NCBI GenBank assembly: GCA_964510885.1
Contig: CAZEDL010000001.1
Span: forward strand, 312,982 to 376,981
Origin: an uncultured Gammaproteobacteria bacterium
GTDB lineage: Bacteria; Patescibacteriota; Patescibacteriia; Magasanikbacterales; GWA2-37-8
Reading direction: 5' to 3'
Length of the DNA stretch: 64,000 bases
Shown: positions 1 through 64,000 of the stretch, piece after piece
Layout of the letters: every line of letters begins with the position of its first letter
Numbering within the stretch: position 1 is the stretch's first letter
Translations under genes and position numbers: made by a program
Notes under the pieces: generated by a model
Seen by the model: only the letters and a program-made list of their open reading frames with translations
Database searches by the model: none
What the model was told of the DNA's origin: nothing

Positions 1-884
1 TGATTGACTTTGACTACAATGCCATCGATCCAAAAGGGCTGGGTGGCCCGGCGCGTTTTCCAATCAATATGAAACTTTAACACTTCATCAATCGTTTGAC
101 ATACCTTCCAGTTAGAATCAGTTTTGAAACCGAGCTCTTTCAAACGAGTGAGCTCTTCAGCTTGGGTGGGCGGCACCACACCACTTGAAATATCATAAGC
201 AGTGAGGAGGAGTTTCCGGGCAGCTACAATGCGCGGATCAAGTTGGCGGAGTGTGCCAGCGGCGGCATTGCGCGGGTTGGCAAATAGCGGCTCGCCGGAT
301 TTCTCTCGCTCGGCATTGATGCGCTTCAGCATAGCATCCGGCAGCCAGGCTTCGCCTTCGGCAACGAGGGTCGCAGGCTCTTCGAGCGTAAGCGGAACAC
401 TTTCGATCGTTTTTATATTTTGGGTAACATCTTCCCCCACTCTGCCATCACCACGGGTGGCGGCGGTAATAAGCTTACCGCCTTCATAGGAAAGCACAAT
501 GTGCAGACCATCGATTTTCAATTCACAGACATACGACAGATCGGTTGGGCGGGCACCGAGGGACTTTTCGAGCATATTCAAGATGCGCTCTTGCCAGTCG
601 CGCATATCATCTTCAGAGAAGGCATCATTAAATGACCACTGCGGCACTTGGTGGGTAACTTTGGTAAATTTATCGAGTGCTGTGCCGGCGACACGTTGAG
701 TCGGTGAATCTGGAGTGACTAGATCTGGGTGGGCGGCTTCGAGGCGGCGTAATTCATCCATCAGGCTGTCATACATGGCATCGGTCACTTCCGGATCATT
801 GAGCACATGATAGCGGTGCCGCAGATCGTTGATCTGGGCGCGTAGGCGCGGGAGAAGTTCTGTAAGATTTTGATGTTTAGTCAT
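1..884 (-). CDS. ligA: NAD-dependent DNA ligase LigA, N-terminal part; the 3' end of the gene lies beyond the window start
   Basis: Minus-strand translation from the ATG (complement of 882-884) reads MTKHQNLTELLPRLRAQINDLRHRYHVLNDPEVTDAMYDSLMDELRRLEAAHP... It contains the adenylation motif ELKIDG and the conserved LigA N-terminal Ia and adenylation domains. The ORF runs off the window edge. Confidence 0.85.
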   Translation of the reverse strand, partial: MTKHQNLTELLPRLRAQINDLRHRYHVLNDPEVTDAMYDSLMDELRRLEAAHPDLVTPDSPTQRVAGTALDKFTKVTHQVPQWSFNDAFSEDDMRDWQERILNMLEKSLGARPTDLSYVCELKIDGLHIVLSYEGGKLITAATRGDGRVGEDVTQNIKTIESVPLTLEEPATLVAEGEAWLPDAMLKRINAEREKSGEPLFANPRNAAAGTLRQLDPRIVAARKLLLTAYDISSGVVPPTQAEELTRLKELGFKTDSNWKVCQTIDEVLKFHIDWKTRRATQPFWIDGIVVKVN

Positions 885-963
885 ATCATCATGAAAACAC
901 TAGAACATAAGAACACTAAAGCAGTAATTATATGTTTAAATTGAACTTAAATAACAAATTTTT

Positions 964-1046
964 TGTCATTCCCGCAAAAGCGGGAATTAACAATCACTTT
1001 GGACTTCGTTTAACTATCCTGGATTCCCGCTTTCGCGGGAATGACA
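964..1046. repeat. Family-A palindromic MITE-like element (copy A1), intergenic. Termini are TGTCATTCCCGC...GCGGGAATGACA, with two internal hairpins.
   Basis: Perfect terminal inverted repeats tgtcattcccgc/gcgggaatgaca seen directly. Internal hairpins cccgcaaaagcggg and cccgctttcgcggg. The same termini recur at six other loci in the window. Confidence 0.7.
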
Positions 1047-1097
1047 CCGAGTGATTTTATTTTACTGTTTTCATGCTTTAATGTTTCAATGACTACA

Positions 1098-1892
1098 TTA
1101 CACACCGATCAGGCCCATATACCACCCAATAATCTGATTACTAAAAAATAAAGAGCACAGCGTGCCGATGGCGAGGAATGTGCCAAATGGAACCGCTGAA
1201 TCAAACCGAAATTTTTTGGATACCAAAAGGCCAATCGCCACAATCGAGCCGAGAATATAGGCAATGAATAAGGCAACCAGTACATTCGGCCACCCAAGCC
1301 AGATTCCCATGAGAACGCCGAGGCGCACATCACCTCCTCCAATCCAGCGACCGCGTGAGACCAGGAATTGAAATAGGAAAAATCCACCCGTTACCACTGC
1401 AGCGGTGATCATAGATCCGGGCATAAGGCCGAGGGCATAATAATTAACGATGCCGCCGACAAATGACCCAACCCAGATAACACGCGATAGAATCAACTGA
1501 TAATTATAATCGTAGAAAAAGATAATGATTAGTAGAGCTAGAAAAAATACATCGCGCCAAAAATGCCAGGGATCGAAGATGGTCACCTTGGTGTGATAAT
1601 AAAAGAGACCTGACAATAATACCCCGGTGAGGGCTTCTACCAAAAAATATTGCCAGGGAATAGGTCGACCGCAGGTGCGACAGACATGTTTTAAAAAAAT
1701 AAAACTCAGCAGCGGAATATTTTCATACCATGCGAGCTGCCGATGGCAATGCACACAGACACTCCTCGTGAAGGCAAAAATTCGGATATTTTCGCGGGTA
1801 CGCCATATCCAGGAGTTGAGAAAACTGCCAAGGACGGCACCGCACCAAAAAACAAATATGTATAAAGGGAAGCCGAGGACTTCTTGAAGCAT
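1098..1892 (-). CDS. pilD: Prepilin peptidase (type IV leader peptidase, A24 family)
   Basis: 264-aa polytopic membrane protein. N-terminal LGSFLN and tetracysteine CxxC...CxxC (CVHCHRQL...CRTCGRP) are typical of PilD/ComC, followed by a C-terminal peptidase A24-like TM core. It sits adjacent to a pilin gene. Confidence 0.75.
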   Translation of the reverse strand: MLQEVLGFPLYIFVFWCGAVLGSFLNSWIWRTRENIRIFAFTRSVCVHCHRQLAWYENIPLLSFIFLKHVCRTCGRPIPWQYFLVEALTGVLLSGLFYYHTKVTIFDPWHFWRDVFFLALLIIIFFYDYNYQLILSRVIWVGSFVGGIVNYYALGLMPGSMITAAVVTGGFFLFQFLVSRGRWIGGGDVRLGVLMGIWLGWPNVLVALFIAYILGSIVAIGLLVSKKFRFDSAVPFGTFLAIGTLCSLFFSNQIIGWYMGLIGV

Positions 1893-1920
1893 ACCGACTG
1901 ACGGAGTCTAGTTAAGCAAC

Positions 1921-1947
1921 CATGAATTCACAGGCGCATGAATTCAT
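1921..1947. promoter_or_regulatory. Two copies of the self-complementary decamer ATGAATTCAT, spaced 6 bp apart, 30-55 nt upstream of the pilD start. Candidate operator.
   Basis: catgaattca caggcg catgaattcat read directly; each decamer is its own reverse complement. Confidence 0.3.
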
Positions 1948-2033
1948 AACCAGACATAAGTATACCTAAAAGGTTTTTGGCTGACAAATTAGAAAATGGG
2001 ATAAATTACCATACATGCTTAGACATATAATTT

Positions 2034-2065
2034 AAAAACCCTTTAGAAGTATCTAAAGGGTTTTT
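2034..2065. terminator. Bidirectional rho-independent terminator downstream of the pilin gene
   Basis: aaaaaccctttag-aagtatc-ctaaagggttttt: an 11-bp stem, 7-nt loop, A-run on one side and T-run on the other. It sits immediately 3' of the minus-strand pilin ORF. Confidence 0.6.
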
Positions 2066-2082
2066 ATAAAAACGAATCCTGA

Positions 2083-2505
2083 TTATTTGCCAATACCTGC
2101 TGGGGTTAATTTGATATCCCCGCTGAGACCGTTTACGTCTCCTTCGAGAGTCGCTTCAACCGTATAGGTACCAGTGCCGACAGTGTAGACATAGGAACCT
2201 TCTTTAGGATCGGTTGGAACTTTGGACATATACGGATTAGTGCAGCCTGACGTGGTGAAACCAGTTGAGTTCAAACAGGCGTAGTTGGTGGTGGCGAGAT
2301 CAATTGTATCGCCGGCCGGGTATGAATTCTGGTCAGTATAGTAAAGTTCGAGTGCAGTTTGTAATTGCTTGAGGTCGGATAGACGTTTGGAGTCGCGCGC
2401 TTTGACACGAGCTGATCCGAGCGCTACCACTGCCAAGGTTGACAACAACCCGATAATAGCGATAACAACGAGCAATTCAATTAATGTAAAGCCTTTCTTG
2501 TTCAT
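2083..2505 (-). CDS. Type IV pilin / pseudopilin with a class III (prepilin) signal peptide
   Basis: [29 protein letters not shown]... is the canonical G|FTLIE cleavage/methylation motif plus a hydrophobic helix. Strong SD AAGGGGGTGA upstream of the ATG at 2505; the six-frame ORF extends to 2547 but the internal Met is the likely start. Confidence 0.85.
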
Positions 2506-2566
2506 AGTGTCACCCCCTTTCCGTGATAGATAGACATATGACCGCAATCTTTAGTTCATCAGACGG

Positions 2567-2953
2567 TTATTTTTTCAACACTTTGCGCACCTTTTCTACG
2601 ACTTCGGAGGGTTTGAAATGGGCTTTGATTAAATAGTCAACAGCCCCTGATTCAAGCCCTTTTTCGACGTCGTCTTTTTGGCCAAGATTGGTGAGCAGGA
2701 TAACTGGAATCTGTTTGGTAGACGGGTCAGTTTTTAATTTTTCGAGCACCGAAAAACCATCTAGTTTAGGCAAGAGTATATCAAGCAGGATAATATCTGG
2801 TTGTTTTCGCTTGGCTTCTACCAACCCTTTTTCACCATTATCAGCGACACTAGTTTTAAATCCTTCTAGTTCAAATTTTTTTTCGTAAATATTGGCCAGA
2901 AAAACATCGTCTTCTACCAACAATACATGGGTTTTGGAGTCTTTTTTATCCAT
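2567..2953 (-). CDS. Single-domain response regulator receiver (CheY-like; possibly a PilH-type pilus regulator)
   Basis: 128 aa. HVLLVEDDVFL... with the acidic pocket DD, the phospho-acceptor in ILLDILLP, and a conserved T and K later in the sequence. No output domain. Confidence 0.8.
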   Translation of the reverse strand: MDKKDSKTHVLLVEDDVFLANIYEKKFELEGFKTSVADNGEKGLVEAKRKQPDIILLDILLPKLDGFSVLEKLKTDPSTKQIPVILLTNLGQKDDVEKGLESGAVDYLIKAHFKPSEVVEKVRKVLKK

Positions 2954-3036
2954 AGAAGTTAAGGTTAAACAACTTATAAAGTCCTCCTGCCACGGCAGTT
3001 ACAGCGTAATGCCAAGGACTATGGACGTAAGATTAA

Positions 3037-4194
3037 TTATACCAAATTACGCAGTGCAAGGCCAATAGCCACCGACATGCGTGGGCCGATGCTGTGCAGC
3101 ACCGTCTTCAAACCTTCTTGATAGACCACCCGGCCCCACGGATCACCCGTATAACATTTTATTTTGAACAGGTCAGTCAGGTAGGTGGCTAGAAGCGGCA
3201 TAATACCACTGCCTCCGGTCAAAATAATTTTTTCCGGGCGCTTGCCTTCATTACCGCTTTGGCGCAGATACATATCAAAGCTATAACCTATCTCTTTGGC
3301 AATTGGATCTATTATCGGCATCAAAATAGACAACAGCCGTTCGCGCGAAATAAGGGCGGCTGATTCGCGATTTAGATCAGCGAAGAGATTGAATTTTAAC
3401 TGTTCCACCAGCGAGTCGTCTACACCCCAAATCGACTGTAGCATGCTATTTATATTTTTACCACCCAGCTCGATGCTGTGGTGAGTCATGGGCACTGTCT
3501 GGTCGATCATGAAAAAATTGGTGCGCTCAGCCCCAAGATCGATCACCATAGTGAGAGCGCGATCGCGGCCGACGAGTGAACGGGCCAGAGCAACTGATTC
3601 TGGTTCGAGAGCGCTGAGCTCGAGGCCGGCTGCTTTGAAAACTTTGGAATAAAACAAGACGAGTGATTTTGGAACTGCATTTACCAAAATAGTTTGCACT
3701 TTTGCATCAGCGGCACGAGGTAAGAGCTCATAATCAAGTGCTGTATCTTCGAGTGCGTAGGGTAGCAATTTTTTTATTTCGGCTTTGAGAAGAGCGTCTA
3801 CTTCTTCGCGTTTTACCACTGGGAGGTTGACTATGGTATGAAACACAGCTGACACCGGCAGACTCACCACCACACTTTTGCTCCGAGTTTTGGCCGCAGT
3901 ACAAACAGCACGGACTAGATTCGCATATAGCTCTAGGCGCGGATCGACCGGCTCTGCCGAGGCCGCTTTTTTGTCAGCAGACGACTGCTCAAACGATGGT
4001 GGGGTTTTTTTGATCAACAAATCTTCGGGCCGTTTTTCTTGTTCGGGGACCAATCGGTGAACATCTTGGTACAGCGAGGTGTAACCATAGGTAAATAAAA
4101 CGGGCCGATGCTTTTGCTGCTGCAATTCCACAAGCTTTACGCCCCCTGCGCCGAGGTCAATACCGAGATAGGATTTTGGTTTGAAGAAAAACAT
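3037..4194 (-). CDS. pilM: Type IV pilus assembly protein PilM (actin-like ATPase fold)
   Basis: N-terminal LGIDLGAGGVKLVEL (actin/FtsA-like phosphate-1) and C-terminal ILTGGSGIMPLLATYL (adenosine motif). About 385 aa, in a pilus gene neighbourhood. Confidence 0.7.
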   Translation of the reverse strand: MFFFKPKSYLGIDLGAGGVKLVELQQQKHRPVLFTYGYTSLYQDVHRLVPEQEKRPEDLLIKKTPPSFEQSSADKKAASAEPVDPRLELYANLVRAVCTAAKTRSKSVVVSLPVSAVFHTIVNLPVVKREEVDALLKAEIKKLLPYALEDTALDYELLPRAADAKVQTILVNAVPKSLVLFYSKVFKAAGLELSALEPESVALARSLVGRDRALTMVIDLGAERTNFFMIDQTVPMTHHSIELGGKNINSMLQSIWGVDDSLVEQLKFNLFADLNRESAALISRERLLSILMPIIDPIAKEIGYSFDMYLRQSGNEGKRPEKIILTGGSGIMPLLATYLTDLFKIKCYTGDPWGRVVYQEGLKTVLHSIGPRMSVAIGLALRNLV

Positions 4195-4209
4195 ACTCTA
4201 ACCAAGCAG

Positions 4210-5139
4210 TTATGCTCGAATTTTTTTTAACCCCCATAGTATACCACTAACGCCTAAAAAAAGGCTACCAAAAATGACAACAGCATGGCCAGAAAACCTA
4301 TGTATCAACGATTTAGATGCGGCTGGGCTGACCACTACTACACGCTGCTGATGCGCACGATCAACCGCTTTGACATAAACAAAGCTACGCAGTGTTTGAT
4401 CGTAGAGTAACGCAGGACTATTAACTGTCCGCCAGGAAAACGGTGTTTGTAAAGCGATTTCAGCAGTATACCCAGTTTGGCTTTCAGCTATCTCATAGTG
4501 ATCGATGCCTGATTGATTATCCTGGGCTGAAAAAGTAACAAACCACTGGCCGTCAAAAACTGCCTCGCTGCGGCTGATAGACGGGGTGAAGAGTTCGGGT
4601 GGTTGATTATCAAAACGGGGGCGATAATCGATAACGCGCGAACCTATTGTAATCTGCAACGGTTGTGTGGCAACACTTACCGGTGTACCCAGCCCATCGT
4701 GCAAAAATGCTTGCGGATTGGTAATTGTGAGGCGAGGAGCCTGAGACCCTACCACATGAAACATTAATGAAAAGAGTCGGGCATCAGAACTGACTACGCC
4801 TCCAGGTATCATGCCACTAAAGGTTACTTTGGAAGCCCCTGCTCCAGTCTTAAGTTTGGGAGGTTCAATCCAAAAAGTAACCGCACTTTGACCATCATTA
4901 ATCTGTTCAAGTTCCAGCTCATCAGCTGAAAAAACAAGCGTTCCACCAACGAGATTTAGTCGGTCGCTCTCGGTATTGAGGCGAACTACAACCTCGATTG
5001 TATCGCCGATTCCAGTGCTTGGTGGCGCAGAAAAATATAATTCAGCGCTATAAGCGTGCTGTGGGGCAGCTAAAATTGCTACTAAACCGAGCACGGCAGC
5101 ACTCAGTAATGTTATGGTTTTTTGAAACACACTAGACAT
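4210..5139 (-). CDS. Hypothetical secreted protein with an N-terminal signal peptide and a C-terminal TM anchor
   Basis: Signal peptide LLSAAVLGLVAILAAPQHAYSA, C-terminal hydrophobic AVVIFGSLFLGVSGILWGL followed by KKIRA. No recognisable catalytic motif. Confidence 0.4.
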   Translation of the reverse strand: MSSVFQKTITLLSAAVLGLVAILAAPQHAYSAELYFSAPPSTGIGDTIEVVVRLNTESDRLNLVGGTLVFSADELELEQINDGQSAVTFWIEPPKLKTGAGASKVTFSGMIPGGVVSSDARLFSLMFHVVGSQAPRLTITNPQAFLHDGLGTPVSVATQPLQITIGSRVIDYRPRFDNQPPELFTPSISRSEAVFDGQWFVTFSAQDNQSGIDHYEIAESQTGYTAEIALQTPFSWRTVNSPALLYDQTLRSFVYVKAVDRAHQQRVVVVSPAASKSLIHRFSGHAVVIFGSLFLGVSGILWGLKKIRA

Positions 5140-5169
5140 ACGATAACGCTTAAGTCTTTGACGGCTAGC

Positions 5170-6543
5170 TTAACTGGTCCAATAATACGCAATAATACTA
5201 AAATCACTTAGAGTGATAGCACCATCACCATTCAAGCGCTCTGCTTCTACCGTTGCAAATAGTGGACTCGGGGGTCGCTTATACCAAAATAAGGCGATGG
5301 ACACATCGATAAAATTTACTCGTCCGTCCGCATTTAGATCACCCTTTAGATACACTTTTTTGGAGATGGTGCTATCGGTAATCATTTCGTCAATTATTAC
5401 GGTTTGCGTAAGACTTGAGTTGCTCTGCCCTACCTGATTATCTTTTGCTTCAGCATTAATTATAAAATTACCCTTCCCTAATTGACGGGCCGGGATCTGA
5501 TATTGGTAAAATCCATTTTCATCGGCAGTCGTAGTAACTAGTAATGATTTGTTACCGGGGGTGCGCGGGGTAAGAGTAATAATAATTGTAGCCCGCGGCA
5601 GCGTCGAACCAGTAACGGCCAGTGACTCACCAGGGGTGAGGTACTGGCTATTCATTTTGAGAGTCGGACTCAAAAAGACCGCTCCAATGCGCGCTTGATC
5701 ATTTCCAGCAATATCAACGGGGTATGCAACGAGCGCGGAACGGTCACCATTTATATCCTGACTAGCCAAAGAAAAAGTGTATTTTCGCGCGCCAAGATCG
5801 GTCAGAGACAGCTCAAACCTACCTCTTTGATCAGCTTGACTAGATAAAATAAACTCTCCGTCCTTTAAGAGGATTACTGAAGCTAGTGGAGACGTATACC
5901 CGAAAAAGGTAACCTGCGCTACTGATGATGAAGCGGCTGCTGCGGCCGACGTGGGGACTGAAGTGCTAACTGATACCGGACTAATACCAAAATTTACAGA
6001 GGTTCCAGAGCTACCAGTAGTGACAGCGACTGCACTGGAAGTAGCCACTACTGAACCTTCAGTGTCACGGACTCTGACTATAAAGTAATATCTGGTGTTA
6101 GCACTCAGACCGGTTTGGGTGCGCGTCAGTAGACTGCCGACATTAAAATAACTATATGGACCACCACTGATTAGTGATTGGCCAATTTCATAACTCCCAA
6201 CAGTAATCCCTAAGCTACCGACAGCTGACGTCCAGCTAAGATCAGCGCTAGTAGTATGAGCGGTAACGGTCAGAACAGGGGTGGTAACTGAGGGGAGCTG
6301 GACAATGTTTTGGTCAGCTTTAAATTTGCTTGAGCTGCTTTCACTAGCGACTAGCAGGCCGCTATTACTGATGAGCTGAAAATTGTCAGAGGTCGACTGT
6401 TCGGCCCCCATGAGAAGGACGGGATCTCGAGTGATAAAATTTTCGGAACTAAAATCATCGGCCTTGGCCACTCTGCCGCCACTCGTGATAACTAACGCTG
6501 CCAGCAGTATAAAGAGTCGCGCCAACATAAACCTATTTGACAA
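5170..6543 (-). CDS. Secreted Ser/Thr-rich protein with a C-terminal dockerin-like tandem Ca-binding repeat
   Basis: Signal peptide MLARLFILLAALVITSGG. The C-terminus KGDLNADGRVNFIDVSIAL...RLNGDGAITLSDFSIIAYYW matches a dockerin type I duplicated EF-hand-like repeat. The middle is T/S/V-rich and probably Ig/FN3-like. Confidence 0.45.
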   Translation of the reverse strand: MSNRFMLARLFILLAALVITSGGRVAKADDFSSENFITRDPVLLMGAEQSTSDNFQLISNSGLLVASESSSSKFKADQNIVQLPSVTTPVLTVTAHTTSADLSWTSAVGSLGITVGSYEIGQSLISGGPYSYFNVGSLLTRTQTGLSANTRYYFIVRVRDTEGSVVATSSAVAVTTGSSGTSVNFGISPVSVSTSVPTSAAAAASSSVAQVTFFGYTSPLASVILLKDGEFILSSQADQRGRFELSLTDLGARKYTFSLASQDINGDRSALVAYPVDIAGNDQARIGAVFLSPTLKMNSQYLTPGESLAVTGSTLPRATIIITLTPRTPGNKSLLVTTTADENGFYQYQIPARQLGKGNFIINAEAKDNQVGQSNSSLTQTVIIDEMITDSTISKKVYLKGDLNADGRVNFIDVSIALFWYKRPPSPLFATVEAERLNGDGAITLSDFSIIAYYWTS

Positions 6544-6592
6544 ACAAAGGTTGTTAAGGCTTTTTGATATTTCACTCAGTACTCAATAGATA

Positions 6593-7057
6593 CTATGGTT
6601 TGTTCTGAGCCTCACCAGCTGATACAGTTCCGGCTGCCTGGGCAGTAGGCGTACCTCCATTATTACCAATGTTGATGGGAGAAACTTCGATCACTCGATT
6701 AGCGATTGGATCAAACAAAATTGCTTTACGGGCTGTAGCATACAGCAAAACTTTATCCCCAGTTTTAGCCTTGGCAAAAAATTGCTGACCTTTAAGCAAC
6801 GACGGATCAGAGACGGTCGCGAGCGTTGGCTGCTCACCTTCAGGAAGATCTAGAATTTTTTGCACCCTTGCAACAACATCGACTAGTTCACTCTGACCTA
6901 CTTTAGATGGATTGTTTTTAATTACAGTCAGCTGATTATAAAGATACGCGTTTCCTGCTAAACTAACCAATAACGCCAGTAGAGAAAGAATGCTAAAAAT
7001 CTTAGCGACAGAGTGGACTGGCGGAGTTTGATTTTTTGTTTCCGTGCTCATAGGCAT
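6593..7057 (-). CDS. Hypothetical membrane-anchored protein (single N-terminal TM)
   Basis: IFSILSLLALLVSLAGNAYLY TM helix, then a soluble domain. A PilN/PilO-like role is possible but not demonstrable from the sequence. Confidence 0.35.
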   Translation of the reverse strand: MPMSTETKNQTPPVHSVAKIFSILSLLALLVSLAGNAYLYNQLTVIKNNPSKVGQSELVDVVARVQKILDLPEGEQPTLATVSDPSLLKGQQFFAKAKTGDKVLLYATARKAILFDPIANRVIEVSPINIGNNGGTPTAQAAGTVSAGEAQNKP

Positions 7058-7150
7058 AAAATTATTATTGATAAATAAGAATTTTTATTATTATATCATA
7101 GGTTAAAGATATACCAGAAAATTTTTGCTCATGTGGATAAGTTTTGATAG

Positions 7151-10100
7151 CTACCCTCCTTCCGGATTAGTGCTTGTATCATATTCTTGAGGAGGCTCAG
7201 ATGCAGGTGTAAAAACTTCTTCTGAAGAAGTCGAGAGTTCATCAACTGGTGGCGTGACAGAAGGTGTAGAAATAGTACTGGTCGTATCTGTTGGCAACAC
7301 TTCACCTGAAGGGGATTCAACTATCTCCGAAGGAATGACGGTGGCCCGACGAGCATTTTTAACAGCCAAAGCTATCCAGCTAAAGGTTAGCTCAAATGGA
7401 GCAGGCTTACTGAGGTGTAGAGTAAAACCACGGGTAGTCTTTTTAATTATGATATACCTAATATCTTCAGTAAAAATTATCTCTTCGAGAGCCGCAGCCT
7501 CATCAGCGCTGAGAGTGGAAGTAGTTTCGAGCGACAAAGTCGCATTTACTACCGGTTGCTCGAGATACTCATGCTGGAACTCTACAGCAACATTCTTTTG
7601 ACCGGGGGGTACAACCACAAATCCTCCGCTATCGGCGTTAAAATAGGGCCGGCCTATAAAAAGAATTTCGCTGCCGACACTAATAGCGCCGCTAATTGAA
7701 CTGAGCATATCGACTTGTAATCCAGCACGCAATATACCCGGCTGATCAATAGACAGGCTGCTACTTGCCAAGTTAGCCAGGGTAAGATTTGATTGATTTT
7801 CAAGCGTCGTCATACGATTAAACAGGTAGTCGGTGGTTGAGGCAACCGCGCTAAGGGCCATGGTAGATGACGCTAATTGGATGCCTAAATCAGCAGTGGT
7901 TGAGGCTAACGCATCTACGGTCGAAGACACATAAGAGAGGCCTGGGGTAACAATCTCGTTGGCAACCAACCGAGAAGCAGCAATTGTCCCAGACACGGTC
8001 AAGGTACTCGCAATTCTCACTTGATCAGCAAAAAAGGCGCTGCCCTCAAAGGTAGTAGTAGCTAAAAAATCTATATCTCCAATGACACTCACCATGCCGT
8101 TTAATACCGTCGGTCCGTTAACCGTGAGACCACCAATTACTAGTGAGCTTGAAGGACTGATTGTGAACGAAGAGGAGCTCGCGACAGTGGAAGTGGTGAG
8201 AATTTCGGTACCACCTAACTCTGATTCGGTATCAAAAAAAGATAAAGCGCTTGAAGTGACAGACGTACTACTCGGAGATCCCGGCAGGGCTAGTCCTCGA
8301 ATAATCAGAATAGTGATACGAGCAGAAGAAGTAGCGAGTGGCTCGAGTGCCATACCAATAATACTTGCTGTTTTTCCACTCTCCAGGTCATAACGCATAG
8401 CATAGCCTGCTCTAGAGGCAGTAACTACATAGTCACCGGTACTAATTGGGCCATTTTCATCAGTAACTTTGGTATTAACGAGGCCAGACAACGCGAGCGC
8501 ACCGCGATTTTCACCACTGACACCAATTAAGAAACGGCCCGTATCAGAGATAACACCAGCTACATTAACTGCATAGGCACTGGTAGATTTTTTAAATTTA
8601 TTAGGATTCTCCGGATCAGAAATGAGCACGTCACCGGGCTCGCTCGTGTCACCCGGCGACAGATCTACATATTCGGCCAAATCACCAATCGTGCTGCCCG
8701 CGGCATTGGAGGTAATAGTTCCGGTGGAGCGAACATTTCCACCGGTGTCTACTGAAAGAACTTTGGAACCGGCGTTGCGCAAAGAAAATAAAATAGAGCT
8801 ACTTGCCGTGCTCAACGCACTATTGGTATCAAAAATAAATGCCCCGGCACCAGACCCGGACGCAAAGGAAGTAATAGTGGTGGAAGAATTCGACGCGGTA
8901 ATTTTAAGGCCACCAGCGCCAGATCCACCAGTTATAGCTAGCGTACCTGAGGCATTAATGGTGCCTACTACGGTGAGAGCCGAACCGAGAGTAGTAGTGC
9001 CAATTACCGACAGGCCACCTTCGGAACTAATACCTCCAACCCCAGCAAATAGACCACCTCGTAAAAAAAGACTGTTATCAAAAAAAGCATTTTGTAGTAC
9101 TTGTAAACCTCCGATTTCGGCAGTATGGGAAATCAAACCACCTGTTTCAATTCCGCCCACATCATAATATTGAAACTCACATCCGTGTGCTGAATTCTCA
9201 GAGAGAGCCCGGCAACTATCGACTGAACCCCCAACCCCAATAAAGAATCGACGGCCGGCCACGTACAGAGCGTTTACCGTCGTTCCCGAAACCCCTGATC
9301 CGGAATCTACACCCCCGACAAAAGTTAGCGCACTCGTCGAAACATCATAGACTTGAATTTCGCAATTTGCTGGAGTTGAAATCGAACAACTGGCGCCATT
9401 GCTAGCATTCTTCCCCACATACAAATAGCGCCCAGCAGACATGACTGCTTTAGTCGCGTCGGTTAAATCAAGACCATTTTTATAAGTGGGATTTGTCGGA
9501 TTAATCACGTCAAATAGTTGTAGTTCGCAGCCAGTACGGGTGGAAGATGAACAAGTACCAGTATTGGCATTATTAACCAGAAACACGTTCATTCCATTGA
9601 CCGTAATACCATTAGCCGTATTATCACCATTATCAACTCCTCCAATATATATTAGTGCCGTGGTGGAGGCGGTGATATCATAAATTTGTAGCTCACAACC
9701 AGTATTATCAGTAGAACTGCAGGTTCCAGAATTAGATGCTTTACCAATATAGGCCCGACGCCCCGATAGAGCAACTGCATCAAAATTGCTTCCACCGGCA
9801 TCATTGGCGCCGCCCATAAACCGAGGCGTAGAACTGGGGCCGGACAAATCATATAATTGAATTTCACATCCTGCTGGGTTAGCGAAAGTACAAGTGGCAG
9901 CACTTACCGCTTTGGCAATTACTACTCTGCCGCCTTCCATAGCCAGTCCTTTAATTTGAGTAGTGGCATCAATACCGCCGCTATAAACCGGGCTCAGAGG
10001 ATTAAACATATTATACATTTGCAGCTCGCAACCAGTAGCCGTAGTAGCTGAACAAAAACCACTTGCCGCATTAGTTCCGAATACTAAATAATCGCCAAAA

Positions 10101-12772
10101 CCAGTAATCGCATTAACAGCGCTTCCCACATCGATACCACCCAGATACGTCGGACTACTGGTGCTGACATCAAATATTTGTATTTCACAGCCGGTTGGAT
10201 CGCTAGCGGAACATGTTCCAGCACTAGTAGCTTTACCTAAAAAAGCATAACGACCATTGGCAAACACTGCATTAGCATTAATAGCTGAATCATCATATCC
10301 GCCTGAAAAAGTGGGGTTGCCGAGATTGTGGACAATATTTCCTCCTGAAACAATTAAATTAGACGACAGGGTAGTAGTCCCTGAGATCGATAACGCCCCC
10401 GCTATACTAGAGGAAGCTATACTGATGAAACCTGTCCCGAAGGTGGCCAACCCCCCAGTCTGCAGCGTTCCAGAAGCGCTTAGTGGGCCGGCGACCTGAA
10501 GTCCAGCCCCGATACTGCTACTAGCACTGATAATTAAGCCGCCCTGAAAAGTACTTAGTCCCGCAACTAAAAAAGTAGAAGAGACAGTGGTGGCACCCGA
10601 GATGCTTAGTGTGCCACCGATACTACTGCTAGCGTTGCTAATAAACCCCCCCGTTAGAGTAGATAGCTCATTTACCAAGAGCGTAGACGAGGCGTTCAAT
10701 GGGCCGGCAATCTGAAGACCGCCGCCAATTGAAGATGAAGCGCTGGAAATGAACCCGCTCGTTAGCGTCGTTAGGCCGCTTACTCCAAGGGTGCTATTTA
10801 ATGTTGCTGCTCCACCTACTAACAAGCTGGAGGAAGCATTTAAGGGCCCTGTAACCTGCAACCCCCCTCCAATGCTACTTGAAGCATTGCTAATGAATCC
10901 ATTTTCAAATGAGGTCAATCCGGTCAACGTACCACCGCTCAGTAACAGATAATTACTCGCGGTAATGGAGTCGACCACCATGGCGTCGGTGATACTATTA
11001 TCGGGTAAGGAAATAGAGTTATTAACTGTGAGCGTACCGACATTCTGAGTGGTAACAGAGGAAGAAGCAATGGTGGTGGTAGAAAAGGTCGTAGTAGCGG
11101 AAAAAGTATTTAAGCCGCTGAATGTTTGGTCGCTAGATAATCTGGCAAGTGTGGCCGCATCTGAGAGACTATCGGTGCTGAGGCCAGTAATAGTGGCACC
11201 GGTCAGAGTGAGCTGGCCGGTAACGGCTAGGTTGGTGGAGGTGGCGTTGGTGGATGTAGAGAACGAGGTGAACAAATTGGTAATGGTGGACGTGGAAGCA
11301 TTGACTAATACTCCCCCACTTAAAGTGGACAGTCCATTGGCCAAAAAGGTCGATGAGGCATTAAGCGCGCCAGCCACTTGTAATCCGCCTGCCACAGAAG
11401 AGGATGCTGAAGAAATAAAGCCACCGGTAGCAGTAGTGAGGCCACTGACGCCAAGGGTGCTGTTAAGCGTAGCAGCACCACCAACCAACAGGCTCGACGA
11501 GGCATTCAACGCGCCAGCCACCTGAAGACCAGCGCTAATGGAGGAGGAAGCAGTGGAGATAAAGCCACCTTGGAGCGCTGTCAAGCCGGTTAAGGTGCCG
11601 CCAGAGAGCAACAAGTAATTACTCGCGGTAATGGAGTCGACCACCATGGCGTCGGTGATAGAGTTGACCGGTAAGGAGAGTGAATTGTTTACGGTCAAGT
11701 TGGAAACGTTTTCAGTTGTAACGGTCGATGAGGCAATTGTAGTTGTTGTAAAAGTAGTGGTAGCGGAAAAAGTATTTAACCCGCTGAATGTTTGGTTGAC
11801 AGCTAGTTTCGCCAAGTTAGCCGCATCTGAGAGATTACTGCTAGATAGGCCAGTAATAGTGGCACCGGTCAGAGTGAGCTGGCCGGTAACGGCTAGGTTG
11901 GTGGAGGTGGCGTTGGTGGATGTGGCATTAGTGACAACGAGGTTAAATAGTGACGAAACGCCATCTACCGTCAAATTATTATACAAGCGAGCAGCTCCGC
12001 TCACCTGCAGAGTGGATGAACTAAATAACGCCCCCGTTTGATCGATACGAAGCAAGTTAAGCCCGGCTGCGGTTTGAAGTTGCAGCAAATCAACTGCTTG
12101 GCCGGTGGCACCGCGTACTGCTACCGGTACTGCCCCGGTAGAGGTAGCTTGGACAGAAAGAACAGAGCTCCCAAAAGGAGTGGTGGTGCCAATAGTTGAT
12201 TGGCCGGTCCCAGAAATACTACTAGCTGAAAGCGCGTAAGCAACGGCAGCAATTCGCTGGCGTGGGCTGAGAGTCTCGAAGGTCACTCCGCCACAAGAAT
12301 TACTGACTTGAGCCGCAACCTCTACATTAAGATAGACAGTATCATAATCTTGAAAATTAATATCAAGAATGTCACCTCCAGCACTCGTATCGCCGATCGG
12401 AGCAGTGAAAGTACCGTTTTTTACTAATACTGTCATTGTTGAGGGCGTGTTAGTCGGCCATAACTTGGTACCAGAACCAACTGAAGCTGTATTATACAAC
12501 GAGAAACGGAAACAATAATTAGCCCCAATATTTCCACCAAGCGCATTGGTACTACTGTCAAGCAAACGACCCTGATGATAGAGTATTCGAGGAACACCGG
12601 CGGCTCTAGTTATAGAGCCCGTAGAGAACAAACTCGACAAAAAAAATATACCCAATAGTCCGGCGCGAACCAACCGAGCCACATATTGGAGCGAATGATT
12701 GCCACCTCCCAAACGGATCATACGGCTGCTACGAGAAAAACACTTATTAACAAGCACGAAAAACAACCACAC
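7151..12772 (-). CDS. Giant (~1,870 aa) repeat-rich cell-surface protein (putative adhesin or pilus-associated). The likely true start is the internal Met near 12721.
   Basis: N-terminal signal/TM (LVRAGLLGIFFLSSLFSTGSITRAAG). Two ~250-aa tandem repeats (ATSTNATSTNLAVTGQLTLTGATITGLS...QTFSGLNTFSATTTF...). Nested ~60-aa sub-repeats (GFIS.ASSSI.GGLQV.G.LNASS.LLVGG). About 8 copies of a ~40-aa Cys-pair repeat (GTCS...TGCE[IL]Q.YD.S...P.Y.GG.D). S/T/P-rich C-terminal tail. Confidence 0.6.
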   Translation of the reverse strand: MWLFFVLVNKCFSRSSRMIRLGGGNHSLQYVARLVRAGLLGIFFLSSLFSTGSITRAAGVPRILYHQGRLLDSSTNALGGNIGANYCFRFSLYNTASVGSGTKLWPTNTPSTMTVLVKNGTFTAPIGDTSAGGDILDINFQDYDTVYLNVEVAAQVSNSCGGVTFETLSPRQRIAAVAYALSASSISGTGQSTIGTTTPFGSSVLSVQATSTGAVPVAVRGATGQAVDLLQLQTAAGLNLLRIDQTGALFSSSTLQVSGAARLYNNLTVDGVSSLFNLVVTNATSTNATSTNLAVTGQLTLTGATITGLSSSNLSDAANLAKLAVNQTFSGLNTFSATTTFTTTTIASSTVTTENVSNLTVNNSLSLPVNSITDAMVVDSITASNYLLLSGGTLTGLTALQGGFISTASSSISAGLQVAGALNASSSLLVGGAATLNSTLGVSGLTTATGGFISSASSSVAGGLQVAGALNASSTFLANGLSTLSGGVLVNASTSTITNLFTSFSTSTNATSTNLAVTGQLTLTGATITGLSTDSLSDAATLARLSSDQTFSGLNTFSATTTFSTTTIASSSVTTQNVGTLTVNNSISLPDNSITDAMVVDSITASNYLLLSGGTLTGLTSFENGFISNASSSIGGGLQVTGPLNASSSLLVGGAATLNSTLGVSGLTTLTSGFISSASSSIGGGLQIAGPLNASSTLLVNELSTLTGGFISNASSSIGGTLSISGATTVSSTFLVAGLSTFQGGLIISASSSIGAGLQVAGPLSASGTLQTGGLATFGTGFISIASSSIAGALSISGTTTLSSNLIVSGGNIVHNLGNPTFSGGYDDSAINANAVFANGRYAFLGKATSAGTCSASDPTGCEIQIFDVSTSSPTYLGGIDVGSAVNAITGFGDYLVFGTNAASGFCSATTATGCELQMYNMFNPLSPVYSGGIDATTQIKGLAMEGGRVVIAKAVSAATCTFANPAGCEIQLYDLSGPSSTPRFMGGANDAGGSNFDAVALSGRRAYIGKASNSGTCSSTDNTGCELQIYDITASTTALIYIGGVDNGDNTANGITVNGMNVFLVNNANTGTCSSSTRTGCELQLFDVINPTNPTYKNGLDLTDATKAVMSAGRYLYVGKNASNGASCSISTPANCEIQVYDVSTSALTFVGGVDSGSGVSGTTVNALYVAGRRFFIGVGGSVDSCRALSENSAHGCEFQYYDVGGIETGGLISHTAEIGGLQVLQNAFFDNSLFLRGGLFAGVGGISSEGGLSVIGTTTLGSALTVVGTINASGTLAITGGSGAGGLKITASNSSTTITSFASGSGAGAFIFDTNSALSTASSSILFSLRNAGSKVLSVDTGGNVRSTGTITSNAAGSTIGDLAEYVDLSPGDTSEPGDVLISDPENPNKFKKSTSAYAVNVAGVISDTGRFLIGVSGENRGALALSGLVNTKVTDENGPISTGDYVVTASRAGYAMRYDLESGKTASIIGMALEPLATSSARITILIIRGLALPGSPSSTSVTSSALSFFDTESELGGTEILTTSTVASSSSFTISPSSSLVIGGLTVNGPTVLNGMVSVIGDIDFLATTTFEGSAFFADQVRIASTLTVSGTIAASRLVANEIVTPGLSYVSSTVDALASTTADLGIQLASSTMALSAVASTTDYLFNRMTTLENQSNLTLANLASSSLSIDQPGILRAGLQVDMLSSISGAISVGSEILFIGRPYFNADSGGFVVVPPGQKNVAVEFQHEYLEQPVVNATLSLETTSTLSADEAAALEEIIFTEDIRYIIIKKTTRGFTLHLSKPAPFELTFSWIALAVKNARRATVIPSEIVESPSGEVLPTDTTSTISTPSVTPPVDELSTSSEEVFTPASEPPQEYDTSTNPEGG

Positions 12773-14141
12773 ACCCCAATATGTGCCCGTCTTTATCTTT
12801 AAGCGAGGTAATGTGATCAGTTATCGCGATTTTTTTTCCTTCTTTGGTTACTAAGACACGATAACTCACTGATTTTTTGGAGCGAATTTTATTCAGAGAT
12901 CTATTTTTAATAAAAGAAAGTGTGAGCAGACTCTCATATTTTTTACCGATTACTTCCGCTTCGGTAAATCCGGATACATTACTGGCGGCAGTATTGAAAC
13001 GAATAATGTTGGCTTGGTTATTAACGACTATAACACCATCCCCAATGCTCGAGAGAATGGCTTCATCCAAATCTTTCACTTCACTAATAGCGTGATACGA
13101 TTTGGTCAAAGCCTTAGCCATGGTATTAAACGAAGCACTCAGTTCACCTAACTCATCACGCGATGTCACCGGCACATGAACCTGCAGTTTGCCTTCGGAA
13201 AAGGCTTGTGTTGCAGCACGCAAGCTCTGAACTGGCCGAATAATACTCTGATAAAGCCAATAAGCGATTACCAATTCACTGATTACGATAAAAAAACTCA
13301 AAATAAATAAAGAAGCTAGGGCGTCATCAAAAGAATACGTGGTTTTGTCTAAGACTGTTTGTTCAAGAGCCGTAAGTAGCGTGGTAATAGCAGTTTCTTT
13401 TTCAATCAAACCATGCTCGCCACCAAGCGTGTTGGTAGCAGTAAGACCGAGATCGTATTCAATTTTAGCCACCCTACTAAAAAGGCCCTGATAACGCTCT
13501 AGGGCTTTCAAACTGTCCCCGTTATTTTTAAATCCCTGGCGTAAAATGGCTATGTGTCGATCAAATTCAGTTTGATCTAACGCGTGGTGTCGCAGACGGA
13601 AGAATTGCTCACGCTGCCGTGCTTGACGTAACGTGGCAGCGAGGTTAGCAGGGGTTGCCGCTTGTAAAGTGTTAAAAGCGCGATCAAGCTCGCCTTCAAG
13701 GCCAAAATCCCTAAAGCCGAGTTCACGATAGTCGCTAACGACTTGATAAAAGAGTACTCGATAGTCGCTCAGCAAGTCTGGTAACGCAGTTGAATTGTGA
13801 CCGCGCAGATCTAGTTTTTGGAGTTGTCCATTCAAGAGACTTAATCGACGAGAGAAATCTTGATACCCGCGCTCCCAATTATCAACATAGCGACTTTTTC
13901 CTTCGTTAAAAAAAAGAATATTTTTTTCATCTGTAACTCCCTGAGTGAAAAAAGCCTGCTCTTCGAGCCGCATTTGCAAAATTAAACTGCGTAATTCTTG
14001 GATGGTTCCGCGCGCAGCAACTTGATTGACTTTAATATCACGCAGTGTCAAAAAAACAAAGCTGGAAAAAATTAATAAAATTAGTATCGGCAGCCCAAAT
14101 GCCAGCAGTAATTTGGAACGCAGGCTAAAGGTTGAAAGCAT
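12747..14141 (-). CDS. Membrane signal-transduction sensor: CHASE3-like extracytoplasmic domain, TM, HAMP, PAS. No kinase domain visible.
   Basis: N-terminal TM, then an LRDIKVNQVAARGTIQEL helical sensor region. Second TM LFILSFFIVISELVIAYWLY. HAMP-like RPVQSLRAATQAFSEGKL...SRDELGELSASFNTMAKAL. C-terminal PAS (ILSSIGDGVIVVNNQANIIRFNTAASNVSGFTEAEVIGKKYESLL). Confidence 0.55.
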   Translation of the reverse strand: MLSTFSLRSKLLLAFGLPILILLIFSSFVFLTLRDIKVNQVAARGTIQELRSLILQMRLEEQAFFTQGVTDEKNILFFNEGKSRYVDNWERGYQDFSRRLSLLNGQLQKLDLRGHNSTALPDLLSDYRVLFYQVVSDYRELGFRDFGLEGELDRAFNTLQAATPANLAATLRQARQREQFFRLRHHALDQTEFDRHIAILRQGFKNNGDSLKALERYQGLFSRVAKIEYDLGLTATNTLGGEHGLIEKETAITTLLTALEQTVLDKTTYSFDDALASLFILSFFIVISELVIAYWLYQSIIRPVQSLRAATQAFSEGKLQVHVPVTSRDELGELSASFNTMAKALTKSYHAISEVKDLDEAILSSIGDGVIVVNNQANIIRFNTAASNVSGFTEAEVIGKKYESLLTLSFIKNRSLNKIRSKKSVSYRVLVTKEGKKIAITDHITSLKDKDGHILGCVVVFRAC

Positions 14142-14363
14142 AGACCCTCCCTAGTTAGAGATAATTATAAGTAGTATACCAAAAAATTATACTTATCGCT
14201 ATGTGGAATGTTGATAAGTAACTGGAAACAAGATAAACTATGTGAGATTTCAAAAATCAATTTCTAATATCTGGCAAAAATTTCAATAGCTCATTTGAAA
14301 ATAGTAAATCTGACACCGTACTAGACATTAGAAATTGAACTATTTAAAAATTTCTATCCATTT

Positions 14364-15737
14364 ATGGCCCTCACCCTATATAACACTCTAACGCGCCAAA
14401 CAGAACTGTTTGCTGCTTTAAAAAAAGGCCACGTTGGGCTCTATACTTGTGGGCCGACAGTCTATAACTACGTACATATCGGGAATCTGCGCACCTATGT
14501 TTTTGAAGATATTCTGAAACGCGTTCTAACCCTCAACGGCTTCGACGTGAATCATGTGATGAATATCACCGATGTCGGCCACCTGACGAGCGACGGCGAT
14601 ACGGGCGAAGATAAAATGGAAAAAGGATCAGCGCGGGAGAATAAGTCGGCCTGGGATATTGCCGCCGAATATACGATTGCTTTTGAGCACGATATTGCGG
14701 AATTGAATATTTTGCCGCCGAGCGTGTGGTGCAAAGCGACGGATCATATTAAAGAGCAAATTGCCCTGATCAAAAAATTAGAGAAAAAAGAGTTTACCTA
14801 CCGCACCAAAGACGGCATCTATTTCGACACCTCAAAATTATCAGATTACGGCAAACTGGCTAATTTACAGAATCAGGAGCTACGCGCTGGCGTGCGAGTG
14901 GACGTGGGGGATAAAAAAAATAATACTGACTTTGCGCTGTGGAAGTTTTCGCCACCACTTGAGAAGCGGCAAATGGAATGGGATAGCCCGTGGGGAGTGG
15001 GCTTTCCGGGGTGGCATATTGAATGCTCGGCGATGGCCACCAAATATCTAGGGCAGCCGTTTGATATTCATTGCGGCGGGATTGACCATGTGCCGGTGCA
15101 CCACACCAATGAAATTGCCCAGAGTGAAGCGGCAGCCGGCAAGCCGCTGGCGAATTATTGGCTGCATGGGGAATTTCTTTTGATCAATAATGATAAAATG
15201 GCCAAGTCGGGGGAAAATTTTTTGACGATTTCAGTGCTGAAAGAAAAAGGCATTAAACCCCTTAGTTACCGTTATTTTTTGTTACAGAGTCATTATCGCC
15301 GTCAACTTAATTTTTCGTTTGAGGCACTGACAGCAGCTGAGCGCGGTTTGGAACACTTTTATAAAAGTGCCGCTGCGCTTCCAGAGGGAAAAGCGAGTGA
15401 CATATTTCGTAAAGAATTTTTGGAAAAAATTAATGATGATTTGGATATGCCGGGGGCGCTGGCCTTTGTTTGGGAGCAAATCAAGGCCAAGGCGATTACG
15501 CAGGCGGATATACTATGGGCGGACCAGGTATTTGGACTACAGATAAAAGAGTGGTTGGCCCATCATAAAATCGAGCAGAGTGCAGCCTTGCCAATAGAGG
15601 TGCGGGCACTGATTGACGAGCGTAATCAGGCCCGGGCCGATAAAAATTGGCAGCGGAGCGATGAATTACGGCAGGCTCTTGAAGCGATTGGGTATGTAGT
15701 GAAAGATACTAAGGACGGGACGAGTGTTAGTCGGTAA
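14364..15737 (+). CDS. cysS: Cysteinyl-tRNA synthetase
   Basis: HIGN-type class I motif (YTCGPTVYNYVHIGNLRTY), KMSKS variant KMAKSGENF, and the Zn-binding Cys/His pattern (CGGIDH). Confidence 0.9.
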   Translation: MALTLYNTLTRQTELFAALKKGHVGLYTCGPTVYNYVHIGNLRTYVFEDILKRVLTLNGFDVNHVMNITDVGHLTSDGDTGEDKMEKGSARENKSAWDIAAEYTIAFEHDIAELNILPPSVWCKATDHIKEQIALIKKLEKKEFTYRTKDGIYFDTSKLSDYGKLANLQNQELRAGVRVDVGDKKNNTDFALWKFSPPLEKRQMEWDSPWGVGFPGWHIECSAMATKYLGQPFDIHCGGIDHVPVHHTNEIAQSEAAAGKPLANYWLHGEFLLINNDKMAKSGENFLTISVLKEKGIKPLSYRYFLLQSHYRRQLNFSFEALTAAERGLEHFYKSAAALPEGKASDIFRKEFLEKINDDLDMPGALAFVWEQIKAKAITQADILWADQVFGLQIKEWLAHHKIEQSAALPIEVRALIDERNQARADKNWQRSDELRQALEAIGYVVKDTKDGTSVSR

Positions 15738-15894
15738 AAATGCCTTACTCAACTATATATTTTTGATATACTACCCTTGCTTTTTTTGACTGTTTATGCT
15801 AAAAAGCGTACGCCTTTGATTACAGCCGTGGGATCTGGCAACTAGCCAGATTGACTGGTAGTAAAATCATAGGTAAACCACAAGGAGTAGGTCC

Positions 15895-16095
15895 ATGAAA
15901 CGGAGAATTTTCCTTTTCAGCATGATGGCGGTCTTCGCTGCGAGCCTGAGGGAAGCCCAGGCTGAATCGAAGTGCGACAAGGAGTGCAAGGGGGGAGGGG
16001 GAAAAGAAAAGGGAGTCGACAAGGGGGGCGACAAGGCGACAGACCAGAATGCGGATAAGCATAAAGCCCCCGCGGGACAAACGCCTCCCAAGTAG
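15895..16095 (+). CDS. Small secreted Lys/Gly/Asp-rich low-complexity protein encoded in GC-rich islet 1
   Basis: Signal peptide MKRRIFLFSMMAVFAASLREAQA, then ESKCDKECKGGGGKEKGVDKGGDKATDQNADKHK.... Good SD (AAGGAG) 8 nt upstream. GC-rich third positions contrast with the neighbours. Confidence 0.4.
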   Translation: MKRRIFLFSMMAVFAASLREAQAESKCDKECKGGGGKEKGVDKGGDKATDQNADKHKAPAGQTPPK

Positions 16096-16157
16096 CGGCG
16101 CCCCTAGTCTGAGCCAGACTGGCTGACCCAGACCCCGCCGAAGGACAAACACTATCC

Positions 16158-16188
16158 TGGCACCAGTTCCGTGTAGGAACTGGTGCCA
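16158..16188. terminator. Strong GC-rich stem-loop (13-bp perfect stem, 5-nt loop) 60 nt downstream of the small secreted gene. Terminator-like, but with no U-tract.
   Basis: tggcaccagttcc-gtgta-ggaactggtgcca read directly. Confidence 0.4.
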
Positions 16189-16306
16189 AGAGAAATCGAT
16201 CTCGACAATGATGCCCTGTACCAGTCTATGCTTTTTAAAATCTGCTAATATTATAGGATAGGATGAAAGTTTTTTTCCAGCAGACCGGTTTAATTAGTCC
16301 TATTAA

Positions 16307-17233
16307 CTACATCCACCCTCTTCGTTTGAAAAATAGTACTGTGGCAATGCCACCCCAGAGCAAGATAGCCACGATAAGCCAAAAACCACCCGGAATATCC
16401 AAAAAGATATTACCCCGCGCATGAATGCCAAATAACGTCGCCGCCAAAGTAAGAGGAAACGTAATGACCGAAATAACAGTCAACATTTTCATGACTTCGG
16501 TGGTGCGCAGATTGATCAGTGATTCGTTGGTTTCGTGCAGCGCATTAATACTCTCCTTCTGGCTTTCAAGCATGTGCCAGATTTCATTGGCAAATTCTTT
16601 GAGCGAATTGATGTAGTTTTGATAATTATATAATTCGAGTTCGCGCCCGGCCGAGAGAATAATGCGATCAAGCACGGTACGATGACCCTGCATGGAGCGG
16701 CGGAAGGTGACGATATTGGTTTTGAGGCGGAGGACCTCTTCGGCCATCTGGGCCCCGGGAATACGCGCAAATAATTTGCGGTCGACAAGGGTAATATCTT
16801 CGTTTATATGGAGGAGAATCGGGAAAATAGCTTCGAACAGCCGGGTTAAGAGTTCAAACCATAAATGGACGGCGGTGCCCTGAAAAAATCCCTGAAGAGC
16901 GGCCGGATCTTTTTTGCATTCGGCAAACATCCGTTCGATAGTGAGGAGTTTATTGTCGTGAACAGTGACGAGCAGGTTGCGAGTGATAAAAAAATCCACT
17001 TCGGTGAAGCCGAGGCGCCGGGTTTCGCGATCAAACACCGGAAAATGAAGGATAATAAAATAATAATCGGGTCGTTTAACGATTTTGGGGCGCTGGAATG
17101 GGGGCAAGCATTCGGCAATATCGAGATCGGAGAATTTAAAGCGTTTTTGGATTTCGGCCAGATCCTTTTCGCCCTGGCGCGTGACATTCACCCAGGTCAG
17201 GCCATTGCGGTCTAATTGATGAATATTTTTCAT
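16307..17233 (-). CDS. CorA-family divalent-cation transporter-like protein. The likely start is the internal Met at 17233; the six-frame ORF runs on into the MITE.
   Basis: Soluble N-terminal domain plus two C-terminal TM helices with a GIHARGN loop where the canonical GMN sits (non-canonical). The N-terminal 42 codons of the six-frame ORF are MITE sequence. Confidence 0.5.
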   Translation of the reverse strand: MKNIHQLDRNGLTWVNVTRQGEKDLAEIQKRFKFSDLDIAECLPPFQRPKIVKRPDYYFIILHFPVFDRETRRLGFTEVDFFITRNLLVTVHDNKLLTIERMFAECKKDPAALQGFFQGTAVHLWFELLTRLFEAIFPILLHINEDITLVDRKLFARIPGAQMAEEVLRLKTNIVTFRRSMQGHRTVLDRIILSAGRELELYNYQNYINSLKEFANEIWHMLESQKESINALHETNESLINLRTTEVMKMLTVISVITFPLTLAATLFGIHARGNIFLDIPGGFWLIVAILLWGGIATVLFFKRRGWM

Positions 17234-17293
17234 AGGTCGATACCGGAAATGATGGAACACCTGAACGGTGTGAGTGAAACGCTTATTATGCTT

Positions 17294-17397
17294 TTCATTC
17301 CCGCCCCCGCTTACGCTGGGGGTAGACTCCGGCGGGAATCCAGTAATATTACTAGGCACTTATGCGACTGGATTCCCGTTTTCACGGGGATGACAAA
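17294..17397. repeat. Family-A MITE-like element (copy A2), a hybrid carrying a family-B-like core (CCCCGCTTACGCTGGGGGTAG)
   Basis: Termini tcattcccgcc...ggggatgaca, internal ggcgggaatccag / ctggattcccg inverted repeats. The core resembles B-family ccccgcttgggcggggtagggg. Confidence 0.6.
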
Positions 17398-17508
17398 TAA
17401 AAATTTACACCTATCATTCTGGAAACAATTATACCATACTTTTTTAGTCTAAAACAGCCAAACACACGCTTTCCTCTTTTTCCTTATATATGCTATACTA
17501 GCCATACT

Positions 17509-18039
17509 ATGGTCACCAACGAACTAAACGATACTCTTCCCTATAACGAGCGCCCACTCACTCCGGAAACAGAGGCTCCGCAAGATTCTCAGACAGCGGA
17601 ATTTGAACCAAGCATCGAGGCGCCTAAAGAACAAACCGGTGTTGACACTAAGCCGATACGACAGCAGCCCATCGACAGCAAAAAATCATTTGCGCTGCCG
17701 AGTTTGCGCCGGCCGAAAAAAGTTATTCCGCAGGTGCGCGATGAAGTGACACTCAAGATCGAGCATGTGCTCGAAGATGGGCTCAGCGATTCATTCCAGC
17801 GCCTGTCCCCCATTGCGCAACAGGAATTCAAGATCAAAGGCGAAGAAACAGCAGTGAAAATCCGTGAGCTGCTCACATCTACTCATGTCAAAGTGAAAAA
17901 AATTTTAGCGCTGATTCTGGATTGGCTGAAACTGCTCCCCGGGGTGAACCGATTTTTCCTGGAGCAAGAAGCCAAAATCAAAGCGGATCGGATTATTGAA
18001 ATCATCGAACAAAACCCCGACAAACGCATTAAGCTTTAG
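17509..18039 (+). CDS. Hypothetical protein (acidic N-terminus, helical C-terminus)
   Basis: 176-aa ORF with a -10-like TATACT upstream. No recognisable motif. Confidence 0.4.
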   Translation: MVTNELNDTLPYNERPLTPETEAPQDSQTAEFEPSIEAPKEQTGVDTKPIRQQPIDSKKSFALPSLRRPKKVIPQVRDEVTLKIEHVLEDGLSDSFQRLSPIAQQEFKIKGEETAVKIRELLTSTHVKVKKILALILDWLKLLPGVNRFFLEQEAKIKADRIIEIIEQNPDKRIKL

Positions 18040-18050
18040 CGGTTGTTTTT

Positions 18051-20612
18051 GTGGAATCCATTGTGTTATTTATCAACACGGTCGTTGCTGTCATACTGAG
18101 CAATCAGACCATCTTTTATGCCACCCTGGCCGGGCTTGGTTTTTTTGTGTTTGTGGCAGCGCTCTTTATTTTGCGAGCGGTGCTGCATGGGCGCAGTAAA
18201 ACCAGCCGGGCCTTCCACAAAACAATTCTACTGATCCGCGTGCCGAAAGAAAAAAAGAACGAGCGGCATGACAATGGTGGCGGAAATGAAGATACTATCA
18301 ACCAAACCCGCGAACATATTGCAGTGGCTGAAACACTCTTTTCGTCGATTGCCGGGCTTAAGCCAGACCATGGATTTATCAAATGGCTCACCGGGCGGAA
18401 CGAGCACATAGCCTTTGAAATCGTGGCCAAAGACAGCAAGATCTCATTCTATGTAGCGGCGCCAGACAAAATGCGCAATCTTTTGGAGCAACAAGTTCAT
18501 GCCCAGTATCCGCATGCCGAGATTTCGGTCGAGACCGATTATAATATTTTTCATCCGAGCAGCCATATTGTGGGCGGATATTTATGGTTCAAGCACAAAT
18601 CCCCCTTCCCCTTTAAAACCTATAAAAAAATGGACAGTGACCCGTTGGTTGCGATTTTGAACCCACTCAGCAAGATCCTTGATGACGAAGGAGCAGTGGT
18701 GCAATTTATTGTGCGGCCGGCTGGTTCGCATTGGCGGCGCGAAGGCGTGCACATGATTCGCGATATTCGCCAGGGCCAAAAATTTGAATATGTGGCGCAA
18801 CGCGGTAGCTTTATGCGCAGCGTGCATAAATGGGGAAAAATTATTGCGCCGAAGCATCATGACCCATCTAAGCAAAGCAATCATGGCGAAAAGTATGTAC
18901 TGACGCAGATGGAAGAAGAAATGGTAAAAAGCATGGAAGAAAAGCTGAGCCACGGCGGGCTTGAGATCACGATCCGGCTGATTAGTTCAGCGGGGAGCAA
19001 AGAAAAAGCACAGCTGAACCTCGAGAATATTATCAACTCGTTCAGCCAATATAATATTTATCGCTACGGCAATTCATTTGGGGCCGCTATCCCCCGCCGG
19101 CAGACGGAGCTGATCCGCGATTCAATCTATCGCTGTTTTCGCGAAGGTTACCACATGGTGATGAATACCGAAGAAATGGCCGGCCTGTGGCATTTGCCGA
19201 TTCCCCATACGGAGACACCCCATATTAATTGGCTCGGAGCCCGCAAAGCACCACCGCCGGTGAATATGCCGAAAGATGGCATTGTGCTCGGGCGAGCAGT
19301 GTACCGCGGCGAAGAGACAATTGTGAAAATGAAACGTTCCGACCGGCGCCGTCATTTGTACGTGGTCGGTAAATCGGGTGGTGGTAAATCGGTATTTATT
19401 GAAAATCTGGCCGTGCAGGATGTGCAGAATGGCGAAGGCGTGTGTGTAATCGATCCACACGGTGATTTTGTGGAATATGTATTACAACATATCCCCAAAG
19501 AACGCGCCGACGACGTGATTTACTTTAATCCGGCCGATACGGAGCGGCCAATTGGGTTGAATATTTTGGAGGTGAAGACCGAAGAGCAAAAAGACTTTGC
19601 TACCCAGGAAATGATTGCGATCTTCTATAAAATGGTGACTGACCCATCGATGATCGGGCCGATGTTTGAACACCAGATGCGCAATGTGATGTTAACCCTC
19701 ATGAGCGACCTTGAAACGCCGGGCACGATCGCCGAGGTGCCGCGCATGTTTACCGATGATACGTTTGTGGCCAAATGGAAAAAGAAATTGAAAGATCCGG
19801 TGGTGCGCGCTTTTTGGGATAAAGAAATGGCCAAGACATCTGATTTCCATAAATCGGAAATGCTCGGATATTTGATCTCTAAAGTGGGTCGCTTTGTAGA
19901 AAACGAAATGATCCGCAATATTATTGGACAATCGCGATCGGGCTTTAATTTCCGCGAAGTGATGGACGGCAAAAAGATTTTGCTCGTTAACCTCGCTAAG
20001 GGTTTGGTGGGTGAAATCAATGCCAACTTGCTTGGTATGATTATTGTAAGCAAGCTCCAAATGGCGGCGCTCGAACGCGCGGCCTTGCCCGAAGAAGAAC
20101 GGCATGACTTTTTCCTGTATATCGATGAGTTTCAGAACTTTATTACCGATTCGATCGCCACGATTTTGTCGGAAGCACGCAAGTATCGCCTGGAACTTAT
20201 TATTGCGCATCAATACTTAAATCAATTGGTGGATAATAAAGGCAAGAACACCGTGCGTGATGCCGTGCTTGGTAATGCCGGTACGATCGTGACGTTCCGT
20301 ATTGGCACGGAAGATGCGGATATTTTGGCCAAAGAATTTGCGCCGGTGTTTGGGGCGTATGATCTGATTAATGTGGAGCAGTTTACTGCCTATATCAAAT
20401 TATTGATCGACAATACAGCTGCCAAACCATTTAACATGCTGACGTATCCACCGAAGCATGGGAACAAAGAATTAGCGGCGGCGATCAAAGAATTATCACG
20501 CCTTAAATATGGCCGGCCGCGCGAAATTGTGACGGCGGAAATTCTGGAACGGTCGGCTTTGGCCTCGGTGGCGAAACTGGATGATATGGATTTGAGTGAG
20601 GCGACGTTGTAA
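18051..20612 (+). CDS. Membrane-anchored TraD/VirD4/TrwB-like P-loop ATPase (DUF87-type) with a ~420-aa N-terminal domain of unknown function
   Basis: N-terminal TM pair. Walker A YVVGKSGGGKSVF, Walker B-like FFLYIDEFQNF. A C-terminal helical region typical of type IV coupling or HerA-like ATPases. Confidence 0.5.
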   Translation: MESIVLFINTVVAVILSNQTIFYATLAGLGFFVFVAALFILRAVLHGRSKTSRAFHKTILLIRVPKEKKNERHDNGGGNEDTINQTREHIAVAETLFSSIAGLKPDHGFIKWLTGRNEHIAFEIVAKDSKISFYVAAPDKMRNLLEQQVHAQYPHAEISVETDYNIFHPSSHIVGGYLWFKHKSPFPFKTYKKMDSDPLVAILNPLSKILDDEGAVVQFIVRPAGSHWRREGVHMIRDIRQGQKFEYVAQRGSFMRSVHKWGKIIAPKHHDPSKQSNHGEKYVLTQMEEEMVKSMEEKLSHGGLEITIRLISSAGSKEKAQLNLENIINSFSQYNIYRYGNSFGAAIPRRQTELIRDSIYRCFREGYHMVMNTEEMAGLWHLPIPHTETPHINWLGARKAPPPVNMPKDGIVLGRAVYRGEETIVKMKRSDRRRHLYVVGKSGGGKSVFIENLAVQDVQNGEGVCVIDPHGDFVEYVLQHIPKERADDVIYFNPADTERPIGLNILEVKTEEQKDFATQEMIAIFYKMVTDPSMIGPMFEHQMRNVMLTLMSDLETPGTIAEVPRMFTDDTFVAKWKKKLKDPVVRAFWDKEMAKTSDFHKSEMLGYLISKVGRFVENEMIRNIIGQSRSGFNFREVMDGKKILLVNLAKGLVGEINANLLGMIIVSKLQMAALERAALPEEERHDFFLYIDEFQNFITDSIATILSEARKYRLELIIAHQYLNQLVDNKGKNTVRDAVLGNAGTIVTFRIGTEDADILAKEFAPVFGAYDLINVEQFTAYIKLLIDNTAAKPFNMLTYPPKHGNKELAAAIKELSRLKYGRPREIVTAEILERSALASVAKLDDMDLSEATL

Positions 20613-20721
20613 TCGAGTGTTACATTAAAAAACACCAATTCCTTAGGCTTTTTGCTCCACTTGAAAAATCCCTCCCGTTCTTTTATTCTTACTTAGTTGA
20701 ACTTGTTAGATAAGTCAGCCT

Positions 20722-22365
20722 ATGACCACTCTTTATCGAAAATACCGCCCGGGCGTGTTCGCCGATGTGATTGGCCAGGAACATATCCTTAAAACTCTGC
20801 AAAACGAAGTTATCCTCGGCCAGATTGCCCACAGCTACCTATTTTTTGGCCCACGCGGCACGGGTAAGACAACGATGGCTCGCCTGATTAGCAAAGCCCT
20901 TAACTGCACCGGTCGAAAAGACAAGAGTGCCGAACCCTGCAATGCTTGCGGAAGCTGCACCAGCCTGATTCAAAACCGCTCCCTCGATGTGATTGAAATT
21001 GACGCCGCTTCGCAGACTGGCGTCGATAACGTGCGCGAAAATATCATCGAAAATGCCGAGCTGCAGCCCACCACTAGTCGCTATAAAATCTTCATTATCG
21101 ATGAAGTGCACATGTTGTCGACCAGTGCGTTTAATGCGCTACTCAAGACACTCGAAGAGCCGCCAGCCCATACTATCTTTATTTTGGCAACGACTGAACT
21201 TCACAAACTTCCGGCCACCGTTATTTCGCGTTGCCAACGGTTTCACTTTCAAAAAATCCCGGCTGATTTGATGCGCGAGCGGCTTAAGAAAATTCTGAGC
21301 GAAGAAAAAGTAGCTGTAGAAGATGAAGTACTACGCCGGATTATCCGGCAAAGCGAAGGTTGTTTACGCGATGCCGAGAGCCTACTTGGTCAAATCTTGT
21401 CGCTCGGCGGCACCACTATTACGGTGGCTGACGCCGCTGCAGTGTTGCCGTTGTCGGATACTGGCCTACTCCTTGGCTATCTTGATCATATTATTAAAAA
21501 AGATGCACCCGGCGCCCTGACTGATATTACTAAGCTCCTCGAAACCGGTGGAAACTTAGACCGTTTTTTTGTTAATTTAATTGAGATGCTCCGGGCAATA
21601 CTGCTGATTCAGGCCGCCCCCGAGCAGCTCGAGTCATTGCACCTTGATTACAGCGGTGATGATCTTGCCCACCTTAAAGAACTCTCAGTGCTCGTAACTG
21701 AGGCTGAAGTAGTGACTGTCATCGAATTAGCGCTTAAACGTCGGCTGGAAATCCGGACCGCTCCCCTGCCCCAATTACCACTCGAACTCTTAACTATTGA
21801 ATGGACCTGCCGTGGGCAGATGGCAGCCAGGCCGACAACAACTCCTACTCAGGGCACCAAACAACCTATGGCTCCCGCACCTGCCAAGGCTGCACCTGCT
21901 CTGGCCCCAGTAAAAACGACTGCCCAGATTACCGAGTCCCCTATTTCACCTACAGCACCGACCCTAGAACCGGCTACCTTTACCGATTCCATAAAAACGG
22001 CCTTATCCTCTATCACCGGGCATAAGTGCCATACGAGTCTCGCGGATATTTCGGCGCGCTGGAATGAAGTAACCAGTCAATTAACTGCCTCTAACCCATC
22101 GATTACGTTTATTCTGAAGATGAGCACGCTCGTCGCTGCGACCGAAGAGGGTCTCAGTATCACGGTGCCGTTTGCCCTGCATCAGGAAAAATTAATGGAA
22201 GCCAAGAATCGCAAACTGATTGAGCAAGCACTGTATACGGTGTTTAATGACCGTATAATTTTGCATTGTAGCACGGTTCCAGCCGCTGAAAGCGCGCCAG
22301 GGCCGTCGGAGGCGGCCACAATCACGAATTTAGCGGCGGAATTTGGCGGCGAGGTGGTGGGCTAA
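20722..22365 (+). CDS. dnaX: DNA polymerase III subunit gamma/tau
   Basis: RYRPGVFADVIGQEH..., Walker A FFGPRGTGKTT, zinc module CTGRKDKSAEPCNACGSC, SRC motif ISRCQRF, DEVHML box. Confidence 0.9.
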   Translation: MTTLYRKYRPGVFADVIGQEHILKTLQNEVILGQIAHSYLFFGPRGTGKTTMARLISKALNCTGRKDKSAEPCNACGSCTSLIQNRSLDVIEIDAASQTGVDNVRENIIENAELQPTTSRYKIFIIDEVHMLSTSAFNALLKTLEEPPAHTIFILATTELHKLPATVISRCQRFHFQKIPADLMRERLKKILSEEKVAVEDEVLRRIIRQSEGCLRDAESLLGQILSLGGTTITVADAAAVLPLSDTGLLLGYLDHIIKKDAPGALTDITKLLETGGNLDRFFVNLIEMLRAILLIQAAPEQLESLHLDYSGDDLAHLKELSVLVTEAEVVTVIELALKRRLEIRTAPLPQLPLELLTIEWTCRGQMAARPTTTPTQGTKQPMAPAPAKAAPALAPVKTTAQITESPISPTAPTLEPATFTDSIKTALSSITGHKCHTSLADISARWNEVTSQLTASNPSITFILKMSTLVAATEEGLSITVPFALHQEKLMEAKNRKLIEQALYTVFNDRIILHCSTVPAAESAPGPSEAATITNLAAEFGGEVVG

Positions 22366-22368
22366 GGC

Positions 22369-22396
22369 TTGACTTTTTGGCTAGGAATGCTACAAT
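22369..22396 (+). promoter_or_regulatory. Sigma-70-type promoter for tRNA-Gln: TTGACT, 16-nt spacer, TACAAT
   Basis: Consensus-quality -35 and -10 hexamers read directly, about 45 nt upstream of the tRNA 5' end. Confidence 0.55.
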
Positions 22397-22443
22397 CTGG
22401 TCACTCAAAAAAAGCTCGTGAGCAGCAGCGGGCGACTATATTT

Positions 22444-22515
22444 TCGGAGATCGTCTAATGGTAGGACCGCAGACTCTGAATCTGCGTATCTAGGTTCGAA
22501 TCCTAGTCTCCGAGC
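22444..22515 (+). tRNA. tRNA-Gln (anticodon CTG); CCA not encoded
   Basis: Hand-folded cloverleaf: 7-bp acceptor tcggaga/tctccga, D-arm gtct..ggac, anticodon stem gcaga/tctgc with loop ctCTGaa, T-arm taggt TTCGAAT cctag. Confidence 0.8.
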
Positions 22516-22525
22516 AAAGCAGAAT

Positions 22526-22549
22526 AAACAGGATAAAGGTCCTGTTTTT
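22526..22549 (+). terminator. Rho-independent terminator after tRNA-Gln
   Basis: aacagga-taaagg-tcctgtt followed by TTTTTT. Confidence 0.6.
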
Positions 22550-22694
22550 TATTTTAGTTTTTGATATTTTATAAAATAAAAAACAGGCTCTCCCTTTGCT
22601 TCTATTTTTTAGAAACAACGGGAGATGAAGCCTGCTTTGTGCGACACCTCAAACGATACGGTGCCGCTGAAATGCACAAGTGTTGCGGGGTGCG

Positions 22695-22991
22695 CTAGAG
22701 CCCGTACCACCACGCGCGGAAATTGCCAATGTGACGCGAGAACCAGGTGGGCGGGAGAACCTCCCACCAACCATTCCCTACAATCTCGTTGCAGAGCTGT
22801 TCTGGCGTCCAGGTGAAATAATCGTCCGCATTCCGAGGGTTTCGTGCGCATATGTTCACGCCACTCCAGCTGGAGTAGAGGACCAACACGTCACCCTTTT
22901 TGAGTTTGAGTTGCGCAACCGGCCCCTCGCCCTGCGCCTTGAGCCGGCTGCCTGACACCAGATTGTTGTCATTCGAAGGAAAACTGCTCAT
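22695..22991 (-). CDS. Hypothetical 98-aa protein in GC-rich islet 2, directly downstream of tRNA-Gln
   Basis: ORF with SD AAGGAG (complement) just upstream and a TTGACAAA -35-like box about 150 nt upstream. Trp/Gly-rich C-terminus with no signal peptide. Strand choice is uncertain in GC-rich DNA. Confidence 0.35.
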   Translation of the reverse strand: MSSFPSNDNNLVSGSRLKAQGEGPVAQLKLKKGDVLVLYSSWSGVNICARNPRNADDYFTWTPEQLCNEIVGNGWWEVLPPTWFSRHIGNFRAWWYGL

Positions 22992-23391
22992 GGGGTCTCC
23001 TTAACCACTGTCCAACATGGACATGATCTTAGCCGCCTAAACGGCCATAATCATAGCTATGTTAAGCTTATAAAGCTAAATAGCTTCCCATAAAATACGC
23101 TTTTTGTCAATACTTAATGTATTTAATTTTAACTGATTCAACTTCTGCTTTCGTTGAGTTTTGTTTGCTTACATGCTAGCAATTCTCTCAGCTATTTTAA
23201 GACTACTTAAATGGTTAATGAGCCTATAAAATGAACACGCAAGGACAGTGACCCAAAACACCCCATCATACATGACGCTGCACACGCACTTTGACATTTT
23301 TTTGCAAGGGCAACCTGATATCAACCTTACTCTTTCCTGATTTAGCTAAGTGTACTATAGTAAGACAATCCTGCTTTTTACGTCATAAGAT

Positions 23392-23892
23392 ATGACAGAA
23401 GACGCCGAAAAAATGTTTCTCGAGTGGTATGACCAGTATGCCGACGCCCTCTATCGGCATGCTTTTTTTCGCCTGTTTTCCGCCCCTCGGGCCGAAGAAT
23501 TGGTGCAAGAGACGTTTATGAAGACCTGGGAGTACCTGAAAAAAGGCAAAACAATTGATCAGCCGCGTGCCTTTTTATACCGCTTGCTGACCAATTTGAT
23601 CATCGATGACACTCGAAAGAAGAAGACGCTTAGCCTCGAAGGGATGGGCACGGAAACCGAACCATTTGATCCGCCCGATAACCAGCATCTGAAAATGGAG
23701 CAGGCGGTGCTTGGCAGCCAATTGGTTGAAGCGATGGTTGATCTGACCGAAGAAGACCGAGCCATTATTACGCTCCGGTATATGAATGATCTTGAACCCA
23801 AAGAAATTGCCGACATCATCGGCAGTTCGGCTAATGTGGTGTCGGTGCGCATTCATCGGGCCTTAAAAAAATTAAAACACTTAGTTAGTTAA
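23392..23892 (+). CDS. ECF-type RNA polymerase sigma-70 family factor
   Basis: Region 2 (ETFMKTWEYL...YRLLTNLIIDDTRKKK) and region 4 HTH (LEPKEIADIIGSSANVVSVRIHRALKKLK). Confidence 0.8.
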   Translation: MTEDAEKMFLEWYDQYADALYRHAFFRLFSAPRAEELVQETFMKTWEYLKKGKTIDQPRAFLYRLLTNLIIDDTRKKKTLSLEGMGTETEPFDPPDNQHLKMEQAVLGSQLVEAMVDLTEEDRAIITLRYMNDLEPKEIADIIGSSANVVSVRIHRALKKLKHLVS

Positions 23893-23928
23893 TATACTCT
23901 GGCACACTTTTATCGCAGGGCAGCACCG

Positions 23929-25077
23929 GTGCAAAATGTGCGGCAGTGTATTAGTTATAATATGGAATCTTTTATCAAAAAAACCAATGAATTTAAAGAT
24001 ACGATCCGCTTTGACCCCGGGCGTAAGCAGGCGCTCAGAGACCGGCTCCTTAGCCATGCCAAAACTCATCCGGTGACACCGACCTGGTATGGACGACTCC
24101 TGGCACGAGCGCCTGTTTCAGGGAGTAGAACTCCCCTATTCATGATGCGGGCCGCGGCTCTGGCTAGCCTAGTGATAATTTTAACTGGTACCGGAGTGAC
24201 GCTGGCGGCCGAACAATCATTGCCAGGAGATCTGTTATACCCGGTAAAAATTCATGTCACCGAAGAGGCCCGGGCCGGGCTAATCTTATCTCCCCGCGCG
24301 TCAGCAGCCTGGCAGGTGAAACGGGCAGAGCGACGGGTGGGTGAAGCTAACGAACTGTTGAAACGAGGCACATTGTCTACTCAAACTGAAGCCAGGCTCA
24401 AGACACATTTTCATACTGATGCCGGTGCCGCTGAACAAAAGATTAATCAACTGAAGGCGAGTGGTGATATTAGCGGAGCGGCGGCAGCTGCGCGTGAACT
24501 TGAAGCGGTCCTTGAAGCTAGCCTTAAAACGCCGCGACGATTGTTTGAACCAGTGAATGATGGAGACACGGGAGAGCCGCTGACTACCGAAGAGCGTAAA
24601 GCCATACGGACTAGTCAACGAGCTGAGCTGGGGCGCATCAGTCGCTTGCGCGTATCTCTCGATAGTGAGATTGCTCATGAGGCCAATAGTGATCCGGCGC
24701 GAGCCAGCCTGAATAATGCAGAACTCAAACTTACAGCAGCTCTTAATATCGTTAATTCCACTCAAGGCTATATTGACGAACTGAAAAGCAGCGGGCGCCT
24801 GCGCAGCAGTTTTTCGGCTACCATAAAACTTGATCTGGCCCGGGAGTTGATCGCCGAAGGGCACGAACAATTGGCAGCGGAGGTGCCAGAAGAAGCCTTG
24901 CGACTGGCACTGCAAGCCCAAAAAATAGCGACCGAGGCGAACGAATTGGTGTTGGCTATGATTGATAAAGCTACTACCGAACCGCCATCTCACAATACCA
25001 CGTCTTCTCCAGCTGTAGAGGCTACCTCCACCGTAACAGTGCCGGCGGCAGAGATACAATTAGAAGTACGTTTTTAA
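23929..25077 (+). CDS. Putative anti-sigma-factor-like membrane protein (single TM, long helical extracytoplasmic domain); the start may be the Met at 23962
   Basis: Immediately downstream of the ECF sigma gene. TM segment AALASLVIILTGTGVTLAA, then a coiled-coil-rich region. This architecture recurs after ECF sigma genes. Confidence 0.45.
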   Translation: MQNVRQCISYNMESFIKKTNEFKDTIRFDPGRKQALRDRLLSHAKTHPVTPTWYGRLLARAPVSGSRTPLFMMRAAALASLVIILTGTGVTLAAEQSLPGDLLYPVKIHVTEEARAGLILSPRASAAWQVKRAERRVGEANELLKRGTLSTQTEARLKTHFHTDAGAAEQKINQLKASGDISGAAAAARELEAVLEASLKTPRRLFEPVNDGDTGEPLTTEERKAIRTSQRAELGRISRLRVSLDSEIAHEANSDPARASLNNAELKLTAALNIVNSTQGYIDELKSSGRLRSSFSATIKLDLARELIAEGHEQLAAEVPEEALRLALQAQKIATEANELVLAMIDKATTEPPSHNTTSSPAVEATSTVTVPAAEIQLEVRF

Positions 25078-25108
25078 GGTTACCATTTATTTTTAATTAT
25101 TTACTGGT

Positions 25109-25639
25109 ATGCGTCTTTCAATTCTTGGCCTTGGTTTACTCTCTGGAATACTACTCATTGGTGCAGGCTGTGGCCAGACACCAGATACTGCACCGCTCTC
25201 TAGCGAAGCAGATCCACCGGAAATTACTAGCCCGGTCAGCACCCCCGAAGTGGCGGCTTCCGATACCATACACGACGGCACTGATACGTTGGCTATCAAT
25301 GCCCTCATCTCTCCCGGGGTAATGAACGTGAAAACTCCAGCCGGCAAAACGGAGCAGGTGCCGACTAAAAATTATACGGCAGCCATGGCAACATATGGCA
25401 CCAATGGGGCCCGTTTCCAGTTTGTGGGCTGTTCGGCTACTCCAGGCACGATGAGCCTGAAGCGCGGCATCAGCTTCATGCTTGATAACCGGAATGCTGA
25501 AGCCCACACGATCGCTATCGGTCAGGCCAGCTACCGCCTTAAGGGTTATGATTATGCCATAGTCACCGTGCAGAAGGCTGGGGTATACCCCATCACCTGC
25601 GATGGCGGCGGCAGCGGACAATTGTCGGTAGAAGGCTAG
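25109..25639 (+). CDS. Hypothetical lipoprotein
   Basis: Signal plus lipobox LLIGAGCG, then a beta-rich domain. Confidence 0.5.
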   Translation: MRLSILGLGLLSGILLIGAGCGQTPDTAPLSSEADPPEITSPVSTPEVAASDTIHDGTDTLAINALISPGVMNVKTPAGKTEQVPTKNYTAAMATYGTNGARFQFVGCSATPGTMSLKRGISFMLDNRNAEAHTIAIGQASYRLKGYDYAIVTVQKAGVYPITCDGGGSGQLSVEG

Positions 25640-25682
25640 CCATAGCCAAACTTCACCTTTTGGCCCGCCTATGTTAGGATAG

Positions 25683-26576
25683 GTGGGCTTTTATTTTACT
25701 ATGAGACAGTTAATTGATGGCAAACAAATTGCAGCGGCTATTTTAAAGAGAGCTGCAGCCAAAGTGATAGATGTAAAGAAACAAGGTGTTGCTCCCAAAT
25801 TGGCGGTAGTGCTGGTTGGTGATGATCAGGCATCGGCCACCTATGTACGCAAGAAAGGTGAGGCCTGCGAGCAGATTGGGATTGATTTTTCATTACATAT
25901 CTTTCCGGCATCAATTACTACCACGGCCCTTAGCGCAGAAATTAAGGAGATTCAAAAAACCGGGTCGTTGTCTGGGTTGATTGTCCAGCTGCCACTACCA
26001 GAGCATCTATACACCCCGGAAGTATTGAATTCGGTAGATCCAGCAATTGATGTCGATTGCCTCACGGACGTTAATCTTGGTAAATTGGTAATGAAGACGA
26101 ATCAGCTTGTTCCCCCAACTCCGGGAGCCGTGATGAGTATTTTAGAAGAATTGGGTGTATCGGTAGAGGGAAAAAATGTGACGATTGTGGGCATGGGTGC
26201 ACTGGTCGGAAAACCATTATCGATCATGATGATCAATGAAGGCGCGAGTGTCACTACTGTAAATAGTCGGACAAAAAATACCAAGGAAAAATGTTTGGGA
26301 GCAGATATTACTGTGACTGGAGTGGGTAAAAAAGATGTGCTTCGCGGTGATATGGTGAAAGAAGGTTCGGTGGTGATTGATACGGGCGTTGATTTTGTTG
26401 ATAGCAAGATGTACGGCGATGTGAATGTGCCTGAGGCTCTCGAAAAAGCGGCTTGGGTAACACCAACCCCGGGTGGAGTAGGGCCGATTACGGTAGCGAG
26501 ACTGCTATGGAATACGGTGCTGTGCGCAGAACATAACTCAAAGTTCAAAACGCAAAACTCAAAGCGGCATCTTTAA
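25683..26576 (+). CDS. folD: Bifunctional 5,10-methylene-tetrahydrofolate dehydrogenase/cyclohydrolase (likely start 25701)
   Basis: MRQLIDGKQIAAAI..., LAVVLVGDDQASATYVRKK, PLPEH, and the Rossmann GxGxxVG (IVGMGALVGKP). Confidence 0.85.
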   Translation: MGFYFTMRQLIDGKQIAAAILKRAAAKVIDVKKQGVAPKLAVVLVGDDQASATYVRKKGEACEQIGIDFSLHIFPASITTTALSAEIKEIQKTGSLSGLIVQLPLPEHLYTPEVLNSVDPAIDVDCLTDVNLGKLVMKTNQLVPPTPGAVMSILEELGVSVEGKNVTIVGMGALVGKPLSIMMINEGASVTTVNSRTKNTKEKCLGADITVTGVGKKDVLRGDMVKEGSVVIDTGVDFVDSKMYGDVNVPEALEKAAWVTPTPGGVGPITVARLLWNTVLCAEHNSKFKTQNSKRHL

Positions 26577-26637
26577 AACTAAAAATTTGTGTGATTTGAG
26601 TTGTAGTTTTGACTTTTGAATTTAGAGTTTTGGATTT

Positions 26638-27951
26638 ATGAAAAATGAATCTATGAATTCGCAAATTACCATTGTAGTCGGCGCCCAATGGGGAGATGAA
26701 GGCAAGGGGAAGATTACCGATTATTTTGCGCGCGAAGCAGACTATGTCGTACGGTATCAGGGAGGGAATAATGCTGGCCATACGCTGGTCGTAAACAACC
26801 ATACCTACAAACTACACCTGATGCCCTCAGGTGTTTTGTATTCACATATTATTTCGGTGATTGGGAATGGCGTGCTGGTTGATCCGAAGGTACTCCTCAG
26901 TGAAATTGATGGTCTCAAAAAACAAGGAATCAATCCCCGGCTCAAGATTAGTCAGCGGGCCCATGTGATCATGCCGTATCATATTGCCATGGATGAAGGG
27001 CTATCTAAGCATCAGGGAGAGTTGGCAGCGGGCAGCACCAAGCGCGGGATTGCACCGGTGGCGGCGGATAAAATGTATCGGCACGGTATTCGGGTGGGCG
27101 ATCTCATTGATCCAGAATTATTCAAAGAAAAATTAAGCAGTAGCTATGATTTTAACGTGGGGATTGTTACCAAAGTGTTTGGACTCCCCTACTCTACTTC
27201 TTTGGAAGAGATCTATTCTGAATATCTAGAGTATGGAAAAAAGTTAGCAGAATATATTGGAGACACCGAAGTTGATTTGTACCGGGCGTATCGGGATGGT
27301 AAAAAAATTCTGTTTGAAGGGGCGCAAGGCATGTCGCTCGATCCGGATCATGGGATGTACCCACATACCACCAGCACGAATAATGTCGCTGGGTATATCG
27401 AAGTAGGCAGCGGGGTAGGATTTAATTGTCAGAAAAAAATTATCGGGGTCGCGAAGGCGTATGTGAGTCGCGTGGGTACGAGCCCATTCCCGACCGAGTT
27501 ACTCGGCGACGCGGGTGATGAACTCCGAAACAAAGGAAATGAGTTTGGCACGACCACCGGTCGGCCGCGACGCGTGGGTTGGCTCGATTTGGTGCAGCTA
27601 CGACAAACGGTGCGGGTGAGTGGACTCACTGATTTGGCCATTACGAAGCTCGATATTTTGGCGGGATTCAAAGATGTGTATGTGTGTACCGCTTATGAAC
27701 TCGATGGAACGACTATGATCGAGATGCCAGCGAGCCTGAGTAAGATTCGAGCTCTAAAACCAGTTTATGAAAAAGTGTCAGGGTGGGAAGAAATGAGTAC
27801 GGAAAAAATTAGCGAGCTGATACATGATGGTTACGAGGCTTTGCCAGAAGCGATTAAAAAATATGTTGATTTTATTGAAAAAGAAATTAATTGCCGCATA
27901 TCATTAATATCACTAGGGCCAGATCGAACCCAAACAATTATACGCCAATAA
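26638..27951 (+). CDS. purA: Adenylosuccinate synthetase
   Basis: VVGAQWGDEGKGKITDY P-loop, GNNAGHT, GTTTGRPRRVGWLD, GPDRT... motifs. Confidence 0.9.
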   Translation: MKNESMNSQITIVVGAQWGDEGKGKITDYFAREADYVVRYQGGNNAGHTLVVNNHTYKLHLMPSGVLYSHIISVIGNGVLVDPKVLLSEIDGLKKQGINPRLKISQRAHVIMPYHIAMDEGLSKHQGELAAGSTKRGIAPVAADKMYRHGIRVGDLIDPELFKEKLSSSYDFNVGIVTKVFGLPYSTSLEEIYSEYLEYGKKLAEYIGDTEVDLYRAYRDGKKILFEGAQGMSLDPDHGMYPHTTSTNNVAGYIEVGSGVGFNCQKKIIGVAKAYVSRVGTSPFPTELLGDAGDELRNKGNEFGTTTGRPRRVGWLDLVQLRQTVRVSGLTDLAITKLDILAGFKDVYVCTAYELDGTTMIEMPASLSKIRALKPVYEKVSGWEEMSTEKISELIHDGYEALPEAIKKYVDFIEKEINCRISLISLGPDRTQTIIRQ

Positions 27952-27970
27952 ATTACTACTACTCATTTTT

Positions 27971-28372
27971 ATGGAACGTATTACCACTATTGACCAATCA
28001 CTCTCCACCACGGTGGAGCAACCGGAAGCGATGGAGCTAAAAAAAGACGGGAAATTTTCTGATTTGTTTAATGTAATAGATGGTGTTATTAAAAATATTG
28101 ATATATCTCTAGCCCAAGCCAGCTTTGTGAGAAAAGCTCATCAAAAATTTTTTCCTCGATGGTTTTCGGCCTCAGACGCTATACGAATGAACAGTATTTT
28201 AGAGCAAGAAGAAACTCTCTATTCTGATTTAGTTGTCGATTCTGAATCAGGAATAATCAATTTTACTATCCAGTGTAAAATTCAAAAAAAGACACTGACC
28301 CGTTCTTTTCGTGGAATACTTAAATCGTTTAAGCGTGATAACCAAGAGATATATGGGATCGCTTGGGAGTAG
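27971..28372 (+). CDS. Hypothetical protein (133 aa) within the pur operon
   Basis: ORF only. Not PurS-like by eye. Confidence 0.3.
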   Translation: MERITTIDQSLSTTVEQPEAMELKKDGKFSDLFNVIDGVIKNIDISLAQASFVRKAHQKFFPRWFSASDAIRMNSILEQEETLYSDLVVDSESGIINFTIQCKIQKKTLTRSFRGILKSFKRDNQEIYGIAWE

Positions 28373-30845
28373 TACCCTCATTGATTTTTCTCTTCTGCCC
28401 GAAGGTGATATTGCTGACTGGCTCCAAAAAAACCACATTGGGTTAACTGTATCTGAAATTTTACATATTCAAAATACTATTCTGAAACGACCACCCACTT
28501 TGACGGAGTGTATTTTATGGTCAATCCAGGGGTCGGAGCATAGCTCCTACAAAAGTAGCCGACCTCATCTGAAACAATTTGCTACCAGTGGCCCGAGTGT
28601 CATGCTTGGGCCCGGTGAAGATGCGGGGATTGTAGAAGTCGCTCGAGATGCCGAGGGGCACCGGTATGGCATTGTGATGAGCCATGAGTCGCATAATAGC
28701 CCGTCACAAATTGTCCCCTACGAAGGCGCGGCAACTGGGGTGGGTGGCAATGTGCGCGATGTGGCATGCATGGGGGCCAAGGTGATTGCGAGCGCTGACC
28801 CGCTGCGCTTTGGTGATATTGCAAAAAATAAAACGAAATGGTTGACCGATGGCGTAGTCGCCGGCATTGCCGGGTATGGAAATCCTATCGGGGTACCGAT
28901 TATTGCAGGCGATATTTATTTTGATAAAAGTTACGATCCAAATTGTTTGGTGAATGTGGTTACGCTCGGCGTGGTGCGCGACGATGAGATTATTCACTCT
29001 CGCGCTCCTAGCAATGCCGACGGGTATAATCTCATTCTCGTTGGCAAGCCCACCGATAACAGCGGATTTGGTGGGGCGAGCTTTTCTTCGGTCGTGGTTG
29101 ATGAAACGAAAAAAGAAACCAACAGTGGCGCGGTGCAGCAGCCGAACGCCTTTCTCAAACGACATTTGCTGAAGGCGAGTTATGAATTGTTTAAGATTTT
29201 GAAAGCCAAAAATTTGATTGACCAGGTTGGATTCAAAGACTTGGGTGCAGGCGGGATTGCCTGCGTGTCGGTGGAGCTCGCTGACGCGGGTGACTATGGC
29301 GCTGAGGTGAACCTAGACTTAGTGCCGACGAGCATGGATAATTTAGCACCAGCGGTGATTCTGTGTTCGGAAACGCAAGAGCGATTTATGTGGGTGGCGT
29401 CGCCCGAGGTGACACCACTGATTTTAGAACATTATAATAAGACGTTTGATTTGCCGAAGATTGCCGGGGGCGCACAGGCCAAAGTAGTTGGTACGATTCG
29501 AGATGATGGGCAGTACATCGTTACCTTTAAGGGAGAAAAAGTTGTCGACGCACCGGCAAAAGAGGTGACACGGGGGTTGGTGTATGATCGACCCCATGTC
29601 AGATCTCAACGAGAATTGAGTGAGCCGGATATACCCGAACCGATCCCCTACTGTCATCCTGAGCAGGGCGAAGGACCCCTTAACGCAAACAATGCCTTGC
29701 AGTTAACTTTAAGGGATTCTTCGGCTGGGTCTCAGAATGACAAGTGGACATATAACGACATCCTCCTCAAAATTCTTTCTCACGAAAACGTTGCTTCCCG
29801 CGAGCCGATCTATGAACACTATGACAAAAATGTGCAAGGCATTACGGTGATCGAACCCGGTGAAGCTGATTCGGGCGTAATGCAACCCTTCAAAGATGAG
29901 ACATACCCTGCTGAAATTCGCTCCACGGGCGTTGCGCTATCAGTCGATCAAAACCCACGTTACTGCTTAGTAGATGCTTATTGGGGTGGAGTGAATGCAG
30001 TTGTTGAAGCGATGCGTAATGTGGCCGCGGTGGGAGCCTATCCGGTAGCATTGACGGATTGTCTGAATTTTGGCAATCCGGAAAAGCCGGAGGACATGGG
30101 AGTGTTCATCGAAGGAGTGCGGGGCGTGGCCGAAGCACAAACAGGGATTCATCTGCGAGATTTTCCCGACTCCCCTATCCCGATTATTTCGGGCAATGTA
30201 TCGCTTTATAAGCCGGTGGCACCGAGCCCGATTATTGCGTGTCTTGGTGCTATGCCTGATGCGAGCAAGGCGATTACGATGCACTTTAAAAAAGCTGACT
30301 CGGTCTTATTCGTGATTGGAGAGAGAAAAGATGAGTGTGGTGGAAGTGTGTATTATAGTCTATTCAACGAAGGGGTGGTGTTGGCTCCCTCCCATGCCGG
30401 AGGGGATGTTAGGTGGGGTGGGAGCAACACACTCCTCGGCGCCAATGTCCCTAAACCAAACCTAGCTGAAGTTGAAAGAGAGCTGCGTGCACTGACCGAG
30501 GCTATTCAAACTGGATTAATCCTAGCCGCCCATGATATTTCCGATGGCGGTATCGCGACGACACTCGCTGAGATGAGCTTTAGGAATGAAATTGGGTGCG
30601 ACGTGGCTATTCCGGGGGAACTTAGGACAGATAGAAAATTATTTGGCGAAAGTGGAGGCTGGGCGATTGAAGTTGAAAAACATCAGATTGATATGGTAAA
30701 AAATATTTTTGAAAAAAATAAACTAGAGCTACTAGAGATCGGGACTACTACCGCTGAAAAAAAATTACAGATGAACGGAGTCGTGACGGTTGATTTATCG
30801 GAAGCCAAAAAAATGTGGACAAATGGACTGAGAGAAAAATTATAG
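28354..30845 (+). CDS. purL: Phosphoribosylformylglycinamidine synthase subunit PurL (FGAM synthase II), carrying an in-frame MITE insertion at 29652-29742
   Basis: ILWSIQGSEHSSYKSSRPHLKQ...GPGEDAGIVEV..., the GNPIGVP and DxLNFGNPE regions, both AIR-synthase-like halves. The 31-codon insert YCHPEQGEGPLNANNALQLTLRDSSAGSQNDK is palindromic DNA. Confidence 0.85.
29652..29742. repeat. Family-A MITE-like element (copy A3) inserted in-frame inside purL
   Basis: tgtcatcctgagcagggcgaaggacccc...ctcagaatgaca. The internal ccttaacgc...aactttaagggattcttcg core is shared with copy A4. The ORF is uninterrupted across it. Confidence 0.75.
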
Positions 30846-31951
30846 AGACTATGAAATCACTTACGTATACCACCTCCGGTGTTAATTACGACACTCTTGA
30901 CCCAGTGAAACGATTGGCGTTGCGGAGTGCTCGGGCCACTGGCAAACACCTGTTGAATTCTGGGGCTCAAGAAGTCGAAGCCAGCCGTGGTGAATCGGCT
31001 TATGTATGGAAACAAGGCGGTGTGTACCTGGCGTCGGTGATCGAGGGGCTCGGGACCAAAAATCTAGTGGCCGATGCGATGTATGCTCTGACTGGCAAAA
31101 ACTACTATGATGCAGCGGCCTACGATACGGTCGCTTCGATCATTAATGACCTCGTTTCCGTCGGAGCACGACCACTTAGCCTCCATGCCTATTGGGCGGT
31201 GGGCAACAGTGACTGGTTCAAAGATACGAAGCGCGCTTCTGACTTGGTCAGAGGGTGGAAAAAGGCCTGTGATGACGCGCGCGTATCGTGGGGTGGCGGC
31301 GAGACACCTAGCTACAAAGACATTATTAATCCCGAGACGATTGATTTGGCTGGCTCGGCTGTCGGGATTATTAAGAACAAAAAGCAACTACTCCTCGGAT
31401 CAAAAGTAACGGCCGGAGATAGAATTGTGCTCATCAAAAGTAATGGCATCAATGCTAATGGCTTAACCTTGGCTCGTGCCGTTGCTGATCGGTTACCCAA
31501 AGGCTATGCAACTAAACTCCCGAGTGGTATTTCATATGGCGAAGCGATTTTGAAACGCAGCCACATCTATGCACAATTGATTCAGGATTTATTCAAAGCT
31601 GGAGTTGAATTACATTATATTTCTAATATCACGGGGCATGGCCTGCGTAAAATTATGCGTGCGAATGAACCATTTAGTTATGTGCTCGAGCATATTTTTA
31701 AACCACAAGAAGTTTTTGCTTTTATCCAAGAGCAGGCGCAACTTTCTGATTACGAAATGTATCAGACATTCAATATGGGCCAGGACTATGCGTTGTTCAT
31801 TCCGGCGAAAGATGTATCTAGGGCGCAACGAATTATTAAAAAGAATATATTTCATAGTTTAAATGCAGGGTATATTGAAAAGGGTGAAAGACAGGTGATT
31901 ATTAAAGAAAAGAATATTGTTTATACATCTGAGACAATGAATTTAAGATAA
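30815..31951 (+). CDS. purM: Phosphoribosylformylglycinamidine cyclo-ligase (AIR synthetase), long form; start possibly 30851
   Basis: VIEGLGTKNLVA (DGVGTK-like), DLAGSAVGIIKNKKQLL.GSKVTAGDRIVLIKSNGINANGLTLAR (matches the PurM C-domain signature). Position in the pur operon. Confidence 0.7.
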   Translation: MDKWTERKIIETMKSLTYTTSGVNYDTLDPVKRLALRSARATGKHLLNSGAQEVEASRGESAYVWKQGGVYLASVIEGLGTKNLVADAMYALTGKNYYDAAAYDTVASIINDLVSVGARPLSLHAYWAVGNSDWFKDTKRASDLVRGWKKACDDARVSWGGGETPSYKDIINPETIDLAGSAVGIIKNKKQLLLGSKVTAGDRIVLIKSNGINANGLTLARAVADRLPKGYATKLPSGISYGEAILKRSHIYAQLIQDLFKAGVELHYISNITGHGLRKIMRANEPFSYVLEHIFKPQEVFAFIQEQAQLSDYEMYQTFNMGQDYALFIPAKDVSRAQRIIKKNIFHSLNAGYIEKGERQVIIKEKNIVYTSETMNLR

Positions 31952-31958
31952 TGTAAAT

Positions 31959-32918
31959 ATGCCATATAGAGAGACCCCTTATGGGGAAATAAACCGTCTT
32001 CCATCTGATACAAGTGGATATCGAATGCTTCAGATGAAGAATAATCCAGTGCGAAATAATGAAGGGGGCAATCAGGCCGGTCTCTATTTAGCAGCTGTAG
32101 AACTTAACTGTCCACACGAAGATGGCAATCATACTCCATTAATAACTCGAGTAGAGAGTGTCTCTTTGTTTGAAGGCGCGCTGCCTGAGGATGAAGTGTT
32201 AAAAAACGCTTCTAATCGAGACCATATACTAATTCAACTCGCGGGGACCAGCGACCTGCAAGTAGGTGCTACACAGGATAATTCGAGGCTAGTCCAACTC
32301 GAGCCCTTAAGTACGGTATTTATTAAACAAGGCATGTGGCAACAATCAATAAAAGCGTCCCCTGAGAGCAGGACGCTCATTATCACTTCCGCTGGCGATG
32401 AAACCGATGAAAATTATATTAAAAATAGAAGAAATTCGCCTCTATGTGCTAGCCGTGATTTCGCTACTTTAACTTTGAAACATGAACAGCCAACAACGGA
32501 TACGAACGTACTCAAACTGAACATCACAGATATTCCTTTTCCTATACTTCGAGCCTATTTTATTCATAGCGCCTCTGATCAAAAGGCTAGGAGCCGGGCT
32601 CATGCTCATCGAGGGGAAAAGGAAATATTTATACAGTTATCCGGGGAGTCGACTCTAATCATCGACCAAGGAGATAATAAAGGACCACAAGAACATCGGC
32701 TTACTAAAGGCCAGGCTCTCTACATACCAAATTTTGTATGGCACCAAGTTATCAATCCGAGTTTGGATTGCATGGTGGGAGTATTGTCTTCAACCCAATA
32801 TACCGGAAACCAAGATCTGCGAACAATTGAATATATTGAAGATCCTGATCAGTTTCAACGCAGCGTCGATCTTAGGAAACGGCTTCCCATTTTACCCGAC
32901 GACCTGTCTAATAGGTAA
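31959..32918 (+). CDS. Hypothetical cupin-domain protein inserted between purM and purQ
   Basis: C-terminal cupin motifs HAHRGEKEIFIQLSGESTLII...LYIPNFVWHQVINPS (an FdtA/WxcM-like sugar isomerase cupin pattern). The N-terminal ~200 aa are unassigned. Confidence 0.45.
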   Translation: MPYRETPYGEINRLPSDTSGYRMLQMKNNPVRNNEGGNQAGLYLAAVELNCPHEDGNHTPLITRVESVSLFEGALPEDEVLKNASNRDHILIQLAGTSDLQVGATQDNSRLVQLEPLSTVFIKQGMWQQSIKASPESRTLIITSAGDETDENYIKNRRNSPLCASRDFATLTLKHEQPTTDTNVLKLNITDIPFPILRAYFIHSASDQKARSRAHAHRGEKEIFIQLSGESTLIIDQGDNKGPQEHRLTKGQALYIPNFVWHQVINPSLDCMVGVLSSTQYTGNQDLRTIEYIEDPDQFQRSVDLRKRLPILPDDLSNR

Positions 32919-32921
32919 GTT

Positions 32922-34205
32922 ATGACTTTAGCCATCATCCAATTCCCCGGCAGTAATTGCGAAACTGAAACACTACGTGCCGTCAGAAATGTTGGCATGC
33001 AAGCGGAAGAATTTTTGTGGAATCGAAATCAGAATGATCTCACAAAATTTGACGGCTATATTATCGTCGGTGGCTTTTCGTATGAAGATCGGTCGCGCTC
33101 CGGGATTATCGCGGCGCTTGACCCGCTCATCCCCTATCTACGAGCGGAAGCCGAGAAAGGCAAGCCAGTGCTTGGAATTTGCAATGGCGCGCAGATTTTG
33201 GTGGAAACGGGAATGGTACCCGGGCTGAAAAAGTATGCGGTCGGGATGGCCTTGGCAGAAAATAAACGAGTTAAAAACGGACAAGTGCTGGGGACTGGCT
33301 ATTACAATGCCTGGGTGCAGATGAAATTGACCGTCGATCCACTACGAACCGCCTTTACTAGGAAATTAAAGGCTGGTGCAATTTTGGACGTACCCATCGC
33401 CCACGGCGAAGGCCGTTTTATTATCCCTTCTGAACTGTTGAACGAGATGAAGCGAAACGGGCAAACGATCTTCTGTTACTCTGATGCAATGGGGAATACT
33501 ACCGAAGAATTCCCAACCAACCCCAATGGCGCCATATATAATTTAGCAGCCGTAAGCAATACTGCTGGTAACGTCATGGCAATGATGCCGCATCCGGAAC
33601 GGCGGCCTGATATGGGTCGGGCTATTTTTGAATCACTACGGGATTATATTCGTGAACCTGCCGCTCTTTCTGCATACGCATCCTTGTCTTTTGCTCCTCC
33701 ACCTTTGGTCACTCCTAACTACGCTCTGCCTACTTCAGCATGTAGCATTATGACCGTGCTCATTATCACTGACAATGAAGCTAAAACGGTTGAAGCCACT
33801 CTACGACAGCTGGGATTAGCGGTAATTGTGGAACGAATCACTTATTGGGAGATTGAGAATGAGGCGCAACATACTACAGAATTAAAGCAAATCCTGGTGA
33901 GTTCGGGAGAGTTATTTAATCCAAACAAAGAGCGACTTGTTCAGAATCCCCCTACTCACGAGAGGTTGTCAGAGGGCGAAGGAGTTACGTTATTAGTTCG
34001 GCCTAGAGAAAATTTTGTTGGCCAGCAAAAAAAACAATCACTGGAACAACGATTTGGATTAACAACTATCACACGTATTAACAAAGGGTCATTGTGGAAG
34101 ATACGGCCGGCACATGGTACGATACCCAACTTGCTCAGCCGGATTCTGGAAACGAATATTTTGTATAATCAGTTTAGTCAAGAGTGTTTTGTATATAAAG
34201 GTTAA
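32922..34205 (+). CDS. purQ: FGAM synthase glutaminase subunit PurQ, fused to a C-terminal ~190-aa extension resembling tandem PurS domains
   Basis: Residues 1-235 are class I glutamine amidotransferase (LGICNGAQIL catalytic Cys, HGEGRF, MPHPER). The extension has two PurS-like beta-alpha-beta-beta-alpha units ending ELKQILVSSGELFNPNKERL and LLSRILETNILYNQFSQECFV. Confidence 0.7.
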   Translation: MTLAIIQFPGSNCETETLRAVRNVGMQAEEFLWNRNQNDLTKFDGYIIVGGFSYEDRSRSGIIAALDPLIPYLRAEAEKGKPVLGICNGAQILVETGMVPGLKKYAVGMALAENKRVKNGQVLGTGYYNAWVQMKLTVDPLRTAFTRKLKAGAILDVPIAHGEGRFIIPSELLNEMKRNGQTIFCYSDAMGNTTEEFPTNPNGAIYNLAAVSNTAGNVMAMMPHPERRPDMGRAIFESLRDYIREPAALSAYASLSFAPPPLVTPNYALPTSACSIMTVLIITDNEAKTVEATLRQLGLAVIVERITYWEIENEAQHTTELKQILVSSGELFNPNKERLVQNPPTHERLSEGEGVTLLVRPRENFVGQQKKQSLEQRFGLTTITRINKGSLWKIRPAHGTIPNLLSRILETNILYNQFSQECFVYKG

Positions 34206-34219
34206 ATGAATAACTACTT

Positions 34220-34873
34220 ATGATACAGGCCGTAATTTTTGACATGGATGGGCTCATGATAGACAGCGAGCCGATACAATCACGGGCGATCGAGGCGGTG
34301 ATTCGATCGTATGGCAAGGAACCAATCTTGAATGAATATGGAGTCGTACAAAACTTTGGTATGCGCGCCGAAGATGATTGGGGAGCAAAAAAAGAGCAGC
34401 TAGGAATTACTGAAGATACGTCTATTTTGATCCAGAAGAAATCAGCTATTTATACAGAGATGCTGAAAGTCGCGATTACGGTAAAACCTGGTTTGCAGGG
34501 CTTGATTAGGTTGTTCCAAGCTCATGGCCTACCCATGGCAATCGGCTCCTCTTCTTCCTTATCTGATATTCACCTGGTAGTACACCACCTCGGACTGGAA
34601 ACAGCTTTTACTACTATTGTATCAGGGCAAGATGTTACTCGCGGCAAACCAGCGCCAGATATTTTTCTTGAAGCGGCTAAGCGATTGCAGATCGCGCCGA
34701 TCAATTGCTTGGTACTCGAAGACGCTCTGAGCGGGGTGGAAGCCGGCGTGCGGGCAGGGATGAAGGTGATCGCCGTCCCAAATCAATACGTGTCACCCGA
34801 TCGATATACACAGGCTGACCGAACTCTTGGTTCACTGGCAGATATTACCTGGGAAATGATTCAATCACTGTAA
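34220..34873 (+). CDS. HAD-superfamily hydrolase (beta-phosphoglucomutase/phosphatase-like)
   Basis: Motif I VIFDMDGLMIDSE, motif II S/T, motif III K...LEDALSGVEAGVRAGM. Confidence 0.7.
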   Translation: MIQAVIFDMDGLMIDSEPIQSRAIEAVIRSYGKEPILNEYGVVQNFGMRAEDDWGAKKEQLGITEDTSILIQKKSAIYTEMLKVAITVKPGLQGLIRLFQAHGLPMAIGSSSSLSDIHLVVHHLGLETAFTTIVSGQDVTRGKPAPDIFLEAAKRLQIAPINCLVLEDALSGVEAGVRAGMKVIAVPNQYVSPDRYTQADRTLGSLADITWEMIQSL

Positions 34874-34879
34874 GACTCT

Positions 34880-35848
34880 ATGCACTACGAGCAAGTAATC
34901 AAAACCCATCTGAATAACTGTGTAACCGTTACTGATTTTAATTTCGGCAAGAAGCGAATCGGTAAAGTCCGTGACACTTACGAATTACCTGATACATTAA
35001 TTTTGGTTACCACCGACCGCCAAAGCGCTTTCGACCGAGTGCTGGCTGCCATCCCCTTCAAAGGACAGGTGCTGAATCAGACGAGCGCCTGGTGGTTTGA
35101 GAAAACGAAGCATATTGTGCCGAATCATGTGCTCTCGGTGCCCGATGCCAATGTGACGATCGGAAAAAAATGTACTGTATTTCCGGTCGAGTTTGTCGTG
35201 CGGGGTTACATTACGGGCACTACGAGCACCAGTGCGTGGGTCAACTACCACAATGGCATGCGGGAGTTTTGCGGGAATACCTTACCAGAGGGACTGAAAA
35301 AAAATCAGCGGTTTGACCTGCCCATTATCACTCCGACTACCAAATCCGATGAACACGATCGTTTGATCAGTCCTAAAGAAATTATCTCCGAGGGCCTGAT
35401 GACAGCGGCCGATTGGGACTATGTGAGCAGCAAAGCATTAGAACTGTTTAGTTTTGGTCAAAAAGTCGCGGCTGAACACGGGCTGATTTTAGTCGATACG
35501 AAATATGAATTTGGTAAGGATGTTGATGGAACTATTCGGATTGTAGATGAGATGCATACCCCAGATTCCAGTCGGTATTGGATTGCCAAATCCTACGAGC
35601 AGCGGATGACGGAAGGAAAAGAACCAGAGAATATTGACAAAGAATTTTTACGGTTGTGGTTTACCGAGCATTGCGACCCCTATCATGATAAAGAACTACC
35701 ACCAGCGCCGGAAGAACTGGTCATTGAGCTATCACGACTATACATTCAATTATATGAGATGATTACTGGGGAGAAATTTATTTTTCCAGAACAGAATGAA
35801 TCTATTACTGAACGGATTAACCAGTCGCTAAAAAAGTATACGTTATAA
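34880..35848 (+). CDS. purC: Phosphoribosylaminoimidazole-succinocarboxamide synthase (SAICAR synthetase), long form
   Basis: GKVRDTYELPDTLILVTTDRQSAFD, and FVVRGYITG for ATP binding. Confidence 0.8.
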   Translation: MHYEQVIKTHLNNCVTVTDFNFGKKRIGKVRDTYELPDTLILVTTDRQSAFDRVLAAIPFKGQVLNQTSAWWFEKTKHIVPNHVLSVPDANVTIGKKCTVFPVEFVVRGYITGTTSTSAWVNYHNGMREFCGNTLPEGLKKNQRFDLPIITPTTKSDEHDRLISPKEIISEGLMTAADWDYVSSKALELFSFGQKVAAEHGLILVDTKYEFGKDVDGTIRIVDEMHTPDSSRYWIAKSYEQRMTEGKEPENIDKEFLRLWFTEHCDPYHDKELPPAPEELVIELSRLYIQLYEMITGEKFIFPEQNESITERINQSLKKYTL

Positions 35849-35866
35849 TTTATAAATTATAATTGT

Positions 35867-36991
35867 GTGTCCAAAACGTTAGGCATTATCGGCGGCGGAC
35901 AATTAGGGCGCTTGCTCTGTGAAGCAGCGCGGTCGCTTGGGATACGCACGATCGTGCTTGACCCAACTCCAGATAGCCCGGCAGGACAAGTAGCAGATGA
36001 GCAAATAATTGGGGATTATAGAGATCCCGCTGCTATTAAAAAATTAGCTAAGCGAGTAGACGTATTGACTTGGGAAATAGAATCAACCAATGCTGCGGCA
36101 CTTATCAAACTCAAGGAGACAGGAATCAATGTAGAGCCATCACCCGAACAGCTACTGGTTATTCAAGATAAATTGTTGCAAAAAAAATTACTTCAACAGG
36201 CTGGCATTCCAGTGGCCGATTTTTGTGAATTATCAGACTCCAATGAATTGCCTCAAATTGCTAAGGAATATGGATATCCGTTTCTCTTGAAAGCGCGCTG
36301 CCAGGCCTTTGATGGAAGAGGGAATTATTTGGTTCGATCTGTGAAAGATATCCCAGCGGCCTTAGCGAAACTTGGAAAAGCTGATTTGTATGTGGAGCGG
36401 TATATTCCCTTTCAAAGGGAACTGGCTATTCAGGTGGCACGCAGCCAGAGCGGAAAAATTAGTCTTTTCCCGTTAGTCGAAACGATACAGAAAAATAATA
36501 TTTGCCATAGCGTGATGGCACCAGCGCGAGTTTCGGCAATAATTACGAAACAAGCTTTACTCATTGCCCAAAAAGTGGCGCGTGAGCTGAAAGGAGCAGG
36601 AGTATTTGGTATTGAATTCTTTTTGACTAGGGATAAGAAAATTGTGGTCAATGAAATTGCCCCGCGCGTGCACAATAGCGGGCACTATACGATCGAAGCG
36701 TGCAGTGTATCGCAATTTGAACAACACGTACGATTGGTGTGCGGGTTACCGGCTAAAAAAATTAAACTTATTTCATCAGCGGTAATGATTAATCTGCTAG
36801 GCGACCGCATGGGTCTGGCAGAATGGAAGGGTTTAGATAAAATTAATAAGCAAAAAAATGTATTTGTTCATGTATACGGCAAAGAAGAAGTTAAGCCGGA
36901 GCGGAAGATGGGGCACATCACGGTCTTAGGGAGAACTGCTGGAGTGGCTTGGCGAACAGCTTTGGAAATTAGGAAAAAGATTAGGATATAA
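35867..36991 (+). CDS. purK: N5-carboxyaminoimidazole ribonucleotide synthase (ATP-grasp)
   Basis: LGIIGGGQLGRLLCEAA Rossmann, ATP-grasp core, position next to purE. Confidence 0.8.
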   Translation: MSKTLGIIGGGQLGRLLCEAARSLGIRTIVLDPTPDSPAGQVADEQIIGDYRDPAAIKKLAKRVDVLTWEIESTNAAALIKLKETGINVEPSPEQLLVIQDKLLQKKLLQQAGIPVADFCELSDSNELPQIAKEYGYPFLLKARCQAFDGRGNYLVRSVKDIPAALAKLGKADLYVERYIPFQRELAIQVARSQSGKISLFPLVETIQKNNICHSVMAPARVSAIITKQALLIAQKVARELKGAGVFGIEFFLTRDKKIVVNEIAPRVHNSGHYTIEACSVSQFEQHVRLVCGLPAKKIKLISSAVMINLLGDRMGLAEWKGLDKINKQKNVFVHVYGKEEVKPERKMGHITVLGRTAGVAWRTALEIRKKIRI

Positions 36992-37029
36992 ATCAACAAG
37001 ATACCATATTAATTGGTAAAATAAATTAC

Positions 37030-37121
37030 TGTCATCCTGAACACAATGAAGGATCCCTTAACGCTATAATTAGTACAGAATTTTAACTTTAAGGGATTCT
37101 TCGCTACCGCTCAGAATGACA
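37030..37121. repeat. Family-A MITE-like element (copy A4), intergenic between purK and purE
   Basis: tgtcatcctgaacacaatgaaggatccc...ctcagaatgaca. The core is near-identical to copy A3. Confidence 0.75.
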
Positions 37122-37141
37122 ATTCGTTATTACCTCATTAA

Positions 37142-37657
37142 ATGGTTAGTAATTATTTTATGAAAAAACCTTTGGTCGGCATTATTATGGGATCGGATTC
37201 AGATTTACCGCTGATGCAGGAATGCAGCGCCCAGCTCAAAGAATTTGGTATCGCCTATGAACTGACTATTGTGTCGGCTCATCGGACACCCAAGCGCATG
37301 GTGGCGTACGCCGAGGAAGCAGAGCATAAAGGATTACGAGTGATTATTGCTTGTGCGGGTGGCGCGGCGCACTTACCAGGGATGGCGGCATCGCTGACTA
37401 CTCTGCCGGTCATTGGGGTGCCAAGAGAATTAAAAACCTTAAAAGGCATTGATTCACTCCTATCTATTGCCCAGATGCCACCCGGAGTGCCGGTTGCGAC
37501 GATGGCGATCAATGGAGCCAAAAATGCAGCACTACTGGCGGTGCGGATGTTGGCTTTAAGTGATAATACCTTGGCCACTAAGCTTAAAAAATACCAGAAT
37601 GAATTGAAAAATTCAGTTGAGAAAAAGGCTCGGGCGTTAGAAAAAACGATTCGATGA
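37142..37657 (+). CDS. purE: N5-CAIR mutase (PurE)
   Basis: [36 protein letters not shown] motifs. Confidence 0.85.
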
Positions 37658-39027
37658 TAATAATAGAACCTACTATGCCTACTTTACAAAATCTTTCCCC
37701 TCTCGACGGCCGTTACGCGGAAAAAATATCCGAACTTACCAACTATTTTTCCGAAATGGCACTGATGAAATACCGCCTTCTGGTTGAGATTGAATATTTT
37801 ATCGCGCTGAGTCTAGAGCCGAAAATTGAAGAGTTTCCCCCGTTAGCCGAGGATACGCAACAGCTGCTCCGTGATATCTATGTACAGTTTTCTGTAGCCG
37901 ACGCCGAACACATCAAAACTATCGAACAGACGACTCAGCACGATGTAAAGGCGGTGGAATATTTTTTAAAAGAAAAAATCAGCGCTCTCCCTTGTTCTGA
38001 ACACGCTGAATTTATTCATTTTGCACTCACCTCCGAAGATATAAACAATCTGGCCTATTCACTGATGTGGAAACAGGCTCTAACCGAGATCTATCTGCCA
38101 GTCTTTACCGAGGTGATAGAAAAAATTACCGCCTTTGCCAAAACTAACGCCTCTGTTCCCCTCTTGGCGCTCACCCATGGGCAGAGCGCTACACCGACGA
38201 CTGTGGGCAAAGAATTTGCAGTGTTTGCTAACCGATTGACCCGCCAATTACAACACCTACAAAGACAAACCTTTCTGGGGAAACTGAGTGGGGCGACAGG
38301 TACGTGGAGTGCACAGACTCTCGCGTATCCCGCAATTGACTGGCTAGCATTCAGCGAATCATTCATTACTGCACTCGGGCTTGAGCCTAACCTGGTTACA
38401 ACTCAAATTGAACCCCACGATTCGCTCGCGGAAAGTTTTCATACGCTAGAGCGGATTAATACAATCTTGATCGATTTTACTCGTGATGTCTGGCTGTATA
38501 TCATGCGCGGCGTCTTGGGACAGACGAAAAAGGAAGGCGAGGTAGGCTCAAGTACCATGCCCCACAAAATTAATCCTATTCATTTTGAAAATGCGGAGGG
38601 AAATTTGGGAATTGCTAATGCGTTATTTGGACATCTGGCAGAAAAGTTACCTGTTTCACGACTACAACGAGATCTTACTGATAGTACTGTGCTTCGAAAT
38701 ATCGGCGTGCCACTCGGTCATTCCCTCTTGGCTTGCCAGAGTATTTTGACTGGCCTGTCGCGCGTGACAGTGAACGAAGAAAAAGTGAACGAAGAATTAG
38801 GACAGCACTACGAAATTCTCGCTGAGGCGATCCAAATCGTTTTACGCAAAGTTGGTTACCCCAAACCATATGAAAAGCTAAAAGAGTTAACGCGCGGAGA
38901 AAAAATTACCAAAGAAAAAATTTACCAATTTGTTTCTGAACTTGAAATCTCAAAAGCAGAAAAAGACGTATTATTAGCGCTAACACCACAAACGTATATT
39001 GGGCTTGCAACTAAGCTCGCTTCCTAA
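37654..39027 (+). CDS. purB: Adenylosuccinate lyase
   Basis: SPLDGRY N-terminus, fumarate-lyase signature [11 protein letters not shown]. Confidence 0.85.
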
Positions 39028-39040
39028 TCTATTTTCTATG

Positions 39041-40495
39041 TGTGGAATCTTGGGCATCTATTCTCACAAATCAGTGGCTCATGACCTCTATGATGGCCTC
39101 ATCCACCTGCAGCATCGCGGTCAGGATGCAGCCGGTATGCTTACGTTTAATAACCACTTTCATCTTAAAAAAGGTCTTGGTTATGTGCGCGACGTGTTTG
39201 ACCAAGATCATATGGAACGCTTGGAAGGTAATTGGGGTATCGGGCACACGCGCTACCCGACAGCCGGATCGCGTAGTGATGTGGAGAATGCCCAGCCATT
39301 TTATGTGTCTTCACCCTATGGTATTGCAATGGCGCATAACGGCGACTTGACGAATTACGCAGCACTCAAAACAGAACTAGAACAAAAAGATCGACGACAA
39401 TGCAACTCAAGCTCAGACCTCGAGGTGATATTGCATGTATTTGCAGCGAAACTGGAATCTTTGCCCGCGAGTAATGATTTTTTTGATGCTATTTGTCAGG
39501 CGGTAGAAGCGGTCTATACCAGAACTCGCGGTGCGTATTCTGTAGTCGGAATGATTGCCGACAAAGGCATGGTAGCTTTTCGCGATCCGCATGGGATTCG
39601 GCCCTTTGTCTATGGCGAACGAAAAAATGTTGACGGCACGACCGATTATATTTTTTCATCGGAAAATACGATGTATTACCCACTCGGATTCAGCTTGATT
39701 GGAGATGTGCAGCCAGGAGAAATTATTTTCGTCGATGCGACAGGACAACTGCATCGAAGGCAAATTCGGAAGGAGTTATTTACGCCCTGTATTTTTGAAT
39801 ATGTCTATTTGGCTCGTCCGGACGCTACCCTGAATGATGTGAGCGTTTATCGGGCACGTTTACGTATGGGTCAAAATCTGGCTCGGGCTTGGAAAAATAA
39901 ATATCCGGATGTAATTCCGGATATTGTGATTCCGGTTCCCTTTTCTTCCAATACTGCCGCACTCTCAATGGCACATGAGTTGGGCGTGCGGTATTCTGAG
40001 GGTTTATACAAAAACCCGTTTGTGGGCCGGACTTTTATCATGCCTGGTCAAGCTAAGCGACGGAAATCGGTGTTGCAAAAATTATCTCCACAAATTTTTG
40101 AGATTAAAGACAAAAATGTGCTGCTGGTTGATGACTCGATTGTCCGCGGTACCACCAGCCAGGAGGTAGTAAAATTAGTCCGTGATGCGGGAGCCAAAAA
40201 GGTCTACTTTGCCTCGGCATGCCCGCCGGTGAAATACCCTGATTTTTATGGTATTGATATGCCCACAAGCAGCGAGCTCATTGCTTCGCATAAAACCGAA
40301 GATGAGATTCGTGAATTTATCGGAGCTGATATTTTACTTTACCAAACTATTGACGATCTAGTAGAAGCCGTGACGCGTAAAGGCAACCATCATATTGATC
40401 GGCCGAGCATGCCGTATTTGGATGGGTGGTATGTGACCGGAGATATAAATAGTAACAAGCTAGAGGAATTGGAGAAGGAAAAGAAGAGCTGTTAA
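39041..40495 (+). CDS. purF: Amidophosphoribosyltransferase
   Basis: Ntn MCGILGIY, PRTase loop LVDDSIVRGTT. The six-frame ORF starts earlier, at 38999; the Met-Cys start is the likely one. Confidence 0.85.
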   Translation, partial: CGILGIYSHKSVAHDLYDGLIHLQHRGQDAAGMLTFNNHFHLKKGLGYVRDVFDQDHMERLEGNWGIGHTRYPTAGSRSDVENAQPFYVSSPYGIAMAHNGDLTNYAALKTELEQKDRRQCNSSSDLEVILHVFAAKLESLPASNDFFDAICQAVEAVYTRTRGAYSVVGMIADKGMVAFRDPHGIRPFVYGERKNVDGTTDYIFSSENTMYYPLGFSLIGDVQPGEIIFVDATGQLHRRQIRKELFTPCIFEYVYLARPDATLNDVSVYRARLRMGQNLARAWKNKYPDVIPDIVIPVPFSSNTAALSMAHELGVRYSEGLYKNPFVGRTFIMPGQAKRRKSVLQKLSPQIFEIKDKNVLLVDDSIVRGTTSQEVVKLVRDAGAKKVYFASACPPVKYPDFYGIDMPTSSELIASHKTEDEIREFIGADILLYQTIDDLVEAVTRKGNHHIDRPSMPYLDGWYVTGDINSNKLEELEKEKKSC

Positions 40496-40550
40496 TAATT
40501 ATTTAAAACAATATTAAAAGGATATTAAGCGGCTATTGAGAGGATATTTT

Positions 40551-42020
40551 ATGAATATTTTACTTGTTGGTTCAGGAGCTCGTGAACATGCCATTGCTCG
40601 AGCTATAAAGAAATCAAAGACCGAGACGAATCTTTTTTGTTTTGGTTCAAGTCGGAACCCAGGAATTATAGAACTTGTTTGTCATTCCAACGACGAAGGA
40701 GAAATCTCTGTCCGACACGATAATAACACATTGAACCAGAGATCCCTCGTCGGCGCGAGCCTCGCTCGGGATGACAGTAATGCCTACCGCGTCGGAAAAT
40801 TGGATGACGTCACTTCGATACTACAATTTGCTAAAAAAAATAAAATCGATTGGGCGATTATTGGACCTGAGCTGCCGCTGTCAGTTGGCCTGGTGGATGA
40901 ATTGAAAGCAATTAGCATTCCCTGTATTGGACCGACTAAGCAATTAGCCCAAATTGAAACGAGCAAGGCCTTTGCGCGGGATTTACTTTCTTATCATGGC
41001 GTGCCCGGACTGCCCCAGTACAAACGATTTGATTTTTTTGAAGCACTGGAAGTGATACAGGAATATATTCATTCGCTTGATGATAATTATGTAGTGAAGG
41101 CTGACGGGCTCATGGGTGGTAAGGGGGTTAAAGTCTACGGCGAGCAGCTACAAAGTTTTGAGGATACACTGCAATTTATCTTAGAAATAAAAGCAGCCAA
41201 TAGCCCATTTGTAATCGAAGAAAAATTCGTGGGGCAAGAATTTTCACTGATTAGCTTTTGTGATGGGGTACACCTGGCCCATATGCCGGCAGTGCAAGAT
41301 CATAAACGGGCCTATGTTGGCGATACCGGACCTAATACGGGTGGTATGGGCAGTTATTCGGACAGCAATCACTCACTCCCTTTTTTAACTGAAAAAGATA
41401 TTGCCCAGGCTCAAAAAATAAATGAATTAACAGCAGCGGCACTACTCAAGCAATTTGGCGTACCCTACAAAGGCATCCTGTATGGTGGTTTTATGACTAC
41501 GGCAGAAGGGGTGAAACTGATTGAATATAACGCCCGCTTTGGCGATCCGGAAAGCATTAATGTCTTGGCGTTACTGGAAACTGATTTGGTGGAAATTTGT
41601 CAGGCGATTACCAGCGGCGCCTTAGACACTATAGAGATTAAGTGGAAAAATGTAGCCACTGTTTGTAAATATGTTGTACCCGAAGGATATCCTGATAATC
41701 CGGTAAAAAATCAAGTTGTCGATGTTTCGGAAGTTAAGGATGCAGATTCTTTATATTTCGCGGCAATTGATGAACGAGAAGGAAAATTATATGAAACTGG
41801 TTCGCGAGCCATTGCGGTATTGGGTGTAGGCACCACTATTACTGAAGCGGAACAAAAAGCCGAGGAAGAAATTAAACAAATTAAAGGTTCACTATTTCAT
41901 CGGGAAGATATTGGGACAGAGGAGTTGATTGAGAAGAGAGTTCAGATAATGAGTCAAATACGCAATGAACGCAATCCCCGCTTGGGCGGGGTAGGGGTGG
42001 GTGAGTCCGCTGAGCTTTAA
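40551..42020 (+). CDS. purD: Phosphoribosylamine-glycine ligase (GAR synthetase). It has an in-frame MITE insertion (40680-40777), and its last ~16 codons come from the left inverted repeat of the DUF559 element.
   Basis: MNILLVGSGAREHAIA, ATP-grasp core, C-terminal domain. Insert CHSNDEGEISVRHDNNTLNQRSLVGASLARDDSN is palindromic DNA. The C-terminus NPRLGGVGVGESAEL is encoded by a B-family half-site. Confidence 0.85.
   Translation: MNILLVGSGAREHAIARAIKKSKTETNLFCFGSSRNPGIIELVCHSNDEGEISVRHDNNTLNQRSLVGASLARDDSNAYRVGKLDDVTSILQFAKKNKIDWAIIGPELPLSVGLVDELKAISIPCIGPTKQLAQIETSKAFARDLLSYHGVPGLPQYKRFDFFEALEVIQEYIHSLDDNYVVKADGLMGGKGVKVYGEQLQSFEDTLQFILEIKAANSPFVIEEKFVGQEFSLISFCDGVHLAHMPAVQDHKRAYVGDTGPNTGGMGSYSDSNHSLPFLTEKDIAQAQKINELTAAALLKQFGVPYKGILYGGFMTTAEGVKLIEYNARFGDPESINVLALLETDLVEICQAITSGALDTIEIKWKNVATVCKYVVPEGYPDNPVKNQVVDVSEVKDADSLYFAAIDEREGKLYETGSRAIAVLGVGTTITEAEQKAEEEIKQIKGSLFHREDIGTEELIEKRVQIMSQIRNERNPRLGGVGVGESAEL
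40680..40777. repeat. Family-A MITE-like element (copy A5) inserted in-frame in purD
   Basis: tgtcattccaacgacgaaggagaaatctctg...cagagatccctcgtcggcgcgagcctcgctcgggatgaca. The right end is ~85% identical to the TIR of the GIY-YIG element. It is read in the same frame (TGT CAT ... GAC A) as copy A3. Confidence 0.7.
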
Positions 42021-42438
42021 GAGACATACTTATGTTAAACAATCAAACCCATAAAAATTATAAGCCCTCCCTTAAGCCACTCACTCGTCACTTACGTACG
42101 AATTCTACATTAAGCGAGGTTATTTTATGGAATCATCTTAAAAATCGAGGCTTATTAGGTTATAAATTTCGACGTCAAACTCCTATTTTAAATTATATTG
42201 TTGATTTTTATTGTAAAGAATTACAGTTAGCGATTGAGATTGACGGGATAACTCATGATGAAAAAATTGAGTATGATGTGGAGCGACAGAAAAAAATGGA
42301 AAAAGTTGGTATCTTTGTGTTACGGTTTCAAGATAGTGAAATTAAAAAGGATATTGATATTATCCTGCAACGAATTGTTGAGTGGGTAAACGGCCACGCA
42401 TCGCCCTCACCCACCCCTACCCCGCCCAAGCGGGGATT
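41973..42438 (+). mobile_element. Inverted-repeat-flanked element (family B, copy B1) carrying a DUF559/Vsr-like endonuclease gene, inserted at the purD/purN junction
   Basis: Left IR aatccccgcttgggcggggtaggggtgggtgag (41973-42005). Right IR ctcacccacccctaccccgcccaagcggggatt (42406-42438), its exact reverse complement. The DUF559 ORF lies between them. Confidence 0.7.
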
Positions 42439-43036
42439 GCTATCCAGTGACGCCGGTATACACCTTGCCATCCTCGGTTCCACACGCGGTACCAATCTGC
42501 AAGCGATTATTGATGCTATTGCAGAAAAAAAATTAAACGCTTATATCGATATCGTTATCAGCAATAAAGCCGATGCCTATATTTTGGAGCGCACCAAGCA
42601 ACATGGATTACGGGTCGTTTTTATCGATAGCAGAAATAAAAGCCGAGAACAGTTTGACCAAGAAGTTTTAAATGAATTAAAAAAATATCATATTGATCTC
42701 GTCCTGCTTATCGGTTACATGCGTATCCTCTCCCCCACTTTCGTACAGACGTATAGAAATAAAATTTTAAATGTTCACCCGTCCCTACTCCCCGCCTTTG
42801 CTGGCGGGATGGACATGAATGTACATGAAGAAGTGTTAAAATCAGGGGTGACAGAAACGGGTTGTACGATTCATCTGGTTGACGATGGAGTGGATACCGG
42901 CAAGATTTTGCTGCAAAAAAAATGTACCGTTGAACCAGGGGATACGGCGGAGAGTTTGAAAGATAAAGTGCAACAATTGGAGGGAGAAGCGTGGATTGAA
43001 ATATTAAAAAATTGCAATTTAACAGATACTTTCTAA
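42032..43036 (+). CDS. purN: Fusion ORF: an N-terminal DUF559 endonuclease-domain protein (Vsr/PD-(D/E)xK-like, ~125 aa) fused in-frame, through the right IR, to phosphoribosylglycinamide formyltransferase PurN. The PurN part is ~42437-43036, with a possible TTG start at 42437.
   Basis: DUF559 signature LRTNSTLSEVILWNHLKNRGLLGYKFRRQTPILNYIVDFYC...IEIDGITHDE...VLRF. PurN: LAILGSTRGTNLQAII, NVHPSLLPAFAG, DTGKIL. There is no in-frame ATG at the PurN N-terminus. Confidence 0.7.
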   Translation: MLNNQTHKNYKPSLKPLTRHLRTNSTLSEVILWNHLKNRGLLGYKFRRQTPILNYIVDFYCKELQLAIEIDGITHDEKIEYDVERQKKMEKVGIFVLRFQDSEIKKDIDIILQRIVEWVNGHASPSPTPTPPKRGLLSSDAGIHLAILGSTRGTNLQAIIDAIAEKKLNAYIDIVISNKADAYILERTKQHGLRVVFIDSRNKSREQFDQEVLNELKKYHIDLVLLIGYMRILSPTFVQTYRNKILNVHPSLLPAFAGGMDMNVHEEVLKSGVTETGCTIHLVDDGVDTGKILLQKKCTVEPGDTAESLKDKVQQLEGEAWIEILKNCNLTDTF

Positions 43037-43040
43037 TTTT

Positions 43041-44732
43041 ATGAATCTTTCCCTCACCCCTATCACTCGCGCCCTCATCTCCGTCTCTGATAAAACCGGC
43101 ATTATTGCTTTTGCCGAAAAATTAGCTGAAAAAAATGTGGAAATTATTTCCACTGGCGGGACGGCCAAAGCCCTCGTGGAAGCAGGGATTCCGGTCATTG
43201 AAATTTCTGATTTCACTGGTTTCCCAGAAATGATGAATGGCCGAGTAAAAACCCTTCACCCCAAAGTTCATGGCGGCATTCTGGGCCTCAGGGACGCACA
43301 CGCGAGTACTGCCGCCGAGCATGGAATCAAGTGGATCGATTTGGTGGTGTGTAATCTATATCCATTCGCTGCCACTATTCAGAAACCGGGCGTGAGTGAA
43401 GACGAAGCGATTGAGAATATTGATATCGGCGGGCCGAGCATGATAAGGAGTGCGGCCAAAAATGTGGGGTGGGTCGGGGTAGTGGTTGATCCGTCAGATT
43501 ATGAGTTTGTGAAGGGTGAATTAGAAACACAAGGCGGAATCACGATCGAGACGCGAAAAAGATTATCAGCCAAAGCATTTGGGCATACGGCGGCATATGA
43601 TGCGCTGATCAGTAATTATTTTAATGCAGAGCCATTCCCCAGCGAGCTGACACTCGGCTACAAAAAATTCTATGATTTGCGCTATGGAGAAAACCCGCAT
43701 CAGCTCGCTTGCGTGTATCAAGAATCAATACCGACTGATCAGAATGTACTCGGGGCAATCATTCATCAAGGTAAGCAGCTCTCCTACAACAATATTAACG
43801 ATGCGGATGGCGCGTGGTTCACTCTCAGGGAATTCCCTGAGCCGACCTGCGTGGTAGTAAAACATGCTAATCCATGTGGGGTGGCAAGCGATAGCGATAT
43901 TACTGTAGCATTTAAACGGGCCTATGCAGCGGATGCGCTCTCGGCCTTTGGTGGTGTCATTGCTTTGAATCGACCGTGTACCGCAGCTATTGCTGAGGAG
44001 ATAGCCAAAGTCTTTGCCGAAATTGTGTTGGCTCCTTCATATGAAACTAAGGCTTTGGAAGTATTGGCACCAAAAAAGAATTTACGAGTGTTAGAAATGA
44101 AGAGAGAGGCGGCTGTACATAACACACAAAATCCCCGCTTGGGCGGGGTAGGGGTGGGTGAGACCTTTGCGTCGCCGGACTCAACGACCTCACCCACCCC
44201 TGGCCTGTGGGCCACCCCCGCCCAAGCGGGGATTGTCCGTCGACCAGTTTATAAATCTGAACTAAAAAACAATTCACCGTTAGAGTATCGTTTTATTAAT
44301 GGTGGACTGCTCGTACAGGAGCAAGATACTAAAGAGATAACTCTGCCTGACCTCAAAATTGTCACTGCTAAACAACCAAGCGAACAAGAATTACAAACTA
44401 TGCTGTTTGCCTGGAAAGTCTTGAAACACATGAAATCAAATGCGATTTTGGTTGCCAAAGACAATACCACGGTGGGAGTTGGTGTGGGGCAGGTGTCGCG
44501 CGTGGATGCGGTGGATATCGCGCTCAAGAAAGCTGGAGATCGCTTGAACGGCTCAATTTTGGCCTCTGATGCCTTCTTCCCTTTTCGCGATAGTATTGAT
44601 AAACTGGCGGGAACTGGAATTACCGCCATCATTCAACCGGGCGGGTCAGTGAAAGACAAGGAAGTGATCGAGGCCTGCAACGAGCATGGGATTGCGATGG
44701 TGTTTACGGGAGTGAGGTGTTTTAAGCATTAA
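43041..44732 (+). CDS. purH: Bifunctional AICAR transformylase/IMP cyclohydrolase, with an in-frame 35-codon palindromic insert (44130-44234)
   Basis: MGS-like N-terminus RALISVSDKTGI, AICARFT core. Insert NPRLGGVGVGETFASPDSTTSPTPGLWATPAQAGI is encoded by B-family half-sites. Confidence 0.9.
   Translation: MNLSLTPITRALISVSDKTGIIAFAEKLAEKNVEIISTGGTAKALVEAGIPVIEISDFTGFPEMMNGRVKTLHPKVHGGILGLRDAHASTAAEHGIKWIDLVVCNLYPFAATIQKPGVSEDEAIENIDIGGPSMIRSAAKNVGWVGVVVDPSDYEFVKGELETQGGITIETRKRLSAKAFGHTAAYDALISNYFNAEPFPSELTLGYKKFYDLRYGENPHQLACVYQESIPTDQNVLGAIIHQGKQLSYNNINDADGAWFTLREFPEPTCVVVKHANPCGVASDSDITVAFKRAYAADALSAFGGVIALNRPCTAAIAEEIAKVFAEIVLAPSYETKALEVLAPKKNLRVLEMKREAAVHNTQNPRLGGVGVGETFASPDSTTSPTPGLWATPAQAGIVRRPVYKSELKNNSPLEYRFINGGLLVQEQDTKEITLPDLKIVTAKQPSEQELQTMLFAWKVLKHMKSNAILVAKDNTTVGVGVGQVSRVDAVDIALKKAGDRLNGSILASDAFFPFRDSIDKLAGTGITAIIQPGGSVKDKEVIEACNEHGIAMVFTGVRCFKH
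44130..44234. repeat. Family-B palindromic MITE-like element (copy B2), with no cargo gene, in-frame inside purH
   Basis: aatccccgcttgggcggggtaggggtgggtgag ... ctcacccacccctgg..cccgcccaagcggggatt. Both half-sites are the same as those flanking the DUF559 gene. Confidence 0.75.
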
Positions 44733-44738
44733 TTTACT

Positions 44739-44880
44739 TGTCATTGCGAGGAGTGATCCCGATTCGCATCGGGAGAACGACGAAGCAATCCCTTTGATTT
44801 CAGAACTACTTAAAATTAAAAATACCCCTGCAAACAAGGGGATTGCCACGTCTTCGCTTGGGCTCCTCCTCGCAATGACA
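44739..44880. repeat. Family-A MITE-like element (copy A6), nested palindromes, intergenic between purH and the amidohydrolase
   Basis: tgtcattgcgaggag...ctcctcgcaatgaca outer IR. Inner hairpins atcccgattcgcatcggga and aatcccc..ggggatt. The terminal cAATGACA supplies an in-frame ATG to the downstream ORF. Confidence 0.7.
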
Positions 44881-44892
44881 CAGTATCATTTT

Positions 44893-46266
44893 ATGAATAA
44901 CTTCTCTCGTTCCCCTCGCTATAACGTACTCAAACCAGACCATGAGCCCAAGCGAATTCTTATTCATGGATTACGTTTTATATTGACTAGCAGCGAATCT
45001 GAGAGATTAAGTGTGGTACCCGACCAATCATTACTTATTGAGGACGGAGAAATCACTGAGCAATTTCCTAAAAAAGAATTGGACAAAAGGGTTGATCTCA
45101 AAACCATCGATCTCATTTATGATGCCGAACAAAAAGGTGGAATTGTTGCAACGCCGGGCTTTATAAATCTACATTCTCATCCGCCGATGTATCTGCTGCG
45201 CTCCACCCTTACACTGGCTGAGGATAATTTGGAAGAAGCGCTGCGCGGCATGGCGAAGCTCGAAGCCAAAATGAATACTGAGGATTTTTACCTCGGAGCA
45301 CTCGGTGACTTTACGGAGCAGCAAAAATCAGGAATCACGACTACGCTCAGCCACTATGGCGTGTTCGATCCGATTGAGCGAGCGGCGAGTGAATCGGGAC
45401 AGCAGGTTATTAATTGCTTATCGGCAGCAAGCAATTCACATCCAGAGAATACGCCAGCCTTGGTAGAAAAGTACTTGAAGAAAAAAAATACGGTGACTAC
45501 GCCTGGTATTGCCCTGCACTATGTGTGGAAAGCAACTCCACCGACGCTGAAAAAGATTGCCGCTTTGATTAAAAAATACAACGCGTACTTTACGGTGCAT
45601 GTGGCCGAGAGCGAACAGACCGTGGAGCGGTGCCTCGAGGCCTATGGCGAGCGGCCGGTGGCAGTCTTGGCCAAATATGATTTACTGGGGCCGCGAACGA
45701 TCATTAGCCATGCGGTCCATTTGACTCCCGAAGAAATTAGCATCATTAAAAAAACAGGGACTATCGTGGTGCACCTGCCTACTTCGAATTTGTTGCATCG
45801 TTCAGGACAATTTAAGTATACAGAATTTTCGCGGCAGCAAGCCAAACAGTTGATTACGCTCGGGACTGATAGCGTGATCAGTAAGAATCGGCTGGATTTA
45901 CTGAGCGAAGCGTTGGCCATGAAGACGTTGCATCAGGCTAAAGAAATTATTTCGTACGAAGAATTATTTAATGTGCTCACGGCACAACCGGCTAAGCTCC
46001 TCGGATTAAAAAAGCTCGGTCAGATTAAACCGGGCTTTACGGCGAATTTGTGTTTTTGGAAGCTGAAAGATCGAGGGCTATTGCCGTATGATGAGGACCA
46101 TCCGGAAACTCTGGTGAGTAATTTAATTACTCATGGGAGTCGCGGAGTGCGGGATTTGATGATTAAGGGGCGATTTGTTATTAGTAATCGGTATCATAAT
46201 TTGGTGGATGAGAGTGGGCTATTGGAGAAACTACAGACAGCACATATGGAACTGAGAAAACGTTAA
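44893..46266 (+). CDS. Amidohydrolase-superfamily protein (metal-dependent deaminase-like, e.g. guanine/adenosine-type). The six-frame ORF starts at 44794, inside the MITE.
   Basis: GFINLHSHPPMY metal-binding HxH, and later H and D ligands (VHVAES, HAVHL, GTDS). Confidence 0.6.
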   Translation: MNNFSRSPRYNVLKPDHEPKRILIHGLRFILTSSESERLSVVPDQSLLIEDGEITEQFPKKELDKRVDLKTIDLIYDAEQKGGIVATPGFINLHSHPPMYLLRSTLTLAEDNLEEALRGMAKLEAKMNTEDFYLGALGDFTEQQKSGITTTLSHYGVFDPIERAASESGQQVINCLSAASNSHPENTPALVEKYLKKKNTVTTPGIALHYVWKATPPTLKKIAALIKKYNAYFTVHVAESEQTVERCLEAYGERPVAVLAKYDLLGPRTIISHAVHLTPEEISIIKKTGTIVVHLPTSNLLHRSGQFKYTEFSRQQAKQLITLGTDSVISKNRLDLLSEALAMKTLHQAKEIISYEELFNVLTAQPAKLLGLKKLGQIKPGFTANLCFWKLKDRGLLPYDEDHPETLVSNLITHGSRGVRDLMIKGRFVISNRYHNLVDESGLLEKLQTAHMELRKR

Positions 46267-46273
46267 TTTCTAC

Positions 46274-46688
46274 TGTCATCCCGAGGAACGAGGGATCCCC
46301 TGGTTTGAGTAAGTAGTAAATAAGCAGAAATATATATGTTACAACCAACTTACTACATCTACTTCCTCATGAACGCCTATCATAGTGTCCTGTATGTGGG
46401 TGTTACCAATGATTTAGCCAGACGTATTTCAGAACATAAACAGCATTTAATTCCTGGTTTTACCAAAAAATATAATGTTGATAATTTAGTTTATTGCGAA
46501 TCATTTAGTGATATTAATCAAGCAATTCAACGAGAGAAAGAATTGAAGGGGTGGCGACGTTCGAAAAAATTAGAATTAATAAAAAGCATCAATAGTGACT
46601 TAAGAGATTTGAGTAAGGAGTGGGAGTAATTTTTTATTATTTTACTGGGCACTGCATACAGGGGGATCCCTCCTTCGTCGGGATGACA
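46274..46688 (+). mobile_element. Inverted-repeat-flanked element (family A, copy A7) carrying a GIY-YIG nuclease gene
   Basis: Left TIR tgtcatcccgaggaacgagggatcccc (46274-). Right TIR ggggatccctccttcgtcgggatgaca (-46688). The two are ~28 bp, reverse complements of each other, ~85% identical. A single 97-codon ORF lies between them. Confidence 0.7.
46336..46629 (+). CDS. GIY-YIG family nuclease (URI-domain, YhbQ/COG2827-like)
   Basis: YYIYFLMNAYHSVLYVGVTNDLARRISEHK...REKELKGWRRSKKLELI matches GIY..YIG, the catalytic R and E, and the KxWxRxxK tail. Confidence 0.8.
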   Translation: MLQPTYYIYFLMNAYHSVLYVGVTNDLARRISEHKQHLIPGFTKKYNVDNLVYCESFSDINQAIQREKELKGWRRSKKLELIKSINSDLRDLSKEWE

Positions 46689-46704
46689 AGAACGATTGAA
46701 CTTG

Positions 46705-48180
46705 CTACTCCCCCACTCGATAATTCGGTGCCGAACGCATTTCGCGCAAATCATGCGGGTGACTCTCTTTGAGACCGGCATTACTGATTTTAACGAGTAC
46801 TGCTTTCTGATGTAGTTCTTTTATCGTAGCGGCACCGACATACCCCATACCACTGCGGAGACCGCCGGCGAGTTGGTACAGAATCCGATCAACAGGTCCT
46901 TTATAGGCCACACGGCCGCTCACGCCCTCGGGAACAAATTTAGTTTTTTCTTTGACTTCGGCCTGGCCATAGCGATCTTTACTGCCACGCTCCATAGCTT
47001 CCATGCTGCCCATGCCGCGGTAGACTTTGAACATGCGGCCATCAATATATTCTACGCGGCCAGGTGATTCATCGGTACCGGCAAACATGTTGCCCATCAT
47101 CACCGTGTCGGCACCGGCAGCGAGCGCCTTCACAATATCACCAGACGTTTTTATTCCTCCGTCAGCGATAATAAGCGGATGTTTTTTTGTTTTTTTAAAT
47201 GCTGCAGCCACATCAAGAACGGCTGAAAGTTGCGGCACCCCGACTCCGGCTATAATACGCGTGGTACAGATAGAACCCGGGCCAATGCCTACTTTTACCG
47301 CATCGGCGCCAGCGGCGGCAAGGGCGAGAGCTGCAGTGCCGGTGGCGATATTACCTGCGATAATAGCCTGATCTTTGTAGGCTTTACGCAGGCGTTTCAC
47401 GGCGTTTATTACTCCACTCGAATGCCCATGGGCGGTATCTACGACCAGCACATCAACCCCGGCTCGAATGAGCGCTTCGGCCCGCTCAAAACCCGCATCG
47501 CCTACCCCGACTGCGGCACCGACCCGCAATTGCTTGGCAACGTTCTTGGCAGCGTCTGGATAGAGCTCGTTTTTTTCCATGTCTTTACGGGTCACGATGC
47601 TGACTAATTTTCCGGCCGTGTCGACAATACACAGGGTCTTGAGTTTATTTTTACGGATCATGGCATTCGCTTCCTCTAGGCGCATACCTGCTTGACCAAC
47701 TATTAATTCAGCGACGCTTTGCATCCGGAATTTGACCATAAGGTCGTTATCGTCTGGAGCAAAATAATCAACATCACTAATAAGACCGACGAGAACACCC
47801 TTACTATCTACCACGGGAATTTTCTTATAACCCTGCTCGGTGCGTAATTGCTGTACAAGGCTAATTTTATCTTCTGGTTTGACCGTGACGGGATTTTCAA
47901 TAAAGCCGTTTTCAAAACGCTTGACGCGCTGCACTTCGAGCACCTGTTCATCGATTGAAAGATTTTTATGAATAATGCCCATGCCACCAGCCAAGGCAAG
48001 TGCGATAGCCATTTTGTGCTCGGTAACGGTATCCATAGGTGCACTTAAAAAGGGCAATTGCAGCTTGATATCTGGCGTGAGCCAGGTCGCGAGCTCGGTG
48101 TCTTTGGGCAATAGATCAGAGGCTTGGGGCACGAGCAAGACATCGTCAAAGGTGAGCGTTTCTTGGAGAGGGGTAAACAT
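46705..48180 (-). CDS. guaB: IMP dehydrogenase (with CBS pair)
   Basis: [11 protein letters not shown], catalytic [31 protein letters not shown] subdomain. Confidence 0.9.
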
Positions 48181-48243
48181 ATTTTGAAAAGTTCTAAGTA
48201 ACCTAATTTCTAATGTCTAATATAATGTCCAATGTTAATTTTA

Positions 48244-48615
48244 TTATCCTTTATTTTTTGAATTCTTTATGATTGTTATGAAAATTAAGTTTAATTCATG
48301 CGCTTCTTTCCATAACATTCGAGCCTTGACTATCTGTTCAGGTACTGCTCTACCAATCATACGCAACCAGTGTTTTGACTCTTTAGCTTCTTTATTGCAA
48401 ATTCCCATTTTATGCTCAAAATCTTTCTTGCTTTCGGCACAATCAGCTTCACAATAATTGGCTCCTACTGCTGTAGCTGCACGTACTCATTGATTTATAA
48501 TCGGTCCAGTTAAATCCGATTTGGGCAATAATTTTATAAAATCAATCACTGCTTCCCCAAAAGCTGCTGTTCTCTCTTCCAAATCATACTTTTTTGGAAA
48601 TTCCTCCTTAGACAT
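48244..48615 (-). pseudogene. Four-helix-bundle protein gene (the family often found in 23S rRNA intervening sequences), interrupted by an in-frame TGA at codon 43 (48487-48489)
   Basis: Minus-strand translation MSKEEFPKKYDLEERTAAFGEAVIDFIKLLPKSDLTGPIINQ*VRAATAVGANYCEADCAESKKDFEHKMGICNKEAKESKHWLRMIGRAV... Family hallmarks A.S.G.N..E.......EF..FL.IA..S..E. Both segments are in the same frame. Confidence 0.5.
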
Positions 48616-48700
48616 TTTATTAGAAATTAGGCCTTAGGTGAATTAGAAATTTTATACGGTTGTGCTATAGTATACTTGACTTTTAGCTAAAAAGACAACT

Positions 48701-50536
48701 ATGGAAGCCTCTAAAAATGAAATTGCAATTCTCGACTTTGGATCACAGTATACCCACCTCATTGCCCGGCGGATCAGAGAATTAGGAGTGGTTTCACACA
48801 TTTATCCGACCGATATAGCGGCCAAAAACCTTAAAAACGTAGTCGGCATTATTCTCTCGGGGGGGCCAAAAAGTGTCGTACGGGAAGAGACTCTCCCCTA
48901 TGACAAAGATATTTTTGATCTCGGAATTCCGATCTTGGGGCTCTGCTATGGCCACCAACTCATGGCCATGCATTTTGGTGGAGTGGTCGGAGCGGGTAGT
49001 GCTCGGGAATACGGGCAAGCCGAGCTAACGGTACAGGCTTCACCCATCTTCAAGAATATCCCTAAGCGCTCAACGGTGTGGATGAGTCATGGCGATCATG
49101 TATCGGTCGTCCCGCCGGGTTGGCAGGCTATTGCGGATAGTGGCGGCGAGGCAGTGGCGGCCATGGAATACTCCGAAAAAAAATGGTACGGATTCCAATT
49201 TCATCCGGAGGTGTATCACTCCGCGCACGGGAAAAAGATGTTAAGTAATTTTGTGTTTGATATCTGCGGAGCCAGCAAGAATTGGGATTCCAAAACGCAA
49301 CTGAAAACGGTAAGTGAAGAAATTAAACAGGCCGCGGGAGATAAAAATGTCTTTTTACTGGTGAGTGGAGGCGTGGATTCTACGGTCTGTTTCGCACTCC
49401 TTGAAAAAATACTGGGCAAGAATCGGGTGTACGGTTTGCATGTAGATAGTGGCCTCATGCGTCTTGATGAGAGTAAGAAAATTACTCGGGCTCTAAAACA
49501 AACTGGCTTTTCTAACTTACACGTTTATCACGCAGAAAAAGAATTTTTAAATCGACTAAAAGGAATTATTGAACCAGAACAAAAAAGAAAAATCATTGGC
49601 GACACCTTCCTCGACATCGTGGATCGGGTGATGAAAGAAAAAAACATGGATTCTGGTGGATGGCTCGTTGGCCAAGGCACCATTTACCCCGATACGATTG
49701 AATCCGGAGGAACCAAACATGCGGTGGTGATCAAAACTCACCACAACCGCGTGCCACGGATCCAGCAGATGATTGCGGAGGGAAAAATTATTGAACCGCT
49801 GAAAGAGTTATACAAAGATGAGGTGCGGGCAATTGGGCGCCAGCTTAAGCTACCAAAAGAATTAATTGAGCGGCATCCGTTCCCGGGGCCAGGACTGGGG
49901 ATTCGGATTTTGTGTTCAAAGGGGTCGAAAGAGAGAGCTACACCTATTGAAGGTGATAGATTCCCGCTGCTACGCGGGAATGACACTGAGGATAGTAATA
50001 CACTCTATTCCCTACCAATTAAATCCGTCGGTGTGCAGGGTGACGAACGATCGTATTCGCATCCAGCCATTATTATTGGGAACAGTCTGGCCGAAGAGAA
50101 AAAAATCTGGAAGACCATTCACACTCTAGCACCAGCTATTACCAATCAACATCATGAAGTGAATCGCGTGATGCTGCCTGTGCTGGGAGACAGAAAAAAA
50201 ATCTTGACATCGCGTGTGCATGCGGCAACCCTGACTAAAAAGCGAATTGCACTATTACAAAAAATCGATGCTATCGTGCATCGTTATGTGCTGGCAGCTA
50301 AATCATGTAGCCACATTTGGCAATTGCCGGTGGTGTTGGTGCCGTTTGGTTATAAGCACAGAGAATCAATCGTGCTCCGACCATTTCAATCCGAAGAAGT
50401 GATGACCGCTTCGTTTGCCCTGATCCCATGGCCAGTACTCAAAAAAATTCTGGCAGCGATTGCGAGGCTGAAAGCAGTTGATTTTGTGTTTTATGATGTG
50501 ACGAATAAGCCTCCTGGTACTATTGAATGGGAATAA
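48701..50536 (+). CDS. guaA: GMP synthase (glutamine-hydrolysing)
   Basis: GATase ILDFGSQYTHLIARRIRELGV, catalytic LGLCYGHQ, HPE. PP-loop VSGGVDSTV. C-terminal dimerisation domain. Confidence 0.9.
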   Translation: MEASKNEIAILDFGSQYTHLIARRIRELGVVSHIYPTDIAAKNLKNVVGIILSGGPKSVVREETLPYDKDIFDLGIPILGLCYGHQLMAMHFGGVVGAGSAREYGQAELTVQASPIFKNIPKRSTVWMSHGDHVSVVPPGWQAIADSGGEAVAAMEYSEKKWYGFQFHPEVYHSAHGKKMLSNFVFDICGASKNWDSKTQLKTVSEEIKQAAGDKNVFLLVSGGVDSTVCFALLEKILGKNRVYGLHVDSGLMRLDESKKITRALKQTGFSNLHVYHAEKEFLNRLKGIIEPEQKRKIIGDTFLDIVDRVMKEKNMDSGGWLVGQGTIYPDTIESGGTKHAVVIKTHHNRVPRIQQMIAEGKIIEPLKELYKDEVRAIGRQLKLPKELIERHPFPGPGLGIRILCSKGSKERATPIEGDRFPLLRGNDTEDSNTLYSLPIKSVGVQGDERSYSHPAIIIGNSLAEEKKIWKTIHTLAPAITNQHHEVNRVMLPVLGDRKKILTSRVHAATLTKKRIALLQKIDAIVHRYVLAAKSCSHIWQLPVVLVPFGYKHRESIVLRPFQSEEVMTASFALIPWPVLKKILAAIARLKAVDFVFYDVTNKPPGTIEWE

Positions 50537-50572
50537 TGAAAAAAACCTGCGACAGACGCAGGTTTTTTAGTA

Positions 50573-52042
50573 TCAGCCATAGGGCAGATCGGCCGGTGGT
50601 TCGTCGGCAGGAGCAACCGCTGGTGGCGGAGAGGATGGCACCGATGGCAACTTTCGTTTGAGCGGGCCTTCGCTGTGCTCCACAGGGAGTTCGGTCGGCG
50701 GCTCGGCACGTTTGGCACCAGCCTTCTGCAGAAGCGGTGTCTTGACGAACGGTAGTGGGAAGTGCCAAATGGTTGCTAATTCTTCGATATTTAAAATATA
50801 CGGATTCCCGAGAGCCTTTAATTTACGGCCTTTAAAGGCATGGATAAAATGATGCTTGTGATGGGCCAACCGGCGTTCTTTAAAGAGATAGTACGCCTCG
50901 GTCGTATGGTGCGGCAAAATGGCATTACTACTCATGACATGGAACTGGTTCATGGCACCCACCAAGCCATCGATTGACGGGCCGGGATTAAATACTTCGC
51001 GGCGGGCCGCATACAAGATGCGGATTTTTGATTTAAAGCCGATTTTAGAAATTTTTTGTTCAATGGCTTCTACGGTAGCTTTAAATCCGGGCGATAGATC
51101 GCTTAATTTACCAGCATGCTCTTCTTCGTGTCCACCATGATCATCCTCGCCTTCACCGCCAACCAAATTTGCTAAAATAAATTTTAATATCTCAAACGGC
51201 AGGTGCAAAATTTTAATCAGCCATTCAGACACGAACCCACCTCCGCCATGCCCTCCGTGTCCGCCATGTCCACCGGCGTGGCCACCGCCGGCGATGATCT
51301 CTTTCACCAGATCTATCCCCTTTTCTTTCCAAGCATTACCGGTCGGCTCAATGATGATCTGCATCCAGACATTTTCACCATGGCCAACGCGGCTGAAATT
51401 TTCGAGAATAGCGGCCATCGGGTCGCTAAACACTGCATCTTTACTCAGGTTATATTCAAAACTCGGATAGGTGCGGATCGGAAATGCGTCCGGCTCGTGG
51501 AGCGCAAACTCTACTGCAAACATGTCATAATCCGGATGCGGGTAATGATCAGGAATATTATCTACATAGTCTTCGACTTCGGTGATTTCCGCTTCGGTGT
51601 ACTGCGCATAGACAGCTGCTTCCACCAAATCACGGAATTCAGCTTCAGTGCGAATCAAAAATTGAATATAGCCCTCGATGCTGATAATCTCGAAACTGAA
51701 GGATTTTTGTTTTTTACCGAGCCAGTATTTTTGACCAATATTAGGGCTTACTTTGGCGCCGCTCAAATGCGCAAAAATTTGCTCCACGGCTTTTGGGGTT
51801 TGGATAAACATAGCGGGCACATCCACTGCGAGCAATACCCAGCGCCATTTTTTCTTATATTTTTTTCCCCGATATTCCCGCCATAATTCTGAACCCATGT
51901 AAAAAAATACCAAGGCCATGGCTGTCCAGCCAACAATGGAAAAAATTATGGTCACAAGCTCGGCCGGCGGCAATGACAAAATATCCTGCCAGACAGACAG
52001 ATCGAGACTGAAACCGAGCGGAGTGTCGATGATCCAGGGCAT
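50573..52042 (-). CDS. Hypothetical membrane protein, a paralog of the N-terminal ~420-aa domain of the TraD-like ATPase at 18051-20612 but without the ATPase. It has a His/Gly-rich insert and a Pro-rich C-terminal tail.
   Basis: Colinear similarity seen by eye: YAQYTEAEITEVEDY vs HAQYPHAEISVETDY; SDPMAAILENFSRV vs SDPLVAILNPLSKI; ATIWHFPLPFVKTP vs AGLWHLPIPHTETP. Also GGHAGGHGGHGGHGGGGF and APADEPPADLPYG. Confidence 0.5.
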   Translation of the reverse strand: MPWIIDTPLGFSLDLSVWQDILSLPPAELVTIIFSIVGWTAMALVFFYMGSELWREYRGKKYKKKWRWVLLAVDVPAMFIQTPKAVEQIFAHLSGAKVSPNIGQKYWLGKKQKSFSFEIISIEGYIQFLIRTEAEFRDLVEAAVYAQYTEAEITEVEDYVDNIPDHYPHPDYDMFAVEFALHEPDAFPIRTYPSFEYNLSKDAVFSDPMAAILENFSRVGHGENVWMQIIIEPTGNAWKEKGIDLVKEIIAGGGHAGGHGGHGGHGGGGFVSEWLIKILHLPFEILKFILANLVGGEGEDDHGGHEEEHAGKLSDLSPGFKATVEAIEQKISKIGFKSKIRILYAARREVFNPGPSIDGLVGAMNQFHVMSSNAILPHHTTEAYYLFKERRLAHHKHHFIHAFKGRKLKALGNPYILNIEELATIWHFPLPFVKTPLLQKAGAKRAEPPTELPVEHSEGPLKRKLPSVPSSPPPAVAPADEPPADLPYG

Positions 52043-52366
52043 ATGTGGGCATTACCTCCCTAAGTTCGCTTATTTATCAATAATACGATATACCCCACCG
52101 TACACTATCAGAATGCCGCCAGCAGTCCACCACCAGCCGTATTGGCCAGAAAAATAGCCGCTGACATAGGCCATGAGGCAAATACTGGCAGCGATGAAGG
52201 CTACCATATGGCGGATAAAATTATCGGTCATATGAAGTTACACAGAAAGCAAATGTCAGGAGTTACGTAGTTTTTATTTTTATCAGTATACCATTTTTAG
52301 AGAAAAAAATGAACAGGGTAATTAAAAAATCTTGCTGAGGAGCAAGATTTTTTGTGATTTTAACCG

Positions 52367-53272
52367 TTATTTTTTTCCCCACCGCTCGGCCATTACTACC
52401 AAGGGGCTAGCAATAAAGATTGATGAATAGGCGCCGCTCGCCATACCAATCAGAAGCGCCAGGGCAAAATTATGGATGGTCGAGCCGCCGAGGAAATAGA
52501 GGGCAAATAGCGGCAAAAGTACAGTGAAAGTGGTGTTGAGTGAACGCATCAGAGTTTCATTCAAACCGTTATTCACAATCTCTGGGAAGTTGTCTGCACT
52601 ATGGCGAGTCAGATTTTCGCGGATACGGTCGTATACTACGATCGTATCGTTGACCGAATATCCAAGTACGGTCAAAATGGCCACAATAAACGCGATGTCA
52701 ATTTCTACCCCTTTAAAATGGCCAAGGGCTGCAAAGATACCAAGCACAAGCAGCACATCATGCACCAGCGCCACAATGGCAAAGACGCCGTATTTCCAGC
52801 TAGCAACGGGGCGCGATACCTTGCGGAAGGCATAGGCCAAATAGAGGATAATGCTGACATTAACGAGAATAATAGCCCACAGCGAACGTTCCCGGAGTTG
52901 TTTACTCACGGCTGCACCAATGGTCTGAAAACTGTCTTCTTTTACAGCCACCTCTTTGGTCTGGAATTGATCGCGAATGGCTTTAAGCACCGTTTGATGC
53001 TCTTCTTCGCTGAGGAAACTGGTGCGGACAATAAGCCCAGCATCACCCGTTTTTTGAATGATACGTTCTTTGAGCCCTAATTTATCGAAGACTTGTTCTA
53101 CGGCGGTGACTTCGGGGCGATTTTTACTAAATGATACTTCGAGCAAGGATCCACCGGTAAAATCGATGCCTGGCTTGAGACCCCAGACAATAATGGCGGC
53201 GAGTGAAGCTACCATGGTAAGGGCAGCAATACTCAACCAAACTTTGCTATAACGAATAAAAGGAATCTTCAT
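52367..53272 (-). CDS. secF: Protein translocase subunit SecF
   Basis: Six-TM RND-like topology, conserved IDFTGG and LIVRT... motifs, directly downstream of secD. Confidence 0.85.
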   Translation of the reverse strand: MKIPFIRYSKVWLSIAALTMVASLAAIIVWGLKPGIDFTGGSLLEVSFSKNRPEVTAVEQVFDKLGLKERIIQKTGDAGLIVRTSFLSEEEHQTVLKAIRDQFQTKEVAVKEDSFQTIGAAVSKQLRERSLWAIILVNVSIILYLAYAFRKVSRPVASWKYGVFAIVALVHDVLLVLGIFAALGHFKGVEIDIAFIVAILTVLGYSVNDTIVVYDRIRENLTRHSADNFPEIVNNGLNETLMRSLNTTFTVLLPLFALYFLGGSTIHNFALALLIGMASGAYSSIFIASPLVVMAERWGKK

Positions 53273-53273
53273 A

Positions 53274-55325
53274 TTATTGTTTCCGGTAGCCTAAGAATAA
53301 GGAATTTCCGCGTTGACCGACGTGGACAAATACCAACCGCATAATGGTGCGGGTGACACTAATAGCAGTGAACAAGTTAATCAACGTACCGACGGCTAAA
53401 ATCACGGCAAAACCCTGAATAAAGCCGCTACCAAACCAGACTAAGAATACGCAGCTAATAAGGGCGGTAATATGACTATCTCGAATCGAGGGCCAAGAAC
53501 GGGCAAATGATTCTTCGGTGCTGGAGTTTAGTAGTTTTCCCGCTTGGAGCTCTTCTTTAAGACGTTCAAATACTAGGATATTAGCATCGACAGCCATACC
53601 AATCGAGAGGATAAACCCGGCAATACCGGCCAGGGTCATTGTGACACCGATCAGCTTGAAGACAGCTAAACTGAGAATAGCATAGAAAGCCAAAGAGAAG
53701 ACCGAGAGCAGGCCCGGCAAACGGTAGTAGATAACCATGAATAACATGACCAGCAGAAGCCCGTAGATACCAGCGCGGAAACTTTTTTGGAGCGAATCAA
53801 CACCAAGAGTCGCATCAACGGTTTGCTGACTGATCAATTCTACCGGCACTGGCAAGGCGCCTGAATTCAAGCGCTGTGCCAAGAGTTTGGCATCTTTCAG
53901 GCTAAAGCCACCGGAAATCACGGCGCTGCCGGTGTTGATCGCTTCGTTCACTATCGGGGCGCTGATTGGCTGGCCATCGAGGAAGACGGCGATCGGCTTG
54001 CCGACATTGCGGCCGGTGATCTCACTAAAGAGTTTGGCGCCTTCGTCGTTAAAATTCAGACTGACCTGGATTTGGCCGCTGCGCTGATCTTCGGTTACTT
54101 CGGCACGTTTCAATTGTTTGCCCGATAGACCGGTAGATTTCCACTGGTCAACCGGTGGGACAATATCAGTTTTGGTTTTGGTTTTAATGAAGAGATTGGC
54201 AATCTGAATCTGATCGGCCACCGCTTCATCAGTTTTATAAATCAAATGATAACCAAATTCAGTTTCAACTGGCTCGGAAATGGTGCCAACTTTCTGCGGC
54301 CAAACTACGGCTTCAAAGGCTTTCACCATTGCACCTTGTTTAAAGGTACCAAGGCTACCGCCGGTATTAGCCGCGCCTGGTTCGGTAGAATATTTTTTGA
54401 CTAGTTCTACAAAATTCTTTGGAGTGGCTTCTTTGCGGATTTCTTGAATCTTGGCGAGGGCTTGTTCTTTGGTATAGCTACTGCCTTCACAGCGAGTGGC
54501 GCCTTTGTAGCAGAGGAGCAAATGCGAAGCCGTCACGGTTTTTTCTCCGGCTTGCACGGCGAGGCGGCGCACGATATTCAAACCACTCACGGTTTTAATA
54601 GTAGTCGCGCTAACTTCACCATCTTTAAGGGTTTTGGCTGAGGCATAGAGCTCGGGGTAGACATCGGCGCTAATAAAACCGAGGTCGCCGGCTTTATCTT
54701 TGGTGGTGGTATCTTCGGAATACTTAGCTACAGCTTCAGAGTATGACATCCCTTTTTTAATCGCTTGGAGCGCGGTAGTGGCTTTTTGCTCAGCGGCTTT
54801 ATTGAAATCCGTCAGTTGTTTTTGTTCAGCGGCAGTCAGCTCGCGCGGGGCAGCGGTATTTTCTTCTTTAAATTCAAGGATCGGGGTTTCGCCAATACTC
54901 TTGATGGCTTCATTGACATCGGTGACGCCTGGCAACTCCACGATCACGCGATAGGCGCCGGCAACTTTCGTAGTTTGAACCAGTGGTTCGGCCACACCAA
55001 GGCCGCCACGGACGCGGCGTTCGATCACATCACGCACGCCTTCTACGGAATTAGCGCGGTCAGCTTCGGGAATATTGGTGGTGTTGGCTTCGTAGACGAG
55101 GTGAGCACCGCCTTGCAAATCAAGGCCGAGGTTGTAACCTTTTTCGGGAAAGCGGGGTAGGCCGAGATTGGTGGTTTGGTTAACTTTATCAATCGCCCGA
55201 TTGGCATAGTGCGGGGCAGCAATAATGCCGCAGAGCGCAAACAACAGGATGATTCCAGCCATGCGCCAGCGCAGCTGGGAGCGGGTAATTACTTTACGCG
55301 TGGGCAGTGGTTTTCGAATAGCCAT
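53274..55325 (-). CDS. secD: Protein translocase subunit SecD with a PpiC/parvulin-type peptidyl-prolyl isomerase domain embedded in the periplasmic head
   Basis: SecD TM1, P1 domain and C-terminal six-TM core (GLLSVFSLAFYAIL..., IGMAVDANIL). Inserted rotamase signature SHLLLCYKG...GGSLGTFKQGAMVKAFEAVVW...SEPVETEFGYHLIY. Confidence 0.8.
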   Translation of the reverse strand: MAIRKPLPTRKVITRSQLRWRMAGIILLFALCGIIAAPHYANRAIDKVNQTTNLGLPRFPEKGYNLGLDLQGGAHLVYEANTTNIPEADRANSVEGVRDVIERRVRGGLGVAEPLVQTTKVAGAYRVIVELPGVTDVNEAIKSIGETPILEFKEENTAAPRELTAAEQKQLTDFNKAAEQKATTALQAIKKGMSYSEAVAKYSEDTTTKDKAGDLGFISADVYPELYASAKTLKDGEVSATTIKTVSGLNIVRRLAVQAGEKTVTASHLLLCYKGATRCEGSSYTKEQALAKIQEIRKEATPKNFVELVKKYSTEPGAANTGGSLGTFKQGAMVKAFEAVVWPQKVGTISEPVETEFGYHLIYKTDEAVADQIQIANLFIKTKTKTDIVPPVDQWKSTGLSGKQLKRAEVTEDQRSGQIQVSLNFNDEGAKLFSEITGRNVGKPIAVFLDGQPISAPIVNEAINTGSAVISGGFSLKDAKLLAQRLNSGALPVPVELISQQTVDATLGVDSLQKSFRAGIYGLLLVMLFMVIYYRLPGLLSVFSLAFYAILSLAVFKLIGVTMTLAGIAGFILSIGMAVDANILVFERLKEELQAGKLLNSSTEESFARSWPSIRDSHITALISCVFLVWFGSGFIQGFAVILAVGTLINLFTAISVTRTIMRLVFVHVGQRGNSLFLGYRKQ

Positions 55326-55440
55326 AGCAGGAAATATCTAAAAAATATAAGGAAATTAAAGCTGCGGAGATGATAGCGAGTTTTGATTGGTTTGACAAGT
55401 GGACAAGGGGGAAATTTTTGTTGAATTTTGTTAACTACTA

Positions 55441-55469
55441 TTGACAAATTCTGTGATATATGCTAGTGT
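55441..55469 (+). promoter_or_regulatory. Promoter-like motif TTGACAAAT-N11-TGCTAG upstream of GC-rich islet 3 gene (shared with 55996-56024)
   Basis: ttgacaaattctgtgatatatgctagtgt, then SD GGAG and ATG at 55514. Confidence 0.4.
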
Positions 55470-55513
55470 CTGGCCTAACCAGGCGTTCAACGTAGCCTGG
55501 GGAGATCAAGTCA

Positions 55514-55813
55514 ATGAACAAGAATCAACAGAGGTGCATCTCTATCTCTTTTCCCGTCTCCTTTTCGTTGGCGGCGATGCTGGCAGCGGTGATTGGGATG
55601 GCGGCATTCTTCCTTCACTTCCGGCAGCAGCCGCAGTCGGGCCCACAGAACACCATTGAGTTCTGCAGCCCTGCCTACGCCTGTGTGGCTGGCTGCTCCG
55701 ATGCCGATCGCAAGGCAGGCAAGGACTGCTGCGACGCACCCACCCAGGATACCAAGGACAGCAAGGCGGGCAAGAAGGCGGCCAAGAAGGAAGCCGAGAA
55801 GAAGGGCGGCTAA
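55514..55813 (+). CDS. Small secreted Lys/Ala/Asp-rich low-complexity protein (GC-rich islet 3). It resembles the 15895-16095 product in composition.
   Basis: Signal/TM FPVSFSLAAMLAAVIGMAAFF. Cys cluster CSPAYACVAGCSDADRKAGKDCCDAP. Tail KDSKAGKKAAKKEAEKKGG. GC-rich codons. Confidence 0.4.
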   Translation: MNKNQQRCISISFPVSFSLAAMLAAVIGMAAFFLHFRQQPQSGPQNTIEFCSPAYACVAGCSDADRKAGKDCCDAPTQDTKDSKAGKKAAKKEAEKKGG

Positions 55814-55995
55814 CTTCCCTACCCACCACCAGACACCCCACAACCCACTGAGACTCAGTGCGGCAAATAGAAGAATCCCCAACTGTCTTTATCTAGTAAT
55901 TATTTTAATAGGTAAAGACAGGGATTACTTCTAAAGTAAGTGAATAACTCTGCTATATAGCGGGGTTATTTTTTTATACATTTTGTAAATTAAAC

Positions 55996-56024
55996 TTGAC
56001 AAATTTTTAAATATGTGCTAGCTT
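55996..56024 (+). promoter_or_regulatory. Promoter-like motif TTGACAAAT-N11-TGCTAG upstream of GC-rich islet 4 lipoprotein gene, followed by the palindrome tagcttcatcacaagcta
   Basis: ttgacaaatttttaaatatgtgctagctt. Spacing and both boxes are identical to 55441-55469. Confidence 0.4.
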
Positions 56025-56067
56025 CATCACAAGCTAGGCCCTTCAATTTGCCTAGTGGAGGACAACC

Positions 56068-56655
56068 ATGAAGCTGCCCCTTCTCTACGCCATCACCACC
56101 CCCCTGATCCTCTTGGGTGCGTCGTGCGGAACGGTCACCACCAACCCCCTCGACCTGCGTCCAACCTACTACCAGTGGGTGTCGCGGTGCCAGCTGGAGG
56201 GTGGCGCGCCACCCCCGACGGGCCCCAAGGACGTCAACGATACGGCCACCATGGCCAAGGCCAAGTACACGGCTGTCTACGCCGTGACACACCTCCAGCC
56301 GCAGAACTGCGCCGAGGCGCTGGCTGACCCGAACGCCCTGCTCCTGTGCGCTGATGGCGCGCAGAACTATACCCTCAAGGAGGGAGGGGATCCCAACAAG
56401 GCAGCGGACTGGATCCCCAACCCCAATGCCCCCTACCGCATCTGCCAACCTGGGGTCATCAGCCCGGCCCTGCTGGGCGATGGGCTCCACGACTTCAGTG
56501 GAAGCGGCCCGACCTGGACCCAGAAAGGGGGCCAATCCCAGATCGTGGCCAGCAAGGTGCCCAGCCCAGTCGGCTACGCCGGGATCAATGGGCAGAACGC
56601 CGCCGAGGCGCTCCTGCAGATCAGCCGTATCACCGGCGTCTACGCCACCAAGTAG
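56068..56655 (+). CDS. Hypothetical lipoprotein (GC-rich islet 4)
   Basis: Signal plus lipobox LILLGASCG. Strong SD GGAGG. Strongly GC-biased codons compared with the flanking genes. Confidence 0.5.
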   Translation: MKLPLLYAITTPLILLGASCGTVTTNPLDLRPTYYQWVSRCQLEGGAPPPTGPKDVNDTATMAKAKYTAVYAVTHLQPQNCAEALADPNALLLCADGAQNYTLKEGGDPNKAADWIPNPNAPYRICQPGVISPALLGDGLHDFSGSGPTWTQKGGQSQIVASKVPSPVGYAGINGQNAAEALLQISRITGVYATK

Positions 56656-56776
56656 CGCCCCCAACCCCTGCCCCATCCCGATCCGCATCGGGACAGCGTG
56701 GCCCGAATCAATCCCCTGCCTTTCGTTCTCTAGTAGTTAGCTAGTAGCGAGCGAAAGGGGTTGACTTCGAGAGAAT

Positions 56777-56807
56777 TAAAAAATCCTGCTTCTAGGCAGG
56801 ATTTTTT
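56777..56807. terminator. Bidirectional rho-independent terminator between the convergent lipoprotein and hypothetical genes
   Basis: aaaaaatcctgc-ttctag-gcaggatttttt: a perfect 8-bp stem flanked by an A-run and a T-run. Confidence 0.7.
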
Positions 56808-56809
56808 AA

Positions 56810-57727
56810 TTAACCTCTCTGATTTTGTAGTTGTAATGCTGCTTGTAACTCGGTAACGCCAGCTCTTGCCAAAGTATCAGGATCGTTCATAAATCCGGCG
56901 ACCAGATAACCATCTGGGCTGCCTGATTGACTTAGCACGTTCACTGTAACAGGAATTCTGTCTTCTTTTTTTCTTGTTCCCCACAGTCTGCCTGGAACTT
57001 CATTAGAACGAACAACAACGAATGGTATCTCGGCAATTACGTATGATGTTGGTACCGTGCCGACAAAGGCTTCGGCGCTTTTTTTACGAGCCTTATTATA
57101 TGCAGATACACAGTTAGATAGAGCGGTGATAAATTGTGCCAGTTCCCGTGGTTTTTCATTTTCATTAAATTCACCTTGCTTTCTAAAATTAGCGATCACC
57201 AGGTCTAAATTTTCTTTGGCTCGGCTGATTTCATTGGCTCTTTCAGCTTCTTGAGCTATATCCTGTTTAGTTTTTTGAACAATCGCTTCTTGGCGTAATA
57301 TTTCCTCGACTGCCAGGCGCAGCCCTCCGGCTTCAGGAAAATTATTGAGCGGCACACCCCCTGATTCCCGGCCGCCAGCCATATATTTGAGCCAGTGCCT
57401 AACAGTTACTGTATCAAACGAGCGCCCTTTAGCGTCTGTCATCTTGTCAGGCCATGATGCGACGATTTCAATAAATTTAGAGAAACTGGCCTCGCCCCTA
57501 TTAGCCAGCTCTAAAAAGCTGCTGTTATCTAAAAAAGCTTGGGCTTTCGCAGTCGGATCTGGTTCACGGTCTCCTGCCACATCGACTACGGGATGGGCGC
57601 CGGCATGTCGCGGATTTATCTCCGCGCGACGCTGTGCGTTGCTAGGCGGCTTCACATCCTGAGATCTAACCAGTATATCGAACCGAGGATCGCCCTCACC
57701 AAATCTAGGCTTGTCTCCTTGTGACAT
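56810..57727 (-). CDS. Hypothetical protein (305 aa, soluble, helical)
   Basis: ORF only, upstream of secA on the same strand. Confidence 0.4.
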   Translation of the reverse strand: MSQGDKPRFGEGDPRFDILVRSQDVKPPSNAQRRAEINPRHAGAHPVVDVAGDREPDPTAKAQAFLDNSSFLELANRGEASFSKFIEIVASWPDKMTDAKGRSFDTVTVRHWLKYMAGGRESGGVPLNNFPEAGGLRLAVEEILRQEAIVQKTKQDIAQEAERANEISRAKENLDLVIANFRKQGEFNENEKPRELAQFITALSNCVSAYNKARKKSAEAFVGTVPTSYVIAEIPFVVVRSNEVPGRLWGTRKKEDRIPVTVNVLSQSGSPDGYLVAGFMNDPDTLARAGVTELQAALQLQNQRG

Positions 57728-57743
57728 AAATAGCTAATTTAGA

Positions 57744-60635
57744 TTATTTTTTACTCATCAATTGCTGATGTTCGGGCGTATTGAGCGCACCACACTTTTT
57801 GAACTTTTTCCCGGAACCGCAGGGGCAGGCTTCATTGCGACCGACTTCTTTATTACCAGAGGCCTGGATATTACCAGACACAACGGCCGCTTCGCCAGGT
57901 TGCACAGCACCACCCCCCATTGTCTTCTCAGCTCCGGCAAATTGCATATTGCCGCGCTCCATAACACTTGGGGCGAGTTGCATACCTAGGCTCATTTTGA
58001 AAATAGTGAAGACTACTTCTTGGTTGATAAGACTAAGGAGCTCATTGAACATGCGATAGGTCTCTTTTTTGTATTCCACCAGCGGATCGCGCTGGCCATA
58101 GCCGCGTAGGCCAATACCGGTGCGGAGGTAATCAATAGCTACCAGATGTTCTACCCAGAGGTTATCGATCGAGCGCAGCAAAATTTGTTTCTCGATTTCA
58201 AGCAATACTTCAGGGTGCGGTGATTTTTTAACAAGCAGTTCATCATATTTTTGTTTGGCTAATTCAAACAAATATTCAATGATGTGGGTGCGCTCGGTGA
58301 CGGCTTCAAGTTTAGCGTCATTTTTTGGACTAAATGATAATAATTTAGATTTTTCTGCATCTGTGAACGGAAATATAGTGGCCATGGTCCCGTATACTTC
58401 CTCAAGATCCCAGGCACGCTCATCTTCGGCATTGGTGTGGAGCGAGACGATTTGTTCGATCTCGGTTTCAATCATCTCAAAGATACGCTGGCGTGCAGTG
58501 AGCGGAGCCTCGGGAATAGCGGCGCCAGTTTCGATGGCGGTGGAAATAGCTGGTGGCAACGTTGGAACCACTTGCCCGGTAGCAGCCAGCGCCAGCTTGT
58601 CTTTTTCCTCGTGATAGCTCTGCAGAATCTTGCGGCGGAGGCCATAGATAACTTCGCGATGGCGATTCAAGACGTCGTCGTATTCAAGGAGGTGTTTGCG
58701 GGTATCGAAATGAAAGCCCTCCACTTTGCGCTGAGCTGATTCGATGAGGCGGGTAATGGCGCCTTGTTCGATCGGCATATCATCTGGAACTTTGAGTGCG
58801 ATCATGGCGCGCTTTAGGCGTTCGCCGGCAAAGATACGCATCAAATCATCTTCGGTGGACAGGAAGAATTGCGATTGACCAGGATCGCCTTGGCGGGCAG
58901 CGCGTCCGCGGAGCTGATTATCGATGCGGCGGCTTTCGTGGCGCTCGGTGCCGATGACGAATAATCCGCCGGCACCTTTGGCTTTGGCACTTTCGGCAGC
59001 TTCGGGCGGATTACCGCCGAGGATAATATCTACCCCGCGGCCAGCCATATTGGTGGCGAGCGTCACGGCGCCCGTGCGTCCGGCCTGAGCAATAATCTCA
59101 CCTTCGCGTTCATGATTTTTGGCATTGAGGACTTGATAGGACACGCCTTCTTGTTCGAGATACACCGCGAGCAATTCATTTTTAGCTACCGAAATAGTGC
59201 CGATAAGCACCGGTTCGCCAGCAGCCTGCAATTCTTTGACGCGTTTCGCGATGGCGCGGAATTTGGCATCTTCGGTGCGGTAAATGCGATCAGGATTATC
59301 GATACGAGCTTTAAGTTTGTTGGGTGGCACCACCACTACTTCGAGATGATAAATCTTGCCAAATTCTTCGGCTTCGGTGACGGCGGTACCGGTCATGCCG
59401 GACAGTTTTTTGTACAGGCGGAAATAATTTTGGAAGGTAACAGTGGCCATGGTTTGGCTTTCGCGCTGAATCGCCACGCGTTCTTGGGCTTCGATTGCTT
59501 GGTGCAGGCCTTCGCTATACCGGCGGCCCGGCATTTTGCGGCCGGTGAATTCGTCGACGATGATAACTTCGTTGTTTTCGACTACGTAATCGCGATCACG
59601 TTTGAAGAGGGCACGAGCGCGCAAAGCCTGTTCAACATGGTGCACAGTAGTGATGCCGCCTTCGGCATAAATATTATCAACACCCAGCCACTGTTCAATT
59701 TTTTTGAGGCCCGCATCGGTGAGGCTGGCGGAGCGCATTTTTTCGTCGACATTGTAATCATCAGTTTCACTAAGCTGCTTTACTAGATCAGCAAATTTAT
59801 AATAGCGATCGGCCGCCTCTTCGGCTGGTGCGGAAATAATGAGGGGGGTGCGGGCTTCATCGATCAAAATGGAGTCAACTTCATCAACAATGGCAAAATT
59901 CAACTGCGGCTGACAGATTTGTTCCAGGCTTTGCACCATATTGTCACGCAGATAATCAAAGCCGAATTCATTATTGGTACCATAGATAATATCGCATTTG
60001 TAAACCTGTTGGCGCGAGCACGATTCGAGGTAGTCGTATTCAACCTTGAAGGTGCCAATTGCATCGCGTTCGCGGTCGGCTGGGCTACCTTCGGCGAGAC
60101 TCTGAGCCGGATCAGTGGCCCTGGCCTCTGCTGAATAACGGTATGACACTAATTGATTCTGAATAACACCGATAGTGAGGCCGAGGAAATCATAGATCTG
60201 TCCCATCCAGACCGCGTCGCGTTTGGCCAAATAATCATTGACGGTGACTAGATGTACACCTTTGCCAGTCAGCGCATTCAGATATACTGGTAAGGTGGCT
60301 GTGAGTGTTTTACCTTCACCGGTATGCATTTCGGCGATAGAGCCGCGATGGAGCACAATGCCACCAATCAGCTGCACATCGAAGTGGCGCATGCCGGTGA
60401 GGCGCTTACTCGCTTCGCGCACGGTGGCAAAGGCTTCGGGCAAAATATCATCGAGTGTTTCGCCTTTGCTCAGGCGAATTTTGAACTCGGCCGTTTTATC
60501 TTTGAGCTGATTATTACTGAGGCCGACAAAGTCTGGTTCGAGCGCATTGATACGATCTACGATCGGCTGAATCTGGCGGATTACTTTGGCATTCGGATCA
60601 CCGAATAATTTGGTCAGGAAAGACATATTCTTCAT
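57744..60635 (-). CDS. secA: Preprotein translocase ATPase SecA
   Basis: MSFLTKLFGDPNAKVIRQ..., Walker A MHTGEGKTLTATL, DEVDSILIDEARTPLIIS, and the C-terminal zinc finger CPCGSGKKFKKC. Confidence 0.9.
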   Translation of the reverse strand: MKNMSFLTKLFGDPNAKVIRQIQPIVDRINALEPDFVGLSNNQLKDKTAEFKIRLSKGETLDDILPEAFATVREASKRLTGMRHFDVQLIGGIVLHRGSIAEMHTGEGKTLTATLPVYLNALTGKGVHLVTVNDYLAKRDAVWMGQIYDFLGLTIGVIQNQLVSYRYSAEARATDPAQSLAEGSPADRERDAIGTFKVEYDYLESCSRQQVYKCDIIYGTNNEFGFDYLRDNMVQSLEQICQPQLNFAIVDEVDSILIDEARTPLIISAPAEEAADRYYKFADLVKQLSETDDYNVDEKMRSASLTDAGLKKIEQWLGVDNIYAEGGITTVHHVEQALRARALFKRDRDYVVENNEVIIVDEFTGRKMPGRRYSEGLHQAIEAQERVAIQRESQTMATVTFQNYFRLYKKLSGMTGTAVTEAEEFGKIYHLEVVVVPPNKLKARIDNPDRIYRTEDAKFRAIAKRVKELQAAGEPVLIGTISVAKNELLAVYLEQEGVSYQVLNAKNHEREGEIIAQAGRTGAVTLATNMAGRGVDIILGGNPPEAAESAKAKGAGGLFVIGTERHESRRIDNQLRGRAARQGDPGQSQFFLSTEDDLMRIFAGERLKRAMIALKVPDDMPIEQGAITRLIESAQRKVEGFHFDTRKHLLEYDDVLNRHREVIYGLRRKILQSYHEEKDKLALAATGQVVPTLPPAISTAIETGAAIPEAPLTARQRIFEMIETEIEQIVSLHTNAEDERAWDLEEVYGTMATIFPFTDAEKSKLLSFSPKNDAKLEAVTERTHIIEYLFELAKQKYDELLVKKSPHPEVLLEIEKQILLRSIDNLWVEHLVAIDYLRTGIGLRGYGQRDPLVEYKKETYRMFNELLSLINQEVVFTIFKMSLGMQLAPSVMERGNMQFAGAEKTMGGGAVQPGEAAVVSGNIQASGNKEVGRNEACPCGSGKKFKKCGALNTPEHQQLMSKK

Positions 60636-60892
60636 GAAAACATTATCATTAAAGCATTAAAACATGAAAACAGTGACTGATTTTTTTGTTTTAATGTTTT
60701 CGTATTTTCAGGTTTTAATGAGTATAACCTTAACATTTTATACTAAAAAAAACAAGGCTCTGTTGAGCCTTATTTTTAATCCCGATCACGCGGCCAGAGT
60801 TGACCGATTTATGGGGATGCGCCTGGCGAGAGGCGCGAGATTCGACCGCGCCGACGGAGGGGTGCTCACAGAGGGGGCGGGAAAGGGAAGGG

Positions 60893-61648
60893 TTACGGGC
60901 TGCTGAACTGGCACTCAGCGCGATCGCCCCCAATGCGATTGGCAAGCACCATGTCGTGCTGCAGCGACGGGATGAACGCCGTCGACGTGTAGACGCGGTA
61001 GATCCCGAGGTCGTCGGTGCCAGCGAGACTCCTGATGTGCAGGCGGGCATCATCGTCCGTCACGCACTCGCCCACGCTGGCGAATGGCACGCCGGTGATG
61101 TGGGTGTTGGTGGCGCGCTCGTAGCAGTCGACCGACCCCCAGTGCCTCGCCTCCACCTCCAGGTGCTCGCAGACCGTGGCCGAGACGAGCTCGCCGGGGC
61201 GAAGCGAGTTGGGGTGATCGCCCATCCAGATCTTCTCGACGGTCCTGTCAGCCGCCGTCACAGTGATCTGGTAGTTGGTCTCGGGCAAGAGCGGGATCTG
61301 ATCCTGCGGCAGCACACAGTCCATGAAGCCCGGGATGCGCTGGCAGCTGTAGACCACGTTGTAGACCGTCGGGGTCACAGTGACCGTCGGCGGACCCGCG
61401 GCCGCCTTGTCGAAGCAGATGCGCAGGTGGCGCCCCCTGAGGCCGGCGGGCCAGGTGGCGTGGGGCAGGATCTTCAGCGAACCGACCGGCTCGCCGAGCT
61501 TGTCACAGGGGTTGCGCGCCGGGCGCGTATCAGCGCCCGTCTCGATGAGAGACGACGCACCGTCGCCGCCACCATCCACTTCGCCACAGGCCGGGGCCAG
61601 GAGCAGCAAGAACGCTGCCAGGAGCAGCTGAGAAACATGCGAACGCAT
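60893..61648 (-). CDS. Hypothetical lipoprotein (GC-rich islet 5)
   Basis: Signal plus lipobox LLLLAPACG. SD GAGGTG upstream. A Cys-containing beta-rich mature domain. The antisense 331-aa ORF is Arg-rich and judged spurious. Confidence 0.45.
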   Translation of the reverse strand: MRSHVSQLLLAAFLLLLAPACGEVDGGGDGASSLIETGADTRPARNPCDKLGEPVGSLKILPHATWPAGLRGRHLRICFDKAAAGPPTVTVTPTVYNVVYSCQRIPGFMDCVLPQDQIPLLPETNYQITVTAADRTVEKIWMGDHPNSLRPGELVSATVCEHLEVEARHWGSVDCYERATNTHITGVPFASVGECVTDDDARLHIRSLAGTDDLGIYRVYTSTAFIPSLQHDMVLANRIGGDRAECQFSSP

Positions 61649-61885
61649 CTAGTCACCTCTATCATGGAAATGTTGGTCGGAAGCGGGGTGGACCGTCTCC
61701 TTTCTGTCTTCGCAGGTTTGACCTTGTCCTGCTTGACCGAAAATATACTTGGCACAGTATGCTTTCGTTCAAGCAGGAATCGTTACTTCGCATAATAAAG
61801 AACAAAAAATTAGGGTAATGCCCTAATTAATTTTTTAAAAACTACCACATTTTTACCTTTTTGTCAACCTTTTTAGACACTATTT

Positions 61886-62629
61886 TTAGATTTTACTTTG
61901 CCTTGATTTTTGTTTCATTTCTTCTTTATACCCCCGGCTATATTTGGCGATCCGATCAAAAATGCCCGTCTTGCCGATGATTGGATTCAGCCACCCCGAA
62001 GTAATGCAAAAGTAGGTGCGGAACGGAGCGGTGTGATGCACTTGATGATGGGTGGGTGAGAGAATAATGCGATACTTTTGCAGCAGTTTAATAAACCGCG
62101 GCGGATTGTCTAGGTGCGCCCAGCCATGAATTTGATTGGTTAAAAATATAAAGATGAGTAAAAACCATATCAATTCGCCGAGTAAAAAATTACCAGCACT
62201 GCTAGCGACATTAAGCCAATAGTACATCGGGATGAGCAGGAACAGGGACAGGAAAGAATTAGTCCCATTAACCTCTAAAAAGCTGTGGCGGGTAATTGCT
62301 TTCTCATCAACATGATGTTCGCGGAACGGGTGGATGAAATTTGGGCCGATGATGGGAGTGGTTTCGGAGCCAAAAGTGTCGCCGAGAAAATGTACCACGC
62401 CCGAGACTAGGTCAGCGCCAATATATGAAATAACTGGCACAATAAGAGCGATTAGCACTATCCACCAGGCCGACAGGATTGAAGCATTGACTACTAATTC
62501 CATTAGAAAAGCAATCGCAAAGCCGCCAAACAAACAGACGCTGATAAATTCAATTATTTTATAATAGGTGGGGCGAAATTTTTCGTGATCAAGTCGTGGT
62601 GTAGGAGCCGAGGTAACGTTATTCATCAT
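61886..62629 (-). CDS. CarF/TMEM189 (Kua)-family membrane lipid desaturase-like protein
   Basis: Polytopic membrane protein with the His boxes FREHHVDE, HGWAH, HHQVHH that are characteristic of the plasmanylethanolamine-desaturase/CarF family. Confidence 0.5.
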   Translation of the reverse strand: MMNNVTSAPTPRLDHEKFRPTYYKIIEFISVCLFGGFAIAFLMELVVNASILSAWWIVLIALIVPVISYIGADLVSGVVHFLGDTFGSETTPIIGPNFIHPFREHHVDEKAITRHSFLEVNGTNSFLSLFLLIPMYYWLNVASSAGNFLLGELIWFLLIFIFLTNQIHGWAHLDNPPRFIKLLQKYRIILSPTHHQVHHTAPFRTYFCITSGWLNPIIGKTGIFDRIAKYSRGYKEEMKQKSRQSKI

Positions 62630-62632
62630 AAT

Positions 62633-63679
62633 TTAGATATCAACCTGAGTAGTAGCAAAAACTTCACTATAATAGTGCAGGCAATTTTTGAGGCACGACC
62701 AATAGCCTTCTTCGGCATATTGGTAGCCTTCTTTTTGCAAATATTTTTTTATAATGGGGCGAATCTTACCAAGTATGTGATTTGAGAGCCCTGGGTACAA
62801 ATGGTGCTCGATATGACAATCGACCAACGCATTACCACCCATGCCGACCAAAATCCAGTGCGGGCGCAAATTGCGGGTGGTTTTGGTTTGGTGGGGCAGC
62901 CAGGGCAGGCGGGTAGCCGGATTCTCAAGACCAAGGTGATTGAAGACTGACAGGTGCAAAAACAGCGGTGCAAACAGACTGCGCATAATAAAGGCGTAGC
63001 CAATTGCAGCCGGCACGGAAACTACGAGTGAAAATAGATAAATAGGGAGAAGCCAGCCCGCTAGACCAAGGATACTATATATGGCCATCGCTTTCCATTT
63101 TCCTTTTAGGAAGATAACGCTATGCGCTACCAACCAAAATTGGACTAAAAACGGTGTGATGAAAAAATAGACGTATTTATGCAGCCATGGATAGTAAAAT
63201 TGTTTTTTTTCTTTGCTCGGGACATTCGGGTATACATGATGCACCTGAACATGGCGATGATGCCACCAGAGGCTGCTTTGCGCACACCAAAAGTCAGAAA
63301 AAATATAGGATAAGATGCGATTTAAGTGAGGTGATTTGGTAAAGGCCAGGTGGCTGGTTTCGTGGGTAGCAGTGATGCCTATGCCATAATAGGCATACGA
63401 CAAAATGACGATGCCGATGATTTTGAAGATAGCGCCGGGTACGGTAAAAATTCCATAGCCGAGAGCAAACAAAGCCAATCGGGCAAACAGGGCTACCCAT
63501 TCTTGTCCGTGACGGCTCCACCAGGATTGGGTGCTCACCAGATTGCGGACTTCTTTGGATAATTCTATAAAATTTTTTTCGGAAAAGAGATCGCGTACGT
63601 GCTCCATACCTAAAATAAAAAAGGTATACAAATTAACTAAAACCCAGTAGAATCCCCTGCAGTATAGCCTAAAAATCAA
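62633..63679 (-). CDS. Membrane fatty-acid desaturase family protein (di-iron, three His boxes)
   Basis: HETSHLAF, HRHVQVHHVYPN, and HIEHHLYPG His boxes with four or more TM helices. Confidence 0.6.
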   Translation of the reverse strand: MIFRLYCRGFYWVLVNLYTFFILGMEHVRDLFSEKNFIELSKEVRNLVSTQSWWSRHGQEWVALFARLALFALGYGIFTVPGAIFKIIGIVILSYAYYGIGITATHETSHLAFTKSPHLNRILSYIFSDFWCAQSSLWWHHRHVQVHHVYPNVPSKEKKQFYYPWLHKYVYFFITPFLVQFWLVAHSVIFLKGKWKAMAIYSILGLAGWLLPIYLFSLVVSVPAAIGYAFIMRSLFAPLFLHLSVFNHLGLENPATRLPWLPHQTKTTRNLRPHWILVGMGGNALVDCHIEHHLYPGLSNHILGKIRPIIKKYLQKEGYQYAEEGYWSCLKNCLHYYSEVFATTQVDI

Positions 63680-63683
63680 GATT

Positions 63684-64000
63684 ATGCAACCTCTTAGCCC
63701 ACGGAAAAAAGCTTACATTGGCTTGGCTTTTGTCCTGTTTACCAGCCTTATCTTAGGACTGATTATGATGCGGTCGGCCGCTGAGCGGATTAAAAATGAC
63801 TACCGCCAGCTAGCCTCCCCTACCCTGCTCGATCGGAGTGGACAGATTATTTCAATTCAAAAAAATGCTCGTGGGTATTATGCCCGCTACCTACATACCG
63901 TGCCCGCGAAATTCACTGAGCGCCTGCTGGCCCAAGAAGATCACTATTTTTACTTTCACCCCGGTATTAACCCTATCAGCACACTGCGCGCACTTGGCCG
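63684..64000 (+). CDS. Penicillin-binding protein / peptidoglycan glycosyltransferase (GT51), N-terminal part only; runs off the window end
   Basis: N-terminal TM, then the GT51 signature QEDHYFYFHPGINPISTLRA (EDxxFxxHxG). Confidence 0.6.
   Translation, partial: MQPLSPRKKAYIGLAFVLFTSLILGLIMMRSAAERIKNDYRQLASPTLLDRSGQIISIQKNARGYYARYLHTVPAKFTERLLAQEDHYFYFHPGINPISTLRALG

Follow-up and report, generated by a model that had tools for sequence, protein, structure and literature searches.

Accessory and orphan genes are, in most bacteria, AT-richer than the genome that carries them. Genomic islets, or flexible-genome hot spots, are short segments of atypical composition that are lineage specific, occupy recurrently variable junctions and encode envelope or orphan proteins, and mobility genes are not needed for them. 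Other described systems have further hallmarks. tRNA-linked integrative islands lie 3' of a tRNA, measure 10 kb or more and carry an integrase and a repeat of the tRNA end, whereas integron and other repeat-flanked cassettes share a recombination site or repeat. Prophage morons are autonomous single-gene units of distinct GC content with their own terminator, which often encode lipoproteins or surface proteins in a prophage context. CPR bacteria, whose genomes are tiny, rely on other cells, and their variable surface proteins are a likely interface with hosts and phages.

We analyzed a stretch of 64,000 nt (the window), which its SecA assigns to Candidatus Magasanikbacteria (CPR/Patescibacteria), the best reference genome being 80% identical in SecA. 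The window harbors five short GC-rich islets, named A to E, which are a flexible-genome feature of a common kind and not a new system. Like described genomic islets, they are short, lineage specific and located at recurrently variable junctions, and they encode envelope or orphan proteins. They are present or absent between kept flanks, and their atypical composition includes non-coding DNA, A and B being marginal at 4-fold sites. Unlike described islets, however, they are GC-richer than the recipient, they have no detectable donor, and at least one of them is old yet GC-rich. Indeed, we identified no donor lineage, and the homologues, one orthologue of E and two relatives of D, were too few for a gene tree. 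As the evidence stands, these are clear, ordinary flexible-genome islets that are odd in two respects: their donor is missing and their high GC persists. A literature search turned up no account of such GC-rich islets in CPR genomes.

The likeness to the other systems is partial. Islet B lies 3' of a tRNA in a region that is variable among relatives, as tRNA-linked islands do, but it has neither an integrase nor a tRNA-end repeat and measures 0.37 kb, and the other four islets are located away from tRNAs. Unlike integron or repeat-flanked cassettes, the islets have no recombination site or repeat in common. They resemble morons in being autonomous units of one gene each, which differ in GC, have a terminator of their own and often encode lipoproteins or surface proteins, but no prophage context or phage homologue was found around or for them. 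Finally, D, E and their relatives share with bacterial lipoproteins a hydrophobic segment at the N terminus and, after it, a conserved Cys whose context resembles a lipobox (pattern [LVI][ASTVI][GAS]C with an invariant Cys, judged by eye). They differ in the Pro at position -2 of E and in the mature domains of D and E, which match no known fold or family.

Composition, products and assembly of the five islets

The GC content of the window is 46.8% (150-nt windows average 0.468 ± 0.071). An earlier interpretation made from the sequence alone (the sequence-only reading) had described the genome as AT-rich, which applies to the native intergenic DNA only (GC 0.34). Native genes have a GC3 of 0.468 ± 0.062 (37 genes of at least 200 aa), a GC1 of about 0.55 and a GC2 of about 0.38. 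At native 4-fold sites, the mean GC is 0.57 (range, 0.40 to 0.76). This last value varies among native genes, from 0.40-0.47 at 4210-14141, a low group (4-14 kb) that includes a 1873-aa protein (7151-12772), to 0.62-0.76 at 14364-23892. The islet ORFs were read in the frame where GC3 exceeds GC1 and GC2, and the features of the islets are as follows.

15880 to 16190, plus strand: islet A, CDS plus GC-rich 3' tail
15895 to 16095, plus strand: islet A CDS, 66 aa, GC 0.57, GC3 0.69
22444 to 22515, plus strand: tRNA-Gln(CTG), after dnaX, conserved across the phylum
22625 to 22991, minus strand: islet B, CDS plus GC-rich 3' tail of about 70 nt
22695 to 22991, minus strand: islet B CDS, 98 aa, GC 0.57, GC3 0.71
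55408 to 56686, plus strand: C+D block, a single indel (about 1.28 kb); the site is empty in the closest relative (L004)
55514 to 55813, plus strand: islet C CDS, 99 aa, GC 0.59, GC3 0.78
56068 to 56655, plus strand: islet D CDS, 195 aa, GC 0.66, GC3 0.86
60745 to 60883, minus strand: E 3' non-coding element, GC-rich, with an intrinsic terminator at 60745-60771
60760 to 61885, minus strand: E block, an insertion of about 1.1 kb relative to L004
60893 to 61648, minus strand: islet E CDS, 251 aa, GC 0.67, GC3 0.87
61689 to 61778, minus strand: E 5' leader, conserved, with a predicted hairpin of about 20 bp (61727-61778)

We compared each islet with equal-length windows cut out of native genes. 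The GC3 of B, C, D and E was above that of all native windows (2,834 in the case of B), and 0.36% of them match A in GC3 and 2.9% in overall GC. At 4-fold sites, GC reaches 0.77 in C, 0.85 in D and 0.88 in E, beyond the native range, but stays within this range in A (0.68) and B (0.74). We therefore distinguish three strong islets (C, D and E) from two modest ones (A and B). Additionally, B stays below 60% GC in 150-nt windows, and GC1 and GC2 are above native values in D (0.62 and 0.51) and E (0.64 and 0.49). All five islets proposed by the sequence-only reading were thus found to have raised GC, but A and B are weak at 4-fold sites.

High GC extends beyond the coding sequences. It amounts to 0.53-0.77 in the 3' non-coding tails, 60 to 130 nt past each islet stop codon, and to 0.43-0.63 in the 60 nt upstream of each islet start. 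This does not agree with the proposed switch of composition within a few nucleotides of the gene ends; the sequence quoted as an example of it was located at 55763-55798, within islet C. Since high GC runs into the 3' tails, it is a property of the DNA segment and not of codon choice alone. For the same reason, we rejected translational selection as the sole cause of the high GC3. Furthermore, the single ribosomal-protein gene found beside the relatives of D has a low GC3 (0.33-0.38).

Islet A encodes a predicted secreted peptide, in which a signal peptide ending in AQA is followed by a Lys/Gly/Asp-rich tail with a CxxxC motif. A Shine-Dalgarno sequence (AAGGAG) lies upstream of its CDS, and the GC-rich 3' tail (16096-16190) contains a 12-bp hairpin (16159-16188). 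Islet B, also preceded by AAGGAG, encodes a 98-aa orphan protein without a signal peptide. The product of C is predicted to have a membrane anchor at its N terminus; it also has a Cys cluster, and its tail is rich in Lys and Ala. Islet C has a terminator-like hairpin of its own at 55942-55971. A and C are not paralogues. D encodes a putative lipoprotein, whose LLGASC fits the lipobox pattern by eye and whose Cys aligns with ASC and VSC in its relatives P0004 and P0005. The 251-aa product of E is likewise a putative lipoprotein, with a conserved Cys21 and eight more conserved Cys residues (nine in all). Its lipobox reads LAPA-C, with the atypical Pro, and takes the canonical form AVLG-C in its orthologue, the Cys being invariant by eye. 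The products of A, C, D and E are thus predicted to be exported or membrane anchored, in agreement with the proposal that each islet encodes a secreted protein or lipoprotein, but that of B is not.

Short segments of foreign composition are the usual warning sign of an assembly chimera or contamination, and we found nothing else in favor of such an origin. Logan contigs from two sequencing runs (SRR16481186 and SRR16481187), which are independent assemblies, were 99.9-100% identical to the window across the islet boundaries. They cross A, D and E at both edges, C at its inner edge and B at one edge. Their matches cover 55544-57231 and 55734-56865 (L001 and L002; 100% identity) and 60203-61974 (L003), one contig (L169) covers cysS-A-corA, and another links B to the sigma-factor side. 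Moreover, a different sample (SRR29476928) holds a diverged, orthologous desaturase-E-secA arrangement. Because independent contigs agree over the boundaries, the islets are not chimeras, which the sequence-only reading had also thought improbable. The islets are real DNA of this genome, and the chance that an assembly artifact or contamination made them is close to negligible.

Insertion junctions among related loci

About 160 related loci were available as relatives, 80 of which came from a JGI metagenome scan with the VirD4-like protein encoded between A and B. These 80 loci have the order cysS-corA-p176-VirD4-like-dnaX-tRNA-Gln in common, and none of them encodes a homologue of an islet protein. 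About 80 Magasanikbacteria loci have the gene for the VirD4/TraG-like protein itself (18051-20612, plus strand; 853 aa), a type IV coupling ATPase, as part of their syntenic core, and in them it lies outside any mobile element.

The closest relative, L004 (SecA 80% and SecDF 82% identical), has the same order as the window, desaturase-secA-hyp305-secDF. Its intergenic gaps measure 170 and 240 bp, and it lacks homologues of C, D and E. Aligning the flanks to L004 6760-7020 mapped C and D to one indel, and the E block was found to sit between the desaturase stop codon and a terminator/promoter region common to L004. The islets are hence absent from syntenic relatives with the same flanking genes, L004 lacking both C+D and E. 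The comparison with sister genomes, to which the sequence-only reading had pointed, thus yielded empty sites for C+D and E in L004 as well as an orthologue of E in a sister species (see below). Such a presence/absence pattern could also be produced by differential loss. The 305-aa protein encoded between secA and islet D (56810-57727, minus strand) is of normal composition and lineage restricted; its single homologue, in L004, is 34% identical, and it has no family match.

All four insertion junctions are recurrent variable spots among the about 160 related loci. The cysS-corA junction, occupied by A, is empty (<300 bp) in 9 of 20 related loci and holds rare genes elsewhere, 5 of 23 being GC-rich. 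One such insert, in L091, encodes a 368-aa lipoprotein with a GC3 of 0.69 in a locus of 0.39 GC. The secA-secDF junction is empty in 14 of 61 loci; the other loci contain 100 genes there, with 61 classed as rare, 13 as GC-rich and 13 as AT-rich. The desaturase-secA junction is empty in four of five loci. At the fourth junction, a conserved gene of about 280 aa lies directly 3' of tRNA-Gln(CTG) in some relatives, and most others have one to three rare genes of varied composition between the two. The window thereby marks entry points for variable surface proteins in Magasanikbacteria, at a few recurrent intergenic junctions that include the 3' side of tRNA-Gln.

Islet B has dnaX, tRNA-Gln, a sigma-70 factor and a DUF5667 protein as neighbors. 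It lies on the strand opposite to the tRNA, with its start about 475 nt away and its stop about 180 nt 3' of the tRNA, and AT-rich palindromic terminators (22523-22590) are located beyond its 3' tail. No integrase or recombinase was found at its edges, and no att-like direct repeat of the tRNA 3' end within 22300-23500. The view of the 98-aa protein as lying at a classic tRNA island site is thus in agreement with a variable hot spot, but the gene is about 180 nt off and has neither integrase nor att site. A synteny break spans 22516-23390, and the sigma-70 and DUF5667 genes that follow it have no counterpart within 10 kb in the 80 related loci. The 3' side of tRNA-Gln(CTG) is a hot spot of variability throughout the phylum (window and relatives L088-L167).

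To place the islets in the context of the phylum, 2,390 ORFs from about 160 loci were classed by the number of other loci holding a homologue. The deviation in GC was above +0.08 in 0.3% and below -0.08 in 0.9% of the core genes; the corresponding values for rare genes were 17% and 10%. Whatever the GC bin of the recipient, the top rare genes reach about 0.57-0.67 in absolute GC. Their GC excess drops with rising recipient GC (r = -0.30, p = 0.001), its 90th percentile being +0.16 at a core GC of <0.39 and +0.07 at a core GC of at least 0.48. This larger excess in low-GC recipients is more readily explained by an external pool than by an internal process that scales with the genome. Export signals (N-terminal hydrophobic segments) were not enriched in the GC-rich rare genes, and the islets of relatives include ordinary families such as SPFH/Band 7 and class-V aminotransferase.

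Homologues of the islets and evolution of islets D and E

Among 5.8 billion clusters, B and D matched only themselves, and E had one homologue (61% identity), which is its sister orthologue. No donor homologue of B, D or E was found in these clusters or in 1.84 billion representatives. Similarly, nothing was found by tblastn of B, D and E against 50,697 phage records, by tblastn of the islet proteins against plasmids, or with the family profiles of D and E in IMG/VR. The five proteins had no match above noise in Pfam, NCBIfam and PHROGs, the marginal PHROG match being that of D (E = 0.042), and their predicted structures were of too poor quality to use. The high-GC donor or host suggested earlier is hence not reflected in any homologue from a high-GC organism, phage or plasmid.

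Using hmmsearch and phmmer over all ORFs of the about 160 loci, we found D and E to be unrelated to the GC-rich lipoproteins at the same junctions (L006, 200 aa; L043, 135 aa; L091, 368 aa). A blastn-short comparison of the islet flanks with the window and all loci revealed no shared repeat or attC-like site, and the flanks contain no integrase or phage genes. Plasmid matches to the islet genes of relatives were rejected as a clue to the donor, their identity being just 29-37%. Small membrane ORFs of L039 (19629-19829, plus strand) and L090 (12421-12630, minus strand) were rejected as homologues because their tblastn similarity was not significant. These two-helix ORFs of 66-69 aa have a similar layout and a GC3 of 0.91-0.93, and the surrounding loci have 39-41% GC.

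Islet D founds a family of three proteins. The two others (36% identity; E-values of 1.6e-6 and 1.7e-5 with HMMER in the 1.84 billion representatives) are encoded on low-GC contigs (45-47% GC), beside rmuC and rpsT. These two proteins, P0004 and P0005, are positional orthologues that are 49% identical, with flanks at 79-86%, and both genes are GC-elevated (GC3 of 0.57 and 0.62, compared to 0.33-0.38 in neighboring genes). On L085 (183-710 and 910-1872) and L086 (160-810 and 1126-1635), a D-family lipoprotein gene and an adjacent gene for a secreted protein or lipoprotein lie upstream of rmuC. Both genes are GC-elevated on each contig (GC3 of 0.56-0.63, compared to 0.33-0.38 in rmuC and rpsT), and the two D-family genes have diverged from each other much faster than the neighboring genes.

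The orthologue of E lies on a sister contig (L084) with alignable spacers, where amino acid identity is 82% for the desaturase, 61-62% for E and 84% for the SecA N terminus. This copy has a GC of 0.66 and a GC3 of 0.81. Its presence at the same site in a sister species indicates that the insertion of E predates the species split and is not recent, and the acquisitions thus differ in age. With a dN of 0.34 and a dN/dS of about 0.34, E evolves fast but under constraint, and identity at 4-fold sites (0.47) is near the 0.41 expected at saturation. The recent horizontal acquisition claimed by the sequence-only reading is therefore partly borne out: the insertions relative to relatives and the GC-rich non-coding tails agree with acquisition, but the age of E does not agree with a recent one.

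Despite this near saturation, 4-fold-site GC is 0.92 and 0.85 in the two orthologues of E. C-G exchanges account for 30 of 89 4-fold sites, that is, 64% of the differences, and G is the last base of each of the 11 conserved Lys/Glu/Gln codons in the two species. We compared models by likelihood, using a native GTR process fitted on 627 native 4-fold sites with bounded parameters. A stationary GC-rich model reached an lnL of -178.6, compared to -192.1 for decay toward native composition; with time fixed to the native estimate, the values were -181.3 and -193.8, respectively. The decay model predicts a tip GC of 0.82, and 0.89 was observed. Pyrimidine-ending 2-fold sites (CC 19, CT 13, TT 3) match amelioration from a GC-rich start. 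Overall, this mixed evidence from the substitution pattern of E hints, short of proof, that its GC is maintained rather than simply decaying.

The non-coding flanks of E are 81-88% identical to those of L084 at the nucleotide level (88% for the 3' element), and the E CDS is 66% identical. Their counterparts in L084 are located at 1320-1460 (3' element) and 420-510 (5' leader). The 3' element has several predicted stems, and we read it as non-coding because two 1-nt indels argue against a coding function. In an Rfam search of the window, the tRNA alone reached the gathering score, and nothing credible was found at 60500-62000 at an E-value of up to 5. From the comparison of these two sequences, the 5' leader and the 3' element may be cis-regulatory or small RNAs.

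Origin of the islets

Overall, we hypothesize that the islets are probably horizontally acquired accessory cassettes, which would derive from unsampled donors of higher GC (about 55-67%) and encode fast-evolving envelope proteins. Each cassette, of 0.3-1.3 kb, would comprise one or two short genes, their ribosome-binding site and, at the 3' end, a GC-rich tail with a hairpin, inserted in an intergenic junction between conserved housekeeping genes without dedicated mobility genes. They would likely have entered by DNA uptake followed by illegitimate or homology-facilitated recombination; no integrase, att site or shared repeat is present. Given the predicted signal peptide of A, the signal anchor of C and the putative lipoproteins D and E, the products are most likely variable cell-surface proteins, which might be involved, for instance, in contacts with host cells or phages.

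The islets might instead form a CPR-endemic, native class of fast-evolving envelope genes, whose GC would be kept high actively, through selection on mRNA or DNA or through biased repair or conversion, and would not be a fading foreign trace. The near-saturated yet GC-rich 4-fold sites of E, with their predominance of C-G exchanges, argue for such a class, as do its G-ending codons and the better fit of the stationary model (by 12.5-13.5 lnL units). So does the high GC3 kept by P0004 and P0005 beside low-GC3 neighbors at 49% identity. Additionally, the homologues are confined to low-GC contigs: the known relatives of D and E occur in low-GC CPR-like genomes and are themselves GC-elevated, which counts against import, as does the missing donor. 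However, the pyrimidine-ending 2-fold sites of E fit plain amelioration, whose predicted tip GC is close to the observed one, and the non-coding tails are GC-rich as well. The GC excess is not constant but bigger in lower-GC recipients, the GC-rich rare genes of the phylum are not enriched for export signals, rare genes also deviate toward AT, and the case is built on a single orthologue pair with few sites. We thus regard a native class as unlikely, and the deliberately atypical gene class that the sequence-only reading had offered as its alternative is less likely than import. Somewhat more doubtful still is that the islets belong to a CPR-endemic pool of surface-protein cassettes, the GC of which would be actively held high and some of which would have structured non-coding RNA flanks. 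If such a pool exists, GC-richness would be functional (mRNA stability, or escape from AT-directed silencing or nucleases) rather than a transfer scar. GC-richness that is maintained and not slowly ameliorated would represent an unusual bacterial case of gene-specific base composition.

As for the two weak islets, A and B could be an effect of composition or chance, that is, short ORFs of Gly/Ala/Lys-rich or otherwise unusual amino acid content. Their 4-fold-site GC lies within the native range, neighboring native genes reach 0.69-0.76, native windows match A in GC3 and overall GC at the low rates given above, and the product of A is a low-complexity peptide. However, no native window reaches the GC3 of B, both islets have GC-rich non-coding 3' tails, and their junctions are empty or variable in relatives, so that we find this explanation improbable. 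A slightly poorer prospect is that the islets are remnants of a phage or an integrative element, for instance morons or one end of an island linked to a tRNA. The position of B beside tRNA-Gln, where synteny breaks in a variable hot spot, would fit a remnant, as would the autonomy of each islet, with its own ribosome-binding site and terminator as in morons. Against this stand the flanks devoid of integrase and phage genes, the tRNA end without an att-like repeat, the lack of common repeats, and the searches of PHROGs, phages, plasmids and IMG/VR, which gave no significant match. Acquisition of accessory cassettes from unsampled donors hence remains our preferred reading.

Two further genes of the window were noted. 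In the product of the ORF at 42032-43036 (plus strand), a DUF559/restriction-endonuclease-like domain at the N terminus (residues 17-118) is fused to a formyltransferase (Formyl_trans_N, residues 145-324). The ORF at 46336-46629 (plus strand) encodes a 97-aa GIY-YIG nuclease. With 33% GC, it forms an islet of the opposite compositional sign and may represent a homing-endonuclease-type insertion.

Follow-up and report, generated by a model that had tools for sequence, protein, structure and literature searches.

The window, that is, the whole stretch of 64,000 nucleotides that was analysed, contains a purine operon whose genes and intergenic spacers carry copies of two families of palindromic elements (Table 1). 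Family A has the form TGTCAT...ATGACA, with two inverted arms and a spacer, and is present in seven copies. In family B a GC hairpin leads into a TAGGGGTGGGT tail; the family is represented by B1, a full-length element with a nuclease gene, and by B2, a miniature two-arm derivative. All nine loci were found where an initial annotation of the sequence had put them, and an 18-kb region around the purine genes holds seven of the nine; the GIY-YIG gene in A7, the DUF559 gene in B1 and a tenth arm, in purL, were absent from that annotation. The motif TGTCATYSY occurs 17 times in the window versus 3.8 expected, a count reached by 0 shuffles, and AATCCCCGCTTGGGCGGGG occurs 4 times versus 0.02 expected, these four making up B1 and B2. 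The two families, described in the initial annotation as related, have only a similar GC-rich stem in common. No target-site duplication was seen at any of the nine element boundaries. The window sequence belongs to a metagenome-assembled genome, and only the A7 region is also present in independent assemblies (L001 and L002).

Table 1. Positions of the repeat elements and of the genes associated with them in the window
Feature	Position	Strand	Description
A1	964..1046		Head-to-head dimer of CGTC-1/NTS-type hairpins; intergenic, 3' of the prepilin peptidase gene
A2	about 17292..17395		NTS-type dimer, left terminus decayed to TTTCAT, 5' of corA
A3	29652..29742		91-bp family-A dimer, in frame in purL
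Degenerate solo B-type arm	about 30384..30425	+	In frame in purL; hairpin CCCTCC/GGAGGG and tail TTAGGTGGGGTGGG
A4	37030..37121		Same subfamily as A3; between purK and purE
purD	40551..42020	+	A5 inside; last 15 codons and stop codon come from the B1 left arm
A5	40680..40776		97-bp family-A dimer, in frame in purD
B1	41973..42440		468-bp full-length family-B element at the purD/purN junction
DUF559-PurN ORF	42032..43036	+	DUF559 (aa 17-118), translated right arm (SPSPTPTPPKRG), PurN (aa 145-324)
purH	43041..44732	+	B2 inside
B2	44130..44235		106-bp miniature family-B element, in frame in purH
A6	44739..44880		142-bp family-A dimer with TGTCATTGCGAGGAG...GCAATCCC arms; between purH and the amidohydrolase gene
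A7	46274..46688		415-bp family-A element; inverted arms (TGTCATCCCGAGGAACGAGGGATCCCC) enclose the GIY-YIG gene
GIY-YIG nuclease gene	46336..46629	+	97 aa, single domain, Ssn-like; inside A7

In-frame insertions in purine biosynthesis genes

By aligning the enzymes with their orthologs, which were sampled in relatives for the purine genes, the status of the intragenic copies may be established. The 33-aa insert of PurD is missing from a 73%-identical ortholog (P0002), the insert of approximately 32 aa in PurL is missing from the five closest orthologs (the 79%-identical P0242 and four others), and the 35-aa insert of PurH is missing from L003 and L005. All three inserts fall in gaps of the alignments to solved structures, and empty sites can be read directly in relatives, including an empty A5 site in L003. 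Since the inserts have no counterpart in close orthologs, they are not conserved native sequence but true in-frame insertions of 32-35 residues, in agreement with what the initial annotation had proposed for these essential genes. A3 accounts for a net insertion of about 96 bp, or 32 aa (YCHPEQ...QNDK), and A5 for one of 99 bp, or 33 aa (40680-40778). B2 encodes NPRLGGVGVGETFASPDSTTSPTPGLWATPAQAGI and consists of both arms without the nuclease gene, the right arm having a small additional hairpin; this architecture is common among metagenome copies of family B. The degenerate solo arm in purL is common only to the window and the closest ortholog, P0242.

The reading frames follow a consistent pattern. 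A3 and A5 share the frame TGT CAT ... GAC A, as had been pointed out earlier, and in A3 this is the single stop-free frame among the six and the one used in purL. The intragenic copies are stop-free in the frame used, whereas the intergenic copy A4 is closed by stop codons in all six frames. A2 is probably intergenic as well: corA likely starts at an internal Met, which places A2, whose left loop holds a nested GC hairpin, upstream of the true corA start and not in the gene. In the AlphaFold model of PurD, the core is confident, and pLDDT falls below 50 only at insert residues 47-74 and at the arm-encoded tail, residues 477-489. The inserts in PurL, PurD and PurH are presumably translated.

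The insertion sites are also occupied differently from one relative to the next. Across orthologs, at least nine distinct inserts, drawn from several repeat families, are found in one PurL loop; in purD, the window and L004 each carry a family-A insert at the identical codon boundary, from different A subfamilies; and in the PurH and PurL comparisons, both the positions and the families of the inserts vary among close relatives.

Family A and its GIY-YIG gene

Judged from the arms of its best copies, family A probably belongs to the already described superfamily of CGTC/TGTC-tagged REP, NTS and SRM repeats. The A1 right arm (1019-1046, TGTCATTCCCGCGAAAGCGGGAATCCAG) equals the Neisseria NTS consensus CGTCATTCCCGCGMAVGCGGGAATCYRG except at position 1, and the published SRM pattern, HGTCWYN(0-2)YYVSBRHN(0-5)WNVSBRGN(0-2)RNCYNB, is matched by this arm and by the A2 right arm (17368-17395). 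The CGTC/TGTC-tagged REPs are defined by a (C/T)GTC tag, a stem of 8-9 bp that begins with AT, a loop of 4-5 nt and a CCA-like tail; both arms of A1 fit this definition by eye, the right arm also by the SRM pattern, and they fold at -9 kcal/mol, with z of -5.3 and -5.8. The arms of A3-A7 lie outside the SRM pattern: the tag is retained, as are an AT-initiated stem of 5 bp and a CCC tail, but the loops are long (9-40 nt), and the closing 5-bp stems fold no better than shuffled sequence. Their placement among the SRM repeats is putative; what speaks for it is the TGTCAT tag, the general architecture and two GIY-YIG associations. All seven copies are head-to-head dimers, the organisation that predominates for CGTC repeats (PMC3733652). 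A1-A6 are classified as gene-less copies from at least four subfamilies, and A7 as a gene-carrying repeat-ssn-repeat unit.

The protein encoded in A7 matches PF01541 (E 5e-17, residues 6-78) with no second Pfam domain, and its closest solved structures are of UPF0213, with a weak match (E 1.4e-3). A homolog that is 50% identical lies between A6-type arms in L181. The layout of A7 is that published for NTS-ssnA-NTS, in which the Ssn partner is a single-domain GIY-YIG enzyme that cuts single-stranded DNA beside the hairpin and has been demonstrated as a nuclease, not a transposase (PMC11893778).

For family A, the earlier proposal of a candidate new family is therefore not upheld, given the A1 arm that departs from the NTS consensus at one position and matches the SRM pattern. 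Nor is the statement supported that family A is unrelated to the Rickettsia palindromic elements (RPEs), because Di Nocera et al. 2013 placed dRS3 and R. conorii RPE-4 and RPE-6 in the same superfamily, and already reported CGTC-tagged repeats inside ORFs (PMC3733652). The observed behaviour was correctly likened to that of RPEs: an in-frame palindrome adds a peptide at a tolerated site.

Family B, its DUF559 genes and the purD/purN junction

B1 consists of two inverted arms (AATCCCCGCTTGGGCGGGGTAGGGGTGGGTGAG) enclosing a DUF559 nuclease gene. The DUF559 domain (PF04480, E 5e-33; PDB 3hrl, E 2.6e-17) keeps all 22 invariant alignment columns and matches the NCBIfam YcjD equivalog only below the cutoff; the product is predicted to be a Vsr-like PD-(D/E)XK nuclease. 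To our knowledge, DUF559 proteins, which are small Vsr-like nucleases, make up a very large family without a known role.

The association between such genes and repeats extends beyond the window. At 70 DUF559 loci picked only by the similarity of their proteins, and drawn from Bacteroidota, Planctomycetota, Nitrospirota, Cyanobacteria, Patescibacteria and others, flanking inverted repeats exceeded the 95th percentile of displaced controls in 54 cases. The strict motif of hairpin and AGGGGTGGGT was found in the left flank of 30 and the right flank of 34 of the 70, compared with 1 match in up to 280 control windows. The ends of the DUF559 ORFs are overlapped by the right arm, which results in conserved PTPxPxxxG tails. 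Gene-less arms are abundant: the 27-nt B arm is found without mismatch in at least 120 metagenome stretches, with 151 arms, 141 distinct flanks and 50 arms in miniature pairs, and a DUF559 gene adjoins only 2-3 arm pairs or arms among the 80 B-arm loci tested. B arms lie inside long ORFs at 24% of sites, versus 49% for random positions. Related metagenome contigs have them, again in frame, within gyrB, topA, ligA, uvrD, tgt and further genes; the further copies that the initial annotation had anticipated thus exist, while the concentration in one operon that it described is a local impression. No description of a DUF559-repeat partnership was found in the literature, and the pairing is likely undescribed so far. 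The chances are about even that DUF559 proteins act as partner enzymes of a hairpin-repeat class of their own, with a GC stem-loop and a AGGGGTGGGT tail, spread across many bacterial phyla. If this is true, DUF559 elements in CPR bacteria would be a source of in-frame peptide insertions in essential genes, among them gyrB, topA, ligA and those of purine synthesis.

At the purD/purN junction, the family-B half-site described earlier at the 3' end of purD is present, but it is part of a larger element, being the left arm of B1. B1 would have landed where the purD stop meets the purN start: its left arm provides the PurD C-terminus and stop codon, and the nuclease ORF reads via the right arm into PurN. 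The same 334-aa DUF559-PurN fusion is encoded in L005, while the L003 and L004 orthologs are free-standing PurN, and PurN of the window is predicted to be made as a DUF559 fusion protein. In the window genome, PurN could also have a start of its own, at the in-frame TTG of position 42437. Should the nuclease ORF of B1 indeed supply the translational start of PurN, the element would be hard to lose.

The B1-type DUF559 insertion fills this junction in three diverged lineages, the window, L005 and L086, and is missing from lineages in between. The junction is empty in L003/P0002 (sister of the window lineage), in P0007 (sister of L005), in L004 and in P0003-P0005; to explain this pattern, either 2-3 gains at the same site or 3-4 exact losses are needed. 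Synonymous sites are saturated among the window, L005 and L086, and in the same comparison dN is 0.12-0.13 for DUF559, below the 0.18 of PurN and the 0.27 of PurD; the B1 arms and leader are identical at 55/61 and 39/44 positions. The DUF559 gene and the arms have been under purifying selection over long periods. The saturation also indicates that B1 is ancient, and it may now be fixed or domesticated, not mobile.

Origin of the insertions and comparison with known systems

Element anatomy, insertion status, the nuclease genes, the repeat-nuclease association seen across genomes and the purifying selection on DUF559 and the arms are matters of observation. It is very probable that they reflect, in a genome of the Patescibacteria (CPR) related to Magasanikbacteria, two classes of selfish, nuclease-associated palindromic repeats with loop-tolerated in-frame insertions, which would be a known phenomenon in a new lineage, together with a likely undescribed nuclease-repeat pairing. 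Element copies may land in many places, and those in essential genes would survive only when frame-preserving, stop-free and in permissive surface loops. Such a filter would leave apparently unstructured peptides of 32-35 residues in PurL, PurD and PurH, and would allow the same loops to accumulate inserts of many different repeat families in relatives. The spread may be driven by the encoded nucleases, through hairpin-directed cleavage of single-stranded DNA and subsequent repair or copying. In the window genome there was no direct evidence of movement, and no filled/empty polymorphism was seen.

Homing, in which the nucleases recognise specific empty sites, such as the purD/purN junction and the loops of PurD and PurL, and the elements are copied in by break repair in the manner of free-standing homing endonuclease genes, would explain the patchy occupancy of the purD/purN junction, where the window, L005 and L086 have the element and the sisters of the first two lack it, and also why the window and L004 share a purD codon boundary; moreover, the DUF559/Vsr clade includes the proven homing endonuclease I-Bth0305I. 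However, the two purD inserts are of different A subfamilies, and the shared PurL loop has unrelated repeat families with different partner nucleases, which points to loop tolerance and not recognition. The diversity of flanks around the B arms and the gene-less copies are atypical of homing genes, no extra flank similarity was seen next to B1 between the window and L005 and hence no co-conversion tract, and the saturated synonymous sites of DUF559 mean that there was no recent transfer; homing is thus unlikely. Still more doubtful is a domesticated host function of the kind proposed for Neisseria NTS/SsnA, in which the repeats and nucleases serve the cell, for instance by limiting recombination or transformation of the flanked genes or by structuring the mRNA, so that their clustering at the purine genes is adaptive. 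In N. meningitidis, the NTS-gene-NTS arrangement lowers transformation through SsnA (PMC11893778), and both the clustering and the long-lasting strong purifying selection on DUF559 and its arms would fit; yet the purine operon shows no enrichment of promoter-like or terminator-like sites, the intragenic copies add apparently unstructured peptides, the differences in insert position and family among close relatives indicate turnover and not a conserved regulatory layout, and the clustering was noticed post hoc, with purine genes being those examined in relatives.

The inserts might also be removed in an intron-like or intein-like manner before the protein is made or matured, leaving the enzymes unaltered. 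This would solve the puzzle of four essential enzymes tolerating insertions, and long RNA hairpins are possible, but there is no Rfam match, group I/II introns included, anywhere in the operon, 31-35 residues are far below intein size, and Pfam domains on the insert-carrying ORFs are those of the enzymes and DUF559 only, with no intein domain. Furthermore, frame and stop-freedom are kept in the intragenic copies only, which translation predicts and splicing would not need, and removal is highly improbable. Short repeats can mislead assemblers, and the source is metagenome-assembled, so that repeats could have been mis-joined into genes; however, across every intragenic copy the flanking reading frame is picked up again without a shift, positions 45787-47509 are 100% identical in two independent Logan assemblies (L001 and L002), and dozens of independent assemblies contain in-frame inserts of the same kinds. 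An assembly artefact is scarcely credible and the least probable of these alternatives.

A classical MITE was considered and rejected: the inverted termini are present, but the boundaries lack duplications and the full-length copies carry nucleases. The term MITE-like, used in the initial annotation, is not retained, as the partners are small nucleases and no transposase was seen. IS-derived MITEs such as Coxiella QMITE1 and the Correia elements are likewise short, non-coding and bounded by inverted repeats, and some overlap ORFs and add peptides; in contrast, no target-site duplication or DDE transposase partner was found for the window elements, whose termini are hairpins and not simple terminal inverted repeats. 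With free-standing homing endonuclease genes (I-Bth0305I), B1 shares the grouping of DUF559 with Vsr and I-Bth0305I and a patchy presence across lineages at a single, precisely defined position flanked by two conserved genes, but B1 has inverted hairpin arms and many gene-less derivatives at other sites, no intron or intein context, and no evidence of recent transfer.

The closest resemblance of A1 and A2 to the NTS/dRS3-SRM repeats with SsnA lies in arms that match the NTS consensus and the SRM pattern, and that of A7 in the repeat-ssn-repeat layout and a GIY-YIG domain of about 95 aa standing alone; in both systems several subfamilies coexist (PMC11893778). The A7 protein, with its lone domain and 97 aa beside the roughly 94 aa of Ssn, is a putative member of that family, cd10448 in CDD. 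The differences are the 5-bp stems and 9-40-nt loops of A3-A7, outside the pattern, the CPR host, and the two of seven family-A copies that lie in genes, compared with about 2% reported for N. meningitidis (PMC11893778). The CGTC-REPs and RPE-4/RPE-6 have the same CGTC/TGTC tag, AT-initiated stem, CCA-like tail and head-to-head dimers (PMC3733652), and RPEs, too, lie in frame within genes encoding known proteins, which they extend by 20-30 or more residues (Ogata et al. 2002, via PMC3733652). The window copies come from another phylum and other subfamilies, the link to RPEs relies on Di Nocera et al. equating RPE-4 and RPE-6 with CGTC-4 and CGTC-1, by description, and the CGTC-REPs had no known dedicated enzyme in 2013 (PMC3733652), while one window copy has a GIY-YIG gene.

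Families A and B follow the same logic as the REP/REPIN-RAYT system, with numerous gene-less copies of a small hairpin repeat, often as inverted doublets, and a rare copy in which two repeats enclose the gene of the partner enzyme. RAYTs are Y1 transposases of the IS200/IS605 type, whereas the partners of A and B are GIY-YIG and PD-(D/E)XK (DUF559) nucleases, for neither of which do we know of any strand-transfer chemistry, and A and B are without the 5' GTAG tag. If the DUF559 association is what it appears to be, it would constitute a third pairing of nuclease and repeat, in addition to RAYT-REP and Ssn-SRM.

Palindromic inserts in purine biosynthesis genes

The purine operon lies on the plus strand of the window, where its genes were called from Pfam and from matches to solved structures. 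The labels carried by homologs indicate Patescibacteria / Magasanikbacteria as the source. The seven family-A elements (A1-A7, with two TGTCAT...ATGACA arms) and two family-B elements (B1 and B2, with hairpin-plus-tail arms) proposed in the initial annotation are present where it placed them. The TGTCATYSY terminal motif occurs 17 times in the window vs 3.8 expected, and the 19-mer AATCCCCGCTTGGGCGGGG occurs four times vs 0.02 expected, as the two inverted pairs of B1 and B2.

Genes and repeat elements of the window
Feature	Position	Strand	Description
purL	ORF 28311-30845	+	Pfam, solved-structure match
purK	35867-36991	+	Pfam
purE	37142-37657	+	Pfam
purD	40551-42020	+	Pfam, solved-structure match
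334-aa ORF (DUF559 fused to PurN)	42032-43036	+	Pfam
purH	43041-44732	+	Pfam, solved-structure match
amidohydrolase gene	44794-46266	+	Pfam
A1	964-1046		TGTCAT...ATGACA bounded
A2	about 17292-17395		TGTCAT...ATGACA type
A3	29652-29742		in purL; 91 bp
A4	37030-37121		intergenic
A5	40680-40776		in purD; 97 bp
A6	44739-44880		TGTCAT...ATGACA bounded
A7	46274-46688		encloses GIY-YIG gene
B1	41973-42440		inverted pair of 19-mer; 468 bp
B2	44130-44235		inverted pair of 19-mer; in purH; 106 bp
decayed single B-type arm	about 30384-30425		inside purL; motif scan

The 33-residue insert of PurD (CHSNDEGEISVRHDNNTLNQRSLVGASLARDDS) is missing in P0002, its closest ortholog at 73% overall identity, and in nearly all others, and the empty site is readable in L003, a locus from another genome. 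The PurL insert of about 32 residues (YCHPEQ...SQNDK) is missing in P0242 (79% identical), P0243, P0244, P0246 and P0248, and the PurH insert (NPRLGGVGVGETFASPDSTTSPTPGLWATPAQAGI) is missing in both relatives examined. All three fall in gaps of the alignments to solved structures. In the AlphaFold model of PurD (mean pLDDT 85.5), values drop below 50 in two stretches only, the A5 insert (residues 47-74) and the tail that the B1 arm encodes (residues 477-489). Neither has secondary structure, and the A5 insert is positioned between helix 37-44 and strand 79-81. The lengths of A3, A5 and B2 each equal 1 modulo 3; A3 and A5 share the reading TGT CAT ... GAC A, which for A3 is the sole open frame of six, and in the intergenic A4 stops close all six frames. 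Junction peptides are predicted, for instance within YCHPEQGEGPLNANNALQLTLR and across PKRGLLSSDAGIHLAILGSTR. Since the inserts are missing in orthologs, are gapped against the structures and keep the frame, the original observation of in-frame palindromic insertions in purL, purD and purH is confirmed: the inserted residues are not conserved native sequence, A3 and A5 do share one element-relative frame, and the behavior is, as claimed, like that of the Rickettsia palindromic elements (RPEs).

In at least nine other lineages, the loop of PurL where A3 lies has inserts of other kinds, among them the A5 subfamily in P0245, a CGTC-1 type (VIPAQAGIQ...DSRFHGNDN) in P0253 and B-like hairpins in P0272 and P0276. 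In P0247, P0264 and P0321, which belong to other lineages of the candidate phyla radiation (CPR), the same PurL loops (alignment columns about 535-590 and about 730-760) are taken up by an additional, unrelated family of peptide-coding repeats with motifs like N.QI..NIQNYKSTNGIRNFVDSHTSVDSHH. A further three sites in PurL, one in PurH and the one in PurD have likewise been hit more than once, and in the compared locus L004 an A3/A4-type element sits at the same purD codon boundary as A5. Because unrelated repeat families with different partner nucleases occupy the same loops, loop tolerance accounts for the recurrence better than site recognition. The PurH orthologs of L003 (7895-9592) and L005 (4956-6623), another compared locus, have their own inserts at a different, common site after NYFN, of family-A type in L003 (SVIARSEERTTSQSP...LPRNDA) and a different palindromic insert in L005, together with small inserts near the C-terminus (RLPDGQA and PLRQGFGGQA).

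By eye and by script, no target-site duplication was seen at the element boundaries, and the only shared target motif was YTAC ahead of TGTCAT in three of the seven family-A copies (CTAC at 29648-29651 for A3, TTAC at 37026-37029 for A4 and CTAC at 46270-46273 for A7), which may be a piece of the element or a favored target; A5 terminates in ...ATGACAGTA. Nested in the loop of the left A2 arm (17297-17345) is another GC hairpin, CCCCCGCTTACGCTGGGGG with TAG after it, which resembles the start of a B-type arm, and in metagenome loci B miniatures often adjoin or lie within A-type termini (e.g. ...GGGGAATATTCGAAATGACA in L107), which suggests that the repeats insert into each other. Several other repeats were also seen in the window. 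An AT-flanked hairpin, AAAAAATCYTGC...GCARGATTTTTT, present three times at gene ends (50535-50568, 52320-52353 and 56774-56807), looks like an ordinary bidirectional intrinsic terminator unrelated to families A and B. A 300-nt direct repeat of 64% identity (10647-10946 and 11313-11612), within a 1873-aa ORF on the minus strand (7151-12772), is probably an internal protein-domain repeat, and two 60-nt copies, 72% identical (55407-55466 and 55962-56021), with TTGACAAAT...N...TAT(A/G)TGCTAG, look like duplicated promoter regions. Downstream of the purine operon in L003 (12908-15724) lie two DDE transposase genes (DDE_Tnp_1, ISL3), so conventional insertion sequences occur in the clade too.

Family A and the GIY-YIG gene of A7

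The protein encoded within A7 has 97 residues and consists of a GIY-YIG domain alone (PF01541, E 5e-17). The Neisseria NTS repeat (CGTCATTCCCGCGMAVGCGGGAATCYRG) is an extended dRS3, and NTS and related SRM hairpins have been tied across phyla to SsnA, a 94-aa single-domain GIY-YIG protein that cleaves single-stranded DNA beside the hairpin and whose gene typically has a repeat on each side (Chenal et al. 2025, PMC11893778). The right arm of A1 (1019-1046, TGTCATTCCCGCGAAAGCGGGAATCCAG) mismatches the NTS consensus only at the first base, and two arms (1019-1046 and 17368-17395) match the published SRM pattern vs 0.23 expected. A superfamily of CGTC-tagged REPs had already been defined, in which the tag is often TGTC, stems are AT-initial, tails are CCA-like and most copies form head-to-head dimers; it takes in dRS3 as well as RPE-6 and RPE-4 of Rickettsia conorii, and copies were noted within ORFs of known proteins (Di Nocera et al. 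2013, PMC3733652). Consequently, the statement in the initial annotation that these sequences are unrelated to RPEs is unsupported for family A, as the superfamily matching the A1 and A2 arms includes RPE-4 and RPE-6 (PMC3733652).

The arms of A3-A7 are like CGTC repeats in their TGTCAT tag, 5-bp AT-initiated closing stem and CCC tail. On the other hand, they are unlike SRM in having loops of 9-40 nt and no match to the published pattern; since that pattern matches two arms only, A3-A7 are assigned through their common architecture, the position of A7 around a GIY-YIG gene, and a 50%-identical GIY-YIG homolog lying between A6-type arms in L181, a related metagenome contig. As single-stranded DNA the A3-A7 arms fold no better than shuffled sequence, which confines the hairpin argument to A1, A2 and family B. 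At least four family-A subfamilies are present in the window (A1/A2, A3/A4, A5, A6 and A7, of which A5 and A7 are perhaps one). The family-A elements appear to be new members of a superfamily that, like its partner nuclease, has been described before, A3-A7 by architecture and by the two GIY-YIG associations.

Family B and its association with DUF559

B1 encloses a DUF559 domain (PF04480, E 5e-33; closest solved structure 3hrl, E 2.6e-17). An arm is indeed present at the 3' end of purD, where a family-B half-site had been described, and it is in fact the left arm of the 468-bp B1; likewise, the insertions had been read correctly, and the nuclease genes within A7 and B1 had been missed. The left arm encodes the last 15 codons of purD and its stop; the DUF559 ORF begins eleven bases after that stop and runs through the right arm (SPSPTPTPPKRG), stop-free, into PurN. 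Deleting 41973-42439 by hand would restore a purD stop (TGA 42448) and a plausible purN start (ATG 41965, MNALSSDAGIHLAILGS), from which we infer that B1 landed in a short purD/purN overlap. The two genes abut in L003 and overlap by ATGA in L004.

L005 has this DUF559 element too, its arms almost identical and its ORF likewise fused in frame to PurN (334 aa); in L086, a further compared locus, the element lies at the purD end, the contig stopping within the right arm. In a neighbor-joining tree of PurD these three carriers are split by proteins without the junction element, namely P0002 (sister of the window protein), P0007 (sister of the L005 protein) and P0003-P0005; this interleaving requires either two to three gains at one site or three to four precise losses. 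Synonymous sites are saturated in all comparisons, so that the copies are old and vertical descent and ancient transfer are not separable. The dN is lowest for DUF559 (0.12-0.13, vs 0.18 for PurN and 0.27 for PurD), and the arms with a short leader are identical at 55/61 and 39/44 positions; purifying selection has thus long acted on the DUF559 nuclease and on its arms. The linker between arm and PurN core has eight residues in the window and in L005, and in L005 it contains no alternative in-frame start; PurN is thus probably made as a DUF559 fusion. In the window, an in-frame TTG at 42437 is a possible separate PurN start. Natural PurD-PurN fusion proteins are found in relatives (P0081, 632 aa; P0117, 629 aa), so the junction has been fused in other ways within the clade.

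A word-seeded search gave 1,671 DUF559 relatives of the B1 ORF, and an exhaustive one 21,032 clusters at 50% identity (E <= 1e-3; 8,676 at E <= 1e-10). Most are free-standing proteins of 120-140 aa, with C-termini reading PTPTPPKRG, PTPNPSREGN or PLPRPSGE and, in some, N-terminal extensions reading PRLGGVGVG or PLPGGVRGG; these terminal peptides are both arms in translation. Eighty DUF559 loci were taken from species-representative genomes on protein similarity alone, 70 of them with enough flank. At 54 of the 70, an inverted repeat in the flanks scored higher than the 95th percentile of displaced controls (median score 21.25 vs 9.0 in controls). A common arm design, in which a GC-rich stem-loop is followed by (T)TAGGGGTG(G/T)GT directed at the DUF559 gene, was found in Bacteroidota, Planctomycetota, Nitrospirota, Cyanobacteria, Ignavibacteriota, Actinomycetota and Patescibacteria. 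The strict arm motif is present on the left at 30/70 loci, on the right at 34/70 and on both sides at 23/70, vs one match in up to 280 control strand-windows, and the right arm overlaps the end of the DUF559 ORF by a median of 28 nt. Arms can form arrays, given the three tandem hairpin-plus-tail arms (CTTTGAAGCTCCCCTCCTGGGAGGGGTGGGGGTGGGTTT) 5' of a Bacteroidales DUF559 gene (L016, 2342-2457) and the C-terminal extensions of repeated KPTPxPSxEGN units in several DUF559 proteins. DUF559 is elsewhere fused to class II aldolase, methyltransferase, inositol monophosphatase and ThiE, and is also found within restriction-modification methylases; some of these fusions may be genuine domain architectures.

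At least 120 metagenome stretches, mostly from Hainich groundwater, contain the exact 27-nt B arm of the window subfamily, which was absent from the viral contigs searched. The matches listed comprise 151 arms and 141 distinct outer flanks; 50 of the arms are in miniature pairs of about 90-110 bp (B2-like) and 79 are solo, pairing being decided by a search for the outer hairpin, since a substitution-only search over-calls solo arms. In the metagenome loci listed, 24% of B arms lie within long ORFs vs 49% of random positions, and 36% lie outside any long ORF vs 14% at random; B elements are thus depleted in genes and far from excluded. Pfam-confirmed hosts of in-frame B copies include topoisomerase I, GyrB, a ClpB-like ATPase, Tgt, UvrD, LigA, PriA, MnmA, a Mur ligase and a radical-SAM protein, and in-gene arms use four reading frames or more (SPLGRGRGGL, PRLGGVGVG, QPTPTPPKRG and NPPLPRPSGE). 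In-frame insertion, general in the clade, looks like a selection filter.

Origin of the inserts and comparison with known systems

Each of the two repeat classes comprises a copy with a gene and derivatives without one, and each is associated with a small nuclease across genomes; the in-gene insertions keep frame and openness. The encoded nucleases would drive the spread of the repeats, presumably by acting on hairpins that extrude while single-stranded DNA is replicated or taken up, with repair or copying as the next step. The inserts would be translated as disordered surface loops, and the persistence of copies in essential genes would reflect selection.

Site-specific homing by the nucleases would account for the pattern at the purD/purN junction, and a survey of PD-(D/E)XK nucleases puts DUF559 with Vsr and the homing endonuclease I-Bth0305I; however, homing leaves the loops with several repeat families and the 141 distinct B-arm flanks among the matches listed unexplained, and we regard it as rather improbable. 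A domesticated, Neisseria-like host role is possible, but is disfavored by the turnover of elements between relatives and by a search for promoters and terminators over 36.9-47 kb, in which enrichment was absent. Removal of the inserts in the manner of introns or inteins is unlikely: Rfam at gathering thresholds gave a tRNA as its sole match over the whole window, so no intron or known RNA accounts for the elements. An artefact of assembly is also unlikely, as the in-frame inserts recur in many independent assemblies.

Palindromic repeats that code for protein, known best as a peculiarity of Rickettsia, are now extended to the CPR, where permissive loops of housekeeping enzymes gather inserts from several unrelated repeat families. 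New here are the DUF559-associated repeat class and its conserved fusion to PurN; our literature search, whose incomplete coverage makes it weak evidence of novelty, found no prior account of a DUF559-repeat association, and, with the same incomplete coverage, no description of RPE-like elements in CPR. For DUF559 (about 21,000 clusters at 50% identity, role hitherto unassigned), the association points to an enzyme partner of a conserved hairpin repeat, and the DUF559-PurN fusion would be a simple natural case of a selfish gene tied to an essential one. The recently described Ssn/SRM system gains a clear case of gene-less copies within genes, and DUF559, should it share with Ssn a specificity for hairpins or single strands, would provide a second family of programmable single-stranded-DNA cutters. 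In the 80 listed loci tested, a DUF559 gene lies beside only two to three arm pairs or arms, the same ratio of many repeats per few enzyme genes as in the REP/RAYT and SRM/Ssn systems.

Follow-up and report, generated by a model that had tools for sequence, protein, structure and literature searches.

Repeats of the BoxC, PIT and TMECO type have been known since the early 1990s, with thousands of occurrences in Proteobacteria and Cyanobacteria. The very large protein family DUF559 is labelled as being of 'unknown function'. For these repeats, Holder et al. (2015; PMC4666352) cite Bergler (1992) and Hoyne-Maher (2000); their own paper lays out the triplex design of BoxC/TMECO-type repeats and describes polymerase stalling at the structures in vitro and the role of the repeats as markers of unstable loci. 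Of such repeats, the same paper states 'never found ... remnants of transposases or integrases' (PMC4666352). The DUF559 fold, for its part, has been grouped with Vsr (PMC3424549). No prior description of a link between DUF559 and repeats of this kind was found in the literature searched. Here, we describe a DUF559 gene enclosed by inverted, structured repeats at the purD-purN junction of the window (the whole stretch of DNA analysed, 64 kb). The enclosed stretch, 41973-42438, is in our view probably a small selfish element, made up of a DUF559 nuclease gene and inverted structured end modules (Table 1).

Table 1. Features of the purD-purN junction and of the short copy in purH, with position in the window, strand and remarks.
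purD	40536..42020	+	Pfam GARS_N/A/C; aligned with purD of the syntenic relative L100
Ancestral purN start ATG	41965..41967	+	reconstruction; now cut off from purN by the insertion
Complete 466-bp element	41973..42438	+	left module, leader, DUF559 gene, right module
Left end module	41973..42005	+	AAT, hairpin, TA, mirror G-box GGGGTGGGTGAG
Leader stub	42006..42031	+	current purD stop TAA 42018-42020, Shine-Dalgarno-like AAGAGA, GCTGAG
DUF559 coding region	42032..42405	+	predicted YcjD-like, Vsr-like PD-(D/E)xK nuclease; Pfam PF04480
Right end module	42406..42438	-	exact reverse complement of the left module
purN	42437..43036	+	own ATG absent; end of the element provides TTG at 42437
Ancestral purD stop TGA	42448..42450	+	reconstruction; now downstream of the insertion
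Gene-less 105-nt MITE-like derivative	44130..44234	+	in frame in the purH linker, 35 codons

The perfect 33-nt inverted repeat that a first-pass annotation had placed around the DUF559 gene was borne out by an exact repeat search: AATCCCCGCTTGGGCGGGGTAGGGGTGGGTGAG occurs at 41973-42005 (+), 42406-42438 (-) and 44130-44162 (+) with 0 mismatches, and no further copy exists in the 64-kb window (chance expectation, 0 in 100 shuffles). Around the gene, the inverted repeat stretches to 42 nt (41971-42012 and 42399-42440; 93% complementary), and the hairpin of the left module, CCCCGC-TTGG-GCGGGG, occupies 41976-41991. Pfam also agrees with the earlier assignment of purD and purN as neighbours of the element and of purH as host of the short copy. 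The DUF559 ORF of ~125 codons that had been proposed between the arms does begin at ATG 42032 and carries the DUF559 domain, but it has no stop codon of its own. Instead, the right module translates to SPSPTPTPPKRGL, which forms the tail of the DUF559 ORF, and the frame runs across the right arm into purN, giving an ORF of 334 aa (42032-43036). No second DUF559 gene is present within the 64-kb window.

Residues 17-118 of the DUF559 ORF match Pfam PF04480 (E=5.2e-33, 113.6 bits; cut-off 20.6) over profile positions 6-107 of 109, which makes the protein a member of the family. It is 39% identical to E. coli YcjD and matches NCBIfam PRK09767 (YcjD) with E=2.6e-21, a score under the equivalog cut-off. 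PDB 3HRL is matched both by the window protein (E=2e-17) and by the family profile (E=1e-24). A further match of the profile (3R3P; E=3e-4) is to the catalytic domain of I-Bth0305I, a characterised group I intron homing endonuclease that is itself counted among the DUF559 family. All 26 residues that are invariant in the family alignment are kept, among them D58, E69, D71 and H75 of the motif IVDF ... EIDG..H, and the protein looks like an intact putative nuclease. It is the sole ORF of the element, in which neither the ORF list nor Pfam revealed a transposase domain. Other identities were set aside. The PADLOC defence-system models gave just a marginal match to a methyl-directed restriction enzyme (E=9e-4), nothing that would give meaning to a defence-system reading. 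An Rfam scan of 41500-44700 with E up to 10 returned chance-level matches only (CRISPR-DR28, 22 bits against a 35-bit threshold) and no group I or group II intron, so that a known RNA family or intron was rejected as the identity of the element. A phage origin was likewise rejected, as the repeat core had 0 exact matches in IMG/VR and DUF559 just 2 weak matches in 50,697 phage records.

The 466-bp unit of inverted repeats and DUF559 gene is a discrete insertion. Excising exactly 41973-42438 in silico (checked by script) yields a purD ending in ...IRNERAIQ* and a purN beginning with MNALSSDAGIHLAILGS..., with overlapping stop and start and zero duplicated bases at the junction; for comparison with this ancestral ATG, purN of the syntenic relative L100 starts with MKKIIHLAILGSTRGTNL. 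That relative lacks the element, and 43 nt separate its purD from its purN. A target duplication of 2 bp ('AT') was rejected as well: it would imply the removal of 462 nt, and when this was traced manually, purD had no stop close by and purN no in-frame ATG to start from. A TIR-transposon-like element had been suggested for this site, and the suggestion finds no support here: with the target-site duplication absent at purD-purN, the data do not point to a classical TIR cut-and-paste transposon. The insertion rebuilt the operon junction locally, such that purD borrowed its end and purN lost its start codon. Indeed, purD runs into the left arm, and its final 16 codons (NPRLGGVGVGESAEL plus the preceding residue) come from the element. 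On the other side, Formyl_trans_N (Pfam) covers residues 145-324 of the fused ORF, and it appears that purN could be translated only as a DUF559-PurN fusion or from TTG 42437. The DUF559 gene is foreign in composition, with a GC content of 31.8% and a GC3 of 26.9% against a GC of 40-49% in the neighbouring genes.

The short copy in purH, which is absent from the PurH of relatives, bears directly on the origin of gene-less copies. Its left module (44130-44162) is followed by an interior (44163-44189), a C-box (44190-44202), a mini-hairpin (44203-44214), a terminal hairpin (44216-44231) and a final ATT (44232-44234). The first-pass annotation had described the same two half-sites here, ~40 bp apart; the left one is indeed identical, but the right one is split, the 12-nt mini-hairpin GGCCTGTGGGCC parting the C-box from the terminal hairpin, and the interior measures 27 nt. 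Three of the 6 reading frames of the copy, that of purH included, are open, and its predicted fold as single-stranded DNA has an energy of -48.9 kcal/mol (z=-9.2). The interior resembles the sub-terminal sequence of the gene-bearing unit, namely the leader stub plus the last conserved ORF codons (in the window, GTTGAGT...CGGC(G/C)ACGCA is shared), and GCTGAG (42009-42014, a direct repeat) and GTTGAG (42378-42383) bracket the stretch that the gene-less copy lacks. A comparable pair is formed by the gene end of L102, ATCGTTGATTGGATAAACGGCCACGCAATGGT, and the interior of the gene-less L001 and L004, CAATCGTTGGCCACGCAATGG. Because leader stub and last conserved gene codons are kept, gene-less copies are deletion derivatives, and the earlier view of the purH copy as arising from the gene-bearing unit by internal deletion stands on its shared ends and gene remnants; identical 33-nt ends and such a derivation are what relates a MITE to its autonomous parent. 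Eighteen loci fetched by repeat sequence alone, from Patescibacteria and Gammaproteobacteria MAGs, include 11 complete elements of ~100 nt and no DUF559 gene nearby (up to 8 kb each), and gene-less copies are the majority. A 19th repeat match, L005, lies in a G-rich tract of Micromonospora and was discarded as due to chance.

Each half-site is ordered as C-stem, loop, G-stem, loop and mirror G-box. In the published design (PMC4666352), the mirroring of the first G-block by the second allows G*G:C and A/T*A:T triads, and 5 of 6 triads in the window module fit this triplex-type mirror design. The module follows the intrastrand-triplex design of BoxC/PIT/TM repeats as a sequence rule, the computed fold being a hairpin only. 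Among 82 modules beside DUF559 genes, which were chosen for perfect hairpins and not for the mirror G-box relation, 56 have a perfect mirror and 71 at most one mismatch. In the same set, 84 of 93 A positions have A or T as their mirror counterpart, a co-variation that the mirror (triplex) rule appears to fit better than a G-quadruplex reading does. The window module does not match the TMECO consensus CCCTCNCCC-N3-6-GGGNGAGGG-N3-GGGNGAGGG, having 6-nt stems and another sequence. By their design, as read from the sequence, the half-sites belong to the BoxC/PIT/TMECO triplex-repeat class, in which they form a separate sequence family.

The pairing of DUF559 with repeats, first noted at this one locus, recurs in dozens of unrelated metagenomic loci from several phyla. 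A strict module finder, applied to 81 metagenomic loci of DUF559 homologues (40-68% identity), detected modules on two flanks in 35, on a single flank in 26 and on none in 20. This amounts to ~0.6 modules per DUF559 flank versus a background of 0.0135 (per 230 nt per strand), a ~40-fold enrichment. Left and right stem are the same 6-mer in 31 of the 35 two-sided loci, and flanking inverted repeats scoring at least 15 are common among 76 loci, against a maximum of 13 in mismatched-pair controls. The modules also reach into the proteins: of the 120 best-matching protein homologues, at least 67 have a C-terminal tail that is encoded by the module (such as PTPxPSxEGN, PPLPRPSGE or THP*), and the C-terminal homologue tail PTPTPPKRG is likewise encoded by right-module DNA. 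The ends of the element are much better conserved than the gene, as the window agrees with the Patescibacteria loci L102, L103 and L104 at 64-68% of nucleotides in the coding region but at 91-100% in the arm, and the 28-nt repeat core is identical in all four. Protein identity is 55.0% within and 50.5% between module types (matched in 0 of 2000 permutations), and on contig L103 there are two DUF559 genes with different module types, plus gene-less copies of both types. The association of gene and repeat crosses phyla.

A parallel is found in E. coli, where the sequence after ycjD (DUF559) holds first a remnant of the gene's 3' end and then a BoxC/TMECO element. This repeat occupies a median of 16 places per genome, with 11-24 places in ycjD-positive and 1-16 in ycjD-negative genomes of an evenly spaced sample that is confounded by phylogroup. 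The gene itself is present as a single copy at one locus, and ycjD-negative strains have the eefRABCD efflux operon at its position, with no clean empty site. A comparison of identical proteins in search of differing contexts gave no information on mobility, as P0113 has a cysS-ispG context in all 6 places listed (16 contigs read). Since P0113 keeps one context and ycjD is single-copy, many copies are not visibly mobile.

In the reading that we favour, the element entered the short purD/purN overlap precisely, without target duplication. It now provides the end of purD, would be translated right after purD termination and is joined to purN in one frame. The copy of 105 nt in purH is this element minus nearly the whole gene, with end modules, leader stub and last codons kept. 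The nuclease may recognise its end modules once they have folded into a hairpin or triplex, probably in DNA that is single-stranded or extruded. It may then nick or cut where AAT meets CCCC, both in its own copy and, acting in trans, in gene-less ones, with host replication or repair completing the move. Such a logic would be like that of RAYT transposases and REPINs, with a hydrolytic nuclease of another fold. From the association of gene and repeats, we infer that DUF559 is the mobilising enzyme, binding and cutting the modules, and that integration may proceed in the proposed manner. A PD-(D/E)xK hydrolase alone cannot join DNA and so would not account for integration into non-homologous sites, which counts against this reading. 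The homologue loci without a module (20/81) or with a one-sided one (26/81) also count against the reading as a selfish element, as do the copies that are not visibly mobile and the phylogroup confounding of the E. coli repeat numbers.

The pairing suggests that the long-unexplained BoxC or "triplex-motif" repeats have their missing partner in the DUF559 family. More tentatively, and with some doubt on our part, it is tempting to speculate that DUF559/YcjD proteins are the enzymes of an unrecognised, very widespread class of bacterial elements with triplex/hairpin ends. The BoxC/PIT/TM repeats of E. coli, cyanobacteria and others, together with the in-frame palindromic insertions of reduced-genome bacteria, would be gene-less derivatives of this class, and the underlying process would be transposition-like, PD-(D/E)xK-driven and directed at non-B DNA. 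If true, the link would provide a candidate function for both BoxC-type repeats and DUF559, a second enzyme class in the REP/RAYT type of system, and a partner gene for palindromic elements found as in-frame insertions in proteins.

Some of these observations would also fit a free-standing homing endonuclease that parasitises an older repeat, cutting the gene-less centre and being copied in by break repair via the arms, while the repeats spread otherwise. The family profile matches the catalytic domain of I-Bth0305I (3R3P, E=3e-4), the target-site duplication is absent, gene-less copies far outnumber gene-bearing ones, an L103 gene has a complete gene-less element on one side, and a hydrolytic nuclease fits homing better than transposition. 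We nevertheless regard this account as unlikely, because gene-less interiors hold the last conserved ORF codons (I115/W118 region), which points to deletion from a gene-bearing element, and because several module families, each with its own DUF559, would call for repeated parallel invasions. In addition, arms of ~45 nt are short for recombinational repair, the spread of the repeat to new sites such as purH is left without an account, and phages, where free-standing homing endonucleases usually reside, almost entirely lack the gene. The homing-endonuclease-like character proposed at first pass thus keeps its catalytic-domain homology, but there is no intron, and gene-less copies lie at unrelated sites.

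Another account would make DUF559 a nuclease in the service of the host, or a domesticated one, that acts on hairpins or triplexes, for instance in relieving replication blocks or in policing the repeats. It would lie among the repeats because these accumulate there, without moving them. The single copy and fixed locus of E. coli ycjD, the one conserved context of P0113, the repair function of Vsr, the namesake of the family, and the polymerase stalling and unstable loci ascribed to BoxC/TMECO (PMC4666352) are all in keeping with this idea. It is nonetheless improbable, more so than homing, for a foreign gene that came with both arms in one precise insertion damaging two housekeeping genes; the arms are strictly inverted at a fixed distance around the gene, the ORF normally ends inside the right arm, and gene fragments are present in gene-less copies. 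That generic GC-rich intergenic hairpins or terminators lie beside DUF559 by chance is hardly credible. Such modules do occur far from any DUF559 gene, but the flank scores relative to controls, the ~40-fold enrichment at DUF559 flanks and the conservation of the arms contradict a hairpin unrelated to the gene; moreover, the 28-nt core is identical across phyla, the window copies lie inside coding sequence, in frame and not at transcript ends, and no Rfam family matches.

The selfish element that we favour can be set beside several known systems. It resembles a pair of MITE and autonomous IS in its common terminal inverted repeats and in a short copy that is an internal deletion of the long one, but a DDE or other recognised transposase and a target-site duplication are absent. 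The protein carries the motif of the restriction-endonuclease-like fold, as would be expected of a Vsr-like PD-(D/E)xK enzyme. With I-Bth0305I-type homing endonucleases it shares a homologous catalytic domain, a small selfish nuclease gene and insertion without target duplication. Unlike these, the window gene resides outside any intron or intein, within structured inverted repeats, and phages almost entirely lack it; homing, moreover, does not give rise to gene-less derivatives at unrelated sites such as are seen here.

In repeat structure, the element resembles BoxC/PIT/TMECO, with a C-rich stem, a short loop, a G-rich stem, a loop of 2-5 nt and a mirroring second G-block, in dispersed, highly conserved copies that frequently form close inverted pairs. 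The window sequence, CCCCGC-TTGG-GCGGGG-TA-GGGGTG, is unlike the TMECO consensus, however, and its copies lie in genes, in frame, whereas TMECO is reported to be always intergenic; a DUF559 gene sits between the window repeats, whereas published work describes no mobility gene nearby. Rickettsia palindromic elements (RPEs) are likewise palindromes of ~100 nt, in frame in housekeeping genes and tolerated as peptide loops. Cases of this kind seen here are the purH copy and other repeat families in the PurH of relatives and in purD. The RPE sequences are unrelated, and a candidate partner gene sits inside the full-length window copy, whereas RPEs are not known to have a partner gene. In overall organization, the element is like REPIN/RAYT systems: a small nuclease gene lies between inverted hairpin repeats, the same repeats make many gene-less inverted doublets, repeat type co-varies with enzyme lineage and the target-site duplication is absent. 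The enzymes differ, that of the window being a predicted PD-(D/E)xK (Vsr-like) hydrolase and RAYT an HUH Y1 (IS200/IS605-like) transposase, and the window repeats have a mirror G-box where REPs have a GTAG/CGTC tag. Finally, RAYTs are inherited mostly vertically, whereas elements of the window type cross phyla, with a gene that is foreign in composition.

Perfect inverted repeats bracket the DUF559 gene, as the first-pass annotation had claimed, and its neighbors were assigned by Pfam as purD, purN, and purH. The 33-nt sequence AATCCCCGCTTGGGCGGGGTAGGGGTGGGTGAG occurs in three mismatch-free copies in the window, against none expected in shuffled sequence; two are the arms of the gene-bearing unit and the third opens the gene-less element in purH. 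Its hairpin core, CCCCGCTTGGGCGGGG, has four occurrences, and a repeat finder lengthened the arms flanking the gene to 42 nt, with 93% complementarity. A whole-window search found no further copies of this family, and the window holds one DUF559 gene. Residues 17-118 of the ORF between the arms match Pfam DUF559 (E=5e-33), which confirms the domain claimed for an ORF of about 125 codons, but the frame has no stop of its own and continues through the right arm into purN, giving 334 aa. Similarly, the 105-nt purH copy has the identical left half-site ascribed to it, but its right half-site is broken by a 12-nt mini-hairpin. The inverted-repeat-flanked gene is real, and the structural interpretation first placed on it holds and extends far beyond the window.

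Positions in the window of the repeats, genes, and inserts discussed in the text
Feature	Position	Remark
Gene-bearing unit	41973-42438	466 nt
Left arm	41973-42005	+ strand
Right arm	42406-42438	- strand
purN start codon before insertion	41965-41967	ATG
Sequence inside left arm	42006-42014	TCC-GCTGAG
Present purD stop	42018-42020	
DUF559 start codon	42032	ATG
Sequence inside right arm	42375-42405	ATT-GTTGAG-T-GGGTAAACGGCCACGCATCGCC
purN	42437-43036	TTG at 42437
purD stop after removal of the unit	42448-42450	TGA
purH copy	44130-44234	105 nt
Left half-site of purH copy	44130-44162	+ strand
GIY-YIG unit	46274-46688	gene 46336-46629
Inverted repeat of GIY-YIG unit	46274-46307, 46655-46688	34 nt, TGTCATCCCGAGGAACGAGGGATCCCC...
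Related copies of GIY-YIG repeat	44739-44880, 29649-29686, 37027-37064	
In-frame insert in purD	~40677-40775	residues 48-80
AATTAAAAAA-hairpin-TTTTTT motif	50535-50568, 52320-52353, 56774-56807	
Direct repeat	10647-10946, 11313-11612	300 nt

The nearest PurH relatives are about 70-76% identical, and one lies on a contig (L100) with the gene order of the window: purF, an extra gene, purD, purN, purH, and an amidohydrolase gene. At its element-free junction, purD ends in ...RIQIMKNLRCT* and a 43-nt spacer precedes the purN start, MKKIIHLAILGSTRGTNL. In-silico removal of exactly the arm-to-arm unit from the window gives a purD ending in ...IRNERAIQ* and a 201-aa purN beginning MNALSSDAGIHLAILGS...; the reconstructed pre-insertion site is an ordinary overlapping purD/purN junction. 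Comparison of empty and occupied sites had been expected to define target-site duplications, but no duplicated bases lie beside the 466-bp unit, and its exact deletion restores both genes. A model with a 2-bp AT duplication was rejected on reading the sequence, as purD would then have no stop close by and purN no in-frame ATG to start from.

The insertion has reshaped both neighbors. purD lost its last three codons, extends into the left arm, and ends with 16 element-encoded codons; the DUF559 ATG lies 11 nt past the new stop, with a Shine-Dalgarno-like AAGAGA motif in front. purN, cut off from its start codon, is readable solely as a DUF559-PurN fusion or from a TTG formed partly by the element's last bases. 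Because purN is in frame with the DUF559 ATG and has lost its own, losing the DUF559 reading frame might harm purN expression. The DUF559 gene is foreign in origin, given its GC of 31.8% and GC3 of 26.9% versus a GC of 40-49% in neighboring genes.

Gene-less copies are the majority form. Scanning 22 nt of the half-site against one genome per GTDB species returned 19 loci, of which one (L005), in a G-rich stretch of Micromonospora DNA, was discarded as a coincidental match; the repeat is conserved across phyla, its loci coming from Magasanikbacteria and Saccharibacteria (Patescibacteria) MAGs and uncultured Gammaproteobacteria MAGs. Eleven of the 18 are complete elements of about 100 nt, built as ATTCCCCGCTTGGGCGGGG-TAGGGGTGGGTGAG, an interior of ~30 nt, CTCACCCACCCCT, often a mini-hairpin (e.g., GGCCGCGAGGCC), and CCCCGCCCAAGCGGGGAAT, and seven have a half-site without a matching second arm (six solitary, and L008 with a right arm from another repeat family). 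No DUF559 gene was found near any of the 18 within stretches of up to 8 kb, hence the predominance of the gene-less form. The solitary half-sites of two gammaproteobacterial MAGs (L003, ~6100-6130; L015, ~6330-6356) are preceded by GATTACG(C/T)(A/G)GATTACGT repeats, and their right arms were not found within 8 kb.

The purH copy had been described as an internally deleted derivative, and its interior bears this out, as it matches sequence lying just inside both arms of the gene-bearing unit. In reverse orientation it reads GTC-GTTGAG-T-CCGGCGACGCAAAGGT, and the short form would result if the two G(C/T)TGAG direct repeats had served as deletion endpoints. The same relation holds in a Patescibacteria family between the gene end preceding the arm of L102 (...CAGATCGTTGATTGGATAAACGGCCACGCAATGGT) and the gene-less L001 and L004 (...CAATCGTTGG(C/T)CACGCAATGG(G)T). 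The stretch kept in the short form encodes an I-V-(D/E)-W motif, of which I115 and W118 are nearly invariant across the family alignment regardless of module type; thus, the short form still contains a piece of conserved coding sequence. Most simply read, it derived from the gene-bearing form, and not vice versa. As single-stranded DNA, the 105-nt copy has a computed fold of one long hairpin (-48.9 kcal/mol, z=-9.2), and three of its six frames are open, purH's among them.

Each arm is a structured module comprising a C-stem, loop, G-stem, 2-5 nt spacer, and G-box, and its association with DUF559 is general. Homologs of the protein numbered 1664, the best being 54-68% identical, from many environments and phyla. 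The best homologs have C-termini reading PPLPRPSGE or PTPTPPKRG, two reading frames of the window's right-arm DNA, and module-encoded tails (PTPxPSxEGN, PPLPRPSGE, THP*, etc.) occur in at least 67 of the top 120, several with tandem arrays of them. Behind some DUF559 genes lies a complete gene-less element, and behind others a tandem array of 3-6 modules, read as repeated KPTPxPSxEGN tails; L103 (3880-3993), P0078, P0079, P0049, and P0111 are the cases of one or the other kind. On Patescibacteria groundwater contigs (L102, L103, and L104/L105), DUF559 genes carry ATTCCCCGCTTGGGCGGGGTAGGGGTGGGT on both flanks; coding nucleotides are 64-68% identical to the window's and arms 91-100% identical, with an identical 28-nt core, and therefore the ends are far more constrained than the gene.

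A metagenome scan with the family alignment added 80 loci at 40-56% identity. In an unguided search, the best inverted repeat between flanks scored ≥15 in most of 76 loci, versus ≤13 for mismatched flank pairs. A strict finder, requiring a perfect C-rich hairpin and then a G-box, was run on the 81 loci with enough flank (metagenome loci, L103-L111 (some mutual duplicates), and the window), and placed modules on both sides of 35, on one side of 26, and on neither side of 20. The background in the same contigs away from DUF559 was 0.0135 per 230 nt per strand, most matches being gene-less copies of the same families, and we estimate that flank enrichment would still be several-fold even were all of them intergenic. 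Module type also co-varies with the protein. Stems differ by locus (CCCCGC, CCCCTC(C), CCCCCC(T), CCCCCTT, CCCTCCC), the same stem stands on both sides in 31 of the 35 two-sided loci, and protein identity is 55.0% within stem types versus 50.5% between them, a difference reached in 0 of 2000 permutations. Contig L103 has two DUF559 genes 1 kb apart, each with its own module type, and gene-less copies of both types.

In 82 DUF559-adjacent modules the G-box mirrors the G-stem by the purine-motif triplex rule (G over G; A or T over A), perfectly in 56 and with at most one mismatch in 71. Of 93 A positions in the G-stem, 84 are mirrored by A or T, and the triad-compatible fraction is 0.915 versus 0.850 ± 0.009 with G-boxes swapped between modules; the finder asked of a G-box that it be G-rich and nothing more, so the mirror relation does not stem from how the modules were chosen. 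The design is that of the BoxC/PIT/TMECO intrastrand-triplex repeats, in a different sequence. The TMECO consensus is CCCTCNCCC-N3-6-GGGNGAGGG-N3-GGGNGAGGG, and E. coli MG1655 has 23 copies, five as close inverted pairs, with 3610 copies among 262 proteobacterial genomes and very frequent related motifs in cyanobacteria; the motif forms triplexes in vitro, has been linked to unstable loci, and is reported never to have transposase or integrase remnants nearby (Holder et al., 2015; PMC4666352).

A possible E. coli counterpart is ycjD, whose product in K-12 is a DUF559 protein 39% identical to the window's, encoded between sapF and fabI (L112, NC_000913.3, 1351040-1351830). Downstream follow a degenerate module over its stop (...RRSPSP*), a duplicated ycjD 3'-end remnant, and the BoxC/TMECO element CCCCTCGCCCCTCTGGGGAGAGGGTTAGGGTGAGGGG. 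Across 5426 complete genomes, the median number of places for the 71-nt BoxC/TMECO piece is 16 per genome, and ycjD is single-copy and present in 3378. Among 60 evenly spaced chromosomes, BoxC-like places number 11-24 in the 37 with ycjD and 1-16 in the 23 without, ycjD-negative B2 strains (UTI89, Nissle, ST131) having 1-3 and O157/O55 ~12. Phylogroup confounds these counts, since the locus is occupied by either ycjD or the eefRABCD operon (PMC12817139), and they favor a partnership weakly. A full-text literature search, incomplete in coverage and leaving novelty unproven, found no published link of DUF559 or YcjD to these repeats.

The window protein matches the structure of a Neisseria endonuclease-like protein (3HRL, E=2e-17), and the family profile matches the catalytic domain of the group I intron homing endonuclease I-Bth0305I (3R3P, E=3e-4); DUF559 is grouped with Vsr in the PD-(D/E)xK superfamily (Pfam; PMC3424549). 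It keeps 26 of 26 invariant family residues, including D58, E69, D71, and H75 (IVDF...EIDG..H motif), and is therefore probably an active nuclease. It matched no defense-system model, and the family is almost absent from phages.

The window holds other repeats and inserts. One is another small gene for a nuclease, GIY-YIG (Pfam E=5e-17, GC 33%), with a separate inverted repeat on either side. A palindromic relative of that repeat without a gene (TGTCATTGCGAGGAG...CTCCTCGCAATGACA) separates purH from the amidohydrolase gene and is read into the annotated N-terminus of the amidohydrolase; the GIY-YIG unit shares the architecture of a nuclease within inverted repeats plus gene-less copies and differs from the DUF559 unit in enzyme and repeat family. 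An in-frame 33-aa insert in purD, VCHSNDEGEISVRHDNNTLNQRSLVGASLARDD, missing from the L100 ortholog, seems to be a third repeat family read out as a loop of the protein. PurH relatives P0122, P0137, P0138, P0139, P0171, P0178, and P0202 have in-frame inserts derived from repeats, which differ between the proteins and occupy two or three loops, among them the linker used in the window's purH; P0168 and P0188 are PurN-PurH fusions of 703-715 aa. The three AATTAAAAAA-hairpin-TTTTTT copies look like ordinary bidirectional intrinsic terminators, and the copies of the direct repeat, 64% identical and 666 nt apart, probably represent segments of paralogous genes.

The best-supported reading is a selfish element whose own nuclease would recognize the structured end modules, acting in cis and, on gene-less copies, in trans. 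Binding and cleavage are predicted roles of the nuclease, and host replication or repair would have to supply the joining step, because a PD-(D/E)xK hydrolase cannot ligate. The main rival is a homing endonuclease gene residing in a repeat spread by something else, which would suit the I-Bth0305I homology and the lack of target duplication, but sits poorly with gene remnants inside short copies and with the existence of a separate DUF559 for each of many module families. Fixed single copies in E. coli and in the one conserved context of the homolog P0113 would instead suggest a domesticated structure-processing nuclease, a second rival against which the window's foreign, precisely inserted arm-gene-arm unit argues. 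A generic hairpin unrelated to the gene, named at the outset as one of two refuting outcomes, is excluded as a chance neighbor by flank enrichment and repeat conservation.

The link to BoxC/PIT/TMECO makes a long-standing question testable. Like Rickettsia with its RPEs, this lineage tolerates many in-frame palindromic insertions. The selfish nuclease element proposed here would follow the logic of RAYTs and REPINs, in which a nuclease acts on its own and gene-less repeats, but its enzyme would be a hydrolase with a different fold and its ends of the triplex type.
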